Source: Candidatus Berkelbacteria bacterium
GTDB taxonomy: Bacteria > Patescibacteriota > UBA1384 > XYA2-FULL-43-10 > CAINNR01
Direction of reading: 5' to 3'
NCBI GenBank assembly: GCA_037142675.1
Contig: JBAXAF010000002.1
Location: 13,300-77,299 of the forward strand
Length of the DNA: 64,000 nucleotides
Shown: positions 1-64,000 of the stretch, one piece after another
Layout of the letters: each line of letters opens with the position of its first letter
Position numbering within the stretch: position 1 is the first letter of the stretch
Position numbers and translations under genes: made by a program
The notes under the pieces: model-generated
What the model saw: only the letters and a program-made list of their open reading frames with translations
The model's database searches: none
Told to the model about the DNA's origin: nothing

Positions 1-42
1 GAATGCTGCCCTGATTTTCACTGCATGGCCTCCAAAATAAAA

Positions 43-1557
43 TCAAGTTTGAGCTTCATTTTTTCTAACCTTGATTGTGACACGAAAGACAGTTGGTTTA
101 ATACCTAGCAGCAGCCTGGTTTGCGAGTCAAATGCTGGAATTGAAGAAAATGCGATATTAGTAATTGGCAGCATTATTGGGGTTAAAATCCAGTCAAAAA
201 CAATCCTCCAGCCAGTTTTTTTGTTCCTGCGACGGGGCCAAACTAGCAAAGTTGATATGGTGAGTGTTGTAATCATACCAATATAGGCAACCAAAATGAT
301 ATTGCTGTAAATATGACGAAAATTGTATGCCAGAACAGAGTTGCCAAATTGCGGATTAACAACAAGTGGAATCCAGGAAAAAAGTGCCAGTACCAAAGAC
401 CCAGTGGCCCAACTCCAATGAGACTCAAAAAGTATCAGGCAGTTTGCCAAACGATCAAACCAGAAGATCTTTTTATCTTTGATTGCATGATAAAAAACAA
501 AAGGTATATCAGAGACTCCCCATGACCAACGCTTTTTCTGCAAATATTGTTCCTTAACGGTCAAAAACATCGTCGATCCCAAAATCGCGTCTTGGTAAAT
601 TGGAACAAAAACTGGCACCACCTGGTGATTACCAGCGAAGGCAAAATATGAGCGCCAGAATTGATGGCCATCTTCAACTATTGTATCCTTGGCCCAAAAA
701 TCAGTCAGGATAAGAGCCGCCAGACTTTGAGCATGCGAAGAAAAGTTACGCAGCCTGGAAACTCTGGAAGAAACTATCATTTGCCAAAAAGACGAACTCA
801 TACCAATCAAACGCATTGGCATTGGTACATCCCAGAGATTATTAAAGAACATCGGCAAAGGCTGAAAAGTTTTGTGGATTGGATCCGGAGTGGTTAAATA
901 TTTATATGTTAGGCAGGACAAGTATTTTTTATCCAAAATGTGGTCCGCATCCATATTAGTAACAATGATATTTTCGTACGGCACTTTTAGCTTGTCAATA
1001 ATTGGTAGCGCTGACTTCATGGAATAAGTGATATTTGGCCCTTTGCCCTTAATTTCATTAGGCAGATTGTCGGGATGCTCAGTGACAATAAAATCCAAAA
1101 ACTTCCCAGCATTTTCTTTCTTCAGAATTTCTGCGTATCCACGAACATTATCTTTGTCTCGTTCCTCTGTGGCCAAAATAAAGATAATCCGATTGTTTGG
1201 ATAGTCAGTCTTTTCAACTGATTTAACTGTAGTCCGAAGAATATCTAGCCCCTCTTTGTAAGTCGGGACCAAGACTATATGATAAATTTTTCTCCAGCTA
1301 TCCTTTGGGGCCAATTTTGTCAGTGCTGTCGCCCAATCGATAGCCATTTCTCTAGAGTGGTAAACATAACCCAAAACCAGCCGCCAAGACATAAACAAGA
1401 CTCGTATAAACCAAAAAATAATATAAAAAATCATGAATACAGCTAGAACTTTAGGCAAAAAGATTGCGAATAAAAATAAAACGACCAGGGTCCCCCAAGA
1501 AAAAGCCCCGGGCAGTATTTCAAATAGTCTAATTAGTTTTTTATCTCGTTTATCCAT
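43..1557 (-). CDS. Family 2 glycosyltransferase, processive (cellulose/chitin-synthase-like), multi-pass membrane protein
   Basis: 504-aa ORF; DAD motif (TNMDADH) and QxxRW motif (QKKRWSWG); multiple hydrophobic helices. Confidence 0.6.
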   Translation of the reverse strand: MDKRDKKLIRLFEILPGAFSWGTLVVLFLFAIFLPKVLAVFMIFYIIFWFIRVLFMSWRLVLGYVYHSREMAIDWATALTKLAPKDSWRKIYHIVLVPTYKEGLDILRTTVKSVEKTDYPNNRIIFILATEERDKDNVRGYAEILKKENAGKFLDFIVTEHPDNLPNEIKGKGPNITYSMKSALPIIDKLKVPYENIIVTNMDADHILDKKYLSCLTYKYLTTPDPIHKTFQPLPMFFNNLWDVPMPMRLIGMSSSFWQMIVSSRVSRLRNFSSHAQSLAALILTDFWAKDTIVEDGHQFWRSYFAFAGNHQVVPVFVPIYQDAILGSTMFLTVKEQYLQKKRWSWGVSDIPFVFYHAIKDKKIFWFDRLANCLILFESHWSWATGSLVLALFSWIPLVVNPQFGNSVLAYNFRHIYSNIILVAYIGMITTLTISTLLVWPRRRNKKTGWRIVFDWILTPIMLPITNIAFSSIPAFDSQTRLLLGIKPTVFRVTIKVRKNEAQT

Positions 1558-1921
1558 TTGGGTTTTTAATGTTTAATATTAAAGCCACTAGCGAAAGAAG
1601 ATCAATTGATATTATCAGAAAACAAAACGCTAGTGATAAGAATCGATCTTTTTTATATGAAATAAAGCTCAGTGATGCATTAATAGCAAATATTACCAAA
1701 ACAAAAAAATAAATCGGAATAAACATTGGGGCCATCCAGCTGCCTGAATTGACTACTAAAAACTGACGCAAAAAATAAAAAGCCGCAGCTGTTGAGACCA
1801 GTGACGAACAAAGCAACCAGATATAAGTTTTATCATCTGAAATCGTTGTCATGTTTCGTGATGCGGCAAAAAGCCAATCCTCGAGATAATTATAGCAAGA
1901 AACAAAAAACATTACACCCAA
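1550..1921 (-). CDS. small integral membrane protein, hypothetical
   Basis: 123-aa hydrophobic ORF overlapping the upstream gene end by 8 nt (operon-like). Confidence 0.4.
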   Translation of the reverse strand: MGVMFFVSCYNYLEDWLFAASRNMTTISDDKTYIWLLCSSLVSTAAAFYFLRQFLVVNSGSWMAPMFIPIYFFVLVIFAINASLSFISYKKDRFLSLAFCFLIISIDLLSLVALILNIKNPNG

Positions 1922-2055
1922 TTAAAGTTTCCGCTGCCTTGACAACCAGCGAATAGTCAATTACTTTAACTATTGAACTAATAATAATTTACCCAAAGCT
2001 AATACTTGTCAAATGTCCGGCATCAAACAAGCATTTAGCAGGGCTAAGGAGTGAA

Positions 2056-2553
2056 GTGAAAAAGTTTATTTACGGACTGGCAATTGTGATTCTGATTCTT
2101 ATCGTCGGAATATTAATTTACCGATCGTCCAAAGACAAGACCTCTGCAGACAAACCAAATACTGCCGCCGCTACCAACACTGAGGCGCAGCCAGCTTCAC
2201 TCGTTGTAGGTGACTTAGCAATGAAAGATGCCGTCGCCACAATTTATTACGGTAATGGCTGCCCACATTGTACTACCGTAGAGAAATGGCTGCAGGAGAG
2301 CGAATACTTGCCAGATGGTTCAAAAATCGACCAAGCATCAGTTGATTCATGGATATCCAATGCTAAAGTAAAATTTAACATGAAAGAAGTTTGGTACAAT
2401 TCCACAAATTCAGCCGAACTTACTGCCAACGCAACTAAACTTGGTATTACCAGCGATAAAGTTGGCGTTCCCTTTCTTTACGACCCCATAAACAACAAAA
2501 GCTACGTTGGTGAAACCGATATCAAAACATTCTTTGCCTCCCAGACAAAATAA
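2056..2553 (+). CDS. membrane-anchored thioredoxin-fold protein (CxxC)
   Basis: N-terminal TM helix; CPHC motif in GNGCPHCTTVEKWL context typical of thioredoxin/glutaredoxin-like folds. Confidence 0.5.
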   Translation: MKKFIYGLAIVILILIVGILIYRSSKDKTSADKPNTAAATNTEAQPASLVVGDLAMKDAVATIYYGNGCPHCTTVEKWLQESEYLPDGSKIDQASVDSWISNAKVKFNMKEVWYNSTNSAELTANATKLGITSDKVGVPFLYDPINNKSYVGETDIKTFFASQTK

Positions 2554-2605
2554 TTCTTAAACTCCTTTACTATTCGTTATTTACTATTAGTTATTAGTTA
2601 ATATC

Positions 2606-3043
2606 ATGTGCCAAATTTGTACTGTTGCGATAATTGGTGGTCTTGGCTTTTCACGATGGCTTCACGTGGATGATACCGTGAGTGGAGTTTGGATTGGAGC
2701 ACTACTAGTAACGATAATTTACTATTCAATCTCGTGGCTGGCCAAATACAAGATAAAATTCTGGGGCCGAGATTTTGTCGTTTCACTGGCTTACTACGCA
2801 CTAGTTTTTATACCTTTGTATACCGGGAAAATAATCGGCCATCCACTAAACCAGATTTGGGGTATTGATAAATTTGTTGTTGGCGCATTTTCTGGCAGCA
2901 TCTTCTTTATAGCAGCAACCATTTTATATTCTTGGCTCAAGAAAAAAAATGGTAACCACGCTCACTTTCCAATGGAGAAGGTTGTGATCCCAATTATATC
3001 GCTTATAATAGTAAGTGCAGGATTCTATTTCTTAACTAAATGA
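2606..3043 (+). CDS. hypothetical membrane protein
   Basis: 145 aa, 4 predicted TM segments; ATGA overlap with next ORF. Confidence 0.4.
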   Translation: MCQICTVAIIGGLGFSRWLHVDDTVSGVWIGALLVTIIYYSISWLAKYKIKFWGRDFVVSLAYYALVFIPLYTGKIIGHPLNQIWGIDKFVVGAFSGSIFFIAATILYSWLKKKNGNHAHFPMEKVVIPIISLIIVSAGFYFLTK

Positions 3044-3579
3044 TTATGGCAAAAATAAACTCAAACGACGTAAATGATTTAATCAACAACTTTGACAAGC
3101 TAAAAAAGGATCATAAGCTTGATCTTTCAGCCGACGAAGATTTGTCGATCGCAATTATGAATTTGGTTTCTATTGAAGAACATTTTTTCTTCACCGCCGA
3201 AAAGACCGAGGATAAAAAATATTACGATTTGTTGGCCGGCGTTCGCGAGATTAGAAAAGATTTGCTGAAAAAATTAGTCAAAGAAACCGAAGGCGAAGTT
3301 TGGTGCATTTCCAAGCATTTACTAGCTTCTTCGATGCGAGTAATGGAGGTCGGCACCAAGGAGCTTGGTCGGGGTCATAAAAAAGAAGCCTACGAACTCT
3401 TTGAAAAAGCTTATGAGCTCTATTCCCTGTTCTGGGGCGTAAACCTAAAAGCTATTCCAACGAAAGGAATTAAAAATATTGGGCCGAAAGCATTGGATAA
3501 GTCTGATAAAACAAAAAATGGCGCTCTGTCCAAATTCAAAGATTTAGTGAAAAAAGTTGTTGATTGCTGCATTGAGTAA
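3040..3579 (+). CDS. hypothetical protein
   Basis: 179-aa ORF, translationally coupled to upstream gene; followed by terminator hairpin. Confidence 0.4.
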   Translation: MIMAKINSNDVNDLINNFDKLKKDHKLDLSADEDLSIAIMNLVSIEEHFFFTAEKTEDKKYYDLLAGVREIRKDLLKKLVKETEGEVWCISKHLLASSMRVMEVGTKELGRGHKKEAYELFEKAYELYSLFWGVNLKAIPTKGIKNIGPKALDKSDKTKNGALSKFKDLVKKVVDCCIE

Positions 3580-3698
3580 ACTTTTATCGTAACTCTAAGC
3601 GATCTATCAGTTAATTGTGGTACACTTAAACTAAGTTAACTCTGGCGCATCAGAGATAATCCGATAGAATTGCACAAGTTACAGCGGATTAAAAAAAT

Positions 3699-3720
3699 CA
3701 CCCAATGGGTGTTTTTTTGT
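3699..3720 (+). terminator. rho-independent terminator
   Basis: hairpin CACCCAATGGGTG followed by TTTTTTT. Confidence 0.5.
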
Positions 3721-3772
3721 TTTAGCCATCGACCTTTCAGCTAAAATTCAGTAGTTTTGGTATAATAAGTTT

Positions 3773-4408
3773 ATGAAGTATTTAATTAGGTTCGATCGGT
3801 TTTTCGCCTGGGTTCTATTTATTACAATGATTCTTTTTTTGGTCTCTGGATACGGGATGACTAAGGGAATTATAACCAATTCGCTAGCGATTGATATCCA
3901 CAACAAAATATTACCACCAATTTTAATTGCAGCATTCACTATTCACGCCTGGTATGCCATCCATATGGCTTTTAAACGTTGGCAAATTTGGAATTGGTTT
4001 ACTCGGATTATATTAGCACTATTCTTCGTTGCTTTCGTTGGCTATTTTGGATACTTGCAGTACTTTTACCAACAACGTTATCCTACCAGTGGTTCATCAA
4101 CTTCTGCAGTTTCAACTTCGTCGTCAACATCAATAGCTCAAACTCCATCAACTTCAGGCTCTTCAGGCAGCACATCCAATACCAATCAATCAAAAACATT
4201 CACCCAAATTGAACTGGCGAAATACAACGGAAAAAACGGCCAACCAAGTTATGTTGCCGTTGATGGAAAAGTCTATGATCTATCCTCTGTTTTTAGAAAC
4301 GGAGCCCACTATGGCTGGAGTGCCGGGGAGGATTTATCAGCCGAATTTCACGCTCAACATTTAGATAGCATTTTAAGCAATTACTCCGTTGTTGGCGTTC
4401 TCAAATGA
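3773..4408 (+). CDS. membrane protein with Ser/Thr-rich linker and C-terminal cytochrome b5-like heme/steroid-binding domain
   Basis: N-terminal TM helices; S/T-rich low-complexity linker; C-terminal YNGKNGQPSYVAVDGKVYDLS...HYGWSAGEDLSAEFH resembles cyt-b5-like domain. Confidence 0.45.
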   Translation: MKYLIRFDRFFAWVLFITMILFLVSGYGMTKGIITNSLAIDIHNKILPPILIAAFTIHAWYAIHMAFKRWQIWNWFTRIILALFFVAFVGYFGYLQYFYQQRYPTSGSSTSAVSTSSSTSIAQTPSTSGSSGSTSNTNQSKTFTQIELAKYNGKNGQPSYVAVDGKVYDLSSVFRNGAHYGWSAGEDLSAEFHAQHLDSILSNYSVVGVLK

Positions 4409-4409
4409 T

Positions 4410-4817
4410 TTAGATCTCAGCTGCTTCTTTATTCGGCGCCTCATTATACTCGAAGTGGTATTTTTCCCCATCTGAAAAAATGAAGAAACGAAAACCATCC
4501 TTGGCGCCAACAAAAAAATCCCGACCATTACCACCTTCAAATCCCCCCGCTTTTCCAACATCATCGATGAGAGCCGAGAAACTCATATCGTCCTGACCAA
4601 TTTGTTTAATAATCGCAGGCGCGATTTCAACGCCGCCATTTCTATAACCATGGATATCTTTAAGCCATTTTAGATTTTCCTCGTGGGCATCCAGCAACTT
4701 CTGAATTTCAGATGAGACTAACTCTGAATTTTCTGCCTTGAAGGCATCCCAACCAACTACTTCTATTTGTTCCGCTTCTGGAACCATTTCTGCTGCTCCT
4801 AACTCTGGATCACTCAT
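4410..4817 (-). CDS. hypothetical acidic protein
   Basis: 135-aa ORF with plausible spacing before the tRNA pair. Confidence 0.35.
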   Translation of the reverse strand: MSDPELGAAEMVPEAEQIEVVGWDAFKAENSELVSSEIQKLLDAHEENLKWLKDIHGYRNGGVEIAPAIIKQIGQDDMSFSALIDDVGKAGGFEGGNGRDFFVGAKDGFRFFIFSDGEKYHFEYNEAPNKEAAEI

Positions 4818-4840
4818 TTTTCCTCCTAATTAATTATTAA

Positions 4841-4916
4841 TGGAGCCGATGGGCGGGGTTGAACCGCCGACCTCCACTTTACGAAAGTGTTGCTCTACCA
4901 ACTGAGCTACATCGGC
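4841..4916 (-). tRNA. tRNA-Thr (anticodon CGT)
   Basis: reverse complement GCCGATGTAGCTCAGTTGGTAGAGCA...TTCGTAA...GGTTCAACCCCGCCCATCGGCTCCA folds as cloverleaf; 7-bp acceptor, T-loop TTCAACC, encoded CCA. Confidence 0.85.
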
Positions 4917-4917
4917 C

Positions 4918-4991
4918 TGGAGCGGGTGAGCGGAGTCGAACCGCCCTCTTATCCTTGGGAAGGATACATTCTACCGATGAACCACACCCGC
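4918..4991 (-). tRNA. tRNA-Gly (anticodon CCC)
   Basis: reverse complement GCGGGTGTGGTTCATCGGTAGAATG TATCC TTCCCAA GGATA ...GGTTCGACTCCGCTCACCCGCTCCA; 1-nt spacer to tRNA-Thr. Confidence 0.85.
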
Positions 4992-4994
4992 AAA

Positions 4995-5056
4995 CTATAT
5001 TCTAGACTAGCAAATTTTGATGGTTTACTCAAGAAAGAAACTAGTCTAGAATATAG
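4995..5056. promoter_or_regulatory. large perfect inverted repeat (16-bp arms, ~30-bp spacer) in the divergent region between the tRNA operon and pgi
   Basis: CTATATTCTAGACTAG ... CTAGTCTAGAATATAG. Confidence 0.4.
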
Positions 5057-5068
5057 AAAAGGAGTGGT

Positions 5069-6193
5069 ATGAAATTTCATGATCTAAAAATTTTTGATAA
5101 TGTTCCAGACGATTGGTCGCAGTTTTTTGATTTTCACGAAGATTTGGATTATCTGAAACGAGAAGCGGCGAAAATTGATTTTGAATTTGAAAATGTTGTC
5201 ATCATCGGCAATGGCGGCTCAATTACCAGTTTCAATGCCTATTCAATTTGCACCAGTAAAAATACTTTTATAGTTAACTCAATGGACCCGGCACTTTTGC
5301 GCAAGGTAAAAAGTCAGTGCCAGATTGATAATACCGTCGTTGTGGCGATTTCCAAATCCGGCAACACTTTGGGCGTCATTGAGGCGCTGATTGATTTTAC
5401 CGGTTACAAAATTGTTGTTGTTACTGAAGGAGAAGAAGGTACATTGCGGCAAATCGCTAATAAAATGAATTGGCAAATTGTTGAGCATCCAAATATTTCT
5501 GGTCGATACTCCGGCGCTACCGCTGCCGGATTGTTTCCGGCGCTAATAGCCGGATGCAAAATTGAAGAAATTGCCAATGGGATATCAGCTGGCTACAAAT
5601 ACAAAAAAGAGGCTTGGAGCCTAGCAAAATACTATTTTGACTTGGAGCACAAAGGTTTTGTTGAAGTTTATGTTTCCGCTTACTCCTGGATTTTGTCTGA
5701 CTTTAGAACTTTAATAGTTCAACTAATGCACGAGTCAGTTTGCAAAAATGGCCGCGGCCAAACATTTTATTTTTCCGAAGCGCCAGAGTGTCAACATCAC
5801 ACCAACCAACGATTTTTTGGCGGCCGAAAAAATGTCATTGGCACTTTCATTACCGTAAAAACTTGGCATGACGACAAAAAAATCTCAGTTCCAACTGAAA
5901 TCGCCGATTTGAATTTGAAAGGTCTGGAGTTAAAAAAGCTGGATGATATTTCCTGCCAGCAAGCGCTTTTAGCTGAATATCATGGCACCAAAACCGAAGC
6001 CGATCGACTAAAAATTCCAAACATTACAATTGAACTGCCAGAAATTACAAATGAGACCGCCGGAGAACTTTTATCTTTCTGGCAACTGGTGGCATTTTAT
6101 TCGGCAATTCTCCGCAACGTGAATCCTTTTGATGAACCAGCCGTCACCAATTCCAAAAACATCACAATCGAAGAAATCAAAAGAATTAATTAA
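5069..6193 (+). CDS. pgi: glucose-6-phosphate isomerase (SIS-domain PGI family, short form)
   Basis: SIS-domain motifs (IIGNGGS, ISKSGNT) and PGI signature-like NISGRYSGATAAGL. Confidence 0.6.
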   Translation: MKFHDLKIFDNVPDDWSQFFDFHEDLDYLKREAAKIDFEFENVVIIGNGGSITSFNAYSICTSKNTFIVNSMDPALLRKVKSQCQIDNTVVVAISKSGNTLGVIEALIDFTGYKIVVVTEGEEGTLRQIANKMNWQIVEHPNISGRYSGATAAGLFPALIAGCKIEEIANGISAGYKYKKEAWSLAKYYFDLEHKGFVEVYVSAYSWILSDFRTLIVQLMHESVCKNGRGQTFYFSEAPECQHHTNQRFFGGRKNVIGTFITVKTWHDDKKISVPTEIADLNLKGLELKKLDDISCQQALLAEYHGTKTEADRLKIPNITIELPEITNETAGELLSFWQLVAFYSAILRNVNPFDEPAVTNSKNITIEEIKRIN

Positions 6194-6217
6194 TAATTAT
6201 TTGTAATAGGAGGAGAA

Positions 6218-6418
6218 ATGAGTTCAGCAGTAAGACATTTTGTTTTAGGTTTAGTTCTCGGCGTTTTAAGTATAATTATGCTCTACATTATGTTTAATTC
6301 CGTTGTACGAGACAACAGCATCAATTATACAAGTGCAATTATCGTAATCATCGCCTACGGTGTCGTCGCAACGATTATTGGCGAGGTTCTAGTAAAGTTT
6401 TCTTCAAAGAAAAAATAA
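6218..6418 (+). CDS. small membrane protein, hypothetical
   Basis: 66 aa, two hydrophobic helices. Confidence 0.3.
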   Translation: MSSAVRHFVLGLVLGVLSIIMLYIMFNSVVRDNSINYTSAIIVIIAYGVVATIIGEVLVKFSSKKK

Positions 6419-6424
6419 TTTGTT

Positions 6425-6838
6425 CTATAATTTCAATTTTGAAGCAATTGTTTCGGCTTGGCCGGGAGAGTATTCTTTGTGTGGCCAGGGCTGGAGGCCA
6501 TCATTTTCATAGCGCGGGATAACGTGGAAGTGTACATGTAAAACCGATTGTCCGGCGGCGGCATGAGTATTATTAGTGATGTTTACACCATCGGCACCAA
6601 ATTCTTCGATAATGTGTTTGCCGATTTTCTTTGCCAGCTCTAACATTTTGCTCGATAATTCCGCTGGAGTTTCTAAAATATTGGCAAAGTGTTTTTTTGG
6701 AATGACCAAAGTATGGCCTGGACGCACTGGCATAACATCAAGAAATGCTAAAAGTTCATCACTTTCATAAACTTTATTAGCGGGAATCTCCCCTGCGGCA
6801 ATTTTGCAAAAAATACAGTCATTCATTTTAGCCTCCAA
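6425..6838 (-). CDS. HIT-family nucleotide hydrolase
   Basis: histidine triad HVHFHVIP motif; 137 aa. Confidence 0.8.
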   Translation of the reverse strand: MEAKMNDCIFCKIAAGEIPANKVYESDELLAFLDVMPVRPGHTLVIPKKHFANILETPAELSSKMLELAKKIGKHIIEEFGADGVNITNNTHAAAGQSVLHVHFHVIPRYENDGLQPWPHKEYSPGQAETIASKLKL

Positions 6839-7123
6839 AAAAATAAAAAAATGCTAATGTTATATGGGCAATCACAACAATCATGATCGTAATGGCCAAA
6901 GTTTTCGTGTGACAAGAGACTGGAAATTTTATTACGCCTTTCCCAGAAAGTATTTGGATAATCAAAAAAAGTAAAACGACCAGACCGGAGATTAACAATA
7001 AATACATCTTCGCTCCTTATTGCATATAACAATTAATTTCTGATATCATTATACTATAATCTAACATAAGTAAGCTTTTATTTGCTGCCAAATGGGCGCG
7101 ACTAAAGGCAAAAGGGAGAAAAA

Positions 7124-7408
7124 ATGGCTGAAGTTGAAGAGAAAAAAGAAGCAGCACCTGCAGCTGCTGCGAATCCAGAACCGGTTACTGCACCAGCTGC
7201 CGGTGGCACGAAAAAACTTAACTGGGTTTTAACACTTGTGTTATCAATCCTTTTGGGGCAACTTGGGGTTGACAGGTTCATGATGGGTCAAATTGGACTT
7301 GGGGTTTTGAAACTTATCACCGCTGGTGGTTGTGGAATTTGGTGGATTGTCGATATTATCATGATCGCCATGAAAAAAGACTTTCCAGGTGTTGAGTGGG
7401 TAGAATAA
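7124..7408 (+). CDS. TM2 domain-containing protein
   Basis: Ala/Pro-rich N-terminus then two TM helices with LGVDRFMMGQ...GIWWIVD pattern typical of TM2. Confidence 0.55.
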   Translation: MAEVEEKKEAAPAAAANPEPVTAPAAGGTKKLNWVLTLVLSILLGQLGVDRFMMGQIGLGVLKLITAGGCGIWWIVDIIMIAMKKDFPGVEWVE

Positions 7409-7791
7409 GCAAAAAAAATATTCTCTTTGAATTTTTGAGTTTAGGCTCACCAAGAGCTGTCGTGGTTGATTTCAGTGTGGTTTTATTCACACTGGCAATC
7501 ATCCCGACAGCTTTTTTGGGTCAAACTGGCGGAATTTGCGTTTGGTATCGCTTTGTTTTGCCCTGGATATTTCATGGCCACTGCCCGGAAAATGGGATTT
7601 TTGCTCACTGTTTTTGCCCCGGCTGCGGAATAACCCACTCCATGTCGCGACTTATGCATGGGGATTTTTACGGAGCTTACCTATGTAACCATTTAATTTT
7701 GTTAGTTGCTCCAATAGTTTTAATTTTGTTGCTTTGGAACTCATATTTGTGGATAAAAAAAGGCCGGTCGCGTGGTGGTGCTTCCGGCTAG
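7396..7791 (+). CDS. DUF2752-like membrane protein
   Basis: CPxxGxxxCxxCGxTHS-like Cys/His pattern (HGHCPENG...CPGCGITHS) followed by TM helix. Confidence 0.45.
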   Translation: MGRISKKNILFEFLSLGSPRAVVVDFSVVLFTLAIIPTAFLGQTGGICVWYRFVLPWIFHGHCPENGIFAHCFCPGCGITHSMSRLMHGDFYGAYLCNHLILLVAPIVLILLLWNSYLWIKKGRSRGGASG

Positions 7792-8465
7792 GTCCTGACT
7801 GGACGATTGAGGTGCAAGGCGTCAACCTCGGGTGCAACAATCAACGACAACTGCTGGTTTCCGTTATGGAACTCCTCTGGTTGCCATTTTTCACCAATGG
7901 CTTCCAGACAGTTTTCGTGTACCTGCTGACTTAGGGCTCCAGCCACTAGTTCAGCGTCTAACGACTGGCGACAAATAGGGACTTCACACGAAACCAAATG
8001 CTGAATAACATCCAGTATATTGGGTGGGGCGGCTTGCATCACTTGACCCCACCTGCTATCGCTGATGTCATTAAGCAAGTACCGAGCCAATGGGTGGCTT
8101 TGGTGGTACGATTCGTGCGCAGCAAGATAAACTGCCGCCTCAGGCAACTTATCTGGGCAGTAGACCATTGAGCTCTCTGCCGATTCGGTAACTGCGGACG
8201 CAGCCAGAAAATGCAGCGCCCGATAGAACACCAGCGGATTGTTTCGCCGGTAGTTACAATTCCCACTGCTGTAAGTGTAGAGCCGATGTAACTCAGGTTG
8301 CCAGAAATGAGTCGAAACAACGAACCGCGCTGATTCAAACCTGGCCTCAGCCCAACAATCAGTTTCGATAACTCCCTCAGGCGTCCAAAGTCGGCGAACC
8401 AACGGCTCGCTACTCGACCAGATCACCGGCCAAAAGCGGTTTTCCGGGCGGAAATGGAATTCCAT
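7788..8465 (-). CDS. hypothetical protein encoded in a GC-rich islet
   Basis: 225-aa ORF; local GC visibly above the flanking ~35% background; no recognisable motif. Confidence 0.35.
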   Translation of the reverse strand: MEFHFRPENRFWPVIWSSSEPLVRRLWTPEGVIETDCWAEARFESARFVVSTHFWQPELHRLYTYSSGNCNYRRNNPLVFYRALHFLAASAVTESAESSMVYCPDKLPEAAVYLAAHESYHQSHPLARYLLNDISDSRWGQVMQAAPPNILDVIQHLVSCEVPICRQSLDAELVAGALSQQVHENCLEAIGEKWQPEEFHNGNQQLSLIVAPEVDALHLNRPVRT

Positions 8466-8584
8466 GGAGGATGCACCTCCTTTCGCATAATGGATCCGCA
8501 GACAGCAAAATCATTATGCTTCAAAAAAACCTTTTTTGTCAAATACAAAAAATTCAGACTAATCTGAATAATACTAAGAAATAA

Positions 8585-9355
8585 TTATTTTAGTTCAATC
8601 GAAATTGGACAATGGTCAGAACCAATAACCTTATCCAAAATATCTGCGGATACCAATTTTATGTTTTTTGATGTAAAGCAATAATCAATTCTCCAACCCA
8701 AATTTCGCGCTCGACAATCGGCCAACCATGGCCACCAAGTGTAGTTCCCACCGTCTTGATGATATTTTCTAAATGAGTCGACAAATCCCAGTTCGATAAT
8801 TTTATCGATTTGTTTTCGCTCCTCTGGCGTGAACATAATGTTGTTCTGATTGTTTTTCGGTCGTGCTAAGTCAAGCTCAGAGTGAGCAATATTAAAATCA
8901 CCAATAATAATTACGTTTTTATTTTTTAGCTCTTCCAGCCTGAGAAATAATTTTTTGTATGCGGATAACTTATAATCCAAATTCTCTTTTTGTCTGCCGC
9001 CATGTGGCAGGTATATATTAATTAAAACAAAATTACCAAAATCGAGTTCTAAATATCTCCCCTCGTGGTCAAACCGTTTCTCCCCTAGTCCTAATTTGAT
9101 ATTTTTTGGCACCTTTTTCGAAAATACTGCTACTCCCGAGTAGCCTTTTTTGTCGGCAAAATTTGTTGTTACAAAATATCCTTTGGGAATTTCGATTTCA
9201 TCAAAATCCTCAGAATTTATTTTTATTTCTTGCAAACAAACAATGTCGGCATTGGTTTTTGAAAACCAATCCCAAAAACCTTTTTTAATAACCGCACGAA
9301 TTCCATTCACATTCCAAGAAACAATCTTCATATCTTTATTGTACCACATTGACAT
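8585..9355 (-). CDS. xth: exodeoxyribonuclease III / AP endonuclease
   Basis: MKIVSWNVNGIRA start, ...LQEIK..., C-terminal SDHCPI typical of ExoIII/Ape family. Confidence 0.85.
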   Translation of the reverse strand: MSMWYNKDMKIVSWNVNGIRAVIKKGFWDWFSKTNADIVCLQEIKINSEDFDEIEIPKGYFVTTNFADKKGYSGVAVFSKKVPKNIKLGLGEKRFDHEGRYLELDFGNFVLINIYLPHGGRQKENLDYKLSAYKKLFLRLEELKNKNVIIIGDFNIAHSELDLARPKNNQNNIMFTPEERKQIDKIIELGFVDSFRKYHQDGGNYTWWPWLADCRARNLGWRIDYCFTSKNIKLVSADILDKVIGSDHCPISIELK

Positions 9356-9408
9356 ATATCATTGGTAATGATATAATTTTGGCACTACCGTGAGAAAGGG
9401 GTGGCTAT

Positions 9409-9798
9409 ATGCCGCCATTTGACCAAGACGCTGAAGATCAACGGGGGCTCGAGAGACAAGAGCTGGTTGGCAGCATTGCCGCAGCAATCGTGAGTGAACT
9501 GCTCGAAGCTAGATACGACGACGCGATGATGAACCATGCGACGGCCGAAATCGCTACCGCGATGATTGACCGATCCTTCGACTCACTCGGAGTCTACCCA
9601 TTCAGTATGGTTGTGTCGACGATGACACATTATGCCCTTGGGCTGGCTGCCGAAACCATCAACGCACATTGCGAGGCCAAGGAAGTCCGCGACTGGCTCT
9701 GGATTGAACTGACCGCTAAGTTCGTCAACGACGCCAGGTGCCCAATCGATAAGGCCAAGCATATGTGGGACATCGGGCACCCGGCCAAAGCCAAGTGA
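9409..9798 (+). CDS. hypothetical protein in a GC-rich islet
   Basis: 129-aa ORF, elevated GC; no motif recognised. Confidence 0.3.
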   Translation: MPPFDQDAEDQRGLERQELVGSIAAAIVSELLEARYDDAMMNHATAEIATAMIDRSFDSLGVYPFSMVVSTMTHYALGLAAETINAHCEAKEVRDWLWIELTAKFVNDARCPIDKAKHMWDIGHPAKAK

Positions 9799-9861
9799 TC
9801 AGGCCGAACTAGTATCCGGACCATGCCAGCGCATTCTGTACGCGCTGGCTTTTTTAACAAC

Positions 9862-9893
9862 AAAAAACGAATCCCAAAGGATCCGTTTTTTTC
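9862..9893. terminator. bidirectional rho-independent terminator between convergent genes
   Basis: AAAAAA-ACGAATCCCAAAGGATCCGT-TTTTTTT hairpin with A-run before and T-run after. Confidence 0.5.
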
Positions 9894-9894
9894 T

Positions 9895-9961
9895 TGTCAT
9901 TCCCGCGAAGGCGGGAATCTACTAAACTATTTTTGGATCCCCGACTAGATCGGGGATGACA
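9895..9961. repeat. double-hairpin palindromic element with TGTCAT/ATGACA termini (copy 1; second copy at 36703-36764 in opposite orientation)
   Basis: TGTCATTCCCGCGAAGGCGGGAATCTAC...GGATCCCCGACTAGATCGGGGATGACA; near-identical to reverse complement of 36703-36764. Confidence 0.7.
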
Positions 9962-9968
9962 TTTCATG

Positions 9969-10721
9969 TCACTTTTCGCCGTCGACAAATTTTTTAATAC
10001 TTTCAATATTTGAAAAAAGATTTTGCGGGAAAACGATAGTAGAATTTTTTTCAACTGCAATCTCGGATAATACTTGCAGGTTACGCAACTGAAGTGCAAC
10101 AGGGTGCTTAGCAATGACATCTGCAGCTTTGCCTAGTTTATCAGCGGATAAATATTCACCTTCAGCAGCAATAATTTTTGCTCGTTTTTCTCGCTCGGCC
10201 TCGGCTTGTTTTGCCATTGCTCGTTGCATTGTGTCTGGAAGTTGAATATCTTTAATCTCAACTGTTCGAACAGCGACTCCCCAAGATTCAGTATGTGTGT
10301 CAATGATATCTTTAACTTTTTGATTAATTTTCACCGTTTCTGATAAAACTTCGTCGAGTGAGAATTGACCTACAATATTTCGAACGGTGGTTTGGGCAAT
10401 TTGGTTGACTGCCGAGTAAACGTTTTGAATTGCGACTAATGATTTGGTTGCATCAACTACTTGAAAATAAGCAACAGCAGCAACATCAATAGAAACGTTA
10501 TCTTTGGTGATAATTTTTTGGCTTGGTACCGGCATTGTAACAATTTGCATTGAAACCTTAACTAATCGGTCGATGATTGGGATAATTATTCGCCAGCCAG
10601 GATTTCGCTCGCCAATAACACGGCCCAAGCGAAAAACCACACCTTTTTCAAACTGCTGGACAACCCGCAAACCCAAAATTAACAAAATAAGAACAATAAT
10701 CCCAATAGTTTCATACGGCAT
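9969..10721 (-). CDS. SPFH/band-7 (stomatin/prohibitin-like) membrane protein
   Basis: N-terminal TM helix, band-7 core, C-terminal [17 protein letters not shown] coiled-coil typical of stomatin/HflC-like proteins. Confidence 0.75.
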
Positions 10722-10740
10722 AAGAGCTCCTTCTTATTTC

Positions 10741-10809
10741 TGTCATCCCGGACTTGTTTCGGGATCTCAACTTTTGGTTTCAAGATGCTGAAATAAATTC
10801 AGCATGACA
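10741..10809. repeat. hairpin element with TGTCAT/ATGACA termini (related to MITE-like family)
   Basis: TGTCATCCCGGACTTGTTTCGGGAT...TGCTGAAATAAATTCAGCATGACA; two stem-loops. Confidence 0.5.
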
Positions 10810-10880
10810 AATATTAATTAATTTCTAATTCAGAAAATACTCTTAGTTTAGAAAATGTCAATGGCAGAAAGGAAAAAATA

Positions 10881-11732
10881 TCATTTACCGGGTTTTACAA
10901 CCTCAATTTTTTTCTCACTCAAATCTGGATAAGGTTTTGGTAAAACACCAACTCGATACTCTTTGCCAATATATCTTTTAACTCGTTTTTGCAAAATTAA
11001 TGCATCTGGATAATACCGCAACAACCCAATAGATTCAAACGTTTTTGAGTACGGTTCAAAAATTCTTTCCTCTTCCTTCCAGGAAAGATCATCCAGCGAA
11101 TACAGTAGCGTAAGAACAAGAAACAAGGCAATAGACAAAAAGAGAATGACACCAATTGAAACTGCCGCTCCAGAGTTAACTGCAGTCAAACAAACAAAAA
11201 TAACCAAGGAAAGAAAGGCGGAAACCAGCCATTCAAAAGCAGAAAGTCTGTCGTCAATTAAACCAATGGTGCTTTTTCTACAACTAAGGATTTTAGTTAA
11301 ACTTGTAATCATTGATCCAAACATTGCCTTGGCCTGATTGCTTTCCGGCTCATATTTGGTAATGGTCTGAAATAAATCATCATATTGCTTTTGGGTTAAG
11401 TAGTAATCCCAAATTTTATAATCTAGAGTTGCCATTAAATACTTATCGAGGCTATCTGTAACTTTTTCGGAAAAATCTTTATCAATCGCTTTGGCGGAAC
11501 TATAAATTGATATGAGCTGAGACCTTTCTTCTGAATCATTTTCGCGGATTTTGTCGATTCTCATTCTGCGATCTGAAATTGAAAAGCTAATAAATATGCC
11601 AAATAGAAAAGTAGATACTCCAAGTATTGTGGCAAAAAACGTACTGTATCGATGCAAATCTGCATTCAGAGCAAAGACAATTATGACGATTAGCGCCACA
11701 ATGTAAAACATTGCTTTCGAAAAATTACTCAT
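10881..11732 (-). CDS. hypothetical membrane protein
   Basis: 283 aa, several TM helices. Confidence 0.4.
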   Translation of the reverse strand: MSNFSKAMFYIVALIVIIVFALNADLHRYSTFFATILGVSTFLFGIFISFSISDRRMRIDKIRENDSEERSQLISIYSSAKAIDKDFSEKVTDSLDKYLMATLDYKIWDYYLTQKQYDDLFQTITKYEPESNQAKAMFGSMITSLTKILSCRKSTIGLIDDRLSAFEWLVSAFLSLVIFVCLTAVNSGAAVSIGVILFLSIALFLVLTLLYSLDDLSWKEEERIFEPYSKTFESIGLLRYYPDALILQKRVKRYIGKEYRVGVLPKPYPDLSEKKIEVVKPGK

Positions 11733-11744
11733 ATTCCTCCTTAA

Positions 11745-12311
11745 TTATTTAATATAATCGTGTCCGCCCTGATCAAAACTTATCCAATTCAATGCTTCCT
11801 TAGCGATATTCAATTCAACTTCGCTCAATGGACGAGAAAAATCAGACAATTCTTCTTCATTAATCATGCCAATGCCTCTGCCATCTTCTCTGGTATAAAT
11901 TGTAGAGTGGACTGGTTGAGTCGCAATATCGATTTTCAAAACATTTTGAAGTTCTTCAAAAAAGGTTTCAATACCCTCTGCTTCGCACATAATTACGATA
12001 GTTTTTTTATCAGCTTCTTGAACCAACTTAATATCGTCCTTAAATCGAACAAACCTAACTGGTTTTTTTTCTAGAATTTTTCCAGATTCCTTTAATATTT
12101 CGGATTCGGCCTGCTCGAGAGTTATCTTTTTATTTTTAGACAGTGCTTCAACATAATTTTTAACCCCCAAAATACTCATGTGAAATTTATCTTTGGCATA
12201 TAATTTTTCGCCATCGATGTCCAACTTTGGTGCAATATTTAATGATGGAATATATAAAATAATGTAGCCCATTTTAAAGTCATATGATTTTGGTAAAAAT
12301 TCACTGCTCAT
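11745..12311 (-). CDS. hypothetical protein
   Basis: 188-aa ORF tightly spaced with neighbours. Confidence 0.35.
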   Translation of the reverse strand: MSSEFLPKSYDFKMGYIILYIPSLNIAPKLDIDGEKLYAKDKFHMSILGVKNYVEALSKNKKITLEQAESEILKESGKILEKKPVRFVRFKDDIKLVQEADKKTIVIMCEAEGIETFFEELQNVLKIDIATQPVHSTIYTREDGRGIGMINEEELSDFSRPLSEVELNIAKEALNWISFDQGGHDYIK

Positions 12312-12312
12312 T

Positions 12313-12894
12313 TTAGTTATTTGTTAAATTATATATTTGCTTTAAAACTTCTGGCAAATCCGTAATTCCATCTTCGGCAGCGATGTGGCCAGAATTTTTT
12401 AAAAGAATAATTTTTGCAACGAGTTTTTCTTCGAATATTGCAGCATCGGCAACTGGGACATACGGATCGTCTTCCGATTGAATGCAAACAACGTTTTTTG
12501 TATGATTTTTTATTTTCTCAAAATTAATTGGTGTTTCTAGCCAAGGCTTTGCAATTTCTTTAGTATATTCTTCGTCCCAAGTTTCGTCAGATAAGTGCAG
12601 CCAAGCGGCAACTAAAATAATTCCGCCAATTTTTGTATTTTCTGGAAGTTTTTCAACAAAACGCAAGATTGTTTGACAACCAATACTGTGCCCAACAAGG
12701 ATTGTATCTTCATCTATATTCCCAGCAGCATCTGCTAGCGCAGACACCCATGCATCAATTGTTGGGCGTAAAGTGTCTGGCATTGCCGGGACAATTACTT
12801 CTACGGAATTCGCTTCTAATTTTTCTTTCAGCCAGGGGAACCAATCACCAGAGGGATTTCCACCCCAACCATGAACAATAATTACTTTTTTCAT
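12313..12894 (-). CDS. alpha/beta-hydrolase fold serine hydrolase (RBBP9/YdeN-like)
   Basis: VHGWGGNP near N-terminus, nucleophile elbow GHSIGC, C-terminal His. Confidence 0.6.
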   Translation of the reverse strand: MKKVIIVHGWGGNPSGDWFPWLKEKLEANSVEVIVPAMPDTLRPTIDAWVSALADAAGNIDEDTILVGHSIGCQTILRFVEKLPENTKIGGIILVAAWLHLSDETWDEEYTKEIAKPWLETPINFEKIKNHTKNVVCIQSEDDPYVPVADAAIFEEKLVAKIILLKNSGHIAAEDGITDLPEVLKQIYNLTNN

Positions 12895-13109
12895 AATTAA
12901 ATTATATCACACCGCCAGACTTGAAATATTGTCTCTAATGAGTTATAATTTACTCATTGCGGGGTTCCACCTTCGGCGGATAAACTCCGTTCAGTTTCGT
13001 CCAAAGGATGATCAGCCTATGGCGGAGGTTAGAACGGTCGCCTCGGCGATAGGTCACAAAATGTATTATGTCTATGTATTAAATTGCTTGAAAAAAATCA
13101 ACTGGTTAT

Positions 13110-13186
13110 GGGGTCGTAGTTCAGTTGGTTAGAACGCCACACTGTCACTGTGGAGGTCGCCGGTTCGAGTCCGGTCGATCCCGCCA
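13110..13186 (+). tRNA. tRNA-Asp (anticodon GTC)
   Basis: GGGGTCGTAGTTCAGTTGGTTAGAACG CCACA CTGTCAC TGTGG AGGTC GCCGGTTCGAGTCCGGTCGATCCCGCCA. Confidence 0.85.
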
Positions 13187-13212
13187 GTTGATTTTTTTCA
13201 AAAGATATTGTC

Positions 13213-13231
13213 CGGTCGATCACGCCAGATA
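13213..13231 (+). repeat. partial direct repeat of tRNA-Asp 3' end (att-like scar)
   Basis: GTCCGGTCGATCACGCCAG versus tRNA 3' end GTCCGGTCGATCCCGCCAG (1 mismatch), 26 nt downstream of the tRNA; precedes a GC-rich islet. Confidence 0.5.
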
Positions 13232-13363
13232 AAAAGATGTCACTGAAAAGTGATATTTTTTTATCTGTAGAATTTTTGACCGGACGAGAACCGAGGATGG
13301 GATCACTGTGATAAAAAAATAAGCCCGCCTGAAATGGCGGACTTTCTGACCTGTTTGTGCGAA

Positions 13364-13837
13364 CTATACACACCCAATTGGCGGCTGATTCATCGCCACC
13401 CATTCGTCGTAGCACCGAGCCAGTTCTTCTTCTGGACCCAGATCAATTAGCCCTTCCCTTACCAAGTCCTCGTGGGTTATTCTGTCATCACGGATCCAAT
13501 CACCGGTGCTTTGACCTTCGTCTTCTTCGCAACACCGGGCGCTGAACCAGATGTATGCACCGCGGCCCTCCATTAGCTCGGACACATTCCCCATCAACCA
13601 TTCGGCTGCTTCCGGTTGCGATTGCACCAAAATGTTGATTGCCAGCCCTGAATTCACCCAGTAACCGATAAGGCGGGAAGGAGTGGGACGACCGTCTGGT
13701 GCGATGAACGCAAATTCACTAACTTCGGCAACACTTGGTCCGAAAGCCGGCAGTCTCAGCCCAACCCAGGCTTGTCTAATCCAGAGAAGATCATCAGGCC
13801 CAGGCGAGGATTCTTTTACTCTAATAAAGGTCAGCAT
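13364..13837 (-). CDS. hypothetical protein (GC-rich islet)
   Basis: 157-aa ORF in a ~1.8-kb high-GC segment following tRNA-Asp. Confidence 0.35.
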   Translation of the reverse strand: MLTFIRVKESSPGPDDLLWIRQAWVGLRLPAFGPSVAEVSEFAFIAPDGRPTPSRLIGYWVNSGLAINILVQSQPEAAEWLMGNVSELMEGRGAYIWFSARCCEEDEGQSTGDWIRDDRITHEDLVREGLIDLGPEEELARCYDEWVAMNQPPIGCV

Positions 13838-14035
13838 TTTGCCACCTTCGTGTCGTTGTTGTCTAACTAATATATATCAAATAAATATAATCAACGCTAT
13901 CTGGATGTAGTTCTAGTATTATCCGCTGTTTCCCGCCATTAATAATTAGCTCTTTGAGCTAATTTTTTGTTGACTAAGTCACTATTTTTTGATATAAAAT
14001 TATTACTGCAACACCGATAACACGGAGGAAACCCC

Positions 14036-14701
14036 ATGAGGACGTTTGTGCAGCCGTTGCCAGACGATGTTGACTACGCGATCAAGCTGTCGATGTACGT
14101 TGGCCGTTACTGTATTCCGACAAGTCTGGGACACCTGGACGAGGAGGACTACAGAATGCACCACCTGCCAGTTCTGGAGTACGACTGCATCGGCAGCGAC
14201 AGGCCTACGGAGGCCGAGCTGGTCATTCTCTCTGATGTAACGACCTGGAGGCGCTTGCTCGAGAAGGTTTGTCCCGAGCATAGCAACGCCCGGGCGAACA
14301 CCCATTACATCTGCCTGTCCCGCTTCAGAACCCTGGTCTTGCGCAAGTTCCGTAGCAGGTGGACTTGCCGTCGGTCGCTCCTCGAACCCACTGTCGAAGC
14401 ACCGACACTCGATGAGCTGATCGACATGATCTGCAAATACCCCGACTTGCTTGTCGGGAGCAACTTCTTCGAGGTTCACATCGAGGATGCCCCTCCGGCA
14501 GCGCAGGTCGAGGAGAAGTGGTGCTGCGGGTCTAAGGACTGCCAGCATTTCGAGCTCTGCACCGAATGTGTCGGCGAAGTGCCGACCGACAAGCTGATGT
14601 GCGCCAATTGTGGCGCAGTCTACGCCCCCGACGGTCAGGGTGGCTGCGTTGCCGCCATCCCGACTACGGGCGGCCAGTGTTGCCTCAAGGCCACCCGGTA
14701 G
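14036..14701 (+). CDS. hypothetical Cys-rich protein (GC-rich islet)
   Basis: 221-aa ORF with many Cys (CCGSKDCQHFELCTECVGE...CANCG...QCC); followed by hairpin+T-run terminator at ~14736-14768. Confidence 0.4.
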   Translation: MRTFVQPLPDDVDYAIKLSMYVGRYCIPTSLGHLDEEDYRMHHLPVLEYDCIGSDRPTEAELVILSDVTTWRRLLEKVCPEHSNARANTHYICLSRFRTLVLRKFRSRWTCRRSLLEPTVEAPTLDELIDMICKYPDLLVGSNFFEVHIEDAPPAAQVEEKWCCGSKDCQHFELCTECVGEVPTDKLMCANCGAVYAPDGQGGCVAAIPTTGGQCCLKATR

Positions 14702-15305
14702 ACTGGTCCCCGCCAATTCGCCAGCTCAAGACGTACGCTTGACCCACCCCGGTCAAGCGTTTTTTATTAAAAAAATCCCCTCGTCTTGCACTCCGCAAGG
14801 CGAGGGGTCTGTTCTGTGCTGCTTTCCACTCCGGCTCGCAGCGGGTTTCCAGCTATTTCTTGCGACCGACAGTCACTGATTCTTCGACAGCAGTGTCAAG
14901 CCGCCACTCCTTTGGCAGCGTAACAGTTACGCAAGTCGCTCCCCCCGGACTTGATATGACCATCAGCGATTCGAACCACCTCTGCCCCATCGCGTCGAGC
15001 CGCCGCCGCACATAGCTGGCTATGGAGCAACAGAAACCGTACGTAATTCGGATCGCTAACCATAATTGCGGTTCTCCCATTCTGTATTCCAGCTGGCTTA
15101 GAAAAATCAGCTAGAAGCAGAACAAAAAAACTGGCCTTTAGCCAGAACTTTTTACAATACTATTTTTTTATTAATTCACGAAAAATTCTGGCTTAGGTCA
15201 GTTCCTTAAAAAACCAATAATTTTGCGCAACTTGTTTCATTGATTTGATATTAACAAATAGTTTCTGGGCTGTCAAATTCAGCCATTTTCTGCTAATATT
15301 GCTGC

Positions 15306-16217
15306 ATGGAATTCAAACATCAGCCGGTGCTGCTCCAAGAAGTTTTGGAATATCTGCCATTCAAAAATGGTGGTATTTTTGTTGATGGAACTTTGGGTGG
15401 AGGCGGACATACTCGAGCTCTGCTCGAGAAGTTGCAAGTTGCAAGTAACAAGTTGCAAGTAATTGGAATTGATCAAGACCTAGAGGCGATTTTTGCCGCT
15501 AAAAAAAATCTAAAAGAATTTTCTGACCAGGTTGAATTTGTCCACGATAATTATTTAAATCTAGCGGAAATTCTAAAATCAAAAGGAATTGAGAAAGTTG
15601 ACGGAATTCTTTTGGATCTTGGAGTTTCTAGCTATCAACTGGACAACAAAGATCGCGGCTTTTCTTTTCTGACTGACGCGTCGCTAGACATGCGAATGAA
15701 TCAATCAGATACGGAATCAGCCGCAGATATTATTAATAACTACAGCGAGGAAGATTTGGCCGGGATTTTCTATGATTGGGGAGAAGAACGCAATAGTCGA
15801 AAAATTGCTAAAAATATTGCCGAGGCTCGCAAGACCGAGAAAATTGAAACAACCAATCAACTGTCAAAAATTGTTGAACAATCATTTCCAGCCAGTTATA
15901 AAAATAAGTATAAAATCCACCCAGCCACACGAGTTTTTCAAGCACTCCGAATTGAAACTAATAATGAGTTAAATATTCTCAAAGAATTTATACCACAAGC
16001 AGCTGAGCTTTTGGCTGACGGTGGTCGGCTATTGATCATTTCTTTTCATTCGTTAGAGGATGGAATCGCCAAACATGCATTTCGCGAATTAGAACAAAAA
16101 TTTCCCAAAAAATTCAAAGTCTTAACAAAAAAACCACTGACTGCGACAGAAAATGAGATTCGAGAAAATCTTCGCTCCCGCAGCGCCAAGTTAAGAGTAC
16201 TTGAGAAATTGAATTAA
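15306..16217 (+). CDS. rsmH: 16S rRNA (cytosine1402-N4)-methyltransferase
   Basis: MraW/RsmH N-terminus (QPVLLQEVLEYL...DGTLGGGGHT), SAM-MTase motifs, full length 303 aa. Confidence 0.85.
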   Translation: MEFKHQPVLLQEVLEYLPFKNGGIFVDGTLGGGGHTRALLEKLQVASNKLQVIGIDQDLEAIFAAKKNLKEFSDQVEFVHDNYLNLAEILKSKGIEKVDGILLDLGVSSYQLDNKDRGFSFLTDASLDMRMNQSDTESAADIINNYSEEDLAGIFYDWGEERNSRKIAKNIAEARKTEKIETTNQLSKIVEQSFPASYKNKYKIHPATRVFQALRIETNNELNILKEFIPQAAELLADGGRLLIISFHSLEDGIAKHAFRELEQKFPKKFKVLTKKPLTATENEIRENLRSRSAKLRVLEKLN

Positions 16218-16284
16218 GAATAATGAAGCAGGAATTATGGATTCCAAACCCATTATTCACAATTCTTACTTCATAATTCCAACC

Positions 16285-16905
16285 CTAGTTCCACCAATGA
16301 TGTTTTTTGGACTCGGACTCGCGGAGTTTTTCCCAAAGCTCGCGCTGCTCTTTGGTAATGTGCCGTGGCAATTCTATCCGCACTGTCAAAATTAGGTCGC
16401 CACGTCCACCCTTATGAGATTTGCCCTTTCCAGGAAATCTAAATGATTGACCGTCTTGAACTCCGGCAGGTATGTCAAAATTAATTTTTTCATCACCAAT
16501 TGTTGCTTCTAATTTGTCCCCGAGAACAGCTTGAGCCGGGGTAATTCGAATTTCGGCTTGAACTTGAGAGAATGCTTGGCCAAAAAAATTCTCGAAAATA
16601 TCACCAAAACCGCCAAAGTCGAATTCCATTCCTTCAAAGCCACCGCCTTGAAAACCACCAAAACCACCCTGTTGACCACCGGCCGCTGAAAAATCTGTTC
16701 GGCCGAATTGATCGTACTGCGAACGTTTTTGCGGGTCGGACAGAACCTGGTAAGCCTCACTGACCTCATTGAATTTTTTGTGATCGGATTCTGTGCCGCC
16801 GCGATCTGGATGGTACTGCAAAGCTAGCTTTCGGTAAGCTTTTTTAATTTCTTCTATTGTGGCGCCTTTCTCGACGCCGAGTGTTTTATAATAATCGTTT
16901 GCCAT
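16285..16905 (-). CDS. J-domain co-chaperone (DnaJ/CbpA-like, lacks Zn-finger repeat)
   Basis: N-terminal J domain with HPD (YHPDRG), Gly/Phe-rich linker, no CxxCxGxG repeats. Confidence 0.75.
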
Positions 16906-17043
16906 AATAAAAAAAGAAATCGGTCCGAAGGCTAAGAAACCAGTTTGGAAATAAAGTTAGAGGTAGAAATTTGACATAGGTCTAACTTCCAGCCTCCACT
17001 TTTTACTACCAAACTGGCATCCTAACACAAAACCAAACTTCTA

Positions 17044-17724
17044 CTAATTTGAACTGTCGGTTACCAACGCGCCCGTAGAGGCGTCAACTTTGAATTGTTT
17101 TTGATTGGCGGACGCATCATATTCGACAAACCAGTATAGCCAGTTATTTGGATCGGCATTTTTCAAAATCAATTTAGCGGCAGTTAATGTACCAGCTTCG
17201 CGAAAAATCTTGCCTTCGCCTTTTTCGGCTGACTGAAGCGCTGCGACATAATTCTTTTTCAAATTGCTACGATTTATGGCAGTCACGCCTGTCATATAGT
17301 CTGCCTTCGACGTCCACGACCGAACAAATTTGCTGTCAGCGTTTGAAATCCCAATTACCCAATTATTATTTTTATCGCCGGTTGTGGTGTAGATAAAGTA
17401 GCTGATGCCAGAACCACGTTCCAGTGACCCCGGAAGGTCAACTTCTATTGCTGAAAGCACCAGTTTTTTGTCAACTTCGGCAGCTTTGGTGTCGGCTAAA
17501 GTCAATTGAGCATTTATAGCATCATTCACTACTGCCGAATCAATGTTTGTCAGATTGCTAATATCAGCCGTTGTGTCCGTGGTAGTTGTAGTCGCTGCAG
17601 TGGAAGTGGTGGTGGTTGCTGCTGTTTGACTTTTGCGATTCGAAACATAAGCCCAAATCCCAGCGACGATTAGCGCTGCTGCCATAATAATCAGAAAGAT
17701 TGGTTTTCGAAAAAAATCAAACAC
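17044..17724 (-). CDS. membrane-anchored hypothetical protein with Thr-rich linker
   Basis: signal-anchor helix then TTTTSTAATTTTTDTT low-complexity linker. Confidence 0.4.
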   Translation of the reverse strand: MFDFFRKPIFLIIMAAALIVAGIWAYVSNRKSQTAATTTTSTAATTTTTDTTADISNLTNIDSAVVNDAINAQLTLADTKAAEVDKKLVLSAIEVDLPGSLERGSGISYFIYTTTGDKNNNWVIGISNADSKFVRSWTSKADYMTGVTAINRSNLKKNYVAALQSAEKGEGKIFREAGTLTAAKLILKNADPNNWLYWFVEYDASANQKQFKVDASTGALVTDSSN

Positions 17725-17869
17725 TTTACCGCCTCCTTTGATACAATTCTATCAACAATTTTTTAAAGGTGCAATATGGATCAAATTGATCTAATTACTA
17801 ATTAACCTAATTGTTCTAAATTTTGGATATTAGAATTTTGGTAATTTTTTAGAAATTAGATATTAGAAA

Positions 17870-19771
17870 TTAGGATTTACCAGGCTCTTCTGTTTTTTTA
17901 GCATCTGGTTCTTCGGTACTCTCAGACTCCGTATCACTGCTAGTCCCTGATGGCTGTTCAGCCTGGCCGGCTTGTTGGTACATTGACGCGCCAAGCTCCT
18001 GCAAAGATGTTGACAACGCTTCGGTGGCATTTTTAATCACTTCAGAATTTTCCTCGGCCATAACATCACGCACCGCCTTAACTTTTTCTTCGACTTCGGT
18101 TTTCTTATTTGAGTCAACTTTGTCACCAGCGTCCTTCAGGGTTTTTTCAGCGGTATATACTAAGTTTTCAGCTTGGTTTTTAGCCTCAATCAACTCTTTC
18201 TTTTTCTTGTCTTCATCGGCGTGGACCTCAGCATCTTTTTTCATCTTTTCAATTTCCTCATCTGACAGGCCAGACGATGCCGTGATAGTAATTTTCTGTT
18301 CTTTGCCAGTGGCTTTGTCTTTGGCTGAAACATTCACAATGCCGTTGGCATCAATGTCAAAGGAGACCTCAACTTGTGGAACGCCGCGAGGTGAAGGTGG
18401 GATACCATCAAGAATGAAACGACCCAAGGTTTTATTATCATTGGCCATTTCTCTCTCGCCTTGTAGAACATGGATGTCAACCTGGGTTTGATTGTCAGCC
18501 GCAGTCGAGAAGACTTGTGATTTTGACGTTGGGATAGTGGTGTTGCGTTCAATAAGTTTGGTATTAACGCCACCCAAGGTCTCAATTCCGAGGGAAAGCG
18601 GAGTGACATCCAAAAGCAAAAGATCTTTAACTTCGCCGCCAAGAACCCCACCTTGAATTGCAGCACCAATAGCAACAGCTTCGTCCGGATTAACTGAGTG
18701 GTTTGGCTCCTTGCCGAAGAATTTTTTTACGGCCTCAAGAACTGCCGGCATTCTGGTTTGCCCACCAACTAATACAATTTCGTCAATGTCTTTGGCTTCG
18801 AGTTTAGCATCATTCAAAACTTTTTCACATGGTTTTAGAGATTTTTCAATCAAGCCGGATACTAACTGTTCAAGCTTAGCCCGAGAAAGATTGATGGCCA
18901 AATGTTTCGGGCCAGAAGCGTCAGCAGTCACAAACGGCAAGTTAATTTCAGTTTCATTTGAACTAGAGAGTTCAATTTTTGCTTTTTCGGCTGCTTCCTT
19001 TACTCGCTGAATGGCCGCTTTGTCATTATGTAAATCGACTCCCTGATCTTTTTTGAATTCATCGATAATATAATCCATAATTATTTGGTCGAAGTCATCA
19101 CCGCCTAAGTGAGTGTCACCATTTGTAGCTTTTACCTCAAAGACACCATCACCAAGTTCCAAAATTGTAATATCAAAAGTTCCACCGCCCAAATCGTAGA
19201 CGGCAATTTTTTCGCTCTTATTTTTATCAAGTCCGTAGGCCAGCGCAGCAGCGGTTGGTTCATTAATTATACGTTTAACTTCAAGACCTGCGATTTTCCC
19301 AGCGTCGGTAGTTGCTTGACGCTGAGAATCACTGAAGTATGCCGGGACAGTAATAACCGCTTCGGTAACTTTTTCTCCAAGATATGTTTCAGCATCAGTT
19401 TTCAATTTTTGTAAGGTAAATGCTGAAATTTCTTGCGGCGAATATTCTTTACCGTTCATCACAACCCGAATAGAACCGTCAGCAGCTTTTTTTGTGCTGT
19501 ATGGCATCTTTTTAATATCGTCTTGAGTTTCCTTATCCTCAAATTTTCGGCCAATGAAACGCTTAACAGAAAAAATAGTATTCTCTGAATTAGTAACGGC
19601 TTGACGTTTAGCCAGCTGGCCGACTAGTCTTTCCCCTTTTTTGTTTTCCGCAACAACAGATGGACAAGTTCTGCCACCTTCTGAGGTTGAAATAATTTTT
19701 GCCTCGCCACCTTCCATTACAGCAACGGCTGAGTTTGTGGTGCCAAGGTCAATTCCGATAATTTTTCCCAT
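17870..19771 (-). CDS. dnaK: molecular chaperone DnaK (Hsp70)
   Basis: canonical Hsp70 motifs ([18 protein letters not shown], ...); 633 aa. Confidence 0.97.
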
Positions 19772-19904
19772 GCTATCTCCTTATTTAGTTTTTCTTTCTA
19801 ATAGATCGGAGCCAGATTTCATCGCGGAACCCCAGTACCAGAACAAGTTCGGTGCGGGGCAGGTTGTGGTGACCCAGCGATGATTATTTCCAGCTCCTGT
19901 ATAT

Positions 19905-19926
19905 AATGTAAAGTTTCCTTTACATT
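19905..19926. promoter_or_regulatory. perfect palindrome overlapping the putative dnaK promoter (candidate heat-shock operator, not CIRCE/HAIR)
   Basis: AATGTAAAG-TTTCC-CTTTACATT between a TTGACA-like -35 (minus strand) and an A/T-rich -10. Confidence 0.4.
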
Positions 19927-20217
19927 TTGTCAATACCTTTTAGGCCAAAACGCGACCAAAAAATAAATTACATATAATAGTAAATGATAATTTCTCTTTT
20001 GCAGTAAAAAAGATCGGGCAATGTCAACAACGACATCGCCCGTTACACTGATTCGGAGCCAGTCCATTCCCAGATATTGGCGTTTCGGGCGCGCAGAGGA
20101 TCACCCAGCTCTAATCCGACCTCAAATCGTGCGCGTCTGGAGGGTTACTGCTGGTAGCACCTTTTGGTCATGCCAAATCGGCAACCTCCGAATCTAAGGT
20201 ATTTATATCAAGAAAGA

Positions 20218-20245
20218 AAAAAGCAGACAACCGGGGCTGTCTGCC
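20218..20245 (-). terminator. rho-independent terminator downstream of tRNA-Glu
   Basis: GCAGACAGCCCCGGTTGTCTGC hairpin followed by U-run on minus strand. Confidence 0.55.
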
Positions 20246-20258
20246 GAACGAAAAGTGC

Positions 20259-20335
20259 TGGTGCACGGGGCCAGATTCGAACTGGCGACATCTTCCTTGA
20301 GAAGGAAACGCTCTAACCAGCTGAGCTACCCATGC
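20259..20335 (-). tRNA. tRNA-Glu (anticodon CTC)
   Basis: reverse complement GCATGGGTAGCTCAGCTGGTTAGAGCG TTTCC TTCTCAA GGAAG ATGTC GCCAGTTCGAATCTGGCCCCGTGCACCA. Confidence 0.8.
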
Positions 20336-20539
20336 ACCGCGGACGATCAAGTTGCCAGGTGATCGCCCAGGCCTGTCGCTGGCTCAGGGGTGTGACCAGC
20401 AGAAGAATCTGGCGGGACGCTGAGCGCCCCAATTGCCAAGCAAAGCTTGGCGGACTGGATGCACTTCCCTTCGAACACCTTTTAGCCTGGCTTGACCAAT
20501 TAAGGCAGGCTTTCGAAGAGAACGACAGTCCTGATTGCT

Positions 20540-20764
20540 CTAAACAATATCTAAAGACTTAATCTTTAGCACTTTTGCAATACTTTGAAGCTTATCAATC
20601 GAAAGATTAACTTCACCACGTTCGATCTGAGCGTAATAGCTAGCATTGAGGTCTGCTTTTTCAGCCACCTCTGCCTGGGTAAGTCGAGCTTTTTCTCTAG
20701 CCTTTCTGACTTTATCACCCAATCTTTTCCGAGTTGTTTCGTTATTATCGCTCATGATGTTCAT
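20540..20764 (-). CDS. XRE-family helix-turn-helix transcriptional regulator
   Basis: 74 aa; LTQAEVAEKADLNASYYAQIERGEVNLSIDKL is a Cro/C1-type HTH. Confidence 0.8.
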   Translation of the reverse strand: MNIMSDNNETTRKRLGDKVRKAREKARLTQAEVAEKADLNASYYAQIERGEVNLSIDKLQSIAKVLKIKSLDIV

Positions 20765-20826
20765 ATACTAACAAAAAACTATCGAAATATCCATAAGTAA
20801 TTAAAAATATAATCAAAAGGAGGAAT

Positions 20827-21549
20827 ATGCCAGTAATGTCGCCGTCTTATAAAAGACACTTGGAAAATTTGCAAAATGAATTTGATGCGAAGAAATATCA
20901 TGAATTGCAAAAACTTGATCTTTTTAACGAGAAAACTTTTTACAAAGCTTTTGTTGGAGATATGCTTAATGCCAAAAAAGAGGTTATTATCCATAGCCCG
21001 TTTGTCTCGAAATTTAGAACGGATTTTCTCAAACCGACAATCGAAAAATTGATCGACCGGAACATTGACATCTTTATCTTTACCAGACCGATTGAAGAGT
21101 ACGATCCTACTATGCAACCCCAGATCGAGTGCGCGCTAAAACGCCTTGGAGAGCTTGGTGTCTGCATTTTCTACCCAGGACGATACATTCATCAAAAGGT
21201 GGCGATTGTTGACAGAGAAGTCCTATAGGAGGGCAGTTTGAATATTTTATCGCACAGAGCAAGTAACGAAATGATGAGGAGAACGGCTCACAGGGAATCC
21301 GCAACACAGGTCATGAACTATATCGGCCTGAATGATCAGATTGCGGCGGCTTATAAGTTGAAATACGAAAAATTGTACAAGGGGTTGATAAATACCTCCA
21401 AACAAAGTTTTAAGCTGAAAATGAAGATATTTTTGCTAGGACTGGCAGTTCCGATAATTGTATGGTTGATCGTCGGCTTGGTAAATATAAAACCTGTGCA
21501 AATATATACTTCGCTAGCAAATTCGATCATTGCATCATTGCAGCATTAA
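20827..21549 (+). pseudogene. PLD-family (HKD) nuclease interrupted by a single in-frame TAG inside the HxKx4Dx6GSxN motif; C-terminal TM helix
   Basis: ORFs 20827-21228 and 21238-21549 are in the same frame; read-through gives HQKVAIVDREVL*EGSLN, a perfect HxK(x)4D(x)6GSxN with the stop at a variable position. Confidence 0.6.
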
Positions 21550-21570
21550 AACTGTAACCACTCACTGTGT

Positions 21571-21654
21571 CGTCATTGCGAGGAGGTACGACGAAGCAAT
21601 CTGATCAAAATAGATTGCCGCGCCTCTCGCTTCACTCGATGACTCGCAATGACA
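21571..21654. repeat. MITE-like palindromic element, TGTCATTGCGAG...CTCGCAATGACA family (copy 1)
   Basis: terminal inverted repeats GTCATTGCGAGG / CTCGCAATGAC with internal GAAGCAATC...GATTGCCGCGCCT core; extended inverted repeats GTAACCACTCACTG/CAGCGAGTGGTTAC. Confidence 0.7.
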
Positions 21655-21922
21655 GCGAGTGGTTACTTAAAACTCTTCTTCTTTCAACTTTTCAAATCGC
21701 ATTTTGGAAAAATATTTCTGGCAATCTTTGTTATTACACCTCGCGAAACAACTTTTTTTGTCAGAAATCAAAATCGACGAGATAACTCCCGTTCGTGCGA
21801 CTACTTCGCCACATTTATCACAAACCTTATATTTCATAGATACACCTAGATTATCACAAAAATCCGAGCATTGGATACTCGGATTTTCTGCAGAAAAACA
21901 GCAGTAATATTTTTTAAGAATA

Positions 21923-23122
21923 TTATTCGTACTTTAGTGCGTCAAGTGCATTGATCTTGACCGCTCGATAAGCAGGGTATAGTCCGGTAGCTAAACCGAC
22001 TAGAATTGAGAATAATCCGACAATCAATTCAAGAGTCCAAGGTGTGACAAAAAGATTGATAGTATCAGCGCCAGCCCTTGAAGCAAAGACTGACAGCAGA
22101 GCATTTATGCCGGTTGCCATTAACAGTCCAAGAATTATGCCGAAGAAACCGCCAAAAGCACCGATCAAGAATGATTCAGTCACAAAGAGTTTGTAGATAT
22201 CAGCGTTTTGCATTCCAAGAGCTTTAAATAGACCGATCTCTCTAATTCTTTCAAGAAGATTAATTGTCAAAGTGTTGAATGTTCCAAGGGCAGCGACCAA
22301 AAGCGCTATCATGCCAAAAATCGCTAAGACTATCCTGAACAGAACGAATACTTGGCTAATCTGATCAACCGTATCTCCGACATATTCAGTCGATAATCCT
22401 AAATTTTCTAGTTGCTTGCGAAGTTCCGGAATGCTCTCTTTGGTGTCAGCTTTTAGTTTTAGGGAGATAAATTTATCGGCCCCATTTTTGGCAAGTAGCG
22501 AAATCGGCACATAAATGATTGGGCTTTGTTCATCTTTTTCGACTCCAACAATTTTCAGCGGAACTTTTTCGACAGTTTTAACCGAATCAGCATTGTCTGT
22601 GCGAATCTCTGCCGGAATAAGTAAATCTAAATCCATCGTTTGACCAATAACTTGATCCTCGTTCTCGCCTAGCAATTTCAAGGCAGCTCGGTTAATCATC
22701 GCTTGTCCATCTGCAAGTGGCAGAGAGCCTTTATCAGCACTAATGCTCGCCATTGGCCAGTAATCCTTACCTGCAGCGACAACGACGGTCTCAGCCGAGG
22801 TTCCGGTGCCATCACGACCAAGCCTACCGGCAATACTGTCAACTGGAACGACAGTTTGGACATGAGGAAGTGCTTCTGTCTTGTCAATCACGCTCTGATC
22901 AATTTTCAAAGTTTTTAAATTTGCCGATGGGATATCTAGAATAGTAAAAGCCTCAAAATTAGTCACCTGGCTTGTCACCAAACGCTCCAAGCCGTATCCC
23001 AGCGATACCAAGAAGATAATCGATCCAATACCAATCACAATTCCCAAAGTGGTAATTATTGTTCTGGATTTCTTTACCCATAGATTTTTTAGAGATAGCC
23101 GAACAATTACTTTTAATTTCAT
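21923..23122 (-). CDS. ABC transporter permease, FtsX/MacB/LolCE family
   Basis: 399 aa; N-terminal TM, large periplasmic domain, C-terminal 3 TM FtsX-like domain; ATGA-coupled to upstream ATPase. Confidence 0.75.
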   Translation of the reverse strand: MKLKVIVRLSLKNLWVKKSRTIITTLGIVIGIGSIIFLVSLGYGLERLVTSQVTNFEAFTILDIPSANLKTLKIDQSVIDKTEALPHVQTVVPVDSIAGRLGRDGTGTSAETVVVAAGKDYWPMASISADKGSLPLADGQAMINRAALKLLGENEDQVIGQTMDLDLLIPAEIRTDNADSVKTVEKVPLKIVGVEKDEQSPIIYVPISLLAKNGADKFISLKLKADTKESIPELRKQLENLGLSTEYVGDTVDQISQVFVLFRIVLAIFGMIALLVAALGTFNTLTINLLERIREIGLFKALGMQNADIYKLFVTESFLIGAFGGFFGIILGLLMATGINALLSVFASRAGADTINLFVTPWTLELIVGLFSILVGLATGLYPAYRAVKINALDALKYE

Positions 23123-23874
23123 ATCATTTTCTCCAAGTTCTTAAGCTCGCCCTCGAGCTGCGCTCGGAGTTCTCCCTTTTTCTCGGAGACGATTTTACCG
23201 TCTATCATGGCGATTGTTTTGCTCGCCAGAGGAAGATAAGCTAGGTTATGGGTAACCATTATCACGGTTCGTTTATAGATTTTATTGAGTTTTTGTAGCA
23301 GATCCATGACATAATCAGCGGAGTGCGTATCAAGATTGCCGGTCGGCTCATCGGCGACAATAATTGATGGATTATTAACCAGCGCTCGCGCCAAACCGAC
23401 CCTCTGTTGTTCACCACCGGAGAGCTGCATCGGCCATTTTTTGGCATACTGGCCCATTTCAACCTCGCCCAGTATTGCTTGTGCCTTAAACACCGAGTCA
23501 TGGTATCCTGATCCGGTTATCATTAGCGGAACCGCGACATTTTCAACTACATTGAGAGCTTTTGCCCAATACGATTGCTGGTAGACGATACCGAATTTGC
23601 TGGAGCGAACCTTGGCGCGTTGAGCCTGATTCAAAGAGCCCATATTCTTTTCATAGAGATAAACATTGCCCTTAGTTGGTGTTTCCAAGCCGACAATGTG
23701 ATTCAGAAGAGTTGATTTTCCACAACCTGATGGGCCATAAATAACAACAAAATCGCCTTCATTAATACTAACAGTAATGCCTTTTAAGACTTCTGTTTTT
23801 GTTGACTTGTCTGCCGAGACAAACTCTTTGAACAAACCATCAATTTTAATAATTTCTTTTTCCATTATTTCCAA
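23119..23874 (-). CDS. ABC transporter ATP-binding protein (MacB/LolD-like)
   Basis: Walker A GPSGCGKST, signature LSGGEQQRVGLARAL, Walker B IIVADEPTGNLD. Confidence 0.9.
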   Translation of the reverse strand: MEIMEKEIIKIDGLFKEFVSADKSTKTEVLKGITVSINEGDFVVIYGPSGCGKSTLLNHIVGLETPTKGNVYLYEKNMGSLNQAQRAKVRSSKFGIVYQQSYWAKALNVVENVAVPLMITGSGYHDSVFKAQAILGEVEMGQYAKKWPMQLSGGEQQRVGLARALVNNPSIIVADEPTGNLDTHSADYVMDLLQKLNKIYKRTVIMVTHNLAYLPLASKTIAMIDGKIVSEKKGELRAQLEGELKNLEKMI

Positions 23875-23878
23875 TTAT

Positions 23879-26800
23879 TCAATTATTTGGGTAAAACATC
23901 TTGCTTAAAAAGCCGAGTGATTTTTGCAGTGAATTAACAATAATGTCGACGACTGATTGTTGGATTTTACCGGTAATGGTTGTGGTGTCGTTCGAAGTTC
24001 CCATGTTCCCAGCGTTATCATGCGACACGGCCCGAAGGTGATAAATCTTTGATGGCTCAAGTCCGGAAGCAATGACTACATGGCTGGTCGAAAGCGCCAT
24101 ATCCTCTTTGGTTTTGAAATCATAATCAGATCCGCTGATTCCGGTTGAATATTCAATCTGACTTGTTGATGGTTCATCTGTTTGCCACGAAACAACTAAT
24201 TGCGCTTGTTGAGTTTGACCGAAGCCATTTGATTTTATTTCGACTGCAAGTGATGACAATTTTGGTGGTCGGGTGTCAAGCGGTGTTGTATAGGTGTTGG
24301 CATCTGACTCAACTTGATTTCCAAAGTTATCGACGCCTTTTGCTTTTAGAACATAAACCGATTTGTCCTGAAGGTCGGAAACCGTAATTTCGTGCGCTGT
24401 CTTATAATCAGCTTGCGAAGCGGTTTGTGCAGATGAGCCGATTGTATAAGAGACTATAGAAGTTGTCGCCACATTGGTATCCCAATTAAATTTCAGTGTC
24501 GTTGTCGGAGCGTCTTTAACTGTCTCAAAGCGGAAATTTGAGATCTTCGGCATGGTCAAAGTATTAAATGTATAATCATCCGAAATAAGCTGATTATTAT
24601 CCGTATCAGTCCCGATTATTTGAAAATGATATGTGGCCGAGTCGTCGAGGCTAGTCAAATTGATTGAGTGGCTAGTAGTTTGCGAACCGGATTTGTCGGA
24701 AATATTTCCACCATAGTTTGGAGTTTTTCCATAATTGATTGTCGAGGTGGCAATGGTTGTGGATGTCCAAGAAATTGTTGCGGCGTTCAAAGTGATATTT
24801 GAAACTTTTACATCGGAAATTTTCGGTCTTAGTCCGGTCTTAAACGAGTAGACATCGCTTCGTCCCTGGTTACCGTCTGAATCCTCCCACATTGCTTGGT
24901 AATAGTAGATCGTCTCAGGGTCAAGGCCAATGACTTCAACTGAGTGCTTTTTGCTCTTCTCCGGTTGACCAAATCCTTTGGCATTTTTCAAATCGTCTTT
25001 GCTTTTAGCAAAATAGCCGAAACTTGAACCTTCGCGGTCGGTTTCCCAAGAGATAGTAGCTGAAAATGCCTTTGGCGAAGCAGTTGGGGCCTCTGTTATG
25101 GCCGGTGGGTTAGTATAACGACCGGTCGGTGTCAAATTAACTATCGACGAGGCAACTGAATGTTGACCGGCATTGTCTTTCGATTTGACATAGTAATAGT
25201 ATTTTTGGCTTGTCAGGTCGGTGTCGGCATAAGTACTACCAGCGGTTGTGCCGACCGAGGAATAATTTGAGCCGTCAGTCGAACGATAAATTTCATAGCC
25301 GTTAAATCCGGTGCCGGTGTTTGCTGGCGCAATCCACTTTAGAGTTGCAGCAAACAGCGAAGCATCTCGGTTTGAAATATCAAAGATTTGCAAACTCGCC
25401 GGTGCGCCTGGCGCGGTGGTATTGGCAGTGAAGGTTGTTTTGGCGCAACCATCGGTGTCGGAGTTACCGGAGATTGCATTACAGGAATCAAATGAATAAT
25501 TTCCCGCTTCATCTTTGGCAACGATATAGAAGGTATTTTCTCCTTGTTGGGTGGCATATGGTCCGGCTGGAAGTATTCGGTCGGTCACAAACGAAGTATT
25601 CGACGGTGTCGGTAGCGCATTTATTGAGTAATAGTAACCCGATATTGTTCCGCTTCCGGTTGACGGCTCATCCCAGGAAAAAGCGAAACTGTTTGAATCA
25701 GACGATGACGGTGTGACAGTCAAATTCTTCGGTGCAGTCGGCGCGGTGTTATTGTAATAAAAGTTTGTCTGAACCGGAGTCGGATCGACATTGCCGGCGT
25801 TGTCAACGGCACGAAGATAAAAGATATTTGTGCCGGTTCGGTAAGCGACATCACCAAGTTCCAGTGATCCGCCGGTCATTGTTGCCGACCAATCGGAATA
25901 AATGCCGTCAGTTGCGCCTGTTTTGTATTGATAACCATAAATGCCACTTCCACCGGTGTCGCTCGCCATATCGGCACCCGAAGTCGGCCAGATGAAAGTA
26001 AAGGAATTGGTGCGCGTAAAGCCCGATGGTGAAACCGAAACATATTTTGGTGAATCCGGAGTTGCCGTTTCATATTTATAGGTGAAGATGGTTGAGCCGC
26101 TCCCGATATTACCGGCATTGTCTTTTGAGCTAATGCGTAAATAGTAAGTTGAGCCGGAAGCCAAAGAACCGGCGGTATAATTCAATCCTGTTTGGTAACT
26201 GCCGGCCGTATGCGGATCAGCAGAATTCGAAGTTCCGAAATAAACATAGTAACCGGCTGTGCCGGAAACCGTATTGGCGTGGCTGCCATCGGTGGCATCC
26301 GTGGAGGCGTTAAAAGTAAAATACGGAGCCGCGTAGTTGTGCCAATCGCCGGAGACAATATCGCTTCCACTAGAAGATTGACTTTTGGCAGTTGCCAAAG
26401 TCGGATCCGGTGGCGCCATATTATCCTGATCGTATTTGTAAGTGTATACGGTTGCAGCCGTAGAAATATTACCAGCGACATCTTGGGTTTTTATTCGCAA
26501 ATAATAGCTTTGATTATAGTTAGTCGATAAATCGCTTGCCGTGTAGTTTGTGGTAGTTTGCCAGACACTCGGATCGGCTGAAGCATTTGTACCGAAATAA
26601 ACATAATAACCGGCAACTCCCGACGGAGTTATCCCGTTTGCATTGTCACTTGGCGCAGTCCACGAAAAGTAAGGTGTTGGATAGTTATACCAAGTCGCCC
26701 CGTCAAGTGTCACGCCACTCGAAGTGCTTTTAGCGGTAATTGAGCTTGGATTATTTGGTGGTAAAAGATCTGGATTGTAATCAGGTGATGTAATGCCGGA

Positions 26801-27447
26801 AAAGTTAATCCAACCCCAGTCTTCGCTCCAGGCATAACCGGAGAAATTTCCTCCTGTAGCTATCACCACATTGGCGCCGGTCGGACTTGCATTAAAATCA
26901 ATATAGCCGCCGTTTAGCATTTTCGCCTTTCCTGATAAATGTCCGGAAGTGTCAGCGACTACCGGTCCCGAAGGATTGCTATCTGAGCCAAAGCTAATCC
27001 AGCCGAGATCGCCACCCCAGGCATAACCGCCCATCTGGCGAGAATAATTATCTATCGTCACATTGCTATGGTAAGTTCCTGCGTCAAAGTAAATTTTTTC
27101 GCCAGTGTTAACAATAGTTCCGGTAGTTCCCACAACCGCTACCGCACTGCCGGTAGCCTCAGAGTGCTTACTCGAGAGAAACATACCGCCAGCTACGATA
27201 ATAAAGCCGCAAAATATTGTGAATGCCGTCCAGCCGATTTGTTTGCGGTAAGGTTTTGCTTTTTTGGTAATCTTTGCGAGCCAACTATTAAATTCTGCCG
27301 GACTGGTAGAATCTTGATTTATACTTTGTCTTTTATGATTAACTTTTAGAGAAAATGACAAATGTTTTTTAAAATTACTAAAAACTTCACAAATCTTTTT
27401 TGTGATCTGTCGATAATTTCGATTAATTTTGGATATTAGCTTTTTCA

Positions 27448-27448
<1 letters not shown>
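23879..27448 (-). CDS. very large cell-surface protein with multiple FN3-like repeats (N-terminal membrane anchor)
   Basis: 1189 aa; repeated ~90-aa modules with YYxxxxxxDxAGNxS-type patterns; start codon overlaps RT stop (ATGA). Confidence 0.6.
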
Positions 27449-28642
<1,194 letters not shown>

Positions 28643-28666
28643 TTTTTTCTTGTCATTTGTTTTTCT

Positions 28667-28742
28667 TGTCATTGCGAGGCTTTGCGAAGCAATCTTTTTT
28701 GTGTTTTTTATGGGATTGCCACGCCTGCTGGCTCGCAATGAC
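28667..28742. repeat. MITE-like palindromic element, TGTCATTGCGAG family (copy 2), in the TR-RT spacer
   Basis: TGTCATTGCGAGGCTTTGCGAAGCAATC...GATTGCCACGCCTGCTGGCTCGCAATGACA. Confidence 0.7.
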
Positions 28743-28776
28743 ATACTCATTTTAGGTAGAAAAGGCATCCCCGTTG

Positions 28777-28906
28777 CCTGACACAGCGAACATTGTTGTT
28801 ATTGCCCTCTCCATTGTTGTTCGTGTTGCCATTATTCAACTGGACGTTCCACGCGTTAGATCCAACGCTGTTCTCCGTCGCCGACCAGTAGTTGTTGGAT
28901 GGCTGA
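28777..28906 (-). other. DGR template repeat (TR)
   Basis: 130 bp ~90% identical to VR (29499-29628); all 13 mismatches are at TR adenines on the coding (minus) strand; AAC/AAT codons in TR. Confidence 0.9.
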
Positions 28907-29083
28907 TGAAATGCTGCCGACTTTTGTTGCTCGGTTTTCTATCTCTGGCAAGCAGAGTAAGAAAACTTGTAATTATTCCTTTTGGAGCGGCAGCCGTAAC
29001 GGGGCGGTCGCACTCCCGATCATAACCCCGCACAGAGGCGAAGAATACGAGCGGCTCTTGCTATGCCTTTTCTACCTAAAATT

Positions 29084-29431
29084 TTAATGTGCTTTCGACC
29101 AATTCATCCATTTTTCGAACTGTTTCGATATTTCAATCAGTTGCTCAAAAAAGAATTTATAACTTTGTATTTTCATTGTCTTAAGCTCGTGCAGCATTCT
29201 GGCTTTAAACTTAATTCTCTCAATGATTACCAACCCCTCCTTTAATTTGTTTGTTTTGTCTTCAAGGTTATTGGCTTCAACAATTATGTCCATCAACTTT
29301 GTCAGCAATCCCTCTATTTCCTCGGCTAAGCCGTATTTGTAATCTTTCGGGAATCCTCGTGCCAACCGGAAGAAGTATAAATTTATGTCGTAAACGCTTT
29401 TGTAAATTGGAAGGTGGTCATATCTTGCCAT
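29084..29431 (-). CDS. avd: DGR accessory variability determinant (Avd)
   Basis: 115-aa helical protein starting MARYDHLPIYKSVYDINLYFFRLARGFPKDYKYGLAEEIE, positioned between target gene and TR as in canonical DGRs. Confidence 0.75.
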   Translation of the reverse strand: MARYDHLPIYKSVYDINLYFFRLARGFPKDYKYGLAEEIEGLLTKLMDIIVEANNLEDKTNKLKEGLVIIERIKFKARMLHELKTMKIQSYKFFFEQLIEISKQFEKWMNWSKAH

Positions 29432-29495
29432 AAAAATTTTCGCTCGACCGCCTTCGGCGGAAACAATAATAACTAAATAATCAAATTACCCTGCG

Positions 29496-30536
29496 TTACC
29501 TGACACAGCGAACATTGTAGTTACCGCCCTCTCCAAAGTTGCTCGTGTAGCCATTATTCAACTGGACGCCCCACGCGTAAGATCCAACGCTGCTCTCCGT
29601 CGCCGACCAGTAGTTGTAGGATGGCTGAGTCAGATTCCAGTAAGCACCATCAATGAAAGCCTGCATCAGCTCGTTTTGGGTTGGTAAACGCCAGACACCG
29701 GCACCGGCAGGGTTGGCACTGCTGTTGCAAAGCTGTGCAGCGGTTTTATTACCGACAGCCACATTGGCTGCGCCGGTAGCGTTCCATGTCCAAGAAGATC
29801 CGCCGGAAGCGACAAATTGAATTACTCCGGCATTATTCTTAAGGCATTGGCTCCAAGTTAAACCGGTTAGCGGGTCTTTATTGGTATTTCCGGCCCGATT
29901 ATCGTCACCGGTTACCGGAGACGAGTTGGTTGTAAAAGTTAAAGAACAGTTGTTGCCGGTCGTGCCACCGTCCGCCGGATCAAGCACATCGGTAGAGCAA
30001 GGGCCACCGGAAACTGGCGCATAATTACCGGAAATTTGCGTGCCATCATTTGACCAAGCGACTTTACCACTTTTAACATCGCCGGCTCCGGCAACCGTGC
30101 CGGCACCAGTCAAGGGATATGTTGCCGAAGGATATTGACCGGTTAAGCCAACGCCAAAGAGGGTTCCACTTTTGACTGTTCCAACTGAAAGATTCCCTAA
30201 ATTATATGTGCCGCTGGTTGCGCTGCGCGAACCGTTTGCGGTGAATGTTTTTGTAGATGAAACATCACCAGCCCCAGCCGTCGTGCTCGGTGTCCACTTG
30301 GCAGCAGTTTTGATACGGTTCCAATAAGTTCCCCAGTCTGGTGTGTCCGAGTCGGAACCGAAGGTTAAACCCGTAAGATCTGTATAAAGCGTTTTCATGC
30401 GTGAAGTTACTCCGGACTCCGGTGTGCTACCGGATTGTTCGGCAAAAACTTTGTAAGTTCCAAAAACTCCGGCGCAAAGTAGCACTGCCACAGCCGCGAT
30501 GATGAACTTATTCCTTTTTTTCATATTTGCCTCCAA
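29496..30536 (-). CDS. DGR target protein: secreted/surface protein with C-terminal DUF1566/C-type-lectin-fold variable region
   Basis: N-terminal signal/anchor; C-terminus GLTWSQC...WRLPTQNELMQAF...YWSATESSVGSYAWGVQLNNGYTSNFGEGGNYNVRCVR; VR at 29499-29628 matches TR. Confidence 0.85.
   Translation of the reverse strand: MEANMKKRNKFIIAAVAVLLCAGVFGTYKVFAEQSGSTPESGVTSRMKTLYTDLTGLTFGSDSDTPDWGTYWNRIKTAAKWTPSTTAGAGDVSSTKTFTANGSRSATSGTYNLGNLSVGTVKSGTLFGVGLTGQYPSATYPLTGAGTVAGAGDVKSGKVAWSNDGTQISGNYAPVSGGPCSTDVLDPADGGTTGNNCSLTFTTNSSPVTGDDNRAGNTNKDPLTGLTWSQCLKNNAGVIQFVASGGSSWTWNATGAANVAVGNKTAAQLCNSSANPAGAGVWRLPTQNELMQAFIDGAYWNLTQPSYNYWSATESSVGSYAWGVQLNNGYTSNFGEGGNYNVRCVR
29499..29628 (-). other. DGR variable repeat (VR) at the 3' end of the target gene
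   Basis: aligned to TR; VR has T,G,G,T,T,G,T... where TR has A on the coding strand (Y/S/G/F codons versus AAC/AAT). Confidence 0.9.
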
Positions 30537-30550
30537 TTATAAATTCTTTT

Positions 30551-30616
30551 TGTCATTGCGAAGTACGAAGCAATCTCATTCCACACAGATTGCCGCGCCT
30601 GCTGGCCCGCAATGAC
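30551..30616. repeat. MITE-like palindromic element, TGTCATTGCGAG family (copy 3), immediately upstream of target gene start
   Basis: TGTCATTGCGAAGTACGAAGCAATC...GATTGCCGCGCCTGCTGGCCCGCAATGACA. Confidence 0.7.
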
Positions 30617-30714
30617 AAACCCTAATCCTCGCAATGTAAAACTATAAATATTAAAAAAGACACTCAAAAGAGTGCTTGAATTACCAGTTCTAAATGCAAA
30701 AACGGAGAGCTCCT

Positions 30715-30745
<31 letters not shown>

Positions 30746-30990
30746 GAGTTCGGAACTTCGAACTCGAGCTAAAGCGCGCTCGTTACAGTTACGTTTAATG
30801 TTCCCTCCTCTATATAAAACACAGTCTTTGAAATGATTACTTATAATTATACATCAACTAAACCAATAATACATCATTTATTATTTTGTTGTAAATGCCT
30901 AGAAATCAAATTAATAGCAACTGGGATTTTCTTAGGAATTATCGTATCAATTTGGCACTTTAATCGTATCATTTTGATACGAGAAAGAGA

Positions 30991-31866
30991 TTAATTGCTT
31001 TGCCCGATTTTCCAGACTCCCTTTTCTCGAAATGCCGCCAGAGTTTGACGTTTTGCCATATTTAGAAGGACATTCAGGGGCTGTTTTGTATTTTTTGCGT
31101 ACTCAGAAAGTGAAATAATTTTGAGACCTTCTAAATAAGCAATTCTTTTATGTAAAGATTCCAATAGTGCAAGATAGAGAACTTTTTCCATGTCTGCAGT
31201 TTTTTTGTTTTCTTTATATTCCTGAAAGGTTTTGTAATATAGATGTTTCTCTTTATCACGAATAATCACAGGTGGAAAGCCAATCTGTAGCAGGAGATAA
31301 TTAATTAAAACCCTGCCAATTCGGCCATTACCATCGCAAAATGGATGAATATGCTCGAATTCCAAATGAAATTTAGCAATCTTTTCTAGAAAATAAGACA
31401 TGTGATCGCCGGAATAATCAAGAAGTGCTGATTCAACCATAGTTGCCACATGTTCCGGTGCTGGCGCAATGTGCGTTCCAACTCGGACATATTCTCCGGC
31501 AGATCTAAATATACCGGCAATTTTATCATCAATTCCAGCAATCAACATCTTGTGTAAAAACAAGATTAATTCTTCATCCAAATCACGGCTAAGAGTTTTG
31601 TCCTTGATATATTCAAAAACTCTAGCTAAATTTTTAGCTTCATAAACTTCTCGAACAGATACTTTGCGCGCAACTTCAAGTTCTAATAAAATCTTTTCAG
31701 TTTCCTCAATGGTGAGGGTTGAATTTTCGATAGCATTTGAGTTGTAGACTGATTCCGGAATCTCGGCTTCAGCTAGCATATCCAAAAGAGATCCTTTGCC
31801 GATTTTCAAAGTATCATACTGCTTTTTTAAGTCATTAATTTTTTGTTTGATATCTTTATTGATCAT
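30991..31866 (-). CDS. Fic/DOC family protein (AMPylase-type)
   Basis: Fic motif HPFCDGNGRIGR; 291 aa. Confidence 0.8.
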   Translation of the reverse strand: MINKDIKQKINDLKKQYDTLKIGKGSLLDMLAEAEIPESVYNSNAIENSTLTIEETEKILLELEVARKVSVREVYEAKNLARVFEYIKDKTLSRDLDEELILFLHKMLIAGIDDKIAGIFRSAGEYVRVGTHIAPAPEHVATMVESALLDYSGDHMSYFLEKIAKFHLEFEHIHPFCDGNGRIGRVLINYLLLQIGFPPVIIRDKEKHLYYKTFQEYKENKKTADMEKVLYLALLESLHKRIAYLEGLKIISLSEYAKNTKQPLNVLLNMAKRQTLAAFREKGVWKIGQSN

Positions 31867-31899
31867 GGTTAAATCTTATCATATTAACGATATATTGTC

Positions 31900-31950
31900 A
31901 ATACACCGTGAATATAGTCTACTTTGAGTATATATTCACGGTGTTTCTGA
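31900..31950. promoter_or_regulatory. 14-bp-arm inverted repeat between the NTase gene end and fic start (operator or terminator)
   Basis: ACACCGTGAATATA-gtctactttgag-TATATTCACGGTGT. Confidence 0.4.
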
Positions 31951-32003
31951 TTATTCAATGACATTTAGACTAGCTATAGAGGGCTTATTTTCGTTATATG
32001 GTG

Positions 32004-32648
32004 CTATTTATTAACTTTTGCCAAATAATTTGTCACGGTTTCTGAGAGATACTTTTTAACTAATTCGAAACTAATATCATCATCGTGCTTAAAGAGAATT
32101 GGTTCTTCCAGAATATCATCAAAATACACTAGGCTTTTAAGGATTAGGTTAACGTCAATTGTAGGAAACTTTTCTTTTGTTAATTTGAAAAGCTCTTCAA
32201 GGCTTATTTTGTGAAGAATAAAATACAAATCAACATAATCTTTAAGAACAGATCGGCTTGTAATTGCTGAGAGCTTCATAGCACCAATGTCTTCGAGGGA
32301 GGCCATTTTAAAATTATCTTCATCCAACAGTGGATTAATCGGTTTGTATGGAAAAGCAAAGAAGCTAATTTTAATTGTGTCGTCAATGATAAATGTTAGA
32401 GTATCTTTTTCTTCCTGAATTTTTGCAATTTGATGATTCTGAAAAATTTGCTCGACTTTTTTGGTCAAGTCTTCAGTAGAAAAAGATTGTTCAGAAAAGA
32501 AATCAAAATCAATACTATCTCGATGCCCCAGTTGCAATGCTAGAGCGGTGCCACCGGCAAGATAAAAATCATCTTTGAAAACTTTAAAAAGAGGTAGAAT
32601 ATTTATACGCTTTTGGTCTAGAATATCCCAATAAAATTGTTTATCCAT
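32004..32648 (-). CDS. nucleotidyltransferase of the AbiEii/DUF1814-like family (putative toxin/defence component)
   Basis: N-terminal LAGGTALALQLGHRDSIDFDFF resembles the GGTAL...RxSxDxD NTase motif of AbiEii-type proteins. Confidence 0.5.
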   Translation of the reverse strand: MDKQFYWDILDQKRINILPLFKVFKDDFYLAGGTALALQLGHRDSIDFDFFSEQSFSTEDLTKKVEQIFQNHQIAKIQEEKDTLTFIIDDTIKISFFAFPYKPINPLLDEDNFKMASLEDIGAMKLSAITSRSVLKDYVDLYFILHKISLEELFKLTKEKFPTIDVNLILKSLVYFDDILEEPILFKHDDDISFELVKKYLSETVTNYLAKVNK

Positions 32649-32928
32649 GAAGTACTCTTTCCAGCTTAGAAATGGGTTTGATATTTAAATAAAGCGACCA
32701 AAGAGCTAGAGACTTTTTGTTCCATTGACCAGTTGGAATCTGCTCGGCTATTTTTTGTATCTCATCCAAACTATATGTTTCGAACAACCAATCTGTAGCA
32801 TCTTCGGTGCCGTAATTTAAAACCTGGGCAATAATTAATTTTTTGTGTAATTCTAAATCGATCTTATTGATGTCATAAGACCAGAGAACATTTGCAACAG
32901 ATTTTGGAATTTTTTCGTTGGTTGTCAT
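32641..32928 (-). CDS. small partner protein of the nucleotidyltransferase (putative antitoxin/regulator)
   Basis: 95-aa ORF overlapping the NTase start by 8 nt. Confidence 0.35.
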   Translation of the reverse strand: MTTNEKIPKSVANVLWSYDINKIDLELHKKLIIAQVLNYGTEDATDWLFETYSLDEIQKIAEQIPTGQWNKKSLALWSLYLNIKPISKLERVLHG

Positions 32929-33004
32929 ACCTAAAAATTACTTGTCTAACAGATATATTATAGCATATTTGGGGCTATTTATATAGGGGAAAATGATATT
33001 AATC

Positions 33005-33817
33005 CTATTCCCAAATCTCTCCGGTAATACCATTTACTTTGATCTTGTCGATAGTCGTAAATTGTATACGAAGATCGCTCGGGTTGTCCTCGTCTTCTAA
33101 AAGTCCTTTGGTCATTCGTTTGGCATAGATCATGGTGGCTAGAGTCGGGCAAACAATCATGATAATCGGGAAGGTCTTGGAAATTTCATCCCATTCGTAG
33201 CCATTGTAAAGCTCTATAAAATTTTTGACTTGGCGCCTGATCGAATAACGAGGCAGAGTCGGCGCAATTATCGCAAAAAGAAAATATTCCGATATTGTCC
33301 GTTTGCTGGCTTTCTTTTTCTTGAGTCTTTTAACCACCGGATCCACTTTATATTCAGTCAAAAAGTTAAAACGATACTCGGAATTAGCCAGGTCCGTTGC
33401 GGTAGCAATCAAATAGGAGAGTTCATTTTCTTCACTAGACTCTCGGCTTCTGTTTGCCGCAATTTTCAAACCCAAAGCAATCTCCCCGACGAGCTGGCAT
33501 TTTTCGATAAAATCGGTTGAGCGGTCTTTAAGCCTATAAAACTTTCTTAGAACCTCGATCGAGCAATCATCTTGAGTTTTTAAGAATCTGATTCCATTTA
33601 ATCCCAGGTAATAGATCGCCGGTTTGGTATTTTCTCCAAACTTATTTGAATAGATTCGATTAAGGTATTCTTTTTGTGTTAGGTCTTTTAACCAGTCGTT
33701 GATTCTTTTGTGATATTTATGATTGAGGAATGCTTGAATTTGTTTTCGATCTAAGAATTTGTATTTGTATAGTAGTTTGAGTATTTCTTGTTGTTTTGTA
33801 GTTATTTTGTTGGTCAT
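33005..33817 (-). CDS. putative replication-relaxation / wHTH mobile-element protein
   Basis: N-terminal QQEILKLLYKYKFLDRKQIQAFL wHTH-like segment; mobile-element context. Confidence 0.3.
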   Translation of the reverse strand: MTNKITTKQQEILKLLYKYKFLDRKQIQAFLNHKYHKRINDWLKDLTQKEYLNRIYSNKFGENTKPAIYYLGLNGIRFLKTQDDCSIEVLRKFYRLKDRSTDFIEKCQLVGEIALGLKIAANRSRESSEENELSYLIATATDLANSEYRFNFLTEYKVDPVVKRLKKKKASKRTISEYFLFAIIAPTLPRYSIRRQVKNFIELYNGYEWDEISKTFPIIMIVCPTLATMIYAKRMTKGLLEDEDNPSDLRIQFTTIDKIKVNGITGEIWE

Positions 33818-34094
33818 TGTTTTGAATTAGTTGTTTATTTAATTTGCAATTTACCATTACTACCTACACCGACCAAACCTATATTTGTAAAGGTAAGTGA
33901 TACAAGTCGCATATCTTTTAAGGCTAAATTAAACATATTTCAGTATCAGTTCACTGATACAATTAAATACCTGATTATTCGGCTTGTCAACAGTCTTATT
34001 TAAACTTTTACCCTCTTGACATTGTGAATATAACAATAGTATACTATGAATATAATCACAATAAGGAGGGTATACGGGGACTTCTCATCTTCAA

Positions 34095-34415
34095 TTGATA
34101 GGCCAGAAAAACACCTTGTTTTCTACGGTGGAAATCAATCCCTCTGCCCATATTAAAGCTGAGAGGCCAAGGCCAGAAGCCTTAATTGCTACACATAGCA
34201 AAACCTTTGAGAGTGCCTTGAGCAGGATCTTCCCTGGCAAACAAGAGGAAACCAGGATCCAAAAGGCGCGCCTAATTATGGGAGATGATGTCAAAGATTT
34301 ATCGGATGAAGATTTAGAGGTTTTCCTTACCGAGTTTCAATATCTGATCGACTGCTGGTTAGACGAATACGAAAAACAAGTTTTCAATAACAAAACATTA
34401 AGAGAATTAATTTAA
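34095..34415 (+). CDS. hypothetical protein upstream of recombinase
   Basis: 106-aa ORF, 15-nt gap to recombinase start. Confidence 0.3.
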   Translation: MIGQKNTLFSTVEINPSAHIKAERPRPEALIATHSKTFESALSRIFPGKQEETRIQKARLIMGDDVKDLSDEDLEVFLTEFQYLIDCWLDEYEKQVFNNKTLRELI

Positions 34416-34429
34416 TAAAGGAGGGATGA

Positions 34430-36145
34430 ATGGACTTTCCATCACCAATCAAAGGGGAGCAATCAGAAAAAGCGGTCGTTTATATTCGAGTATCGACCGA
34501 AGAGCAAGTCGAAAACTATTCGCTAGGCACTCAAGAAGAGATTTGCAGAAAAGAAGCCGATAAACGAAAGCTCGAGGTTGTGAAGGTTTTTCGCGAAGAG
34601 GGACGTTCCGCAAAGACGATTACCGGACGACCTACACTAATTGAAATGCTCGAGTATTGCCGAAAACACAAAAGAGAAATCAGTTCGGTTATTGTTTACC
34701 GACTGGATCGAGTTTCCCGTCAAACATCTGATTATTTGGTGATTAGAAGAAAACTGGTGGAATGCGAAATAGAACTAATTTCAGCCACAGAGCCAACCGG
34801 CAACAGCCCGACAGAAAAGTTTGTTGAAACTATGTTGGCCGGCTTTGCCCAGATGGATAACGATATTCGAAGCGAACGAGCCAAAAATGGGCTTAGAGCC
34901 AGATTCCAGGCTGGCTTAACCAGTTATGTAACGATGGGCTATGATAATAAAAGTGGCTATACAACAAAAAATCCCGAAACATTTGATAAGCTTCAAGCTT
35001 CTTGGCATTTATTTTCCACAGGCACGAAAACACTGCGAAATATTGCCAATATTCTAACTGAACAAGGAATTGCCCAAAGACATAAAGGCGGGCGTATGCT
35101 CCCACAGCAGGTTAACAGAATGTTTCGCAATAAATTCTATGCCGGTTATGTCATCTCTAAAAAATATGGGCAAGAAGTCCAAGGCCAGCATCCACCAATG
35201 GTTACCGAGGAATTATTCTACAAAGTCCAAGCGATTCTAGATGGTAGAAACCACAACATCTCAAGGCCGCTAGCAAAGCGCCATCGAGACAACCCGAATT
35301 TTCCCCTGCGCCGTATCGTCAAATGCGAAATTTGCGGTACTTCTTTTACTGGAGGGAAAAGCAAAGGCAAGCGCGAATACTATGGCTATTACTTTTGCCG
35401 AAACAGATGCAAAGAATCGAATGTCGCTTCGGAAAAGATAACCCATGATACCACCGACTATTTGGGTAAAATATCCCTAACAGAAAAAACCGCCAAATTG
35501 TTTAACGCTTTTCTGCGAAGAACTTATTTTAGCAGGGCTAAAACCCTACAAAAAAGACGAGAGCAGGCCGATGACGAGCTAAAAAAGTCATATGAAACAC
35601 GCCAGGCATTAATCGATAAGAATCTGACCGGCATATACTCCGACGAGATCTTTAAGGAACAAAACAATATGTTAGAGGCAAAAATAAAGAGTATTCAATT
35701 CACTAAAAACGATGAATTACTTGATAAATATGCTCTTGGGCCGATTACTCAATTTGTTGAAACCAAGCTAACCGATCTGCCGAAAACCTTTGAGACATCT
35801 ATAAAAAAAGATCCTGAACCGGATCTCGGACAGATCAGAATGCTCCTGTGTTCGATATTCCCCTCTGGAATGCCATATGGCCGAAATGGCTATTCGAACA
35901 CAGAAATCAGCCCATTTTTCAGAGCGATTTTGGACTTGCAGCCCAAGAATTCTAATCTTGTCTCGTTTGGCGGAGAGAGTGTGATTCGAACACACGAGGA
36001 TAGGTATCCATGGGTTTACCACCCATTCCCTTTGACCACTCGGGCATCTCTCCGCTTAAGACTTACAGCGAGCCGTGCCGGAGCCCAACCCGACAATCAT
36101 CTCCCCGTGACGTCGTGTCACAGCCTTGATGACATCAAACATTGA
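34430..36145 (+). CDS. large serine recombinase (integrase); 3' end of ORF runs antisense through tRNA-Tyr (C-terminal ~60 aa probably spurious extension)
   Basis: resolvase catalytic domain AVVYIRVSTEEQ, recombinase domain, zinc ribbon CEICG...CRNRC, coiled-coil; no stop codon until 36145. Confidence 0.8.
   Translation: MDFPSPIKGEQSEKAVVYIRVSTEEQVENYSLGTQEEICRKEADKRKLEVVKVFREEGRSAKTITGRPTLIEMLEYCRKHKREISSVIVYRLDRVSRQTSDYLVIRRKLVECEIELISATEPTGNSPTEKFVETMLAGFAQMDNDIRSERAKNGLRARFQAGLTSYVTMGYDNKSGYTTKNPETFDKLQASWHLFSTGTKTLRNIANILTEQGIAQRHKGGRMLPQQVNRMFRNKFYAGYVISKKYGQEVQGQHPPMVTEELFYKVQAILDGRNHNISRPLAKRHRDNPNFPLRRIVKCEICGTSFTGGKSKGKREYYGYYFCRNRCKESNVASEKITHDTTDYLGKISLTEKTAKLFNAFLRRTYFSRAKTLQKRREQADDELKKSYETRQALIDKNLTGIYSDEIFKEQNNMLEAKIKSIQFTKNDELLDKYALGPITQFVETKLTDLPKTFETSIKKDPEPDLGQIRMLLCSIFPSGMPYGRNGYSNTEISPFFRAILDLQPKNSNLVSFGGESVIRTHEDRYPWVYHPFPLTTRASLRLRLTASRAGAQPDNHLPVTSCHSLDDIKH
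35968..36053 (-). tRNA. tRNA-Tyr (anticodon GTA), type II with long variable arm
   Basis: reverse complement GGAGAGATGCCCGAGTGGTCAAAGGGA ATGGG TGGTAAA CCCAT GGATACCTATCC TCGTGTGTTCGAATCACAC TCTCTCCGCCA; D-arm pattern as in bacterial tRNA-Tyr; position 33 is G (atypical). Confidence 0.7.
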
Positions 36146-36348
36146 TCAGCTCGCAAACATCTGGAGCGGGCGACCGGATTAGTACCGGCAACCAAATGCA
36201 ACCCTGTCCTTACTGCTTTGTTGTTGCTAGCAGCAGTCGACTCAGCGGCATCCGCTCGACGCCCGCTCTCCGAAAAATGTGCGGCGCCGGTTCCCAGACC
36301 GAGCCTGGGTTTCCGATCCGGGTCGGCGCCGCGAAACTTGTCAAGATT

Positions 36349-36473
36349 TGGTCGGGGCGACCAGATTTGAACTGGTGACCTTACGGGCTGCCAGGAATGA
36401 GTTTTAGCTCCTTTGCCAAGGGAAACTCAAACCGGCAGTGGACCGCACGAGCTACCAACTGCTCCACGCCCCG
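36349..36473 (-). ncRNA. tRNA-like gene with ~50-nt hairpin insertion in the anticodon loop (intron-containing tRNA or tRNA pseudogene)
   Basis: reverse complement has canonical acceptor (CGGGGCG/CGCCCCG), D arm GAGC-AGTTGGTA-GCTC, anticodon stem TGCGG/CCGTA, variable loop AGGTC, T arm ACCAG-TTCAAAT-CTGGT, discriminator A + CCA; 56 nt between anticodon-stem strands containing CTGCCGG...TGAGTTT...AAACTCA...CCTGGCAG helix. Confidence 0.5.
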
Positions 36474-36537
36474 ACCGCGAAATGCGACAAAGAATAATAT
36501 AGCAGATACAGTTTTTTCTGTCAATAGTTTTGTGTTT

Positions 36538-36626
36538 CGTCATTGCGAGGAGCGATTAAGCAACGTGGCAATCTTTTAAATAGAGCTTGCCACGCCTCAG
36601 CCGATGGCTGATGGCTCGCAATGACA
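36538..36626. repeat. MITE-like palindromic element, TGTCATTGCGAG family (copy 4)
   Basis: TCGTCATTGCGAGGAGCGATTAAGCAACGTGGCAATC...GCTTGCCACGCCTCAGCCGATGGCTGATGGCTCGCAATGACA. Confidence 0.7.
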
Positions 36627-36702
36627 ATCTTAAAGCGATTTGATTTCTGCGACATTTTTTGCTAAGTTAGGTATAGAAATTTGGGGTTTCTTTTTTTATT
36701 AC

Positions 36703-36764
36703 TGTCATCCCCGACCTGATCGGGGATCCACTAATAGTAGATTCCCGCCTGCGCGGGAATGACA
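36703..36764. repeat. double-hairpin palindromic element (copy 2 of the 9895-9961 element, inverted)
   Basis: TGTCATCCCCGACCTGATCGGGGATCCACTAATAGTAGATTCCCGCCTGCGCGGGAATGACA. Confidence 0.7.
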
Positions 36765-36784
36765 TAACCTTAAGGAGTAGAAAA

Positions 36785-39442
36785 ATGGCAATCGATGCAA
36801 AAAAGATGGTGTACTTCTTCGGCGGGAAAAAGGCCGAAGGAAACGGCAAAATGAAAGATCTCTTGGGTGGCAAAGGTGCAAACCTGGCCGAAATGGTTAA
36901 CTCTGGTGTCCCAGTTCCTCCAGGCTTTACTATTACCACAAAAGTTTGCAACCACTTTTCAGACAATAAGGGCAAGATGCCTGCTAGGTTCGACAAAGAA
37001 TATACTGAGGCTATCGCAAAGATGGAAAAAGCCGTTGATAAAAAATTCGGCGACCTAGAGAATCCACTTTTAGTTTCCGTTCGTTCCGGCGCCAAATTCT
37101 CGATGCCAGGAATGATGGATACCATTCTAAACTTAGGCCTTAATGACAAAACTGTTGCAGCTCTGGCTGCAAAATCTGGCAACCGCCGATTTGCCCTAGA
37201 CGCTTACAGAAGATTTATTCAAATGTTCTCTGGAGTTGTGCTAGAAATCGACAAAGATCTATTTGAAGAAATTTTGGATTACGTTAAAGTTGAAGCCAAA
37301 GTTAAATTGGACACAGAGCTAAAAGAAGATGATCTAGAAATCGTGATCAAAAAATATAAAGATTTAGTTAAAAAGCAAATAGGAAAAGAATTTCCAACCG
37401 ATCCTATGACTCAGTTGGCTATGGCCAGAGACGCGGTTTTTAAAAGCTGGAACAATCCACGAGCTTTCACTTACAGACGAATGAATAAGATTGCCGATGA
37501 TTTAGGCACTGCCGTTAATGTCCAGGCAATGGTTTTTGGCAATATGGGCAGTGACTCAGCAACTGGTGTTGGTTTTACTAGAAACCCTTCAACTGGAGTT
37601 AATGAATTTTACGGCGAGTACCTAACCAACGCCCAAGGAGAAGACGTAGTGGCCGGAATTCGCACACCAAAACCAATTATAGAATTGAAGAAAGAAATGC
37701 CTGCGGCTTTCAAAGAGCTCAAAGATATTACTGACAACCTAGAAAAACACTACCGTGATATTCAAGACTTTGAATTTACTATTGAGCAAGGCGTACTTTA
37801 TATGTTGCAAACTCGCGTCGGCAAACGAACAGCCCACGCTGCAATCAAAATTGCTGTTGATATGGTTAAAGAGGGCATGATTACCAAAGAAGAAGCAATT
37901 ATGAGAGTTGAGCCAGAAGGCTTGAACCAACTGCTCCACCCGGTTTTTGATGCCAAAGTGAGTTATGATGCTGTTGCCACTGGACTCCCAGCATCCCCTG
38001 GCGCTGCCGTTGGCAAAGTAGTATTTACTTCTGAAGACGCAGTTAAAAAAGCGGACGAAAAAGTTATTTTGGTTCGAACTGAAACTTGTCCGGATGATAT
38101 TTCCGGAATGGAAGTTGCACAAGGAATTCTAACTGCCAGAGGTGGAATGACCTCACACGCCGCCGTAGTCGCTCGTGGCATGGGTAAATGCTGCGTTGCC
38201 GGCTGTGAAGATATTAAGGTAGATGAAAAAGCTGGCAAATTAATCATCGCTGGAAAAACTATTAAAGAAGGCGACTATATTTCTATTAACGGTTCAACCG
38301 GTGAAGTTATTCTTGGCCAGGTTCCAACAATCGAGCCAACACTTTCTGGCGACTTTGGAACACTCATGAGCTGGGTTAACAAAACTCGCCGCCTGGGAGT
38401 TCGTTCCAACGCCGATATTCCACGAGATGCAAAAACCGCTGCCGGTTTCGGTGCTGAAGGAATTGGTCTTTGCCGAACTGAGCACATGTTCTTTGATGCT
38501 GCCAGATTGCCTCTAATGCAAAAAATGATTCTAGTTGATACCGAAGAAGACAGGCGCAAGGCGTTAGAAAAACTTTTGCCTTTCCAAAAAGAAGACTTCA
38601 AAGGATTATTTGAAGAAATGAAAGGCTACTCTGTCACCGTTCGTCTGCTTGACCCACCACTTCATGAATTTTTGCCAAAGACCAAAGAGGAAGCCAAAGA
38701 GCTTTCAAAGAAAATTGGCATTGACGAAAAAATTATTTGGAGCAAAACGCAGGACTTGCATGAATTCAACCCAATGCTTGGTCATCGCGGTTGCCGTTTG
38801 GGAATTACCTATCCGGAAATCACCGAAATGCAAACTAAGGCGATCATTTCCGCCGCTTGCGAACTTTTGAAAAAGAAAAATGTCAAAGTAGTGCCAGAAA
38901 TTATGGTGCCACTAGTTGGGAATGTTTCTGAGTTCAAAGATCAAAAAGATATTATCGACGCTACCGCTGCCGAGACAATGAAAGAGTATGGCGTTAAAGT
39001 CAAATACATGGTTGGTACCATGATCGAAGTTCCACGAGCCGCCGTTACCGCCGATGAAATAGCCGAGGTAGCCGACTTCTTCTCCTTTGGAACTAATGAC
39101 CTGACACAGATGACCTTGGGTTTCTCCCGCGATGATGCCGGCAAGTTCATTAAAGTTTACATGGACAAAAAGATCTTTGCCTCCGATCCATTCCAAACAC
39201 TAGACCAAGAAGGCGTTGGCCAGTTGGTGAAAATGGGCATTGAAAAAGGCCGAAGCGTCAAAGAAAAACTAAAGATTGGTATATGCGGCGAACATGGTGG
39301 AGACCCGGATTCAGTTAAGTTCTGCCACCGCGCCGGCATGGATTATGTTTCCTGCTCACCATACCGCGTACCAATCGCTTGTCTTGCCGCCGCCCAAGCA
39401 GTGGTTGAAGAGAGTGATGGGACCAGCTACACAAACAAATAG
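36785..39442 (+). CDS. ppdK: pyruvate, phosphate dikinase
   Basis: 885 aa; PEP-utilising enzyme domains, phosphohistidine region GGMTSHAAVVARG, TIM-barrel CRTEHMFF. Confidence 0.95.
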   Translation: MAIDAKKMVYFFGGKKAEGNGKMKDLLGGKGANLAEMVNSGVPVPPGFTITTKVCNHFSDNKGKMPARFDKEYTEAIAKMEKAVDKKFGDLENPLLVSVRSGAKFSMPGMMDTILNLGLNDKTVAALAAKSGNRRFALDAYRRFIQMFSGVVLEIDKDLFEEILDYVKVEAKVKLDTELKEDDLEIVIKKYKDLVKKQIGKEFPTDPMTQLAMARDAVFKSWNNPRAFTYRRMNKIADDLGTAVNVQAMVFGNMGSDSATGVGFTRNPSTGVNEFYGEYLTNAQGEDVVAGIRTPKPIIELKKEMPAAFKELKDITDNLEKHYRDIQDFEFTIEQGVLYMLQTRVGKRTAHAAIKIAVDMVKEGMITKEEAIMRVEPEGLNQLLHPVFDAKVSYDAVATGLPASPGAAVGKVVFTSEDAVKKADEKVILVRTETCPDDISGMEVAQGILTARGGMTSHAAVVARGMGKCCVAGCEDIKVDEKAGKLIIAGKTIKEGDYISINGSTGEVILGQVPTIEPTLSGDFGTLMSWVNKTRRLGVRSNADIPRDAKTAAGFGAEGIGLCRTEHMFFDAARLPLMQKMILVDTEEDRRKALEKLLPFQKEDFKGLFEEMKGYSVTVRLLDPPLHEFLPKTKEEAKELSKKIGIDEKIIWSKTQDLHEFNPMLGHRGCRLGITYPEITEMQTKAIISAACELLKKKNVKVVPEIMVPLVGNVSEFKDQKDIIDATAAETMKEYGVKVKYMVGTMIEVPRAAVTADEIAEVADFFSFGTNDLTQMTLGFSRDDAGKFIKVYMDKKIFASDPFQTLDQEGVGQLVKMGIEKGRSVKEKLKIGICGEHGGDPDSVKFCHRAGMDYVSCSPYRVPIACLAAAQAVVEESDGTSYTNK

Positions 39443-39497
39443 CTCTGGCTAATGTAAAAAATACCACTGAATTAAACCGGTGGTATTTTTTATGTCT

Positions 39498-39923
39498 TTA
39501 TTCAGATTTATTGCAGCACTTTGTAATCTCACTGATGATTTCATCCAATCGATGCTCAGCTTTAATATAATATTTGTCTACTCCAAGTTGCATATAATGT
39601 TTAACTTTATCTGGCGATGCAGTGTTGGAAACTACAAAGATTGGAATATTTTTCCATTCATCACTCTTTTTAATTTGAGCAACAAAGTCCAATCCATCTT
39701 CCTTACCAAAAAGATAATGATCAAGCCAAATAATGTCAACTTCAACTTTATCTTTCAATAAATTCAATCCCTGCTCAACGCTTCTGGCAGAAACAACCTG
39801 AAAACCAGTAGTTTTCAGCTTAGTTGAAATTGCCTCAATCAATGGTTGTTCATCTTCCATTACTAAAACTTTTGTATCCGACATATTTTTCTCCAAAATT
39901 ATTACGATTTTACTTCGCGGCAA
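39498..39923 (-). CDS. single-domain response regulator (CheY-like receiver)
   Basis: 141 aa; receiver domain with phospho-acceptor Asp context IIWLDHYL. Confidence 0.75.
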   Translation of the reverse strand: MPRSKIVIILEKNMSDTKVLVMEDEQPLIEAISTKLKTTGFQVVSARSVEQGLNLLKDKVEVDIIWLDHYLFGKEDGLDFVAQIKKSDEWKNIPIFVVSNTASPDKVKHYMQLGVDKYYIKAEHRLDEIISEITKCCNKSE

Positions 39924-40049
39924 CGTAAATTAAATAAACAATCGCCAAAAAAGCTAAGGAAAGAACAAAAAATGTTGTCCCCAGAAAAATTGCGACTGGG
40001 GTAACATCATCTTTGGTTGTGGTTGTTTGCTCCATAATAAATATATTAA

Positions 40050-42998
40050 TTATTCAATTCTTTTATCACCTTCTTTTGCTTTCATGCCAGAAAGTGGCAA
40101 GGCAACATGGAAGGTAGTGCCTTTATTTTCGGCTGAATCGAAACTAATCTTTCCACCTGAATTATCTACGATTGATTTTACAATGTAAAGCCCGAGACCT
40201 GTTCCCTCGGTATCTTTTTCCCGAACATTGTCAGCACGGAAAAGTTTGGAGAAAATTTTATCTTGCTGATCTTTTGGAATTCCGTAGCCAGAGTCTTTAA
40301 CATTAATTAAAATATTTTTATCTTTTAGCGAAATATTCGACTCAACGCTACCACCATCTGGTGTATACTTTACAGCATTGGATAATAAATTTTGCAAAAC
40401 AATTCTAACTAATTTTGGATCGGCAGAGAACTTTGGAATTTTTTCATAATTCTCTTTAATTTTTAATTTCTTGGTTTTAATTTGCGGAGTCAATTCCTCA
40501 ATAACACTCTTGGAGATTTCCACGACATCCGTTGGTTCAGGCTCAACAGAAAAAGTGCCAAGTTCAATTCGCGAAACATTGAGTAGCGAATTAACCAAAT
40601 CAACCATTCGCTGATTCCCAGCGTAAATTTTCTCAACAAATTCAGTTTGTTGTTTTGTCAACTTCCCAGCGTCACCAGCCAAGAGCATTTCTGCAAACCA
40701 ATTGACGGATGATAGTGGGGTTCGCAGCTGATGAGAAGCAAGTGAAACAAACTCAGTTTTTGCTTTATCAATTTCCCGCTCATGCGTAACATCGCGAAAT
40801 ACTACAACACAACCAATAATACTTCCATCCCTATCTTTGAGCGGTGCCGCGCTATCTGCAACAGCAATTTTTTCTCCTGCCTTTTGGGTAATTTGGGTAT
40901 GGTTTGCCATCTCCTGAACTTCTCCCGTAGTCATAGCCTTTGACATAAATTCATCATTGACTTTGCCAGTATCTTCAAAAGAAAATTTTAAAACATCCGA
41001 ATATTTTTTACCCATTGATTCCTCAACCGAATATCCCGATAGTTTTGCGGCCACGGAGTTAAAAACGATAATATTTAAGTCTTTGTCGACAACAAACACA
41101 CCGTCGCCAATGCTATGTAGTATTGCATCAATTTTATCTTTTTCATGGCCGACCTTGTCTTTCTCGTCTTCAACATCTTCCAAAATATTCAAAACCGCCT
41201 TTTGCTGGTCTTCCATAAAAGCCGACTTTTCAGTAATCTCATGTGTTTGCTCCTCAACTTTTCTATCAACCTCAGCCCTAGAGGCAATAACAGCTTTAAT
41301 CATTGCATCAAACGATTGTGAGAGCTGACCAATTTCATCATTTGAATTAATTATTACATTTTGGCTCAAGTCCCCTGCGGCAATCTTCTCGGCACTAAAT
41401 TTCAACTCCTCAATTGGTTTTGTAATTCTTGTAGAAAAGTAATATCCAACAATATAAAATATTACGACCGAACCAAGAAGCAACAAGATAAACAATTGAA
41501 TTTCAGAATTCGTAGAAGCTAGTGCTGTTGACTCCTTCTCTGCAACAATAACACACCAATTAGTTTCCTTTATTGGTAAATATGAGGCAATAACTGTGGT
41601 ATTTACAATACTTTTTCCAACAATTATTTGGGGCAAGTAGCTACTTTTGTTTTTAGCAATTTCTGCAAGACAAGCTTTTGGCGGATCAGCGTCAAGCTTT
41701 GTTTTCAATATTTCTCCATTATCATATTCAGCTAGCTGAGATATTAAATATCCGGAGCTATTCATAACAAATATTCTATCTACCGCTTCAGATTTTCCAC
41801 TATCCACAAGACCAGCGAAGAATTTGTGAATATCCACTCGGGCAGCAATAACACCGAATGTTTTTCCGCTGTCGGTCACTGGTACCGATATAGCCATTGA
41901 ATGTTCCTTCGAAACATCAGAGTAATAGACATCTTTAATATGAGTATTCTTAATCCCTTGGATAAAAATTTCATCTGATGATTTATCTTGGCCAATAGAC
42001 TCCAGACTGCTGGAAGCTACCTCTTTGCCTGTTGAGTCTATTAAAAATACCTCTTGAAAATCAAGAGAATTTGATTTTATATTGATAAGCTTTTTCTGAA
42101 CCTCATTGAAAATTTCTGAATTTGTCGCTTGGTTCGGGTTTTTAAGATAGTCAACAAAAGCTTGGGAAGTTTTTGCCATAAGCTCAACTGTGTTTTTTTG
42201 CTCACTAAGCTTCATAGTAACATGAGTGACATTACTTTCAGCTAAAGTATTAATTCTTAAATCAATTTCTGAACGCAAGTACTTTTCTGATGCGGCAATT
42301 ACAATATAGGTAGATGCGATCGATAAAATAATAAATGAAAATCCAAAAGTTAATATTATTCTCGGTCTAATTCTACTAAAACTTTTTGGCGCCGCACCAA
42401 ACAATGATTCAGTTTCTGATTTTGAGCCTACCTTGTTTGTTGCAATTCCAAAAAACAAAACTACTAAGCTTGAAATTGATAATAAATAATACATAACCTG
42501 ACTTTTCTCGGCTAATACCCCAGCAGTTGCGACAAGGATTAGGTAAGCGATGAAATACAATATTCCACTTTGCCTAAATTTTATATAGCTCCAAATTATT
42601 AGGGTTAAAATTACAACTGAAGCCATCTCAACTATTCTAGATGTCACTTCATATGATGGAATTTGCATAATATAAAGAACTTCAAGCAAGGCAGAAGCAA
42701 TAACCAGCAATATTAGTACGCTTTTCTTGTCTTTGCAATGGTTAAGTATGGCAACAAACATAACAAGTATCGACAAAATCATTACCATTTCTCCGCCCCG
42801 GAAAATGTTGTAGAGCCAAGTAATATTTGGCATAAATTTAAACAACATCTCGGAGATTGTCGAAATTACTGTGGCAGCAATCCCGACATTCAAAATTGGG
42901 ATTAAGTAATTCTTTGTGCTAGAGGTTTTTGCATATAAAAATATAAAAAGTCCGAGCGCTACTGTTGCCTGCAATATTAAAAGGAGTGTAATTGTCAT
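40050..42998 (-). CDS. multi-domain sensor histidine kinase (polytopic N-terminus, Cache-like, HAMP, PAS, HisKA, HATPase_c)
   Basis: 982 aa; H-box SHQLRTPLSSV, G-box GTGLGLYIVKSIV; HAMP segment and PAS-like region. Confidence 0.85.
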   Translation of the reverse strand: MTITLLLILQATVALGLFIFLYAKTSSTKNYLIPILNVGIAATVISTISEMLFKFMPNITWLYNIFRGGEMVMILSILVMFVAILNHCKDKKSVLILLVIASALLEVLYIMQIPSYEVTSRIVEMASVVILTLIIWSYIKFRQSGILYFIAYLILVATAGVLAEKSQVMYYLLSISSLVVLFFGIATNKVGSKSETESLFGAAPKSFSRIRPRIILTFGFSFIILSIASTYIVIAASEKYLRSEIDLRINTLAESNVTHVTMKLSEQKNTVELMAKTSQAFVDYLKNPNQATNSEIFNEVQKKLINIKSNSLDFQEVFLIDSTGKEVASSSLESIGQDKSSDEIFIQGIKNTHIKDVYYSDVSKEHSMAISVPVTDSGKTFGVIAARVDIHKFFAGLVDSGKSEAVDRIFVMNSSGYLISQLAEYDNGEILKTKLDADPPKACLAEIAKNKSSYLPQIIVGKSIVNTTVIASYLPIKETNWCVIVAEKESTALASTNSEIQLFILLLLGSVVIFYIVGYYFSTRITKPIEELKFSAEKIAAGDLSQNVIINSNDEIGQLSQSFDAMIKAVIASRAEVDRKVEEQTHEITEKSAFMEDQQKAVLNILEDVEDEKDKVGHEKDKIDAILHSIGDGVFVVDKDLNIIVFNSVAAKLSGYSVEESMGKKYSDVLKFSFEDTGKVNDEFMSKAMTTGEVQEMANHTQITQKAGEKIAVADSAAPLKDRDGSIIGCVVVFRDVTHEREIDKAKTEFVSLASHQLRTPLSSVNWFAEMLLAGDAGKLTKQQTEFVEKIYAGNQRMVDLVNSLLNVSRIELGTFSVEPEPTDVVEISKSVIEELTPQIKTKKLKIKENYEKIPKFSADPKLVRIVLQNLLSNAVKYTPDGGSVESNISLKDKNILINVKDSGYGIPKDQQDKIFSKLFRADNVREKDTEGTGLGLYIVKSIVDNSGGKISFDSAENKGTTFHVALPLSGMKAKEGDKRIE

Positions 42999-43957
42999 TA
43001 TTTTAATTTTTTACTTTTAATCTCTCGCTTCATATCTGCAATTTCTTTTTTCAACTCAATCATTTTAAGTTCACGGCCAGTCATGTATTTATTTAGTTTC
43101 TCGAGATCTGCTGTTCGTTCTTTAATTTTTTCTTCAGTATTTTCTATAGAATTTTTTAGGGACGCTGTCATTTTATTGAAATCGACTGCAAATGAGCCAA
43201 TTTCATCCTTGCTATTAATGCTAACATTTGTTTCTAGTTTTCCACTTGTGATTTCTTTAGCTGCAACTTTAAACATGCCAAGTGGAACCATAAAGGTTTT
43301 GACTATGAGAGAAAGGATGAAGATCATAGCAAAGAAAAAGAGTGCAACAAATCCCATCATGCCCCATTTTTGAAAAACCATTAGACTGGCTAAATAATCT
43401 TTAGCTTCATCAATAGATTTGGTTGACGTCGCTGAGGCAGAATCAAGTTCTGATCCTCTTCTGGCAAGATATTTCTCAATTCCAGCCGCATAAATATCTT
43501 TTTGTTTGGTGTACTCCTCGCCATCCAATATTTTTTGGGCTTCTGCTAAATCATTTTTTTCTATTAAAGCGAAGGCTTCAGTTTCAAGATTAAATAAAGC
43601 ATCATTGGCCCCAGAAATGCTTTCAAAAATTGCCCTGTCTTCTGGATTTGCTTCAATTGCCTCCTCGATTCTCAAAAACAGCTTGGGAAGATATTTATCG
43701 TAGCGAGTTTTCCATTTTATGTCGCCTGTGAAAGCGTAGTTCCTAATTGACTGAGTCAGGACTTCGTCGTCATATCGTATCAGTTGGGCTGTGACATCGA
43801 GCTTAGAATTTTTCTGAACGTCTTCGATTGCTTTAGGCAAATTTTTTTTCAAATAATCTTCTATCGTCGTCGTACCCCGAATTGAGAAATATCCAAAAAA
43901 TCCAAAGATTAGAAAGATGGCACCGAAATATATTATAAATCTTTTTTTAATTGTCAT
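42998..43957 (-). CDS. HAMP-domain membrane protein with C-terminal coiled coil
   Basis: two TM helices flanking a periplasmic 4-helix region, HAMP (ITSGKLETNVSINSKDEIGSFAVDFNKM), coiled-coil tail GRELKMIELKKEI. Confidence 0.55.
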   Translation of the reverse strand: MTIKKRFIIYFGAIFLIFGFFGYFSIRGTTTIEDYLKKNLPKAIEDVQKNSKLDVTAQLIRYDDEVLTQSIRNYAFTGDIKWKTRYDKYLPKLFLRIEEAIEANPEDRAIFESISGANDALFNLETEAFALIEKNDLAEAQKILDGEEYTKQKDIYAAGIEKYLARRGSELDSASATSTKSIDEAKDYLASLMVFQKWGMMGFVALFFFAMIFILSLIVKTFMVPLGMFKVAAKEITSGKLETNVSINSKDEIGSFAVDFNKMTASLKNSIENTEEKIKERTADLEKLNKYMTGRELKMIELKKEIADMKREIKSKKLK

Positions 43958-44157
43958 TTAACTTCCTTTATAATTTCCAAAATATCTTGGACAATCTTCA
44001 TGTGTCGCTCTTCGTCATCGTGAATTCCCTGAATAACCTCTTTTTCATGGGCAGTTTCTTTTTCTAACAGAAGTTCCTGATAATAATCATGAGCTTTTTT
44101 TTCGATCGAAAATAACTCTTCGAATGACTGGACTAATTTTTCCTTGCTTTGGCTCAT
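43954..44157 (-). CDS. small hypothetical protein
   Basis: 67 aa, ATGA-coupled. Confidence 0.3.
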   Translation of the reverse strand: MSQSKEKLVQSFEELFSIEKKAHDYYQELLLEKETAHEKEVIQGIHDDEERHMKIVQDILEIIKEVK

Positions 44158-44687
44158 GATAAATCCCTTAGCGCTTGTTCGTGCCGTTTACTATCTGATA
44201 GCAAAACTTGCAGTTTGGTAATTATTAACTCTTTTTGATCTCTTTTTAGATCTGACGCTTGAATCATTTTCTCATATTCATTTTCCAGAGACTCAACAAC
44301 GCTTTCTTCTAGTTTAATGCCGTCAGAGTACCTGCTATCAACTACCGTTTGTGGAATATTTTTACCCTGTTTCAATTCTTCAATTTCTTTTTTCAGCTCA
44401 ATCATTTTCAATTCTCGACCGATCATTAACTTATTCATTTTCTCTAACTCCCCAACTTTCTCGTCAACATTCGCTGGAACTGAAATATCTTTCAGATTAG
44501 ATTTTTTTCTTTTCAATAAACCTTTGCGCAAAGATTCCAAAGAAGAGGCGAGTTTTGACAACTCGTCTCCGCCTTTGGATTGGATAACTCTTTTTTCCAA
44601 ATTGCCTCTTGCAATTCTATTTGTAGAAACCACCAAGCTATCCAATCTTTTTTTTGAAACTAGTACTTCGCCTGCCCCTCCAGCCAT
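44154..44687 (-). CDS. coiled-coil protein sharing the GRELKMIELKKEIEELK motif with the HAMP protein
   Basis: 177 aa, predicted helical. Confidence 0.35.
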   Translation of the reverse strand: MAGGAGEVLVSKKRLDSLVVSTNRIARGNLEKRVIQSKGGDELSKLASSLESLRKGLLKRKKSNLKDISVPANVDEKVGELEKMNKLMIGRELKMIELKKEIEELKQGKNIPQTVVDSRYSDGIKLEESVVESLENEYEKMIQASDLKRDQKELIITKLQVLLSDSKRHEQALRDLS

Positions 44688-44700
44688 ATATACCCTATTG

Positions 44701-45153
44701 TTATCTTGTTACACTAATCGTTTTGCTATTTTCTGCGCTTGGCGCCGCCACTGTAATTCTGTTGTTGGCAGTTTTTAAGATTGTATATCCTGCGCTATTC
44801 ACCGTTCCACCAGTTGGATCTTTTGGAATAGAGGTTAAATATTTTTCGCTGGCTGTCAAAACACCAAGATCAATTAAACCAGTGCAAGTTCCGCCAGTTG
44901 CACAAACAGCCGTCGGTGTTGTTGTGATTGTTGCCGGAATTGTCCCATTAGTATCGACTGCATACTGATAGGCAGCATTTAGAATTGTATTTACGTCGGT
45001 CTCACGTTGTGCATTTCGCGAATCAGCAAGTTGTTTTGCTGGGTTAATAGCAATAATAACGATTGCTGCCAAAATTGCGATGATAGCGATGACCAAAAGA
45101 ATTTCAAGCAGTGTGAAACCTTTTTTTGTTTTACATTTTTTTACACAACCCAT
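44701..45153 (-). CDS. type IV pilin (major pilin paralogue A)
   Basis: prepilin leader KKGFTLLEILLVIAIIAILAAIVIIAI; 150 aa. Confidence 0.85.
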   Translation of the reverse strand: MGCVKKCKTKKGFTLLEILLVIAIIAILAAIVIIAINPAKQLADSRNAQRETDVNTILNAAYQYAVDTNGTIPATITTTPTAVCATGGTCTGLIDLGVLTASEKYLTSIPKDPTGGTVNSAGYTILKTANNRITVAAPSAENSKTISVTR

Positions 45154-45178
45154 AATCTCCTCCTATTAAAAATACTAA

Positions 45179-45652
45179 TTATTTTGTCACACTAACTGTT
45201 TTACCTTGCTCAGCACTTGGCGCACAAACCGTAATTCTGTTATTAGCGCTTTTGGAGATGTAATAACCGGTGCCATCAGTTGATGATGTTGTAGGATCAA
45301 TTGGCAGTGATGTAACGTATTTCTGAGCTGTGGTCAAAACAGAAAGATCAACTCCAGCCGAACAGGTGCCAGTTGCGGTGGCTTTGCAGATTTGGTTAGC
45401 AGCAACAAGAGCACAAGAACCAGTCGGGATAGTTGGCATTGATCCACTGTTGTCGATAGCATACTGATAAGTAGCGTTTAACACTGTCTCAACGTCTGTT
45501 TGACGCTGTGCATTTCGCGAATCAGCAAGTTGTTTTGCTGGGTTAATAGCAATAATAACGATTGCTGCCAAAATTGCGATGATAGCGATGACCAAAAGAA
45601 TTTCAAGCAGTGTGAAACCTTTTTTTGTTTTAAATCTCATAATCCCCTCCAT
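45179..45652 (-). CDS. type IV pilin (major pilin paralogue B)
   Basis: same leader/N-terminal 56 aa as paralogue A; divergent C-terminal domain. Confidence 0.85.
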   Translation of the reverse strand: MEGIMRFKTKKGFTLLEILLVIAIIAILAAIVIIAINPAKQLADSRNAQRQTDVETVLNATYQYAIDNSGSMPTIPTGSCALVAANQICKATATGTCSAGVDLSVLTTAQKYVTSLPIDPTTSSTDGTGYYISKSANNRITVCAPSAEQGKTVSVTK

Positions 45653-45677
45653 TTATTTAACTATTTAAACTATTATA

Positions 45678-46121
45678 TCAGAAATCTGCCACCTCTTGCC
45701 AAGAGGAGATAATAATCTTTGGCGAAATTTGGCTAATGGTAACTTTAACTTTTCTGACCACACCATTGATTGTACCGCTGGAGTCAATTGTTCGAATCTG
45801 ACCAACGCCAGCTGTTACAGTCGAGGTGCAGCTATCGCCGTTGATTGTTAAATTATTAGTACCGGAGTAAGCGGTGTTATCTCTGATTCGCTGAAGTGCA
45901 TCTTCGGCACAAGCATCTGCTAGTGATTTGCCAATGTCAGATTGGGATAACGCCAACGAAGAACGAGAGTAAGATAATCCAAGAAAAAGCATTGAAGTTG
46001 CTACAACTAAACCTACGGCAGAAACAACAAGGACACCTATTAATGTAACGTATCCTGGTTTGGTTTCGACCAGAGGCCGACCAGCCTTGGGCTGGTGTAT
46101 CTTGTAATAAATATTATTCAT
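45678..46121 (-). CDS. putative minor pilin / pilus assembly protein
   Basis: 147 aa, N-terminal hydrophobic helix, within pilus operon. Confidence 0.4.
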   Translation of the reverse strand: MNNIYYKIHQPKAGRPLVETKPGYVTLIGVLVVSAVGLVVATSMLFLGLSYSRSSLALSQSDIGKSLADACAEDALQRIRDNTAYSGTNNLTINGDSCTSTVTAGVGQIRTIDSSGTINGVVRKVKVTISQISPKIIISSWQEVADF

Positions 46122-46684
46122 CTTAAACTAGCTGCCCCAGTAAAAGTTTTTGAAAAATCATATTCATTGCGACCAGAATTATTAATATAGCTGACTGTAA
46201 AAGATACCTTTATTACCCCCTTGGTCGACGCAGCAGAGAGGTTTTGGAAGTTAAGTGCTGTGATTGCAACCTTTGGGGTCGTTAAGTTAACTGGAGCAAG
46301 CGCGTCTTCTGAAACTCTAATGGTGCCAGTTGTTAAATCAAAAACCGTTGGGTTTTTTGCCGGTGTAGTTGACGTCAATGTGATAGCTGCGGCCGAAGTA
46401 CCAACGGCAGGGGAGGCAATACTACTTGAATTGCGAATGGCCTGCGTAATCTGTTCCATGGCGATTGTTCCCTGCTGTTCGACTTCAGCGATAGTCTGAT
46501 TTTTTACTCTGGAACGCAAAGTTTCAAAATAAAAAACTGAAACTGAAAGTAAAATAATGCCAGTTAGTGAGATATACAACAACAATTCAATTAAAGTGAA
46601 TCCTTTTTGATTTAAATTTTCTGATTTTGAGTTACAATTTTGCATTTTAACTTTCGAATTTTGAGTTTTTAAAAAATGTCCCAA
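46118..46684 (-). CDS. prepilin-type N-terminal cleavage/methylation domain protein (minor pilin)
   Basis: KGFTLIELLLYISL leader. Confidence 0.7.
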   Translation of the reverse strand: MGHFLKTQNSKVKMQNCNSKSENLNQKGFTLIELLLYISLTGIILLSVSVFYFETLRSRVKNQTIAEVEQQGTIAMEQITQAIRNSSSIASPAVGTSAAAITLTSTTPAKNPTVFDLTTGTIRVSEDALAPVNLTTPKVAITALNFQNLSAASTKGVIKVSFTVSYINNSGRNEYDFSKTFTGAASLR

Positions 46685-48423
46685 GCGAAATCATAATAAT
46701 AATCCTCAGGCGAGGCGCCAGATGAAACATGATTATTGAAACCCCAGGCGTCAGCAGATCCATAGACTGCATGGGCTGTTCCATTCCAAACAATTGAAGA
46801 CAGCGATCTATTCTGCTCGCCCAAAAGTATCATTAGATCATTAGTCGTTGGATTTGCTATGGTCCGTACGGTTTTTAAGTTTGAACCAAGATTATTGATT
46901 GTAGTGGCAGCGGCATCAAAGGTATTTGTTGTTGGATTATACTTTTTTATTTGTGGTGTCACACTTTGATTAGCGTAAAGGGCAATTGCATTTACTCCCG
47001 CCATTTCGTAGCCGACATCATAGGCTTTTTGAATATCGGCATCAGCTAAAGTCGCAACAATTTGATTAGTTGGATTTGTTAAAGTTGGAGTAATGTCTGC
47101 CCGATAGCAAATTACTTGTGGTACCGTGTTTTGACTACAAACCAGGAACTCATTACTACTCGGTCTAGCCATCACTCTCATAGCAGCTAACCTGGTAGGA
47201 GATGATCCTTGATTCGCCCCGTTCGTGGTATTACTCCAGCTTCCGCCTCCTGTACCGTTAGCAGTGAAAACTTTGTAGCGGATTGAGCGATCATTTTGAT
47301 TATTGCTAAAAGCCATTAGGCCCTTAGTTGGGGAAAGCGGGCTCCAATCAAAATCAATTAATCGTTTTGTAGCAACCGGCGCCTGAGTCGAGTGCTCAGA
47401 GTGAGCAGTCCAGTCGGCTGTCGTGTAGCCTGTGCCATCATAGTATTGGGAGTTTGTGTCAGATTGATTGTCGAATACTATTGCCATAATCTCGCTAGTT
47501 CCAGGCCGGACTTTCATTACAATGTAGACAGGTACGCCACCAGAAATTTGGGCCGAAACTGCGGAACCCCAAACTGAACCGTTCCAAACTCGAAATTTTG
47601 GCGTTGTAGTGTTATCGGAGTACATGGTGACAAAATCACCATTTGCCAAATAAACCCCATCGAAATTCTGAACATCCAAAAAGGTGATCGCTGGAATTGT
47701 CGAAATTAATGTCGGTGTATTCCAAGTAGTTCCGTTCCAAACTTGAGAATAGATGTATTGATTAACTCCATTGTAGTGCCGGGAAATTAGAATTTTTTCA
47801 TTTCTAGTAGTCGAAGAGTAAAGTTTGGCTGCTCGCATGACCTTGTTGGTTGTTGCACCGTCGACATCAGAAGTCGCGGCGGCGGCACTCCAAGTGTTAG
47901 TATTGGCATCAAAAATTTTGTACTCCATGGCATCTGTCGTAGTACCACCATTACTGTAAACGAGCATGCCGCCTTTATTGACCGAAACTGTTGTTGACCA
48001 GTTAGCTAAGTAAGTTGTAAGGGCAATTGATCCAGAGCGTTGCAAATTTTGTACCCAAGTGACAGTTGAGGTAATTTTTTTACGTTTCGAATCAACCGTA
48101 GAGATATTAATCGCTCTAGAAAAAATGTCAGTTACGTCTGGTGTTGAAACTGGCACAAGAGAATATGTCGTGCCTGAGACCGCTAAACTATAATTGCCGT
48201 CAGACAAATTAGCCCAGGCGTTGTCACGAATATTTCGCACCGCCTCTAGGCCCTCCTTGGCTACAAAGTGGGCACGGTCGCGTTTGCCAGCCAATGCAGT
48301 GCTCTCTCTGCCATATATATAAGCGCCAGAAAAAGCTGTTACAACCAGAGAGAAAAGAGCGGCGGCCAAAAGCGCTTCAACTATACTATATGATTTTCTA
48401 GTTTTTAGTAGATATTTTTTCAT
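46669..48423 (-). CDS. large pilus-associated protein with pseudopilin-like N-terminus
   Basis: 584 aa; N-terminal SYSIVEALLAAALFSLVV; Thr/Ser/Asn-rich beta-rich body. Confidence 0.45.
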   Translation of the reverse strand: MKKYLLKTRKSYSIVEALLAAALFSLVVTAFSGAYIYGRESTALAGKRDRAHFVAKEGLEAVRNIRDNAWANLSDGNYSLAVSGTTYSLVPVSTPDVTDIFSRAINISTVDSKRKKITSTVTWVQNLQRSGSIALTTYLANWSTTVSVNKGGMLVYSNGGTTTDAMEYKIFDANTNTWSAAAATSDVDGATTNKVMRAAKLYSSTTRNEKILISRHYNGVNQYIYSQVWNGTTWNTPTLISTIPAITFLDVQNFDGVYLANGDFVTMYSDNTTTPKFRVWNGSVWGSAVSAQISGGVPVYIVMKVRPGTSEIMAIVFDNQSDTNSQYYDGTGYTTADWTAHSEHSTQAPVATKRLIDFDWSPLSPTKGLMAFSNNQNDRSIRYKVFTANGTGGGSWSNTTNGANQGSSPTRLAAMRVMARPSSNEFLVCSQNTVPQVICYRADITPTLTNPTNQIVATLADADIQKAYDVGYEMAGVNAIALYANQSVTPQIKKYNPTTNTFDAAATTINNLGSNLKTVRTIANPTTNDLMILLGEQNRSLSSIVWNGTAHAVYGSADAWGFNNHVSSGASPEDYYYDFAWDIF

Positions 48424-48860
48424 TAAAAATCTGCCACGCCTTTAGCGTTTATTGTGATAGTCCTTGAATCGTTTTGCACCGAAGTCATTGTTAAAGATGG
48501 AGTTGAATTTGGAACACCAGTCATTTTTGCAAAATAAATTTCAGTCGGTGCCGACAATGTCATGTTGGTTGGAAATGTTGTTATTTCATCATAGGTCGCG
48601 TCACGGCCAACATAGGTTGTGCCTTTATACAATGTAATATTGCCTGGATCAATTCGAACACCCCACGATGAATCACCCTGAGACGAGATTGATAATACCT
48701 GTGACCGACGAAGTGCCTGCTCAAAACTCTGGGCAGCAACATCCAAATCGTTTTTATTTTGTGATCGCAAATAAAGAGGAACCGAAAATCCAGCGATCAC
48801 CGTAATTGTTGCGACCGAGAGCAAAACTTCAATTAAAGTGAAACCGGTTCTTTTCTTCAT
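48423..48860 (-). CDS. prepilin-type N-terminal domain protein (minor pilin)
   Basis: TGFTLIEVLLSVATITVIAG leader. Confidence 0.7.
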   Translation of the reverse strand: MKKRTGFTLIEVLLSVATITVIAGFSVPLYLRSQNKNDLDVAAQSFEQALRRSQVLSISSQGDSSWGVRIDPGNITLYKGTTYVGRDATYDEITTFPTNMTLSAPTEIYFAKMTGVPNSTPSLTMTSVQNDSRTITINAKGVADF

Positions 48861-48861
48861 A

Positions 48862-49980
48862 CTATTGAATAGCGCTATTCATGCCGCCAACCAAACCGTA
48901 AATCGGCATAATTACTGAAAGTGCGACAAATAGGACTCCGAGCCAAACAATAACCAGAAATACGGGTTCCAAAATTGTTGCTAGGTTTTTTGCTGAGACA
49001 TCAGCTTTTTCCTCGTACATTTGACCAATTCGGATTAATGTTTCTGACAAACTTCCAGACTGCTCGCTAACTATTATCATTTGTTGAATTGTTTTCGGCA
49101 TTAACTTTGCACTTCCTTTGTAACTTGCAAAGCTTTTCTGGAAACTGTTTCCCTCACTGATAGTTTTTGAAACTGCTGTGTAGAACTTGGTGTACGCTGT
49201 AATTGTTGAAGAGTCAGCTAAAGCATCCAGTGCTTCAACTATTGGCATGCCAGCATCAATCAAACTTCCAAGAATATAACCGGACCGAGAAAGTTCTGAT
49301 TGCAGCAATATGCCTCTGGTTGCAGGAATAGCAAAAATTATTGCCTGTCCGATAAATTTTGTTGAAGGAAAAAAGAAAATAAAATACACAAGCAGTAGCA
49401 AACCACCAAGAAATGATGGGACAAATATTAGACCGTCGGCTCGAAGAAAATTTCCAAATGAAATAAGAGCAATGGTAATTTTTGGCAATTTCACATGAAG
49501 CTGGGAAAAAACCGTAGATAATTTCGGTAAAATAAACCAGGTAACGCCTGAGCCAACAAAAAGAATGAGGAAAAAAACAAACAAAGGGTACGCCATTGCC
49601 GAACGAATTTTAGACCTAAACATTTTATCTTTGGACTGACTTTGTGCAACAATCTTTAAGTTTTCCGATAACCTGCCTGATTGTTCTCCAATACGAATAA
49701 GTGAGATAAAATGTTTTTGAAATATTCCAGCTTTCTCCATCGAACGCCAGAGCGTAGCTCCAGAAGCAATATCATCTAAAAGCTCTGTGATAATTTTTTT
49801 AAGCGCACCTGACCTAACCTCCTCCTTTAAAGACTGAAGTGCGGCGACAATTGGCATACCAGAAGCAAGTAGCACCGAAAGGTTCTCAATAAAAAAATCT
49901 TTTTCTTCACCAATCATTAAATTGGTAAAAAAACTTAGTTTATTCTGCGTAGTTTTTTTCTCAAGCTTTTTTTCCACCAT
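48862..49980 (-). CDS. pilC: type IV pilus assembly platform protein PilC (GspF family)
   Basis: 372 aa; duplicated GspF-type domains with TM helices. Confidence 0.85.
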   Translation of the reverse strand: MVEKKLEKKTTQNKLSFFTNLMIGEEKDFFIENLSVLLASGMPIVAALQSLKEEVRSGALKKIITELLDDIASGATLWRSMEKAGIFQKHFISLIRIGEQSGRLSENLKIVAQSQSKDKMFRSKIRSAMAYPLFVFFLILFVGSGVTWFILPKLSTVFSQLHVKLPKITIALISFGNFLRADGLIFVPSFLGGLLLLVYFIFFFPSTKFIGQAIIFAIPATRGILLQSELSRSGYILGSLIDAGMPIVEALDALADSSTITAYTKFYTAVSKTISEGNSFQKSFASYKGSAKLMPKTIQQMIIVSEQSGSLSETLIRIGQMYEEKADVSAKNLATILEPVFLVIVWLGVLFVALSVIMPIYGLVGGMNSAIQ

Positions 49981-49981
49981 A

Positions 49982-51664
49982 CTACTCCGGAGGATTTGCT
50001 ACGCGTATTAATTCATCCAATGTAGTGACACCGGCCAATACTTTATCCAAGCCATCTTCAAACATGGTGCGATTCCCAGCTTTAGTTGCAATCTGGCGGA
50101 TTTCCTCTGATGATGGATGCTCCATGATTTTGGCTTTAATTTCCTTAGTCATTTCTATCATTTCAAAAATTGCTGTTCTACCTTTAAACCCGCTATGGTT
50201 GCAAGCTTCACAACCGGGAGCCACGTAGAGAGAAGCCTTTTCTGGTAAATATTTAGCGGCTTCAGGATATTTTTCTTTGATCTGAGCTGTTGATAGTGAC
50301 AAGCTTTTACGGCATTTTTCACAAAGCTTTCTTACTAACCGCTGAGCAATAATTATTTCCAATGTTGATGATAATAAAAACGGTTCAATTTCCATATCAA
50401 GTAATCTTGGTACAGCCGTAGCAGCATCGTTTGCATGAAAAGTTGAAAGCAAAAGATGGCCAGTAAGAGCCGCATTAACAGCAATTTCAGCTGTTTCGTT
50501 ATCACGTATTTCTCCGACAAGAATAATATCTGGATCCTGACGAACAATTGACCGAAGCCCCTTAGCAAAAGTTAAGTTAGTTTGAGAGTTTACTTGGATC
50601 TGGTTAACCCCAGTAATTCGATACTCAGCCGGGTCTTCAATAGTGGTAATATTTTTGTCAGGCGTATTTAGCATTTTTAGAACTGCATACAAGGAAGTTG
50701 TTTTTCCTGAGCCAGTCGGACCGGTAACCAAAATCATACCGAAAGGTTTTTTTGAAAATTTCTCAAGTCGCTCCTCATCGTCATGGGCTAACCCAAGATC
50801 AGACATTGTGAAGCTTCGAACGTATTGAGAAAGCAGACGTATAGAAACTTTCTCACCATCTAATATTGGAACCACAGAAACACGCATATCAACGTAACCT
50901 TCTGGGTTAGTGTAGCGCATAGAACCGTCCTGGGCTGCAGTATGTTCGTCAATTCTCAAATGCGACTCAACCTTTATTCGATTTAGAATATTCTCGTAAT
51001 ACTCTTTTGGAATTTTTCCAGCTTCCTGCAAGGCACCATCGACACGAAAGCGAATGATGGTTTCAGTTTCTTGCGGCTCAAAGTGAACATCTGAAGCATG
51101 AAAATTTATTGCATCGTTAAAAATTTCAGACAGCACTTCTGGCGCGAATTTTTCCGATTTCTCTATAATTTCTGAAAATCTAGTTTTTAGTGTCCGGCGG
51201 AAATTAATAAATTGGTCATTAATATCTTGTGTGTTTGCATAGTAAATTTCAACTTTTTTTCCAGCAAAAAACTTTTCCATTTCTGTCACAATCCCAGTTT
51301 GCTTTGGATCATCGGTAGCAACTATAACCTTTGTCGCGTCTTCTTTAAACGGGACGGCTTTAAACTTTTTGGCGACAGCTTCGGGTAATTTCAAAAGCAG
51401 CTCCTTTACAGGAGGATTAGATCCCAAGTCAGCATATTTAATATCGTAGGCCTCTGCGACAGCCTGCCCTAGTGTGTCCTGACTAATTATTGCCTCCTCA
51501 AAAAGCCAGTCAACAAAAGACGAGCCACGCTCCTTGGCTTTTTCTTCAGCTTTAGCGATATTTTCAGCCGAAACATAATTCTCTCGCAAGAGAATATCTT
51601 TCAACTTGTCGTCACTAATCACTCCCCTCCTTACACAGACGAATTTACTCGAGAATCGCACCAA
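49982..51664 (-). CDS. pilB: type IV pilus assembly ATPase PilB (GspE family)
   Basis: Walker A VTGPTGSGKTTSLYA, Asp/His boxes, C-terminal Cys cluster. Confidence 0.9.
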   Translation of the reverse strand: MVRFSSKFVCVRRGVISDDKLKDILLRENYVSAENIAKAEEKAKERGSSFVDWLFEEAIISQDTLGQAVAEAYDIKYADLGSNPPVKELLLKLPEAVAKKFKAVPFKEDATKVIVATDDPKQTGIVTEMEKFFAGKKVEIYYANTQDINDQFINFRRTLKTRFSEIIEKSEKFAPEVLSEIFNDAINFHASDVHFEPQETETIIRFRVDGALQEAGKIPKEYYENILNRIKVESHLRIDEHTAAQDGSMRYTNPEGYVDMRVSVVPILDGEKVSIRLLSQYVRSFTMSDLGLAHDDEERLEKFSKKPFGMILVTGPTGSGKTTSLYAVLKMLNTPDKNITTIEDPAEYRITGVNQIQVNSQTNLTFAKGLRSIVRQDPDIILVGEIRDNETAEIAVNAALTGHLLLSTFHANDAATAVPRLLDMEIEPFLLSSTLEIIIAQRLVRKLCEKCRKSLSLSTAQIKEKYPEAAKYLPEKASLYVAPGCEACNHSGFKGRTAIFEMIEMTKEIKAKIMEHPSSEEIRQIATKAGNRTMFEDGLDKVLAGVTTLDELIRVANPPE

Positions 51665-52013
51665 TCTTTTCGACTATCTCGGCAACAGAAACATTTGATT
51701 TAATATAGAAATCTTTTGCACCAAGTGCCTTGGCTTTTTCTTCATCCTCGGGTTGGCTTAAATTGGATGCAACAATTACCGGAGTTTCAATACCAGCTTT
51801 TTTGGCGCCCTCAAGAAAACCAAAACCATCAAGTTTTGGCATAATTAAGTCCAGGACAATCAAATCAAAATCTCCGCTCTTTGCCTCTTCGAGTGCCTCT
51901 TCACCGTTTGAAGCCACGGTCACAACAAAACCTGAATGTTCAAGTTTTAATTTGAGGGCCTCGGCTATCGCTTGTTCGTCTTCAGCAACCAAAATCTTCT
52001 TGCCTTCAGGCAT
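51645..52013 (-). CDS. single-domain response regulator (CheY-like)
   Basis: 122 aa receiver domain. Confidence 0.75.
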   Translation of the reverse strand: MPEGKKILVAEDEQAIAEALKLKLEHSGFVVTVASNGEEALEEAKSGDFDLIVLDLIMPKLDGFGFLEGAKKAGIETPVIVASNLSQPEDEEKAKALGAKDFYIKSNVSVAEIVEKIGAILE

Positions 52014-52082
52014 AATCCTCCTAACTATTTAGTTAAATCCATTTTATCATGAGTGCGATAATAATGGCAAATTTATTTAGAT

Positions 52083-52544
52083 CTATTTTGCGACTTTGAC
52101 TTTTGCTGGGCGCAATATTCCACCAGCAAATTTGTAGCCGGATAAAATTTCTTCAACGATAATCCCAGATGCTTGGTCGGAATCGACTTCCTCAATTGCT
52201 TCGTGTAATTCAGGGCTGAATTCCTGACCAATCGAATCGATCCGTTCTAAACCATTTTCAAACAAAATATTTTCAAACTGTTTTTCGATTTGTTTAATTC
52301 CTTGAGCCCAATTATCAGTGTCTAATTCTTTTGGTAAATGCTTGGCTGCCAGTTGAAAATGATCTAAAACGGGTAAAAGTTGATCGATAATGTCAGCGCC
52401 AGCGCCTTGAATTAATTTGATTCGCTCATCAGCGGCCTGTTTTTTGAAATTAACAAAATCAGCCTGAGTTCGCTGCCAACCAGCGGTTAATTCAGCAATT
52501 CTCTCTTCTAAATCTTTAGCTTTCTTGCTCTCTACTTTTTTCAT
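52083..52544 (-). CDS. grpE: nucleotide exchange factor GrpE
   Basis: coiled-coil N-terminus and C-terminal beta domain ending ILRPAKVKV; 153 aa. Confidence 0.75.
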   Translation of the reverse strand: MKKVESKKAKDLEERIAELTAGWQRTQADFVNFKKQAADERIKLIQGAGADIIDQLLPVLDHFQLAAKHLPKELDTDNWAQGIKQIEKQFENILFENGLERIDSIGQEFSPELHEAIEEVDSDQASGIIVEEILSGYKFAGGILRPAKVKVAK

Positions 52545-52559
52545 AATATTTTTTAAATA

Positions 52560-52915
52560 AATTGCCTTGCCCGAGTGATTCGGGCAAGGACCAGAATGAT
52601 TGTTCTTGGCGGCCTCTCAGGCCGCAATGTGGACGCGACCACAGTTGCAGGTGATGGCATTACCTGCCAAGGTTGCCATCGAAGTGTTCGTTGCTGTATC
52701 GGCGAGTATTACCCTCGGACAAACCTCGCAGGTAGTGAGCTTAATCAACCTGCTCGCGTCCCAGTAATACTGAGAATTGCAGACCGCGCAACGCAGTACC
52801 AGTCTGCTCTTGCGTAAGACAACTACCGTTCCCTTCACTACCAGCCTCTCCGAACAGTCGTGATTCGGTGCCACGGTGATACCTCCGTGAATCAGGCTAA
52901 GACTTGTTATATAAT
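52560..52915. other. GC-rich ~350-bp noncoding block with terminal hairpin (candidate structured RNA, unidentified)
   Basis: GC far above flanks in an AT-rich genome; hairpin CCTTGCCCGAGTGATTCGGGCAAGG at 52565-52589; overlapping six-frame ORFs look like GC artefacts. Confidence 0.3.
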
Positions 52916-52923
52916 AGTACCTG

Positions 52924-54471
52924 ATGGGGAAAAAGTCAATTATGAAAAAGCTTGCCCTGAGCGATCCAACCATTGGCGGCGAGTCGAATTGGTCAATTCC
53001 AAATTATCGACTGCTAACGATTTTTTTGGCAACATTTCTTGCTGGCGTTTTTACTGCCAGTTTTTTTAATCTCGATTTTTTTAAAATATATTTAGTAGCA
53101 GTTATATTCGTCCTGATAATTTTCGCAATAAATATACTGATTAACGAATTCATTATTAAAATGATGGCCGCAGCAGCGATAGTTTTTCTCGCTGGTTTTT
53201 TGCTTTTCTCTTTCACTAATACCAAGATGAATAATTTACAGCTTCCGTTCGGACAAACGAAGGAGTTTTCTGGAATAGTAGCCAGTTACCCAACAGTTTC
53301 CGGGAACTCACAAACCTTCTTTTTGCAAACCTCTGATTTTGGCCAACCAGCGAAAATCTATATTTCCACTTCAGCGTTTCCAGCTTTTGCGTACGGCGAC
53401 AAATTAAAAATTAAGTCGGCTGTTACTAAGCCGACAAATATTTCCAATTTTGATTGGGTGAGTTATTTAAAGCGCTATGGGACGGCGGCAACAACAACGC
53501 CGAATCCGCAAATCATTATAGTTTCAACTGATAGTGGAAACAAGTTTCTAAAAAAACTCTATTCCGTGAGAAAAAAATTTGAAATTGCAGTCCAGCGGAC
53601 TTTGCCTGAGCCTGAAAGTTCGCTGGGGATCGGTATTTTAATTGGTTCGAAACAAGGTTTTGGCAAGGACTTAATTAATGATTTTGCTAAAGTTGGAATT
53701 ACTCACATTATCGCTCTGTCGGGTTACAATGTAACAATAATTATTATTTTCTTGACTGATATTCTGCTCGGAGTAATAAGCCGAAAAAAGATTTTTGTTT
53801 TATCAATAATATTAATCATGGGATTTGTCGCCATGACCGGAGCAGCATCATCCGTAATTCGAGCAGCGATAATTACATTGCTGATTGCCTTCGGTAAAAC
53901 AATCGGCCGACGCGCCGATATGGCCAACCTAATTTTGCTCTCAGCAGCCACAATGGTAGCAATTAATCCATTTGTATTGCGCTTTGACACTGGATTTCAA
54001 CTTTCATTCTTGGCTTTTACCGGCCTGGTTTATTTCTCACCAATTGTAAAAAAATTATTTTCCAAAAAGTTTTTTAAAGTCTGGCCAGAGTTTATTAAAT
54101 CGGCTGTGACTGAAACATTATCAGCGCAGATTTTTGTTCTGCCATTAATACTCTCAACTTTCGGTTTAATCTCAATTATTGCGCCAGTTACAAATGTTTT
54201 AATTCTGCCGACGGTTCCAGCAATAATGTTGTTTGTTTTCCTGTCGACAATAATTTATTGGATTGTGCCGGTAATTGGAAAACTAGCATTTCTAATTTGC
54301 TATTTACCACTAAAATATATTATTTTAGTCAGCGAATACTTTGCCAGGCTGCCAGTTGCAGCAATTCAAATTTCTGATTATTGGCAAACTGGTATTATAA
54401 TAATATATATTTTATTATTGGCATTTATTATTTTCAAAAACAAAAAAATTTATGATCCGCAAACTAACTGA
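52924..54471 (+). CDS. comEC: ComEC/Rec2 DNA-uptake channel protein (DUF4131 + competence domain)
   Basis: polytopic membrane protein; competence-domain motif GITHIIALSGYNV. Confidence 0.8.
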   Translation: MGKKSIMKKLALSDPTIGGESNWSIPNYRLLTIFLATFLAGVFTASFFNLDFFKIYLVAVIFVLIIFAINILINEFIIKMMAAAAIVFLAGFLLFSFTNTKMNNLQLPFGQTKEFSGIVASYPTVSGNSQTFFLQTSDFGQPAKIYISTSAFPAFAYGDKLKIKSAVTKPTNISNFDWVSYLKRYGTAATTTPNPQIIIVSTDSGNKFLKKLYSVRKKFEIAVQRTLPEPESSLGIGILIGSKQGFGKDLINDFAKVGITHIIALSGYNVTIIIIFLTDILLGVISRKKIFVLSIILIMGFVAMTGAASSVIRAAIITLLIAFGKTIGRRADMANLILLSAATMVAINPFVLRFDTGFQLSFLAFTGLVYFSPIVKKLFSKKFFKVWPEFIKSAVTETLSAQIFVLPLILSTFGLISIIAPVTNVLILPTVPAIMLFVFLSTIIYWIVPVIGKLAFLICYLPLKYIILVSEYFARLPVAAIQISDYWQTGIIIIYILLLAFIIFKNKKIYDPQTN

Positions 54472-55318
54472 AAATTGGCGAATATACATTTTGATATTTC
54501 TCGCACTACTAGCCGTAGCAATTTGGACAGTATATTTTGAAGAACCAGATAATAATGTTCATATTTATGTCTTAAACGTCGGCCAAGGAGACGCGGAGTT
54601 AATCCAAAAAGGAAATTATCAAATACTAATTGACGGTGGACCTGACAATTCTATAATTGCACAGTTGGGCAAAGTTATGCCCGTTGAGGACCGTGAGATC
54701 GAGGAGATGATTTTGACCCATCCGCATGCCGACCATGTTGCCGGGTTGGTGGAGGTTTTGAATCGCTACAAAGTCGATAAAGTAATTTACAATGGTGTTG
54801 ATTATTCATCAAATGCCTACAAGGAATTTCAAACGAAAATAAAAGAAAAAAATATCCCAGTTTCAACGCCAGAAATCGGTAACACAGAAAAAGTTTTTGA
54901 CCAAGGGGTTATTAACTACCTCTGGCCAGGCAATAATTCTGATACTTATAAAGACAATCTGAATAATACGTCTGTGATTTTTCGATTTGATTATGGAAAT
55001 TTTTCCGGACTTTTTACTGGCGATGCTGAAATGCCCACATGGCAACAGATAATTACCAATGATAAAGATTTGATATCCAATGTTGTATTTTTGAAAGTTG
55101 CTCATCACGGCTCGAACACTGGTTCAGCCGACGCTAATATTTCTGTCATAAAACCAAAAATAGCCATTATTTCTTGCAGCGTCAACAATAAATACGGCTT
55201 TCCACACAAGGAAACCCTTGATTCATTACAAAAGATCGGTGCTGATATTTATCGCACCGATCTTCTTGGAGCTATTGATATTTCAACTGACGGCAAAGTC
55301 TGGAAGGTAAATAATTAA
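54452..55318 (+). CDS. metallo-beta-lactamase domain protein (ComEC C-terminal domain encoded separately)
   Basis: N-terminal TM helix; MBL motifs THPHADHVAG, GD, KVAHHGS. Confidence 0.75.
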   Translation: MIRKLTENWRIYILIFLALLAVAIWTVYFEEPDNNVHIYVLNVGQGDAELIQKGNYQILIDGGPDNSIIAQLGKVMPVEDREIEEMILTHPHADHVAGLVEVLNRYKVDKVIYNGVDYSSNAYKEFQTKIKEKNIPVSTPEIGNTEKVFDQGVINYLWPGNNSDTYKDNLNNTSVIFRFDYGNFSGLFTGDAEMPTWQQIITNDKDLISNVVFLKVAHHGSNTGSADANISVIKPKIAIISCSVNNKYGFPHKETLDSLQKIGADIYRTDLLGAIDISTDGKVWKVNN

Positions 55319-56352
55319 ACTTTTAGTATTCTGACAATTAGACTGTCTTTGTGTAGGCCTGCCAACCAGTCTGTAAAGCTTTGGTCAGCTTGACCTTTTT
55401 TCTCTGTGACTTTAATAATGTGCCAGCCAAACTGAGTTTTAAATGATTCTGAAACTTGTCCTACGGCCGTAGTGAAAGCAACCTTTTCAAATTCGGGGTC
55501 CATTTGGCCGTGAGAGAAGAAACCTAAATCGCCGCCATTTGTAGCCGAACCAGTATCCTCGCTAAATTGCTTAGCCTCTGCCGCAAAGTCCGCTCCACCC
55601 TTAATATCTGCGGCTGCCTTATCAATTTTAACCTTTGCTGCTGCTACGGCCGCCGCATCAGCATTTTGGTCAACACGAATTAATATGTGCCCTGCGTGGA
55701 CCTGAACCGGCACTGCATCTTGTAGTTTTTGCTGCAAAATTTGGTCTGCTATTAGTTGTTTAAAATCAGAAACATTTAAACCATACAGATCATTTAGAAC
55801 TTTTTTGACTTCATCCTCACCACCGTTTTGGGCCACAACATCACTGTAGGCGTTGGTAACATCGGATTCAGAGACTGTCACGCCATATTTCTTCGCCTGA
55901 CTTTTCATGACTTCGTTGTCAACTAATTGATCCATAATCTGCGATCTGACCTCGGCATAATCTACACCAGTCTGCTGAGTTGATGAGTAAAACTTTGATA
56001 TATACTGATAATTGCGAAAGTACGCATCTATTGTGACAATTCTTCCTTGCACTATTGCCGCTGGATAAGGAATAATTTTTGATGTTAACCTGGTAACCGA
56101 ATCGTTAATCTTATATTTGTAAATTCCAACTCCAATGGCGGCGCCAAAGGCAAAAATTAATAACGAAAGAATAAATATTGCCTTGAAAACACGATTGGCC
56201 CAAATGCCAACCAAGGGATGAAGCTCTAACGCTTCGCCATTTCTAATTTTCTTAAATAGATCAGATACTAGCAAACAAAAGCGCCAGATAATTAAGGCGA
56301 TTTTCTTGATAAACTGCCAGATACCAACAAACATTTTTTTAATTTTTTTCAT
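55315..56352 (-). CDS. membrane-anchored parvulin-type peptidyl-prolyl isomerase (PrsA/SurA-like)
   Basis: PpiC domain HAGHILIRV...GGDLGFFSHGQM..FEKVAF. Confidence 0.75.
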   Translation of the reverse strand: MKKIKKMFVGIWQFIKKIALIIWRFCLLVSDLFKKIRNGEALELHPLVGIWANRVFKAIFILSLLIFAFGAAIGVGIYKYKINDSVTRLTSKIIPYPAAIVQGRIVTIDAYFRNYQYISKFYSSTQQTGVDYAEVRSQIMDQLVDNEVMKSQAKKYGVTVSESDVTNAYSDVVAQNGGEDEVKKVLNDLYGLNVSDFKQLIADQILQQKLQDAVPVQVHAGHILIRVDQNADAAAVAAAKVKIDKAAADIKGGADFAAEAKQFSEDTGSATNGGDLGFFSHGQMDPEFEKVAFTTAVGQVSESFKTQFGWHIIKVTEKKGQADQSFTDWLAGLHKDSLIVRILKV

Positions 56353-56421
56353 ATTATTTTTCCTCTATTAAATTCTAGCTAAAATCCTACCTAAATGCAA
56401 CATGTTCGCAAAGGCCCAGTA

Positions 56422-56991
56422 TTATCGACCCCACGAAACTGTCAGTACCAGCAATAACAAAACAAATACTGCGGTGTAGATGTACCCTAGAAAGCTTCTG
56501 CCAATTTGATTTTTTTCAGAAATGTTTGCCAAGTAACCCGTAAAAACGTAAGTGAAAATACCTATAATCAAGCTTTTTGTTAATGGGTTAATTAGCCAAA
56601 AACTCAAAATTAGATACAGCTCCAATATCGACAATAGGAAAAATGTCAGCACCAGCGAAAAGTTTTCATTTATAATAATTAACTTGCGAGCCAAAAACCA
56701 AAAAACTGTGCCTGCTACAATTGCCAGCCCGATTAGTACAACCCACAGAGGCAAACCAAACGCAGACCCAAGACCATAAAAAAAATAAGCAAGAGAAAAA
56801 ATTATGTCGATTAAAACAAAGTACTCGGCTCGTTTAGTGATGACTAAAAAAACCACAAACAGGGAAACCAGCAAAAAGCTCCACTCAAAAATCACCAGAG
56901 TAGGAAAAACAAAAAATGAGGCAGCGCCCCATAAAACTAAAAAAATTAGAATTAATTTTTCGACTAAGTTTTCAACCTTTGATATTTGCAT
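56422..56991 (-). CDS. hypothetical polytopic membrane protein
   Basis: 189 aa, 6 predicted TM helices. Confidence 0.4.
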   Translation of the reverse strand: MQISKVENLVEKLILIFLVLWGAASFFVFPTLVIFEWSFLLVSLFVVFLVITKRAEYFVLIDIIFSLAYFFYGLGSAFGLPLWVVLIGLAIVAGTVFWFLARKLIIINENFSLVLTFFLLSILELYLILSFWLINPLTKSLIIGIFTYVFTGYLANISEKNQIGRSFLGYIYTAVFVLLLLVLTVSWGR

Positions 56992-58315
56992 AGGCTTCTT
57001 TGTTATCTTGGCCTATTATAATTTCTAGGTCAATAGTCCCATTTGGTGCTGTAGTTTTGGTAATAACTTTAGCGGTCAGTCTGCTAGCTAAAAATTGTAA
57101 AGTGTATTTCTTGGCACCCTTGGAATAGTCATCAATTTCAGATGTTTTCTGGATCGTTTTTGTGGTCTGAACATCAACAATATTATAGCCATAACTTTTA
57201 AGTAGCGTTGACCAGCCGGTTGCGGCGGAAGTTGAACCGGAAGCATTGATAATTCTAATATTCGCCGCTTCCTTTTTTAGATACGGATCAGAAAATATTT
57301 CATGAGCAATCTTTTGAACATCTTTCCAGTTGCCAGTTTTTGTCTTAAGATAAAATGTTCCCGATGTTGAGTCTGAAACTAGTGGACCACTCGCCCCATT
57401 GTCCAAAACTTTGGTAACAATTTGTGACTTATCAATCTTTTTAACTATCGTCACCAGCGATTTTATTTCATCTGTGACCAAGTCTGTCTTGACACTGGCC
57501 CCAAGAGCGCTAATAAGTGATAGAATTTTTTCTGGGTTAGACAAAGTACTTGAGGACATAACTTTATCCTTAAAGGCCGCCATTACTAGCTGCTGCCTGG
57601 CCGATCTATCAAAATCCGACGTTGTCTCCCTGGACCTGGCATATTTTAACGCTGTTGTCCCATCCATGTGTTGCTGACCGGCAGCAATTTTAAACGGCTG
57701 ATAGTGAACCATGTCATCGGCTGGAAACATTGGGTCATTAAGTGCTTTTGGCACGTTCACGTCTACACCACCAATAGCATCAATAGCCTTTTTGAAACCA
57801 GAAAAATCGATTTTGATATAGTAGTGGATTGGCAAATCAAGAATTGTCCCGACTTGCTGTTTAGCCAAACTTCCTCCGCCTTCTTTGCCTTGTTTGTTAC
57901 CGAAGTCATACACTGCATTGATTTTTCCTGCGTAGCTCGGGGTCTTCATGGTGACATACAAATCGCGGGGGATTGAAAGCATTGCCATTGTATTGTTAAC
58001 CGGATCGATCGATAGAACTTCGATCGAGTCAGTCAAATTACCACCAGGATGGCTTGACCCGCCAGCACCAAGCAACAAAATATTAATTCGGCCATCACCT
58101 TCACCTTTTAGCTGAACGTCTTTGCTGCCAGAGAGCATTTGTAAAAACGGTGATGAGCCAGAATAGTTTTTAGTAAACATACCGCGCCAACGTGCATAGG
58201 TTACTCCGCCACCAATAAGCAGAATGGCCAGAATAACAGAAATAATAATCCAGAGCTTTTTCTTGGATTTTGGTTTTTGTTTTTGGCCTGGGTTTTCTAG
58301 AAGAATTTTTGACAT
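56972..58315 (-). CDS. LytR-CpsA-Psr (LCP) family cell-envelope phosphotransferase
   Basis: N-terminal anchor; LCP core INILLLGAGG...DSIEVLSIDPVNNTMAMLSIPRDLYV. Confidence 0.8.
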   Translation of the reverse strand: MSKILLENPGQKQKPKSKKKLWIIISVILAILLIGGGVTYARWRGMFTKNYSGSSPFLQMLSGSKDVQLKGEGDGRINILLLGAGGSSHPGGNLTDSIEVLSIDPVNNTMAMLSIPRDLYVTMKTPSYAGKINAVYDFGNKQGKEGGGSLAKQQVGTILDLPIHYYIKIDFSGFKKAIDAIGGVDVNVPKALNDPMFPADDMVHYQPFKIAAGQQHMDGTTALKYARSRETTSDFDRSARQQLVMAAFKDKVMSSSTLSNPEKILSLISALGASVKTDLVTDEIKSLVTIVKKIDKSQIVTKVLDNGASGPLVSDSTSGTFYLKTKTGNWKDVQKIAHEIFSDPYLKKEAANIRIINASGSTSAATGWSTLLKSYGYNIVDVQTTKTIQKTSEIDDYSKGAKKYTLQFLASRLTAKVITKTTAPNGTIDLEIIIGQDNKEAYANIKG

Positions 58316-58383
58316 GAAAAAAATTAGAAGTTTCTTGTATAATTATCTTACCAAACAATGAAATAATCTGTCTAGGTCTAAAT

Positions 58384-58779
58384 TTATTTCTTGATTTTTG
58401 GCTTAGTAATATGAGGCTGGTTTAAATAAATCGGCAAAACAAAGTCTCTTCGATCGCTGACAACTTTTCCATTGGTATCAGCTTCGTAAATTGGAACTTT
58501 TAGCGACCAAGCAAGAAAATTTGCCGTCGTAATCCCAATTCGCAGTCCTGTGTATGACCCGGGTCCGGGGAAAATAGCGACTGAATCGATTTGAAAATTA
58601 TTACCTTTAATAAGTTGGTCAATTTCGAGCAATAGCTTATCAGACAATTCCGAGCGACTTTCAATTATTTTTTCGCAAACCATTTTTCTATCTAAAAATA
58701 GTGCGATTCTCGTTTGATCGGTCGCACAATTAATAAACAACAAATTACCAGCTAATTTTTCTACTGTTTTCATTAACAT
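58384..58779 (-). CDS. tsaB: tRNA threonylcarbamoyladenosine biosynthesis protein TsaB (short form)
   Basis: GPGSYTGLRIGITTANFLAWSL motif of YeaZ/TsaB. Confidence 0.65.
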   Translation of the reverse strand: MLMKTVEKLAGNLLFINCATDQTRIALFLDRKMVCEKIIESRSELSDKLLLEIDQLIKGNNFQIDSVAIFPGPGSYTGLRIGITTANFLAWSLKVPIYEADTNGKVVSDRRDFVLPIYLNQPHITKPKIKK

Positions 58780-59176
58780 AGCTAAAATTAATTATAGTCA
58801 TATTTTCTGGGAATTCGCTGAAAACCTGCTCCGGCCACTCAACAACAACAATATTTTTCCCATCAGCCAAAAACTCTTCAAAACCAATCGCTTCCAAGTC
58901 CTGTTTCGAAGACAGGCGATAAGCGTCGATATGAACCAATTGGCAATCATCACCGGAATAGATTTTCTGAACGACGAAGGTCGGGCTGGTAATATTTCTC
59001 TCAACACCTAAGAAACTTGCCAAACCTTTGACGAAAGCGGTTTTGCCACTGCCAAGATCACCAACAAGGCCTATTAAAAAAGCACTCGGAGACTGCTCGC
59101 CGCCAGGCAGGTTTTCACTAAGAAATTTTTTGGCTAAATTCTCAGTTTCTTCAGGAGAATTGGTAATGTGATCCAT
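58745..59176 (-). CDS. tsaE: tRNA threonylcarbamoyladenosine biosynthesis ATPase TsaE
   Basis: P-loop GDLGSGKT in YjeE/TsaE context; 143 aa. Confidence 0.75.
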   Translation of the reverse strand: MDHITNSPEETENLAKKFLSENLPGGEQSPSAFLIGLVGDLGSGKTAFVKGLASFLGVERNITSPTFVVQKIYSGDDCQLVHIDAYRLSSKQDLEAIGFEEFLADGKNIVVVEWPEQVFSEFPENMTIINFSYVNENSRKISW

Positions 59177-60897
59177 GAGAATATTATTGCAGTTATAATA
59201 ATATATACGACACTCGAGCCAGAATTTGGCAACCCGGATGACGAGATAATTTTAACATCACTTTGAACAATTGGCAATATGCGATAGTTGTCGCCATATT
59301 GGGACAATATTCCAGCAATTTGCACTCGATCGCCAACAGACATCCGCGGCTTATTAATTCCCGTGCCGGTTCGAATTGAAACCTCAATTTCTCCCCACCG
59401 GGGGTCACCTCCGGAGACACTCCCATGAATGTAAAACGTGCTGCCGGAAGTTTTTGTTACGGTTCCCACGACTGAAATATACTGACCTTCAAAATTCTCA
59501 GCGATTTGGGAAATGGTAGTTTTCACCGATGCCGGCGGTGGATGGGTCGATAAAATCCAGATATCAGAAAGCTCGGAAGTTTTCAGCCGCCGCTCACCAT
59601 TGATTGATCCTAGTTCGCCTGTCACTTGGATTTGATCTCCGACACTTAAAGCTGGAAATAATTTGTCATAACTATAAATTTGAACGCCGGAGATTCCGTC
59701 CTGAATATAAAAATACTGCGATGATAATTTCCCTGGCACAACACTGACAGTACCAGTGACTTGCAATGCAGTGCCGTCCGGTTGGTTTCTGGCGCCGGCA
59801 ATATCGGTTTGTAAAATCGGCGCGTCTTGATCTGGTACATTAACTTCAACAGTTAAAATATTCTCCGCTGCCGGTGTTAAAGTTGTCGTCCACTGCCAAC
59901 TATCGGTGAATTTAGAATAACTTTGACCGCGATTGGTTTTTCCGTAAGTAACGGCAGATTTTATGTCTCCACTTGGATCAATTAAATTTGTCGTATCTCC
60001 GGTGTCTGTTAGACCAATTTTTATTTCCGGATTTTTAAAAACCCGATATTCTTTGGCTTTGACAATTGTGCTAATTTCGAATGTCCCGGCATCTAGTTGC
60101 CAATTTATCAGATCGATATCGATGTCGGAAGAATTATAAAGTTCAATATATTCATCCGCCGAACCGGTTGCCGGCTGCGGCAAAAGTTCGTTGATATAAA
60201 TTTTGTCAGAATAAATTACTGTTGTTGGCAATATATTTTCGCTGCCTCTTGTTATTGGAACTATCTGAAAATCATTCGCGTCATTAATAGTATCAATCCC
60301 ATTTGGAATTCGAGAGATTGATTGCCCCTGATTTGGTACTGCCGCATTATTTGCCAGTGGCCCAAATGTAACTCGATCAATTTCAATAGTGTTATTTCTC
60401 AAAACCAGTGTTGCCCCACTGTTTGCCAGCCAATTAATACCAAGATTACAAATATAATATTCGTCATTCCTCGGGCACATTGCCATCGATAATGGTTTTT
60501 TATATTCCGTTCCACTGCCGGTAATTTTTACCAGTGAATAATCAGCCAAATTGAAATCTGAATTACTTGGATCATAAAGTTCCACCCATTCTATATCTGT
60601 CCCACCAGAAATTTGATTTGGATAAATTTCATTAATCACAATGTAATCACCGGCGGCTTTGGCTTTCGGTGATAAAACAAAAATGACGCCGATAAAAAAT
60701 AGCGCCATTATTGCGTAAAAAAATAATCCAAATGCAATTTTCCCCCACCCCTGTTGCATAAAATTATTATAACACAAATTAAAAAACACTGCGAGGAAGC
60801 TAAGTGGTCCCGAGGCCTTCGGGAACTTTAAGCTCCATGCACAGTGCAATTTTCCCCCAACGGCAAGAAAACAAAAAACCTTCGAGTAATTGCCCAA
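59134..60897 (-). CDS. surface protein with two lamin-tail domains (LTD) and C-terminal membrane anchor
   Basis: INEIYPNQ...EWVELYDPS and YINELLPQP...EYIELYNSS LTD signatures; C-terminal hydrophobic helix. Confidence 0.6.
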   Translation of the reverse strand: MGNYSKVFCFLAVGGKLHCAWSLKFPKASGPLSFLAVFFNLCYNNFMQQGWGKIAFGLFFYAIMALFFIGVIFVLSPKAKAAGDYIVINEIYPNQISGGTDIEWVELYDPSNSDFNLADYSLVKITGSGTEYKKPLSMAMCPRNDEYYICNLGINWLANSGATLVLRNNTIEIDRVTFGPLANNAAVPNQGQSISRIPNGIDTINDANDFQIVPITRGSENILPTTVIYSDKIYINELLPQPATGSADEYIELYNSSDIDIDLINWQLDAGTFEISTIVKAKEYRVFKNPEIKIGLTDTGDTTNLIDPSGDIKSAVTYGKTNRGQSYSKFTDSWQWTTTLTPAAENILTVEVNVPDQDAPILQTDIAGARNQPDGTALQVTGTVSVVPGKLSSQYFYIQDGISGVQIYSYDKLFPALSVGDQIQVTGELGSINGERRLKTSELSDIWILSTHPPPASVKTTISQIAENFEGQYISVVGTVTKTSGSTFYIHGSVSGGDPRWGEIEVSIRTGTGINKPRMSVGDRVQIAGILSQYGDNYRILPIVQSDVKIISSSGLPNSGSSVVYIIITAIIFSWITLPILLKKLRI

Positions 60898-60944
60898 AAG
60901 TTTTGTATTACCAGTATAATTTATTCAAGATATTGTGTCAATTA

Positions 60945-61994
60945 CTATATTATTAACATCGCATCGCCAAAAGAGTAAAATCGATATTGATTTTTTATTG
61001 CATAATTATAAAGCTCTAAAAGTTTCTCCCGCCCATCAAAATTTGTTTTCGATTGAATAAAAGCCGCCACCAACATCATTAAACTTGATTTTGGCAGATG
61101 AAAATTAGTGATAAGACCATCAATGATTTTGAATTTGTCACCAGGCTGGATAAAAATATCGGTTGATTCGGAAATATCATTTCCTCCTGATAGTATTTTT
61201 TCCGATACTGATTCCAAAGCCCGAGCTGTGGTTGTGCCAACAGCAATAATTCGACCACCAGATTTTTTCGTTGATAGAATATTCTCAATCGTTGTACTTG
61301 GAATAAAAAAATTCTCCGAGTGCAATTTTTTCTGCTTAACATTCTCGTCGTCAATCGGAGCAAAAGTTCCCAAGCCAACATGTAAGTCAACCGAAGCGAA
61401 ATTAACGCTAGCAACTTTTAAATCAGAAATTAATTTTTCAGTGAAATGCAAACCTGCGGTCGGAGCGGCAGCTGAACCGTAATTCTTAGCATAAACTGTC
61501 TGGTATTCTTTCTTCAATTTCGTTTCAGAAAGTGGTGAATTTTTAATATAAGGAGGAATCGGCATTTGGCCAATTTTTTCTACTATCTGCCAAAATTTCT
61601 CGTCTGGATAATTAAACGCAACCAAACACTCCTTGCCGCTTTTCTCCAAAATTTCTGCCTTCAAATTATCAGAAAAATAAATTTTATCTCCAACTAAAAC
61701 TTTACCGCCTACTAAAACTTGCCAATTCTGACCAGATTTTTCTAGCAACAAAATCTCAATATTCCCACCTGTAATTTTCCGACCAAAAAATCTTGCAGGC
61801 ATAACCTTGGAATTGTTAGTGACAACTAAATCGCCGGGTTTTAGAAAATCACTGAGATCAGAAAAAGATTTATGACATATATTATTTTTTTCGGTTTCAA
61901 AAACTAAAAGCCGCGAAGCATCTCGCGGATTCGCAGGCGTTTTAGCAATCAGAATTTCTGGTAGAAGATAATTATACTTCTCTATCCGTGTCAT
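60945..61994 (-). CDS. queA: S-adenosylmethionine:tRNA ribosyltransferase-isomerase
   Basis: QueA N-terminus YNYLLPEILIAKTPANPRDASRLLV and full-length 349 aa. Confidence 0.9.
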   Translation of the reverse strand: MTRIEKYNYLLPEILIAKTPANPRDASRLLVFETEKNNICHKSFSDLSDFLKPGDLVVTNNSKVMPARFFGRKITGGNIEILLLEKSGQNWQVLVGGKVLVGDKIYFSDNLKAEILEKSGKECLVAFNYPDEKFWQIVEKIGQMPIPPYIKNSPLSETKLKKEYQTVYAKNYGSAAAPTAGLHFTEKLISDLKVASVNFASVDLHVGLGTFAPIDDENVKQKKLHSENFFIPSTTIENILSTKKSGGRIIAVGTTTARALESVSEKILSGGNDISESTDIFIQPGDKFKIIDGLITNFHLPKSSLMMLVAAFIQSKTNFDGREKLLELYNYAIKNQYRFYSFGDAMLII

Positions 61995-62895
61995 TAAACG
62001 ACACCTCCTGCCCCTCTGATAACTCTTTTAATTCTTTCTCAAACTTTTCCGGCTTGTCTACATTGTCTGCCCCAAACCCATATTCTTCAATTGGCTGTTG
62101 ATTTTTAAACTCTTCATCCGAAGGGGATAGACTGTCATCAGGTGCTATTTTCTTGTCAGCTGATGAGCTATAAGATTCTTCCAAATATTTTATTCCGCCC
62201 TCAGACTCATCATCTGACATTAATTGACTTTTAGGACCATCTACCTTGACAGCAGGCTCATCCACTGCTGGCTCTTGTTGATCATTCTTCCCTTCCTCGG
62301 GATGGAAGTAGTCCTCGGGTCGGTAATCATCCGCAGCGCCTTGGTTTCGATGGACCTTTGGCTCATACTCAGCCTCAATTGATGCTTCGTGCAATTCTAT
62401 AATTTGTTTGGCCAAAGTGTACGGGTGCGGGACATCTTCAAAAATGAAGTTCTCTCGCTCACCAGCAGTTTGAATGTGTATGCTGCCAAAATGAATAAGG
62501 GTTTGGAGAAAACCTTCAACCTCGGCTTCAACATCCTGAATTTGATGCAAATGAAGTTCGGCAATTTCGCGGCTAAAAAAGCCTTTTTGCTTGATATCAA
62601 CAATTCTTTTGTTGGTAACAATGTAAACGTCAAGATAGTAATTAACAAAGCCATATAGCAATAAACCAAGAGCAGTTAATGTATAACTTCCGCCAATAAT
62701 AATGGCAAAGTTTCCAATGGGGCCAGAAAAAACATCCGGGTTGCTCGCCCAATAGGCTACAAGCACTAGCACCGGAACTAATAAGACTGCAACGAAGAAA
62801 ATTATCGTTGCAAATACTATCCAGTGGCGCCTAATAAGCAAAAAAACTCGCTCGCCGCTGACTTGTGATGGGAAAAATTTACCTGAAATCGGCAT
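61972..62895 (-). CDS. membrane protein with bacterial PH (bPH_2/DUF304) domain and acidic C-terminal tail
   Basis: two TM helices then YIVTNKRIVDIKQKGFFSREI PH-like segment. Confidence 0.5.
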   Translation of the reverse strand: MPISGKFFPSQVSGERVFLLIRRHWIVFATIIFFVAVLLVPVLVLVAYWASNPDVFSGPIGNFAIIIGGSYTLTALGLLLYGFVNYYLDVYIVTNKRIVDIKQKGFFSREIAELHLHQIQDVEAEVEGFLQTLIHFGSIHIQTAGERENFIFEDVPHPYTLAKQIIELHEASIEAEYEPKVHRNQGAADDYRPEDYFHPEEGKNDQQEPAVDEPAVKVDGPKSQLMSDDESEGGIKYLEESYSSSADKKIAPDDSLSPSDEEFKNQQPIEEYGFGADNVDKPEKFEKELKELSEGQEVSFNDTDREV

Positions 62896-62903
62896 TTTAT
62901 CCT

Positions 62904-63134
62904 TTATGTTAATGTCGACGGCCAGGCCCTGAGGCTAATAGCTATTAGCGTAAAGACGATTACCGTAATAGTCGATACTACATATATTATTATGGCTGGC
63001 TTTGTGAAGTCACCAACATAGCCGAACCTCCAAAGGTGGTAAAGGCCGAAAGCGCTAAAAACAACAAAAACCGCCAAAAAAATAAAATAACAGATTAATA
63101 ATAGCATCATAATTTTACTCCAACATCCGTTCAT
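62904..63134 (-). CDS. small membrane protein
   Basis: 76 aa, two TM helices. Confidence 0.3.
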   Translation of the reverse strand: MNGCWSKIMMLLLICYFIFLAVFVVFSAFGLYHLWRFGYVGDFTKPAIIIYVVSTITVIVFTLIAISLRAWPSTLT

Positions 63135-63687
63135 TTATAGAAAAAGTGCAACCACAGTACGATGGTATCATAAATCTGTGCGAACGTGAATAATTTCTGC
63201 CTTGCCAATAACCTTTGCGAAAATCATCGTACACAAACTCAAGATCATTCTCTTTGGCGATTTGACTGGAAATATAATCGATAAATTCGTGGTCCTGATA
63301 AGGCGAAGCTAGAAGTGTAGTTGAAAAATATTTTATTCGCTTATTTTTAGCTTCCTGTGCAGTTCTCATCATTTTTAATTCATAGCAAAATTCACAACGT
63401 TTTCTTCGAAACCGATTTTTATCATTAATAAATTTTAACGATTTTGGATCTTGCCAAGGTTTGATTGGTTTAAAAAATTCATCCTCGTCGTACTCGGGAA
63501 CGATTAACTCCAAATTATTTTTTTGGCAGTAGTCAGTTACGTCTTTCAGGCGATTTAAATATTCAACCTTCCCATGGATCGAAGGATTGTAATAAAAAAT
63601 TGTTGGCGAGAAATCCCTCTCAACCAATTTATTATGAACATATGACAAACAAGAAACACAACAAGTATGCAATAAAATTTTCTTCAT
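63115..63687 (-). CDS. queH: epoxyqueuosine reductase QueH (DUF208)
   Basis: N-terminal LLHTCCVSC and C-terminal CGCTFS cysteine motifs typical of QueH; co-located with queA. Confidence 0.7.
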   Translation of the reverse strand: MKKILLHTCCVSCLSYVHNKLVERDFSPTIFYYNPSIHGKVEYLNRLKDVTDYCQKNNLELIVPEYDEDEFFKPIKPWQDPKSLKFINDKNRFRRKRCEFCYELKMMRTAQEAKNKRIKYFSTTLLASPYQDHEFIDYISSQIAKENDLEFVYDDFRKGYWQGRNYSRSHRFMIPSYCGCTFSINERMLE

Positions 63688-63808
63688 GATAAATTTTATT
63701 AAATTTCTAAATCCTAATTTCTAAACAAATTTTAAATCCCAAAAGTTTTGAATTTTGAAAATTTGATCATTAGATATTGTTTAGAGTTTAGAATTTAGAT
63801 GTTAGAGA

Positions 63809-64000
63809 TTAAAAAAGTATCTGTTTTTTACCATCGGAAACTTTTGATTTGCCCAAATGTTGATACGCCCCAGGAGTGGCGACTCGTCCGCGAGGCGTCC
63901 GGTCAATGAAGCCTAGCCGCATTAAATATGGCTCAATAACGTCTTCTATTGTATCGCGGTCCTCAGAAGTCGCTGCTGCCAAGGCATCAAGTCCAACCGG
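63809..64000 (-). CDS. ruvB: Holliday junction helicase RuvB (C-terminal fragment; gene continues beyond window)
   Basis: translated tail [28 protein letters not shown] matches RuvB C-terminal winged helix. Confidence 0.75.

Follow-up and report, generated by a model that had tools for sequence, protein, structure and literature searches.

Within a 64-kb (64,000-nt) stretch of Candidatus Berkelbacteria DNA (Patescibacteria/CPR; 'the window' throughout, meaning the whole of that stretch) lies a 125-nt tRNA-shaped gene, on the minus strand from 36473 (5′) to 36349 (3′), in which a hairpin stands in for the anticodon loop—an observation that our analysis confirms. The reading we prefer, with a probability of roughly 45%, is that it specifies a transcribed but non-decoding mimic, derived from tRNA-Pro, that would be processed in the manner of a tRNA and carry a fast-changing helical arm. 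The gene divides as follows:

36349..36473, minus strand: whole tRNA-Pro-shaped gene, 125 nt, with a 56-nt insert for its anticodon loop and CCA encoded; recognised by fold, body type and homologues
36443..36473, minus strand: 5′ body, comprising the 5′ strand of the acceptor, U8-G9, D arm (A14, G18G19), G26 and UGCGG
36387..36442, minus strand: 56-nt insert, recognised by fold; the homologue at locus L177 has the same architecture
36349..36386, minus strand: 3′ body, comprising CCGUA, AGGUC, T arm with UUCAAAU, the 3′ strand of the acceptor, A73 and CCA

Read from its 5′ end, the gene runs CGGGGCG-UG-GAGC-AGUUGGUA-GCUC-G-UGCGG-(56 nt)-CCGUA-AGGUC-ACCAG-UUCAAAU-CUGGU-CGCCCCG-A-CCA, and so contains four stems, each perfectly paired: a 7-bp acceptor (CGGGGCG/CGCCCCG, C1-G72 paired) followed by A73 and the encoded CCA; a D arm (GAGC/GCUC, enclosing AGUUGGUA); an anticodon stem (UGCGG/CCGUA); and, beyond the variable loop AGGUC, a T arm (ACCAG/CUGGU, enclosing UUCAAAU). 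The bases that make up the tRNA elbow are in place (U8, A14, G18G19, G15 with C48, G53-C61, U54U55C56 and A58), as are G9 and G26; this 7/4/5/5-bp stem set is kept, together with its conserved tertiary bases, in all four of the homologous genes described below. Between the two strands of the anticodon stem there are exactly 56 nt (36442..36387) rather than the normal 7-nt loop. RNAfold returns a cloverleaf in which the hairpin coaxially extends the anticodon arm, with a minimum free energy of −52.2 kcal/mol (z = −3.4; none of 200 shuffles folded equally well). Sequence and predicted fold thereby bear out the first-pass annotation, which had described canonical acceptor stem, D arm, anticodon stem, 5-nt variable loop, T arm, discriminator and CCA, with 56 nt instead of 7 folding as a long helix, and had proposed RNAfold as a check. 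Nor is the gene an artefact of assembly, since the same 125-nt call is made in an ENA assembly contig (L001) and the homologue at L046 recurs in both MAG and Logan assemblies.

The body of the gene is that of a tRNA-Pro and not of an initiator. A metagenome scan with its 5′ half (GGGGNGTGGNGCAGNNGGTAGCNCG) recovered at least ~100 ordinary tRNA-Pro genes of 76–77 nt (115 parsed among the matches listed), with anticodons UGG, CGG and GGG in UUNGGGA-type loops and sharing with the window gene its acceptor, D arm and variable loop; among the matches listed the 5′ half found tRNA-Pro genes only, the closest normal examples differing from the window gene at 4–9 of 66 body positions. C1-G72 and A73 are acceptor identity elements of bacterial tRNA-Pro, and both G72 and A73 accompany the Pro-type body here. 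Initiator identity, suggested by the D arm, AGGUC and the UUCAAAU T loop, was rejected in view of the paired C1-G72 and of a 5′ half for which tRNA-Pro genes were the sole matches listed; 39 matches from a genome collection, with fMet-type bodies and a 40–70-nt gap, all turned out to be tandem duplications, N-gap assembly joins or attachment-site remnants. Scans of viral sequences gave no relative of the window RNA, just tandem tRNA-fMet genes and two phage tRNAs with hairpin introns (see below). The first-pass annotation had named no isotype.

Relatives were sought on contigs that carry homologues of PPDK (pyruvate phosphate dikinase), the gene for which (36785-39442, plus strand) adjoins the tRNA-like gene. 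The window PPDK is 100% identical to a protein labelled Candidatus Berkelbacteria by NCBI, with Patescibacteria as its next-best named relatives, which makes the host a CPR bacterium. What these loci hold is listed here with the amino acid identity of each PPDK to that of the window:

L046 (same sequence in L047 and L048), PPDK 95%: tRNA-Pro body with an 85-nt insert
L177, PPDK 90%: tRNA-Pro body with an 83-nt insert
L052, PPDK 87%: tRNA-Pro body with an 83-nt insert
L174 and L175, PPDK 85%: normal 76-nt tRNA-Pro(UGG) at the same position
L049, L050, L051 and L173, PPDK 95%: insert-bearing gene absent, other tRNAs behind the same promoter
L176 and L178, PPDK 88% and 89%: unrelated hairpins

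Three further distinct insert-bearing genes (L046, L052, L177) are found in this way, each just upstream of PPDK like the window gene, and on the grounds of position, trailer and, in three cases, leader, we read the four as one orthologous group. The contigs derive from ERZ27300155, ERR15302213, ERR15302198 and JGI 3300029286. All three of the related versions keep their tRNA arms, the property for which the first-pass annotation had wished homologous loci to be inspected. Hairpins in the leaders of L176 and L178 were considered as relatives of the insert and set aside, their similarity not being significant; synteny look-ups of L176, L178, L179 and L180 yielded no further members. To judge from the close relatives that do without it, the insert-bearing gene is dispensable; given its absence there, and the normal tRNA-Pro(UGG) of L174 and L175, the window gene is unlikely to be the sole tRNA-Pro of the lineage.

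The four genes, which are the only distinct sequences behind the selection statistics that follow, have standard pairs in 84 of 84 stem cells, even though 10 of the 21 stem pairs vary; five of those ten include a change on both sides (pair 29:41, for example, is C-G or U-A, and 51:63 is C-G, U-A or A-U). Pairwise differences amount to 7–14 of 42 paired nucleotides versus 0–2 of 27 unpaired ones, and when the same number of substitutions is placed on the stems at random, all pairs survive in at most 1 of 10,000 trials. When RNAalifold is applied to the four, every stem (acceptor, D, anticodon and T) comes back, and with covariation. Among the same genomes the DNA identity of PPDK is 76–87%; with stems compensated and loops near-invariant despite this 13–24% divergence, the tRNA fold has been under long purifying selection.

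Such a pattern marks a tRNA fold that works, and argues strongly from the alignment against a pseudogene, one of the options offered by the first-pass annotation, unless gene conversion overwrites the arms: uncompensated substitutions scattered across stems and loops are not what the four genes display, and compensatory stem changes with invariant loops across four diverged genomes are. The case for decay would be that a redundant tRNA-Pro copy was disabled when a palindrome replaced its anticodon loop, and now sits in a decaying operon; the missing anticodon fits this, as do the varying length and sequence of the insert, the absence of the gene from close relatives and the normal tRNA-Pro(UGG) that occupies the same position in L174 and L175. 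Neutral decay should break stems and change loops, however, whereas all 84 pairs are kept, the helices of the insert are themselves maintained through compensatory changes, and promoter, trailer and terminator are retained. We consider a pseudogene improbable, and return below to what its neighbours contribute.

Where the gene departs from a tRNA is in the anticodon. Instead of a 7-nt loop with U33, anticodon and a purine at 37, there are 56 nt in the window gene and 83–85 nt in its homologues, and the Pro anticodon NGG (G35, G36) with G37 is missing at both junctions in all four insert-bearing genes. These junctions read UCCA...C in the window, AUCA...C in L177, and AAUAU...UAAAA and AUAAUAU...UAAAA in L046/L052; enumerating by hand every 5′/3′ split that leaves 7 nt, we obtained no Pro anticodon and no anticodon shared by the four homologues. 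An apparent Leu solution (CAA/UAA) in some copies was rejected, as it needs different rules per copy and places C33 or A33 in two of them. With default settings ARAGORN misses the window gene and reports no tmRNA; with introns allowed, as the first-pass annotation had recommended, it does call the gene, as tRNA-Ala(GGC) with a 47-nt intron, but only through a forced register in which the stem is shifted by one base, the loop becomes CUGGCAG (U33, anticodon GGC), a U-C mismatch enters the stem and the variable loop grows to 6 nt. The earlier statement that no splice choice recovers U33 consequently stands for the canonical 5-bp stem but fails for this shifted register. No homologue reproduces the CUGGCAG/GGC solution, and the forced calls differ among the four loci (Ala, Ser, Tyr, Leu).

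Known intron classes fare no better. Against Rfam, neither the window and the region nor the homologous loci matched anything but tRNA (E ≤ 1–10), and no ribozyme or intron family was among the matches; even the tRNA model RF00005 (gathering threshold 29 bits) leaves the window copy unreported, at the gathering threshold and at E ≤ 10 alike, scoring the L052 copy at 47.2 bits and leaving those of L046 and L177 unreported. That the insert is too short for a group I intron, as first annotated, holds: in 56 nt there is no P3–P9 core, and no Rfam intron match. Predicted folds contain no bulge-helix-bulge of the type 3-nt bulge/4-bp helix/3-nt bulge; the window junction is predicted as 4 nt/1 nt, beyond which come 5 bp and then a 1-nt bulge, and that of L046/L052 as a 5x5 or 7x5 internal loop. 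The ~28 ORFs scanned in the 64-kb window include no EndA-family endonuclease or RNA ligase. As for tmRNA, which is marked by G3-U70, a tag reading frame and pseudoknots, the window gene has G3-C70 and no tag reading frame.

The two phage tRNAs are instructive by comparison. Removal of a 34–35-nt hairpin insert restores a canonical 7-nt loop in both, CUCAUAA in a tRNA-fMet (L045 10692-10802) and CUGUUAA in a tRNA-Asn (L043 7897-8014), whereas no such excision works for the window gene or for L046, L052 and L177. Short 'enigmatic' introns of this kind have been reported in huge-phage tRNAs by Devoto et al. 2019 (PMC6784885), and Patescibacteria are rich in tRNA introns, with insertions in their RNA genes also known (PMC13011429). 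Both precedents lend something to the idea that ours is a genuine tRNA gene whose short hairpin intron is of a new kind, protein-dependent or self-cleaving, and would be removed to give a decoding tRNA, as do the exact placement of the insert in the anticodon loop, stacked on the anticodon stem, and a body held to full tRNA constraints including A73 and CCA. Against it, no split delivers a Pro anticodon or one shared by the four homologues, the forced ARAGORN identities change from locus to locus, close relatives dispense with the gene, and there is neither group I core, Rfam ribozyme match nor 3-4-3 bulge-helix-bulge. We therefore regard the 'unusual intron-containing tRNA' of the first-pass annotation as unlikely: no splice choice rebuilds a canonical or shared loop.

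The insert of the window gene consists of UCCA, a 51-nt hairpin (36438..36388) that is unique in the window, and a single C. From its outer to its inner end the hairpin is built of CUGCCGG/CCUGGCAG, a UU/UU internal loop, UGAGUUU/AAACUCA and an apical CCUU-GGCA-AAGG, prolonging the anticodon stem by ~18 predicted pairs (more in the relatives; RNAfold). Each of the four inserts forms a single nested helix, irregular in shape, that continues this stem. Those of L046 and L052 are clearly homologous, with compensatory helix changes in a hand alignment and the same 7-nt apical loop (GUAAGAU), and the L177 insert resembles that of L046 in its inner part (p<0.003). In sequence the window insert is not significantly similar to any of the others, so that its homology rests on position and architecture; with L177 it has in common a 4-nt 5′ junction (UCCA/AUCA; NYCA), a helix CU...AG, the UU/UU internal loop, a second helix containing GAG/CUC and the single C as 3′ junction. 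It is in the apical part that the inserts vary most, and the differing apical loops (GGCA, GAAA, GUAAGAU) led us to reject a decoding loop at the hairpin tip.

A long, mostly double-stranded insert with tandem U-U mismatches would, on the other hand, suit excision by RNase III. Intervening sequences of rRNA are likewise sporadic among relatives and change quickly in length and sequence, just as our insert does among close relatives. A hairpin of that sort might be cut by RNase III without re-ligation, to leave paired tRNA halves or a free functional hairpin for which the body is a folding and processing handle, and insertions in RNA genes are a known feature of Patescibacteria (PMC13011429). 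Such a mere handle, though, leaves an invariant tertiary core, A73 and CCA unexplained, and no hairpin sequence is conserved across the four genes; we give this account only a small chance of being right.

On a DNA-level origin the insert would be, for instance, the attachment site of a recombinase or a miniature mobile element, and would lie inside a tRNA gene by chance. It is indeed a ~50-bp imperfect inverted repeat, and a large serine recombinase gene is found ~200 bp away. We reject a mobile palindrome, however, for the insert occurs just once in the window and is likewise single-copy across the loci examined, its motifs recurring in neither; moreover, its arms differ between genomes yet remain complementary, G-U pairs included, which indicates selection on RNA. 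From these two properties, single copy and arms that differ while complementary, we read the insert as RNA structure rather than as mobile DNA.

The signals that flank the gene look like those of a transcription unit:

36496..36524, minus strand: promoter-like TTGACA-17-TATATT with TG before the -10 hexamer, 11 of 12 matches
36333..36348, minus strand: 3′ trailer, AAUCUUGACAAGUUUC
36270..36332, minus strand: terminator-like 52-nt GC-rich hairpin followed by ACAUUUUUCGG (a U run), -37 kcal/mol

The promoter-like site ends 22 nt upstream of the 5′ end of the tRNA-like gene, and the same promoter and leader are present at L046, L177, L049 and L173; among the insert-bearing genes the leader is common to the window, L046 and L177, that of L052 being different. 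A trailer motif, AAUCU(C/U)GACA, occurs at all four insert-bearing loci. The hairpin at 36270..36332, whose loop (GGAAACCCAGGCU) is found again in L177, looks from its sequence like an intrinsic terminator that closes the unit; a simple terminator scan did not list it, the loop exceeding the length that the scan allows.

Downstream and on the lower-coordinate side, the gene is followed by two further tRNA-like genes and by an island that encodes an ABC transporter, a large surface protein, a diversity-generating retroelement, Fic, AbiEii, Replic_Relax and the recombinase:

36266..36162: next gene; acceptor and T stem of Thr type, D arm disrupted, T loop mutated to UACUAAU
36053..35968: third gene, 'tRNA-Tyr(GUA)'; body of Ser type (G73 and a long variable arm), with G33
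34430-36145, plus strand: large serine recombinase, the ORF running antisense through the tRNA at 35968-36053

The tRNA-like gene itself lies outside the island, between it and PPDK. L174 has a similar recombinase, and L175 the same PPDK without an island, a comparison from which we place such islands at the 3′ end of a tRNA in the array. While the recombinase and these islands at tRNA 3′ ends would suit a DNA-level site, the same analogy puts the island junction at another tRNA, and L046, L052 and L177 have the insert with no recombinase in the loci retrieved; we find this origin very hard to credit. Duplication of an attachment site was also dismissed, the tRNA-like gene having no repeat elsewhere between 15 and 40 kb of the window, and nothing found within the 64 kb marks the locus as a degraded duplicate, a fate that the first-pass annotation had contemplated.

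The neighbours do speak for degeneration to some extent. The gene at 36266..36162, with its broken D arm and altered T loop, looks decayed, the third combines a Ser-type body with G33, and the array is a hot spot for integration—all of which favours a pseudogene. In related arrays we also observe bodies of Thr, Ser, Asn and Val type whose anticodon loops measure 8, 11, 6 and 10 nt, and two tRNA-Asn(GUU) genes with C33. Either tRNA-like RNAs with disabled anticodons are maintained as a set in this lineage, or its arrays tolerate decay; the latter raises the prior for degeneration, though the Pro-type gene itself is not degenerate-looking.

Taken together, these data favour the second option of the first-pass annotation, a tRNA-derived structured RNA, and hence the non-decoding mimic introduced at the outset. 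On this reading, transcription would start at the gene's own sigma-70-type promoter and end at the terminator-like hairpin, as the motifs suggest; the RNA would fold like a tRNA, RNase P trimming its 5′ end and its 3′ end being trimmed to the encoded CCA. It could have no role as a ribosomal adaptor, possessing no anticodon and an arm too long for the decoding site, and so would most likely work off the ribosome, perhaps as a tRNA mimic that presents its hairpin to a protein partner or to RNase III, perhaps by occupying a factor that reads the acceptor, elbow and CCA of tRNA-Pro. Several considerations count against the mimic: the distinct sequences number just four, the window insert is not significantly similar in sequence to the rest, gene conversion or recombination with functional tRNA-Pro genes could leave the same marks on the body as selection, aberrant-looking or partly decayed neighbours in the same array raise the prior for degeneration, and splicing may rebuild the loop in some non-obvious way. 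The weights that we attach to the five readings sum to 0.92, the remainder being reserved for readings we have not thought of.

Known non-decoding tRNA mimics are few, tmRNA and the Y RNAs being examples. A literature search found no description of an RNA such as this one, and no Rfam family other than tRNA matched. We tentatively propose, at somewhat less than even odds, that Berkelbacteria keep under selection anticodon-less, tRNA-Pro-shaped RNAs that are either a new class of mimic acting off the ribosome or the first chromosomal bacterial tRNA insert to be removed by a route other than group I/II. The former would be a new case of the tRNA fold being reused for a non-decoding role, with every tRNA feature except the anticodon; splicing would mean a route undescribed in bacteria. 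The window RNA may also be one of a wider set of disabled-anticodon tRNA-like genes that head the tRNA operons of the lineage, which, if true, would make the finding more interesting still. For annotation the consequences are practical: ARAGORN misses the gene by default and with introns allowed assigns four different false identities, and Rfam reports one copy of the four, so that CPR tRNA censuses may be distorted in either direction.

Compared with canonical tRNA-Pro (RF00005), the window gene has the same acceptor (CGGGGYG/CRCCCCG) with C1-G72, A73 and CCA, the same D arm, AGGUC, T arm and tertiary bases; it differs in having no 7-nt loop and no G35/G36, these being replaced by a 56–85-nt insert in this gene and its homologues. 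Introns at or next to the anticodon loop in archaea and eukaryotes, of the bulge-helix-bulge kind, similarly extend the anticodon arm by pairing, but the window gene does not contain their motif (its junction is made up of 4 nt 5′ and 1 nt 3′) and its host is a bacterium, to judge from the type II Ser/Tyr-type tRNA body and the encoded CCA. Group I introns are self-splicing ribozymes, typically longer than 200 nt. Those in the tRNAs of Patescibacteria (Nakagawa et al. 2026, PMC13011429) have phylum, anticodon-loop target and a tendency to be missed by standard tRNA finders in common with our insert; they are flanked, however, by intact anticodon-loop nucleotides, whereas an insert of the window type measures 56–85 nt and has no flanking anticodon. 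Similar in form are the 'enigmatic' introns of huge phages (PMC6784885), where a bacterial-type tRNA has in its anticodon loop a hairpin some tens of nucleotides long, again far too short for group I; their excision restores a perfect loop, which that of our insert does not, and the window gene is chromosomal and belongs to the CPR.

The intervening sequences of 23S and 16S rRNA resemble the insert as extended hairpins in a loop of a structural RNA, sporadic and variable in both length and sequence, but here the host molecule is a tRNA, and an essential loop has been replaced, not extended. We know of no reported member of a tRNA array in which the loop gives way to a 50–85-nt helix. Bacterial arrays with atypical tRNAs (for example PMC8421152 and PMC4758250) offer a parallel to an array such as ours with abnormal anticodon loops (6, 8, 10 and 11 nt; G33 or C33). 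In overall design the RNA recalls the tRNA-like domain of tmRNA and the Y RNA YrlA: an elbow of acceptor and T arm with a long helix at the place of the anticodon arm, topologically like helix 2 of tmRNA. It differs from tmRNA in having neither G3-U70 nor a tag reading frame, and Rfam gives no YrlA or Y RNA match in the window. YrlA is circularly permuted relative to the window RNA, which for its part fully retains both the D arm and the anticodon stem.

Immediately beside the tRNA-Pro-shaped gene with its hairpin insert, we see a second tRNA-derived RNA and, further along the same strand, a gene whose automated call does not match its body:

36162–36266 (−): Thr-type tRNA-derived RNA with acceptor stem GCGGGCG/CGCCCGC, U73 and CCA
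35968–36053 (−): called tRNA-Tyr(GUA) by ARAGORN; the body is actually Ser-type

In the first of these the T stem is present and its loop is mutated (UACUAAU); one long, irregular hairpin stands in place of both the D and anticodon arms. At the matching position, L174 (a relative with a normal tRNA-Pro(UGG)) carries a normal tRNA-Thr(GGU); in L177 (one of the related loci with an insert-bearing Pro-type gene) the body there is Thr-type and its loop, AUGGCAAA, is 8 nt long. The second gene is marked as Ser-type by its GGAGAGA acceptor, G73 and long variable arm; its loop reads UGGUAAA, with G33. The same body is found as a normal tRNA-Ser(GCU) in L049, a relative that lacks the tRNA-like gene, and in L177 with an enlarged anticodon loop. 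Were SerRS to charge this RNA, and were the RNA able to decode, Tyr codons would be mistranslated.

Related Berkelbacteria arrays hold several tRNA genes whose bodies are intact and whose anticodon loops are abnormal:

L049: c5340–5414
L052: c5146–5220
L176: c1657–1731
L177: c285–359 and c447–534
L178: c2156–2235

Across these arrays, Asn-type bodies whose T loop reads UCCGAAU have 6-nt anticodon loops, C33 occurs in two tRNA-Asn(GUU) genes, and the anticodon loop is extended to 11 nt in one Ser-type body and to 10 nt in one Val-type body. In two of the relatives, the place of the tRNA-like gene is taken by a long hairpin RNA that directly follows the promoter:

L176 ~1815–2010 (−): long hairpin RNA
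L178 ~2236–2360 (−): long hairpin RNA

At the end of the latter, ACCA follows a CGGGAAG/CUUCCCG stem, an arrangement resembling a minihelix; neither hairpin has significant similarity to those of the four insert-bearing genes.

The tRNA array, flanked by DnaK and PPDK (pyruvate phosphate dikinase), also bears an integrated island, within which lies a diversity-generating retroelement:

~20400–36145: island of ~16 kb with a large serine recombinase, at a tRNA 3′ end
27448–30536: diversity-generating retroelement
27448–28131 (−): its reverse transcriptase
28094–28768: probable N-terminal part of the reverse transcriptase
28772–28906: template repeat, 135 nt
29494–29628: variable repeat, 90% identical to the template repeat
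29496–30536 (−): target gene, with an Lcl_C lectin-like domain

The recombinase ORF extends antisense into the tRNA, and comparison of L174 (869–2437) with L175, another relative with a normal tRNA-Pro(UGG), reveals the same kind of island junction at tRNA-Ile(GAU). Fragments of tRNA-Pro 5′ ends occur in four metagenome loci; three end within or just past the anticodon loop (TTTGGGA), the fourth (L165) earlier, and those in L092, L104, L124 and L165 look like attachment-site remnants of elements integrating into tRNA-Pro. The retroelement's variable repeat forms the 3′ end of the target gene. Two long (CT)n tracts (28126–28180 and 30709–30751), each followed directly by the same CGAGTTC, lie either side of the target-gene region. 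Intergenic regions of the window also contain a dispersed palindromic repeat family of the form GTCATTGCGAG...CTCGCAATGAC (21566–21654, 28662–28746, 30540–30620 and 36533–36629). At 59500–59593 (+), ARAGORN calls a 94-nt tRNA-Gly(GCC) whose acceptor stem is mismatched and whose variable region is odd; as Rfam gives it no support, the call is probably a false positive.

Shorter hairpin inserts are found in tRNAs on two phage contigs, one of them 300 kb:

L045 10692–10802: tRNA-fMet with a 34-nt hairpin insert
L043 7897–8014: tRNA-Asn with a 35-nt insert

Removing the insert restores an exact loop in each (CUCAUAA and CUGUUAA, respectively); these are short non-group-I introns, resembling the short tRNA introns reported for Lak megaphages (PMC6784885).
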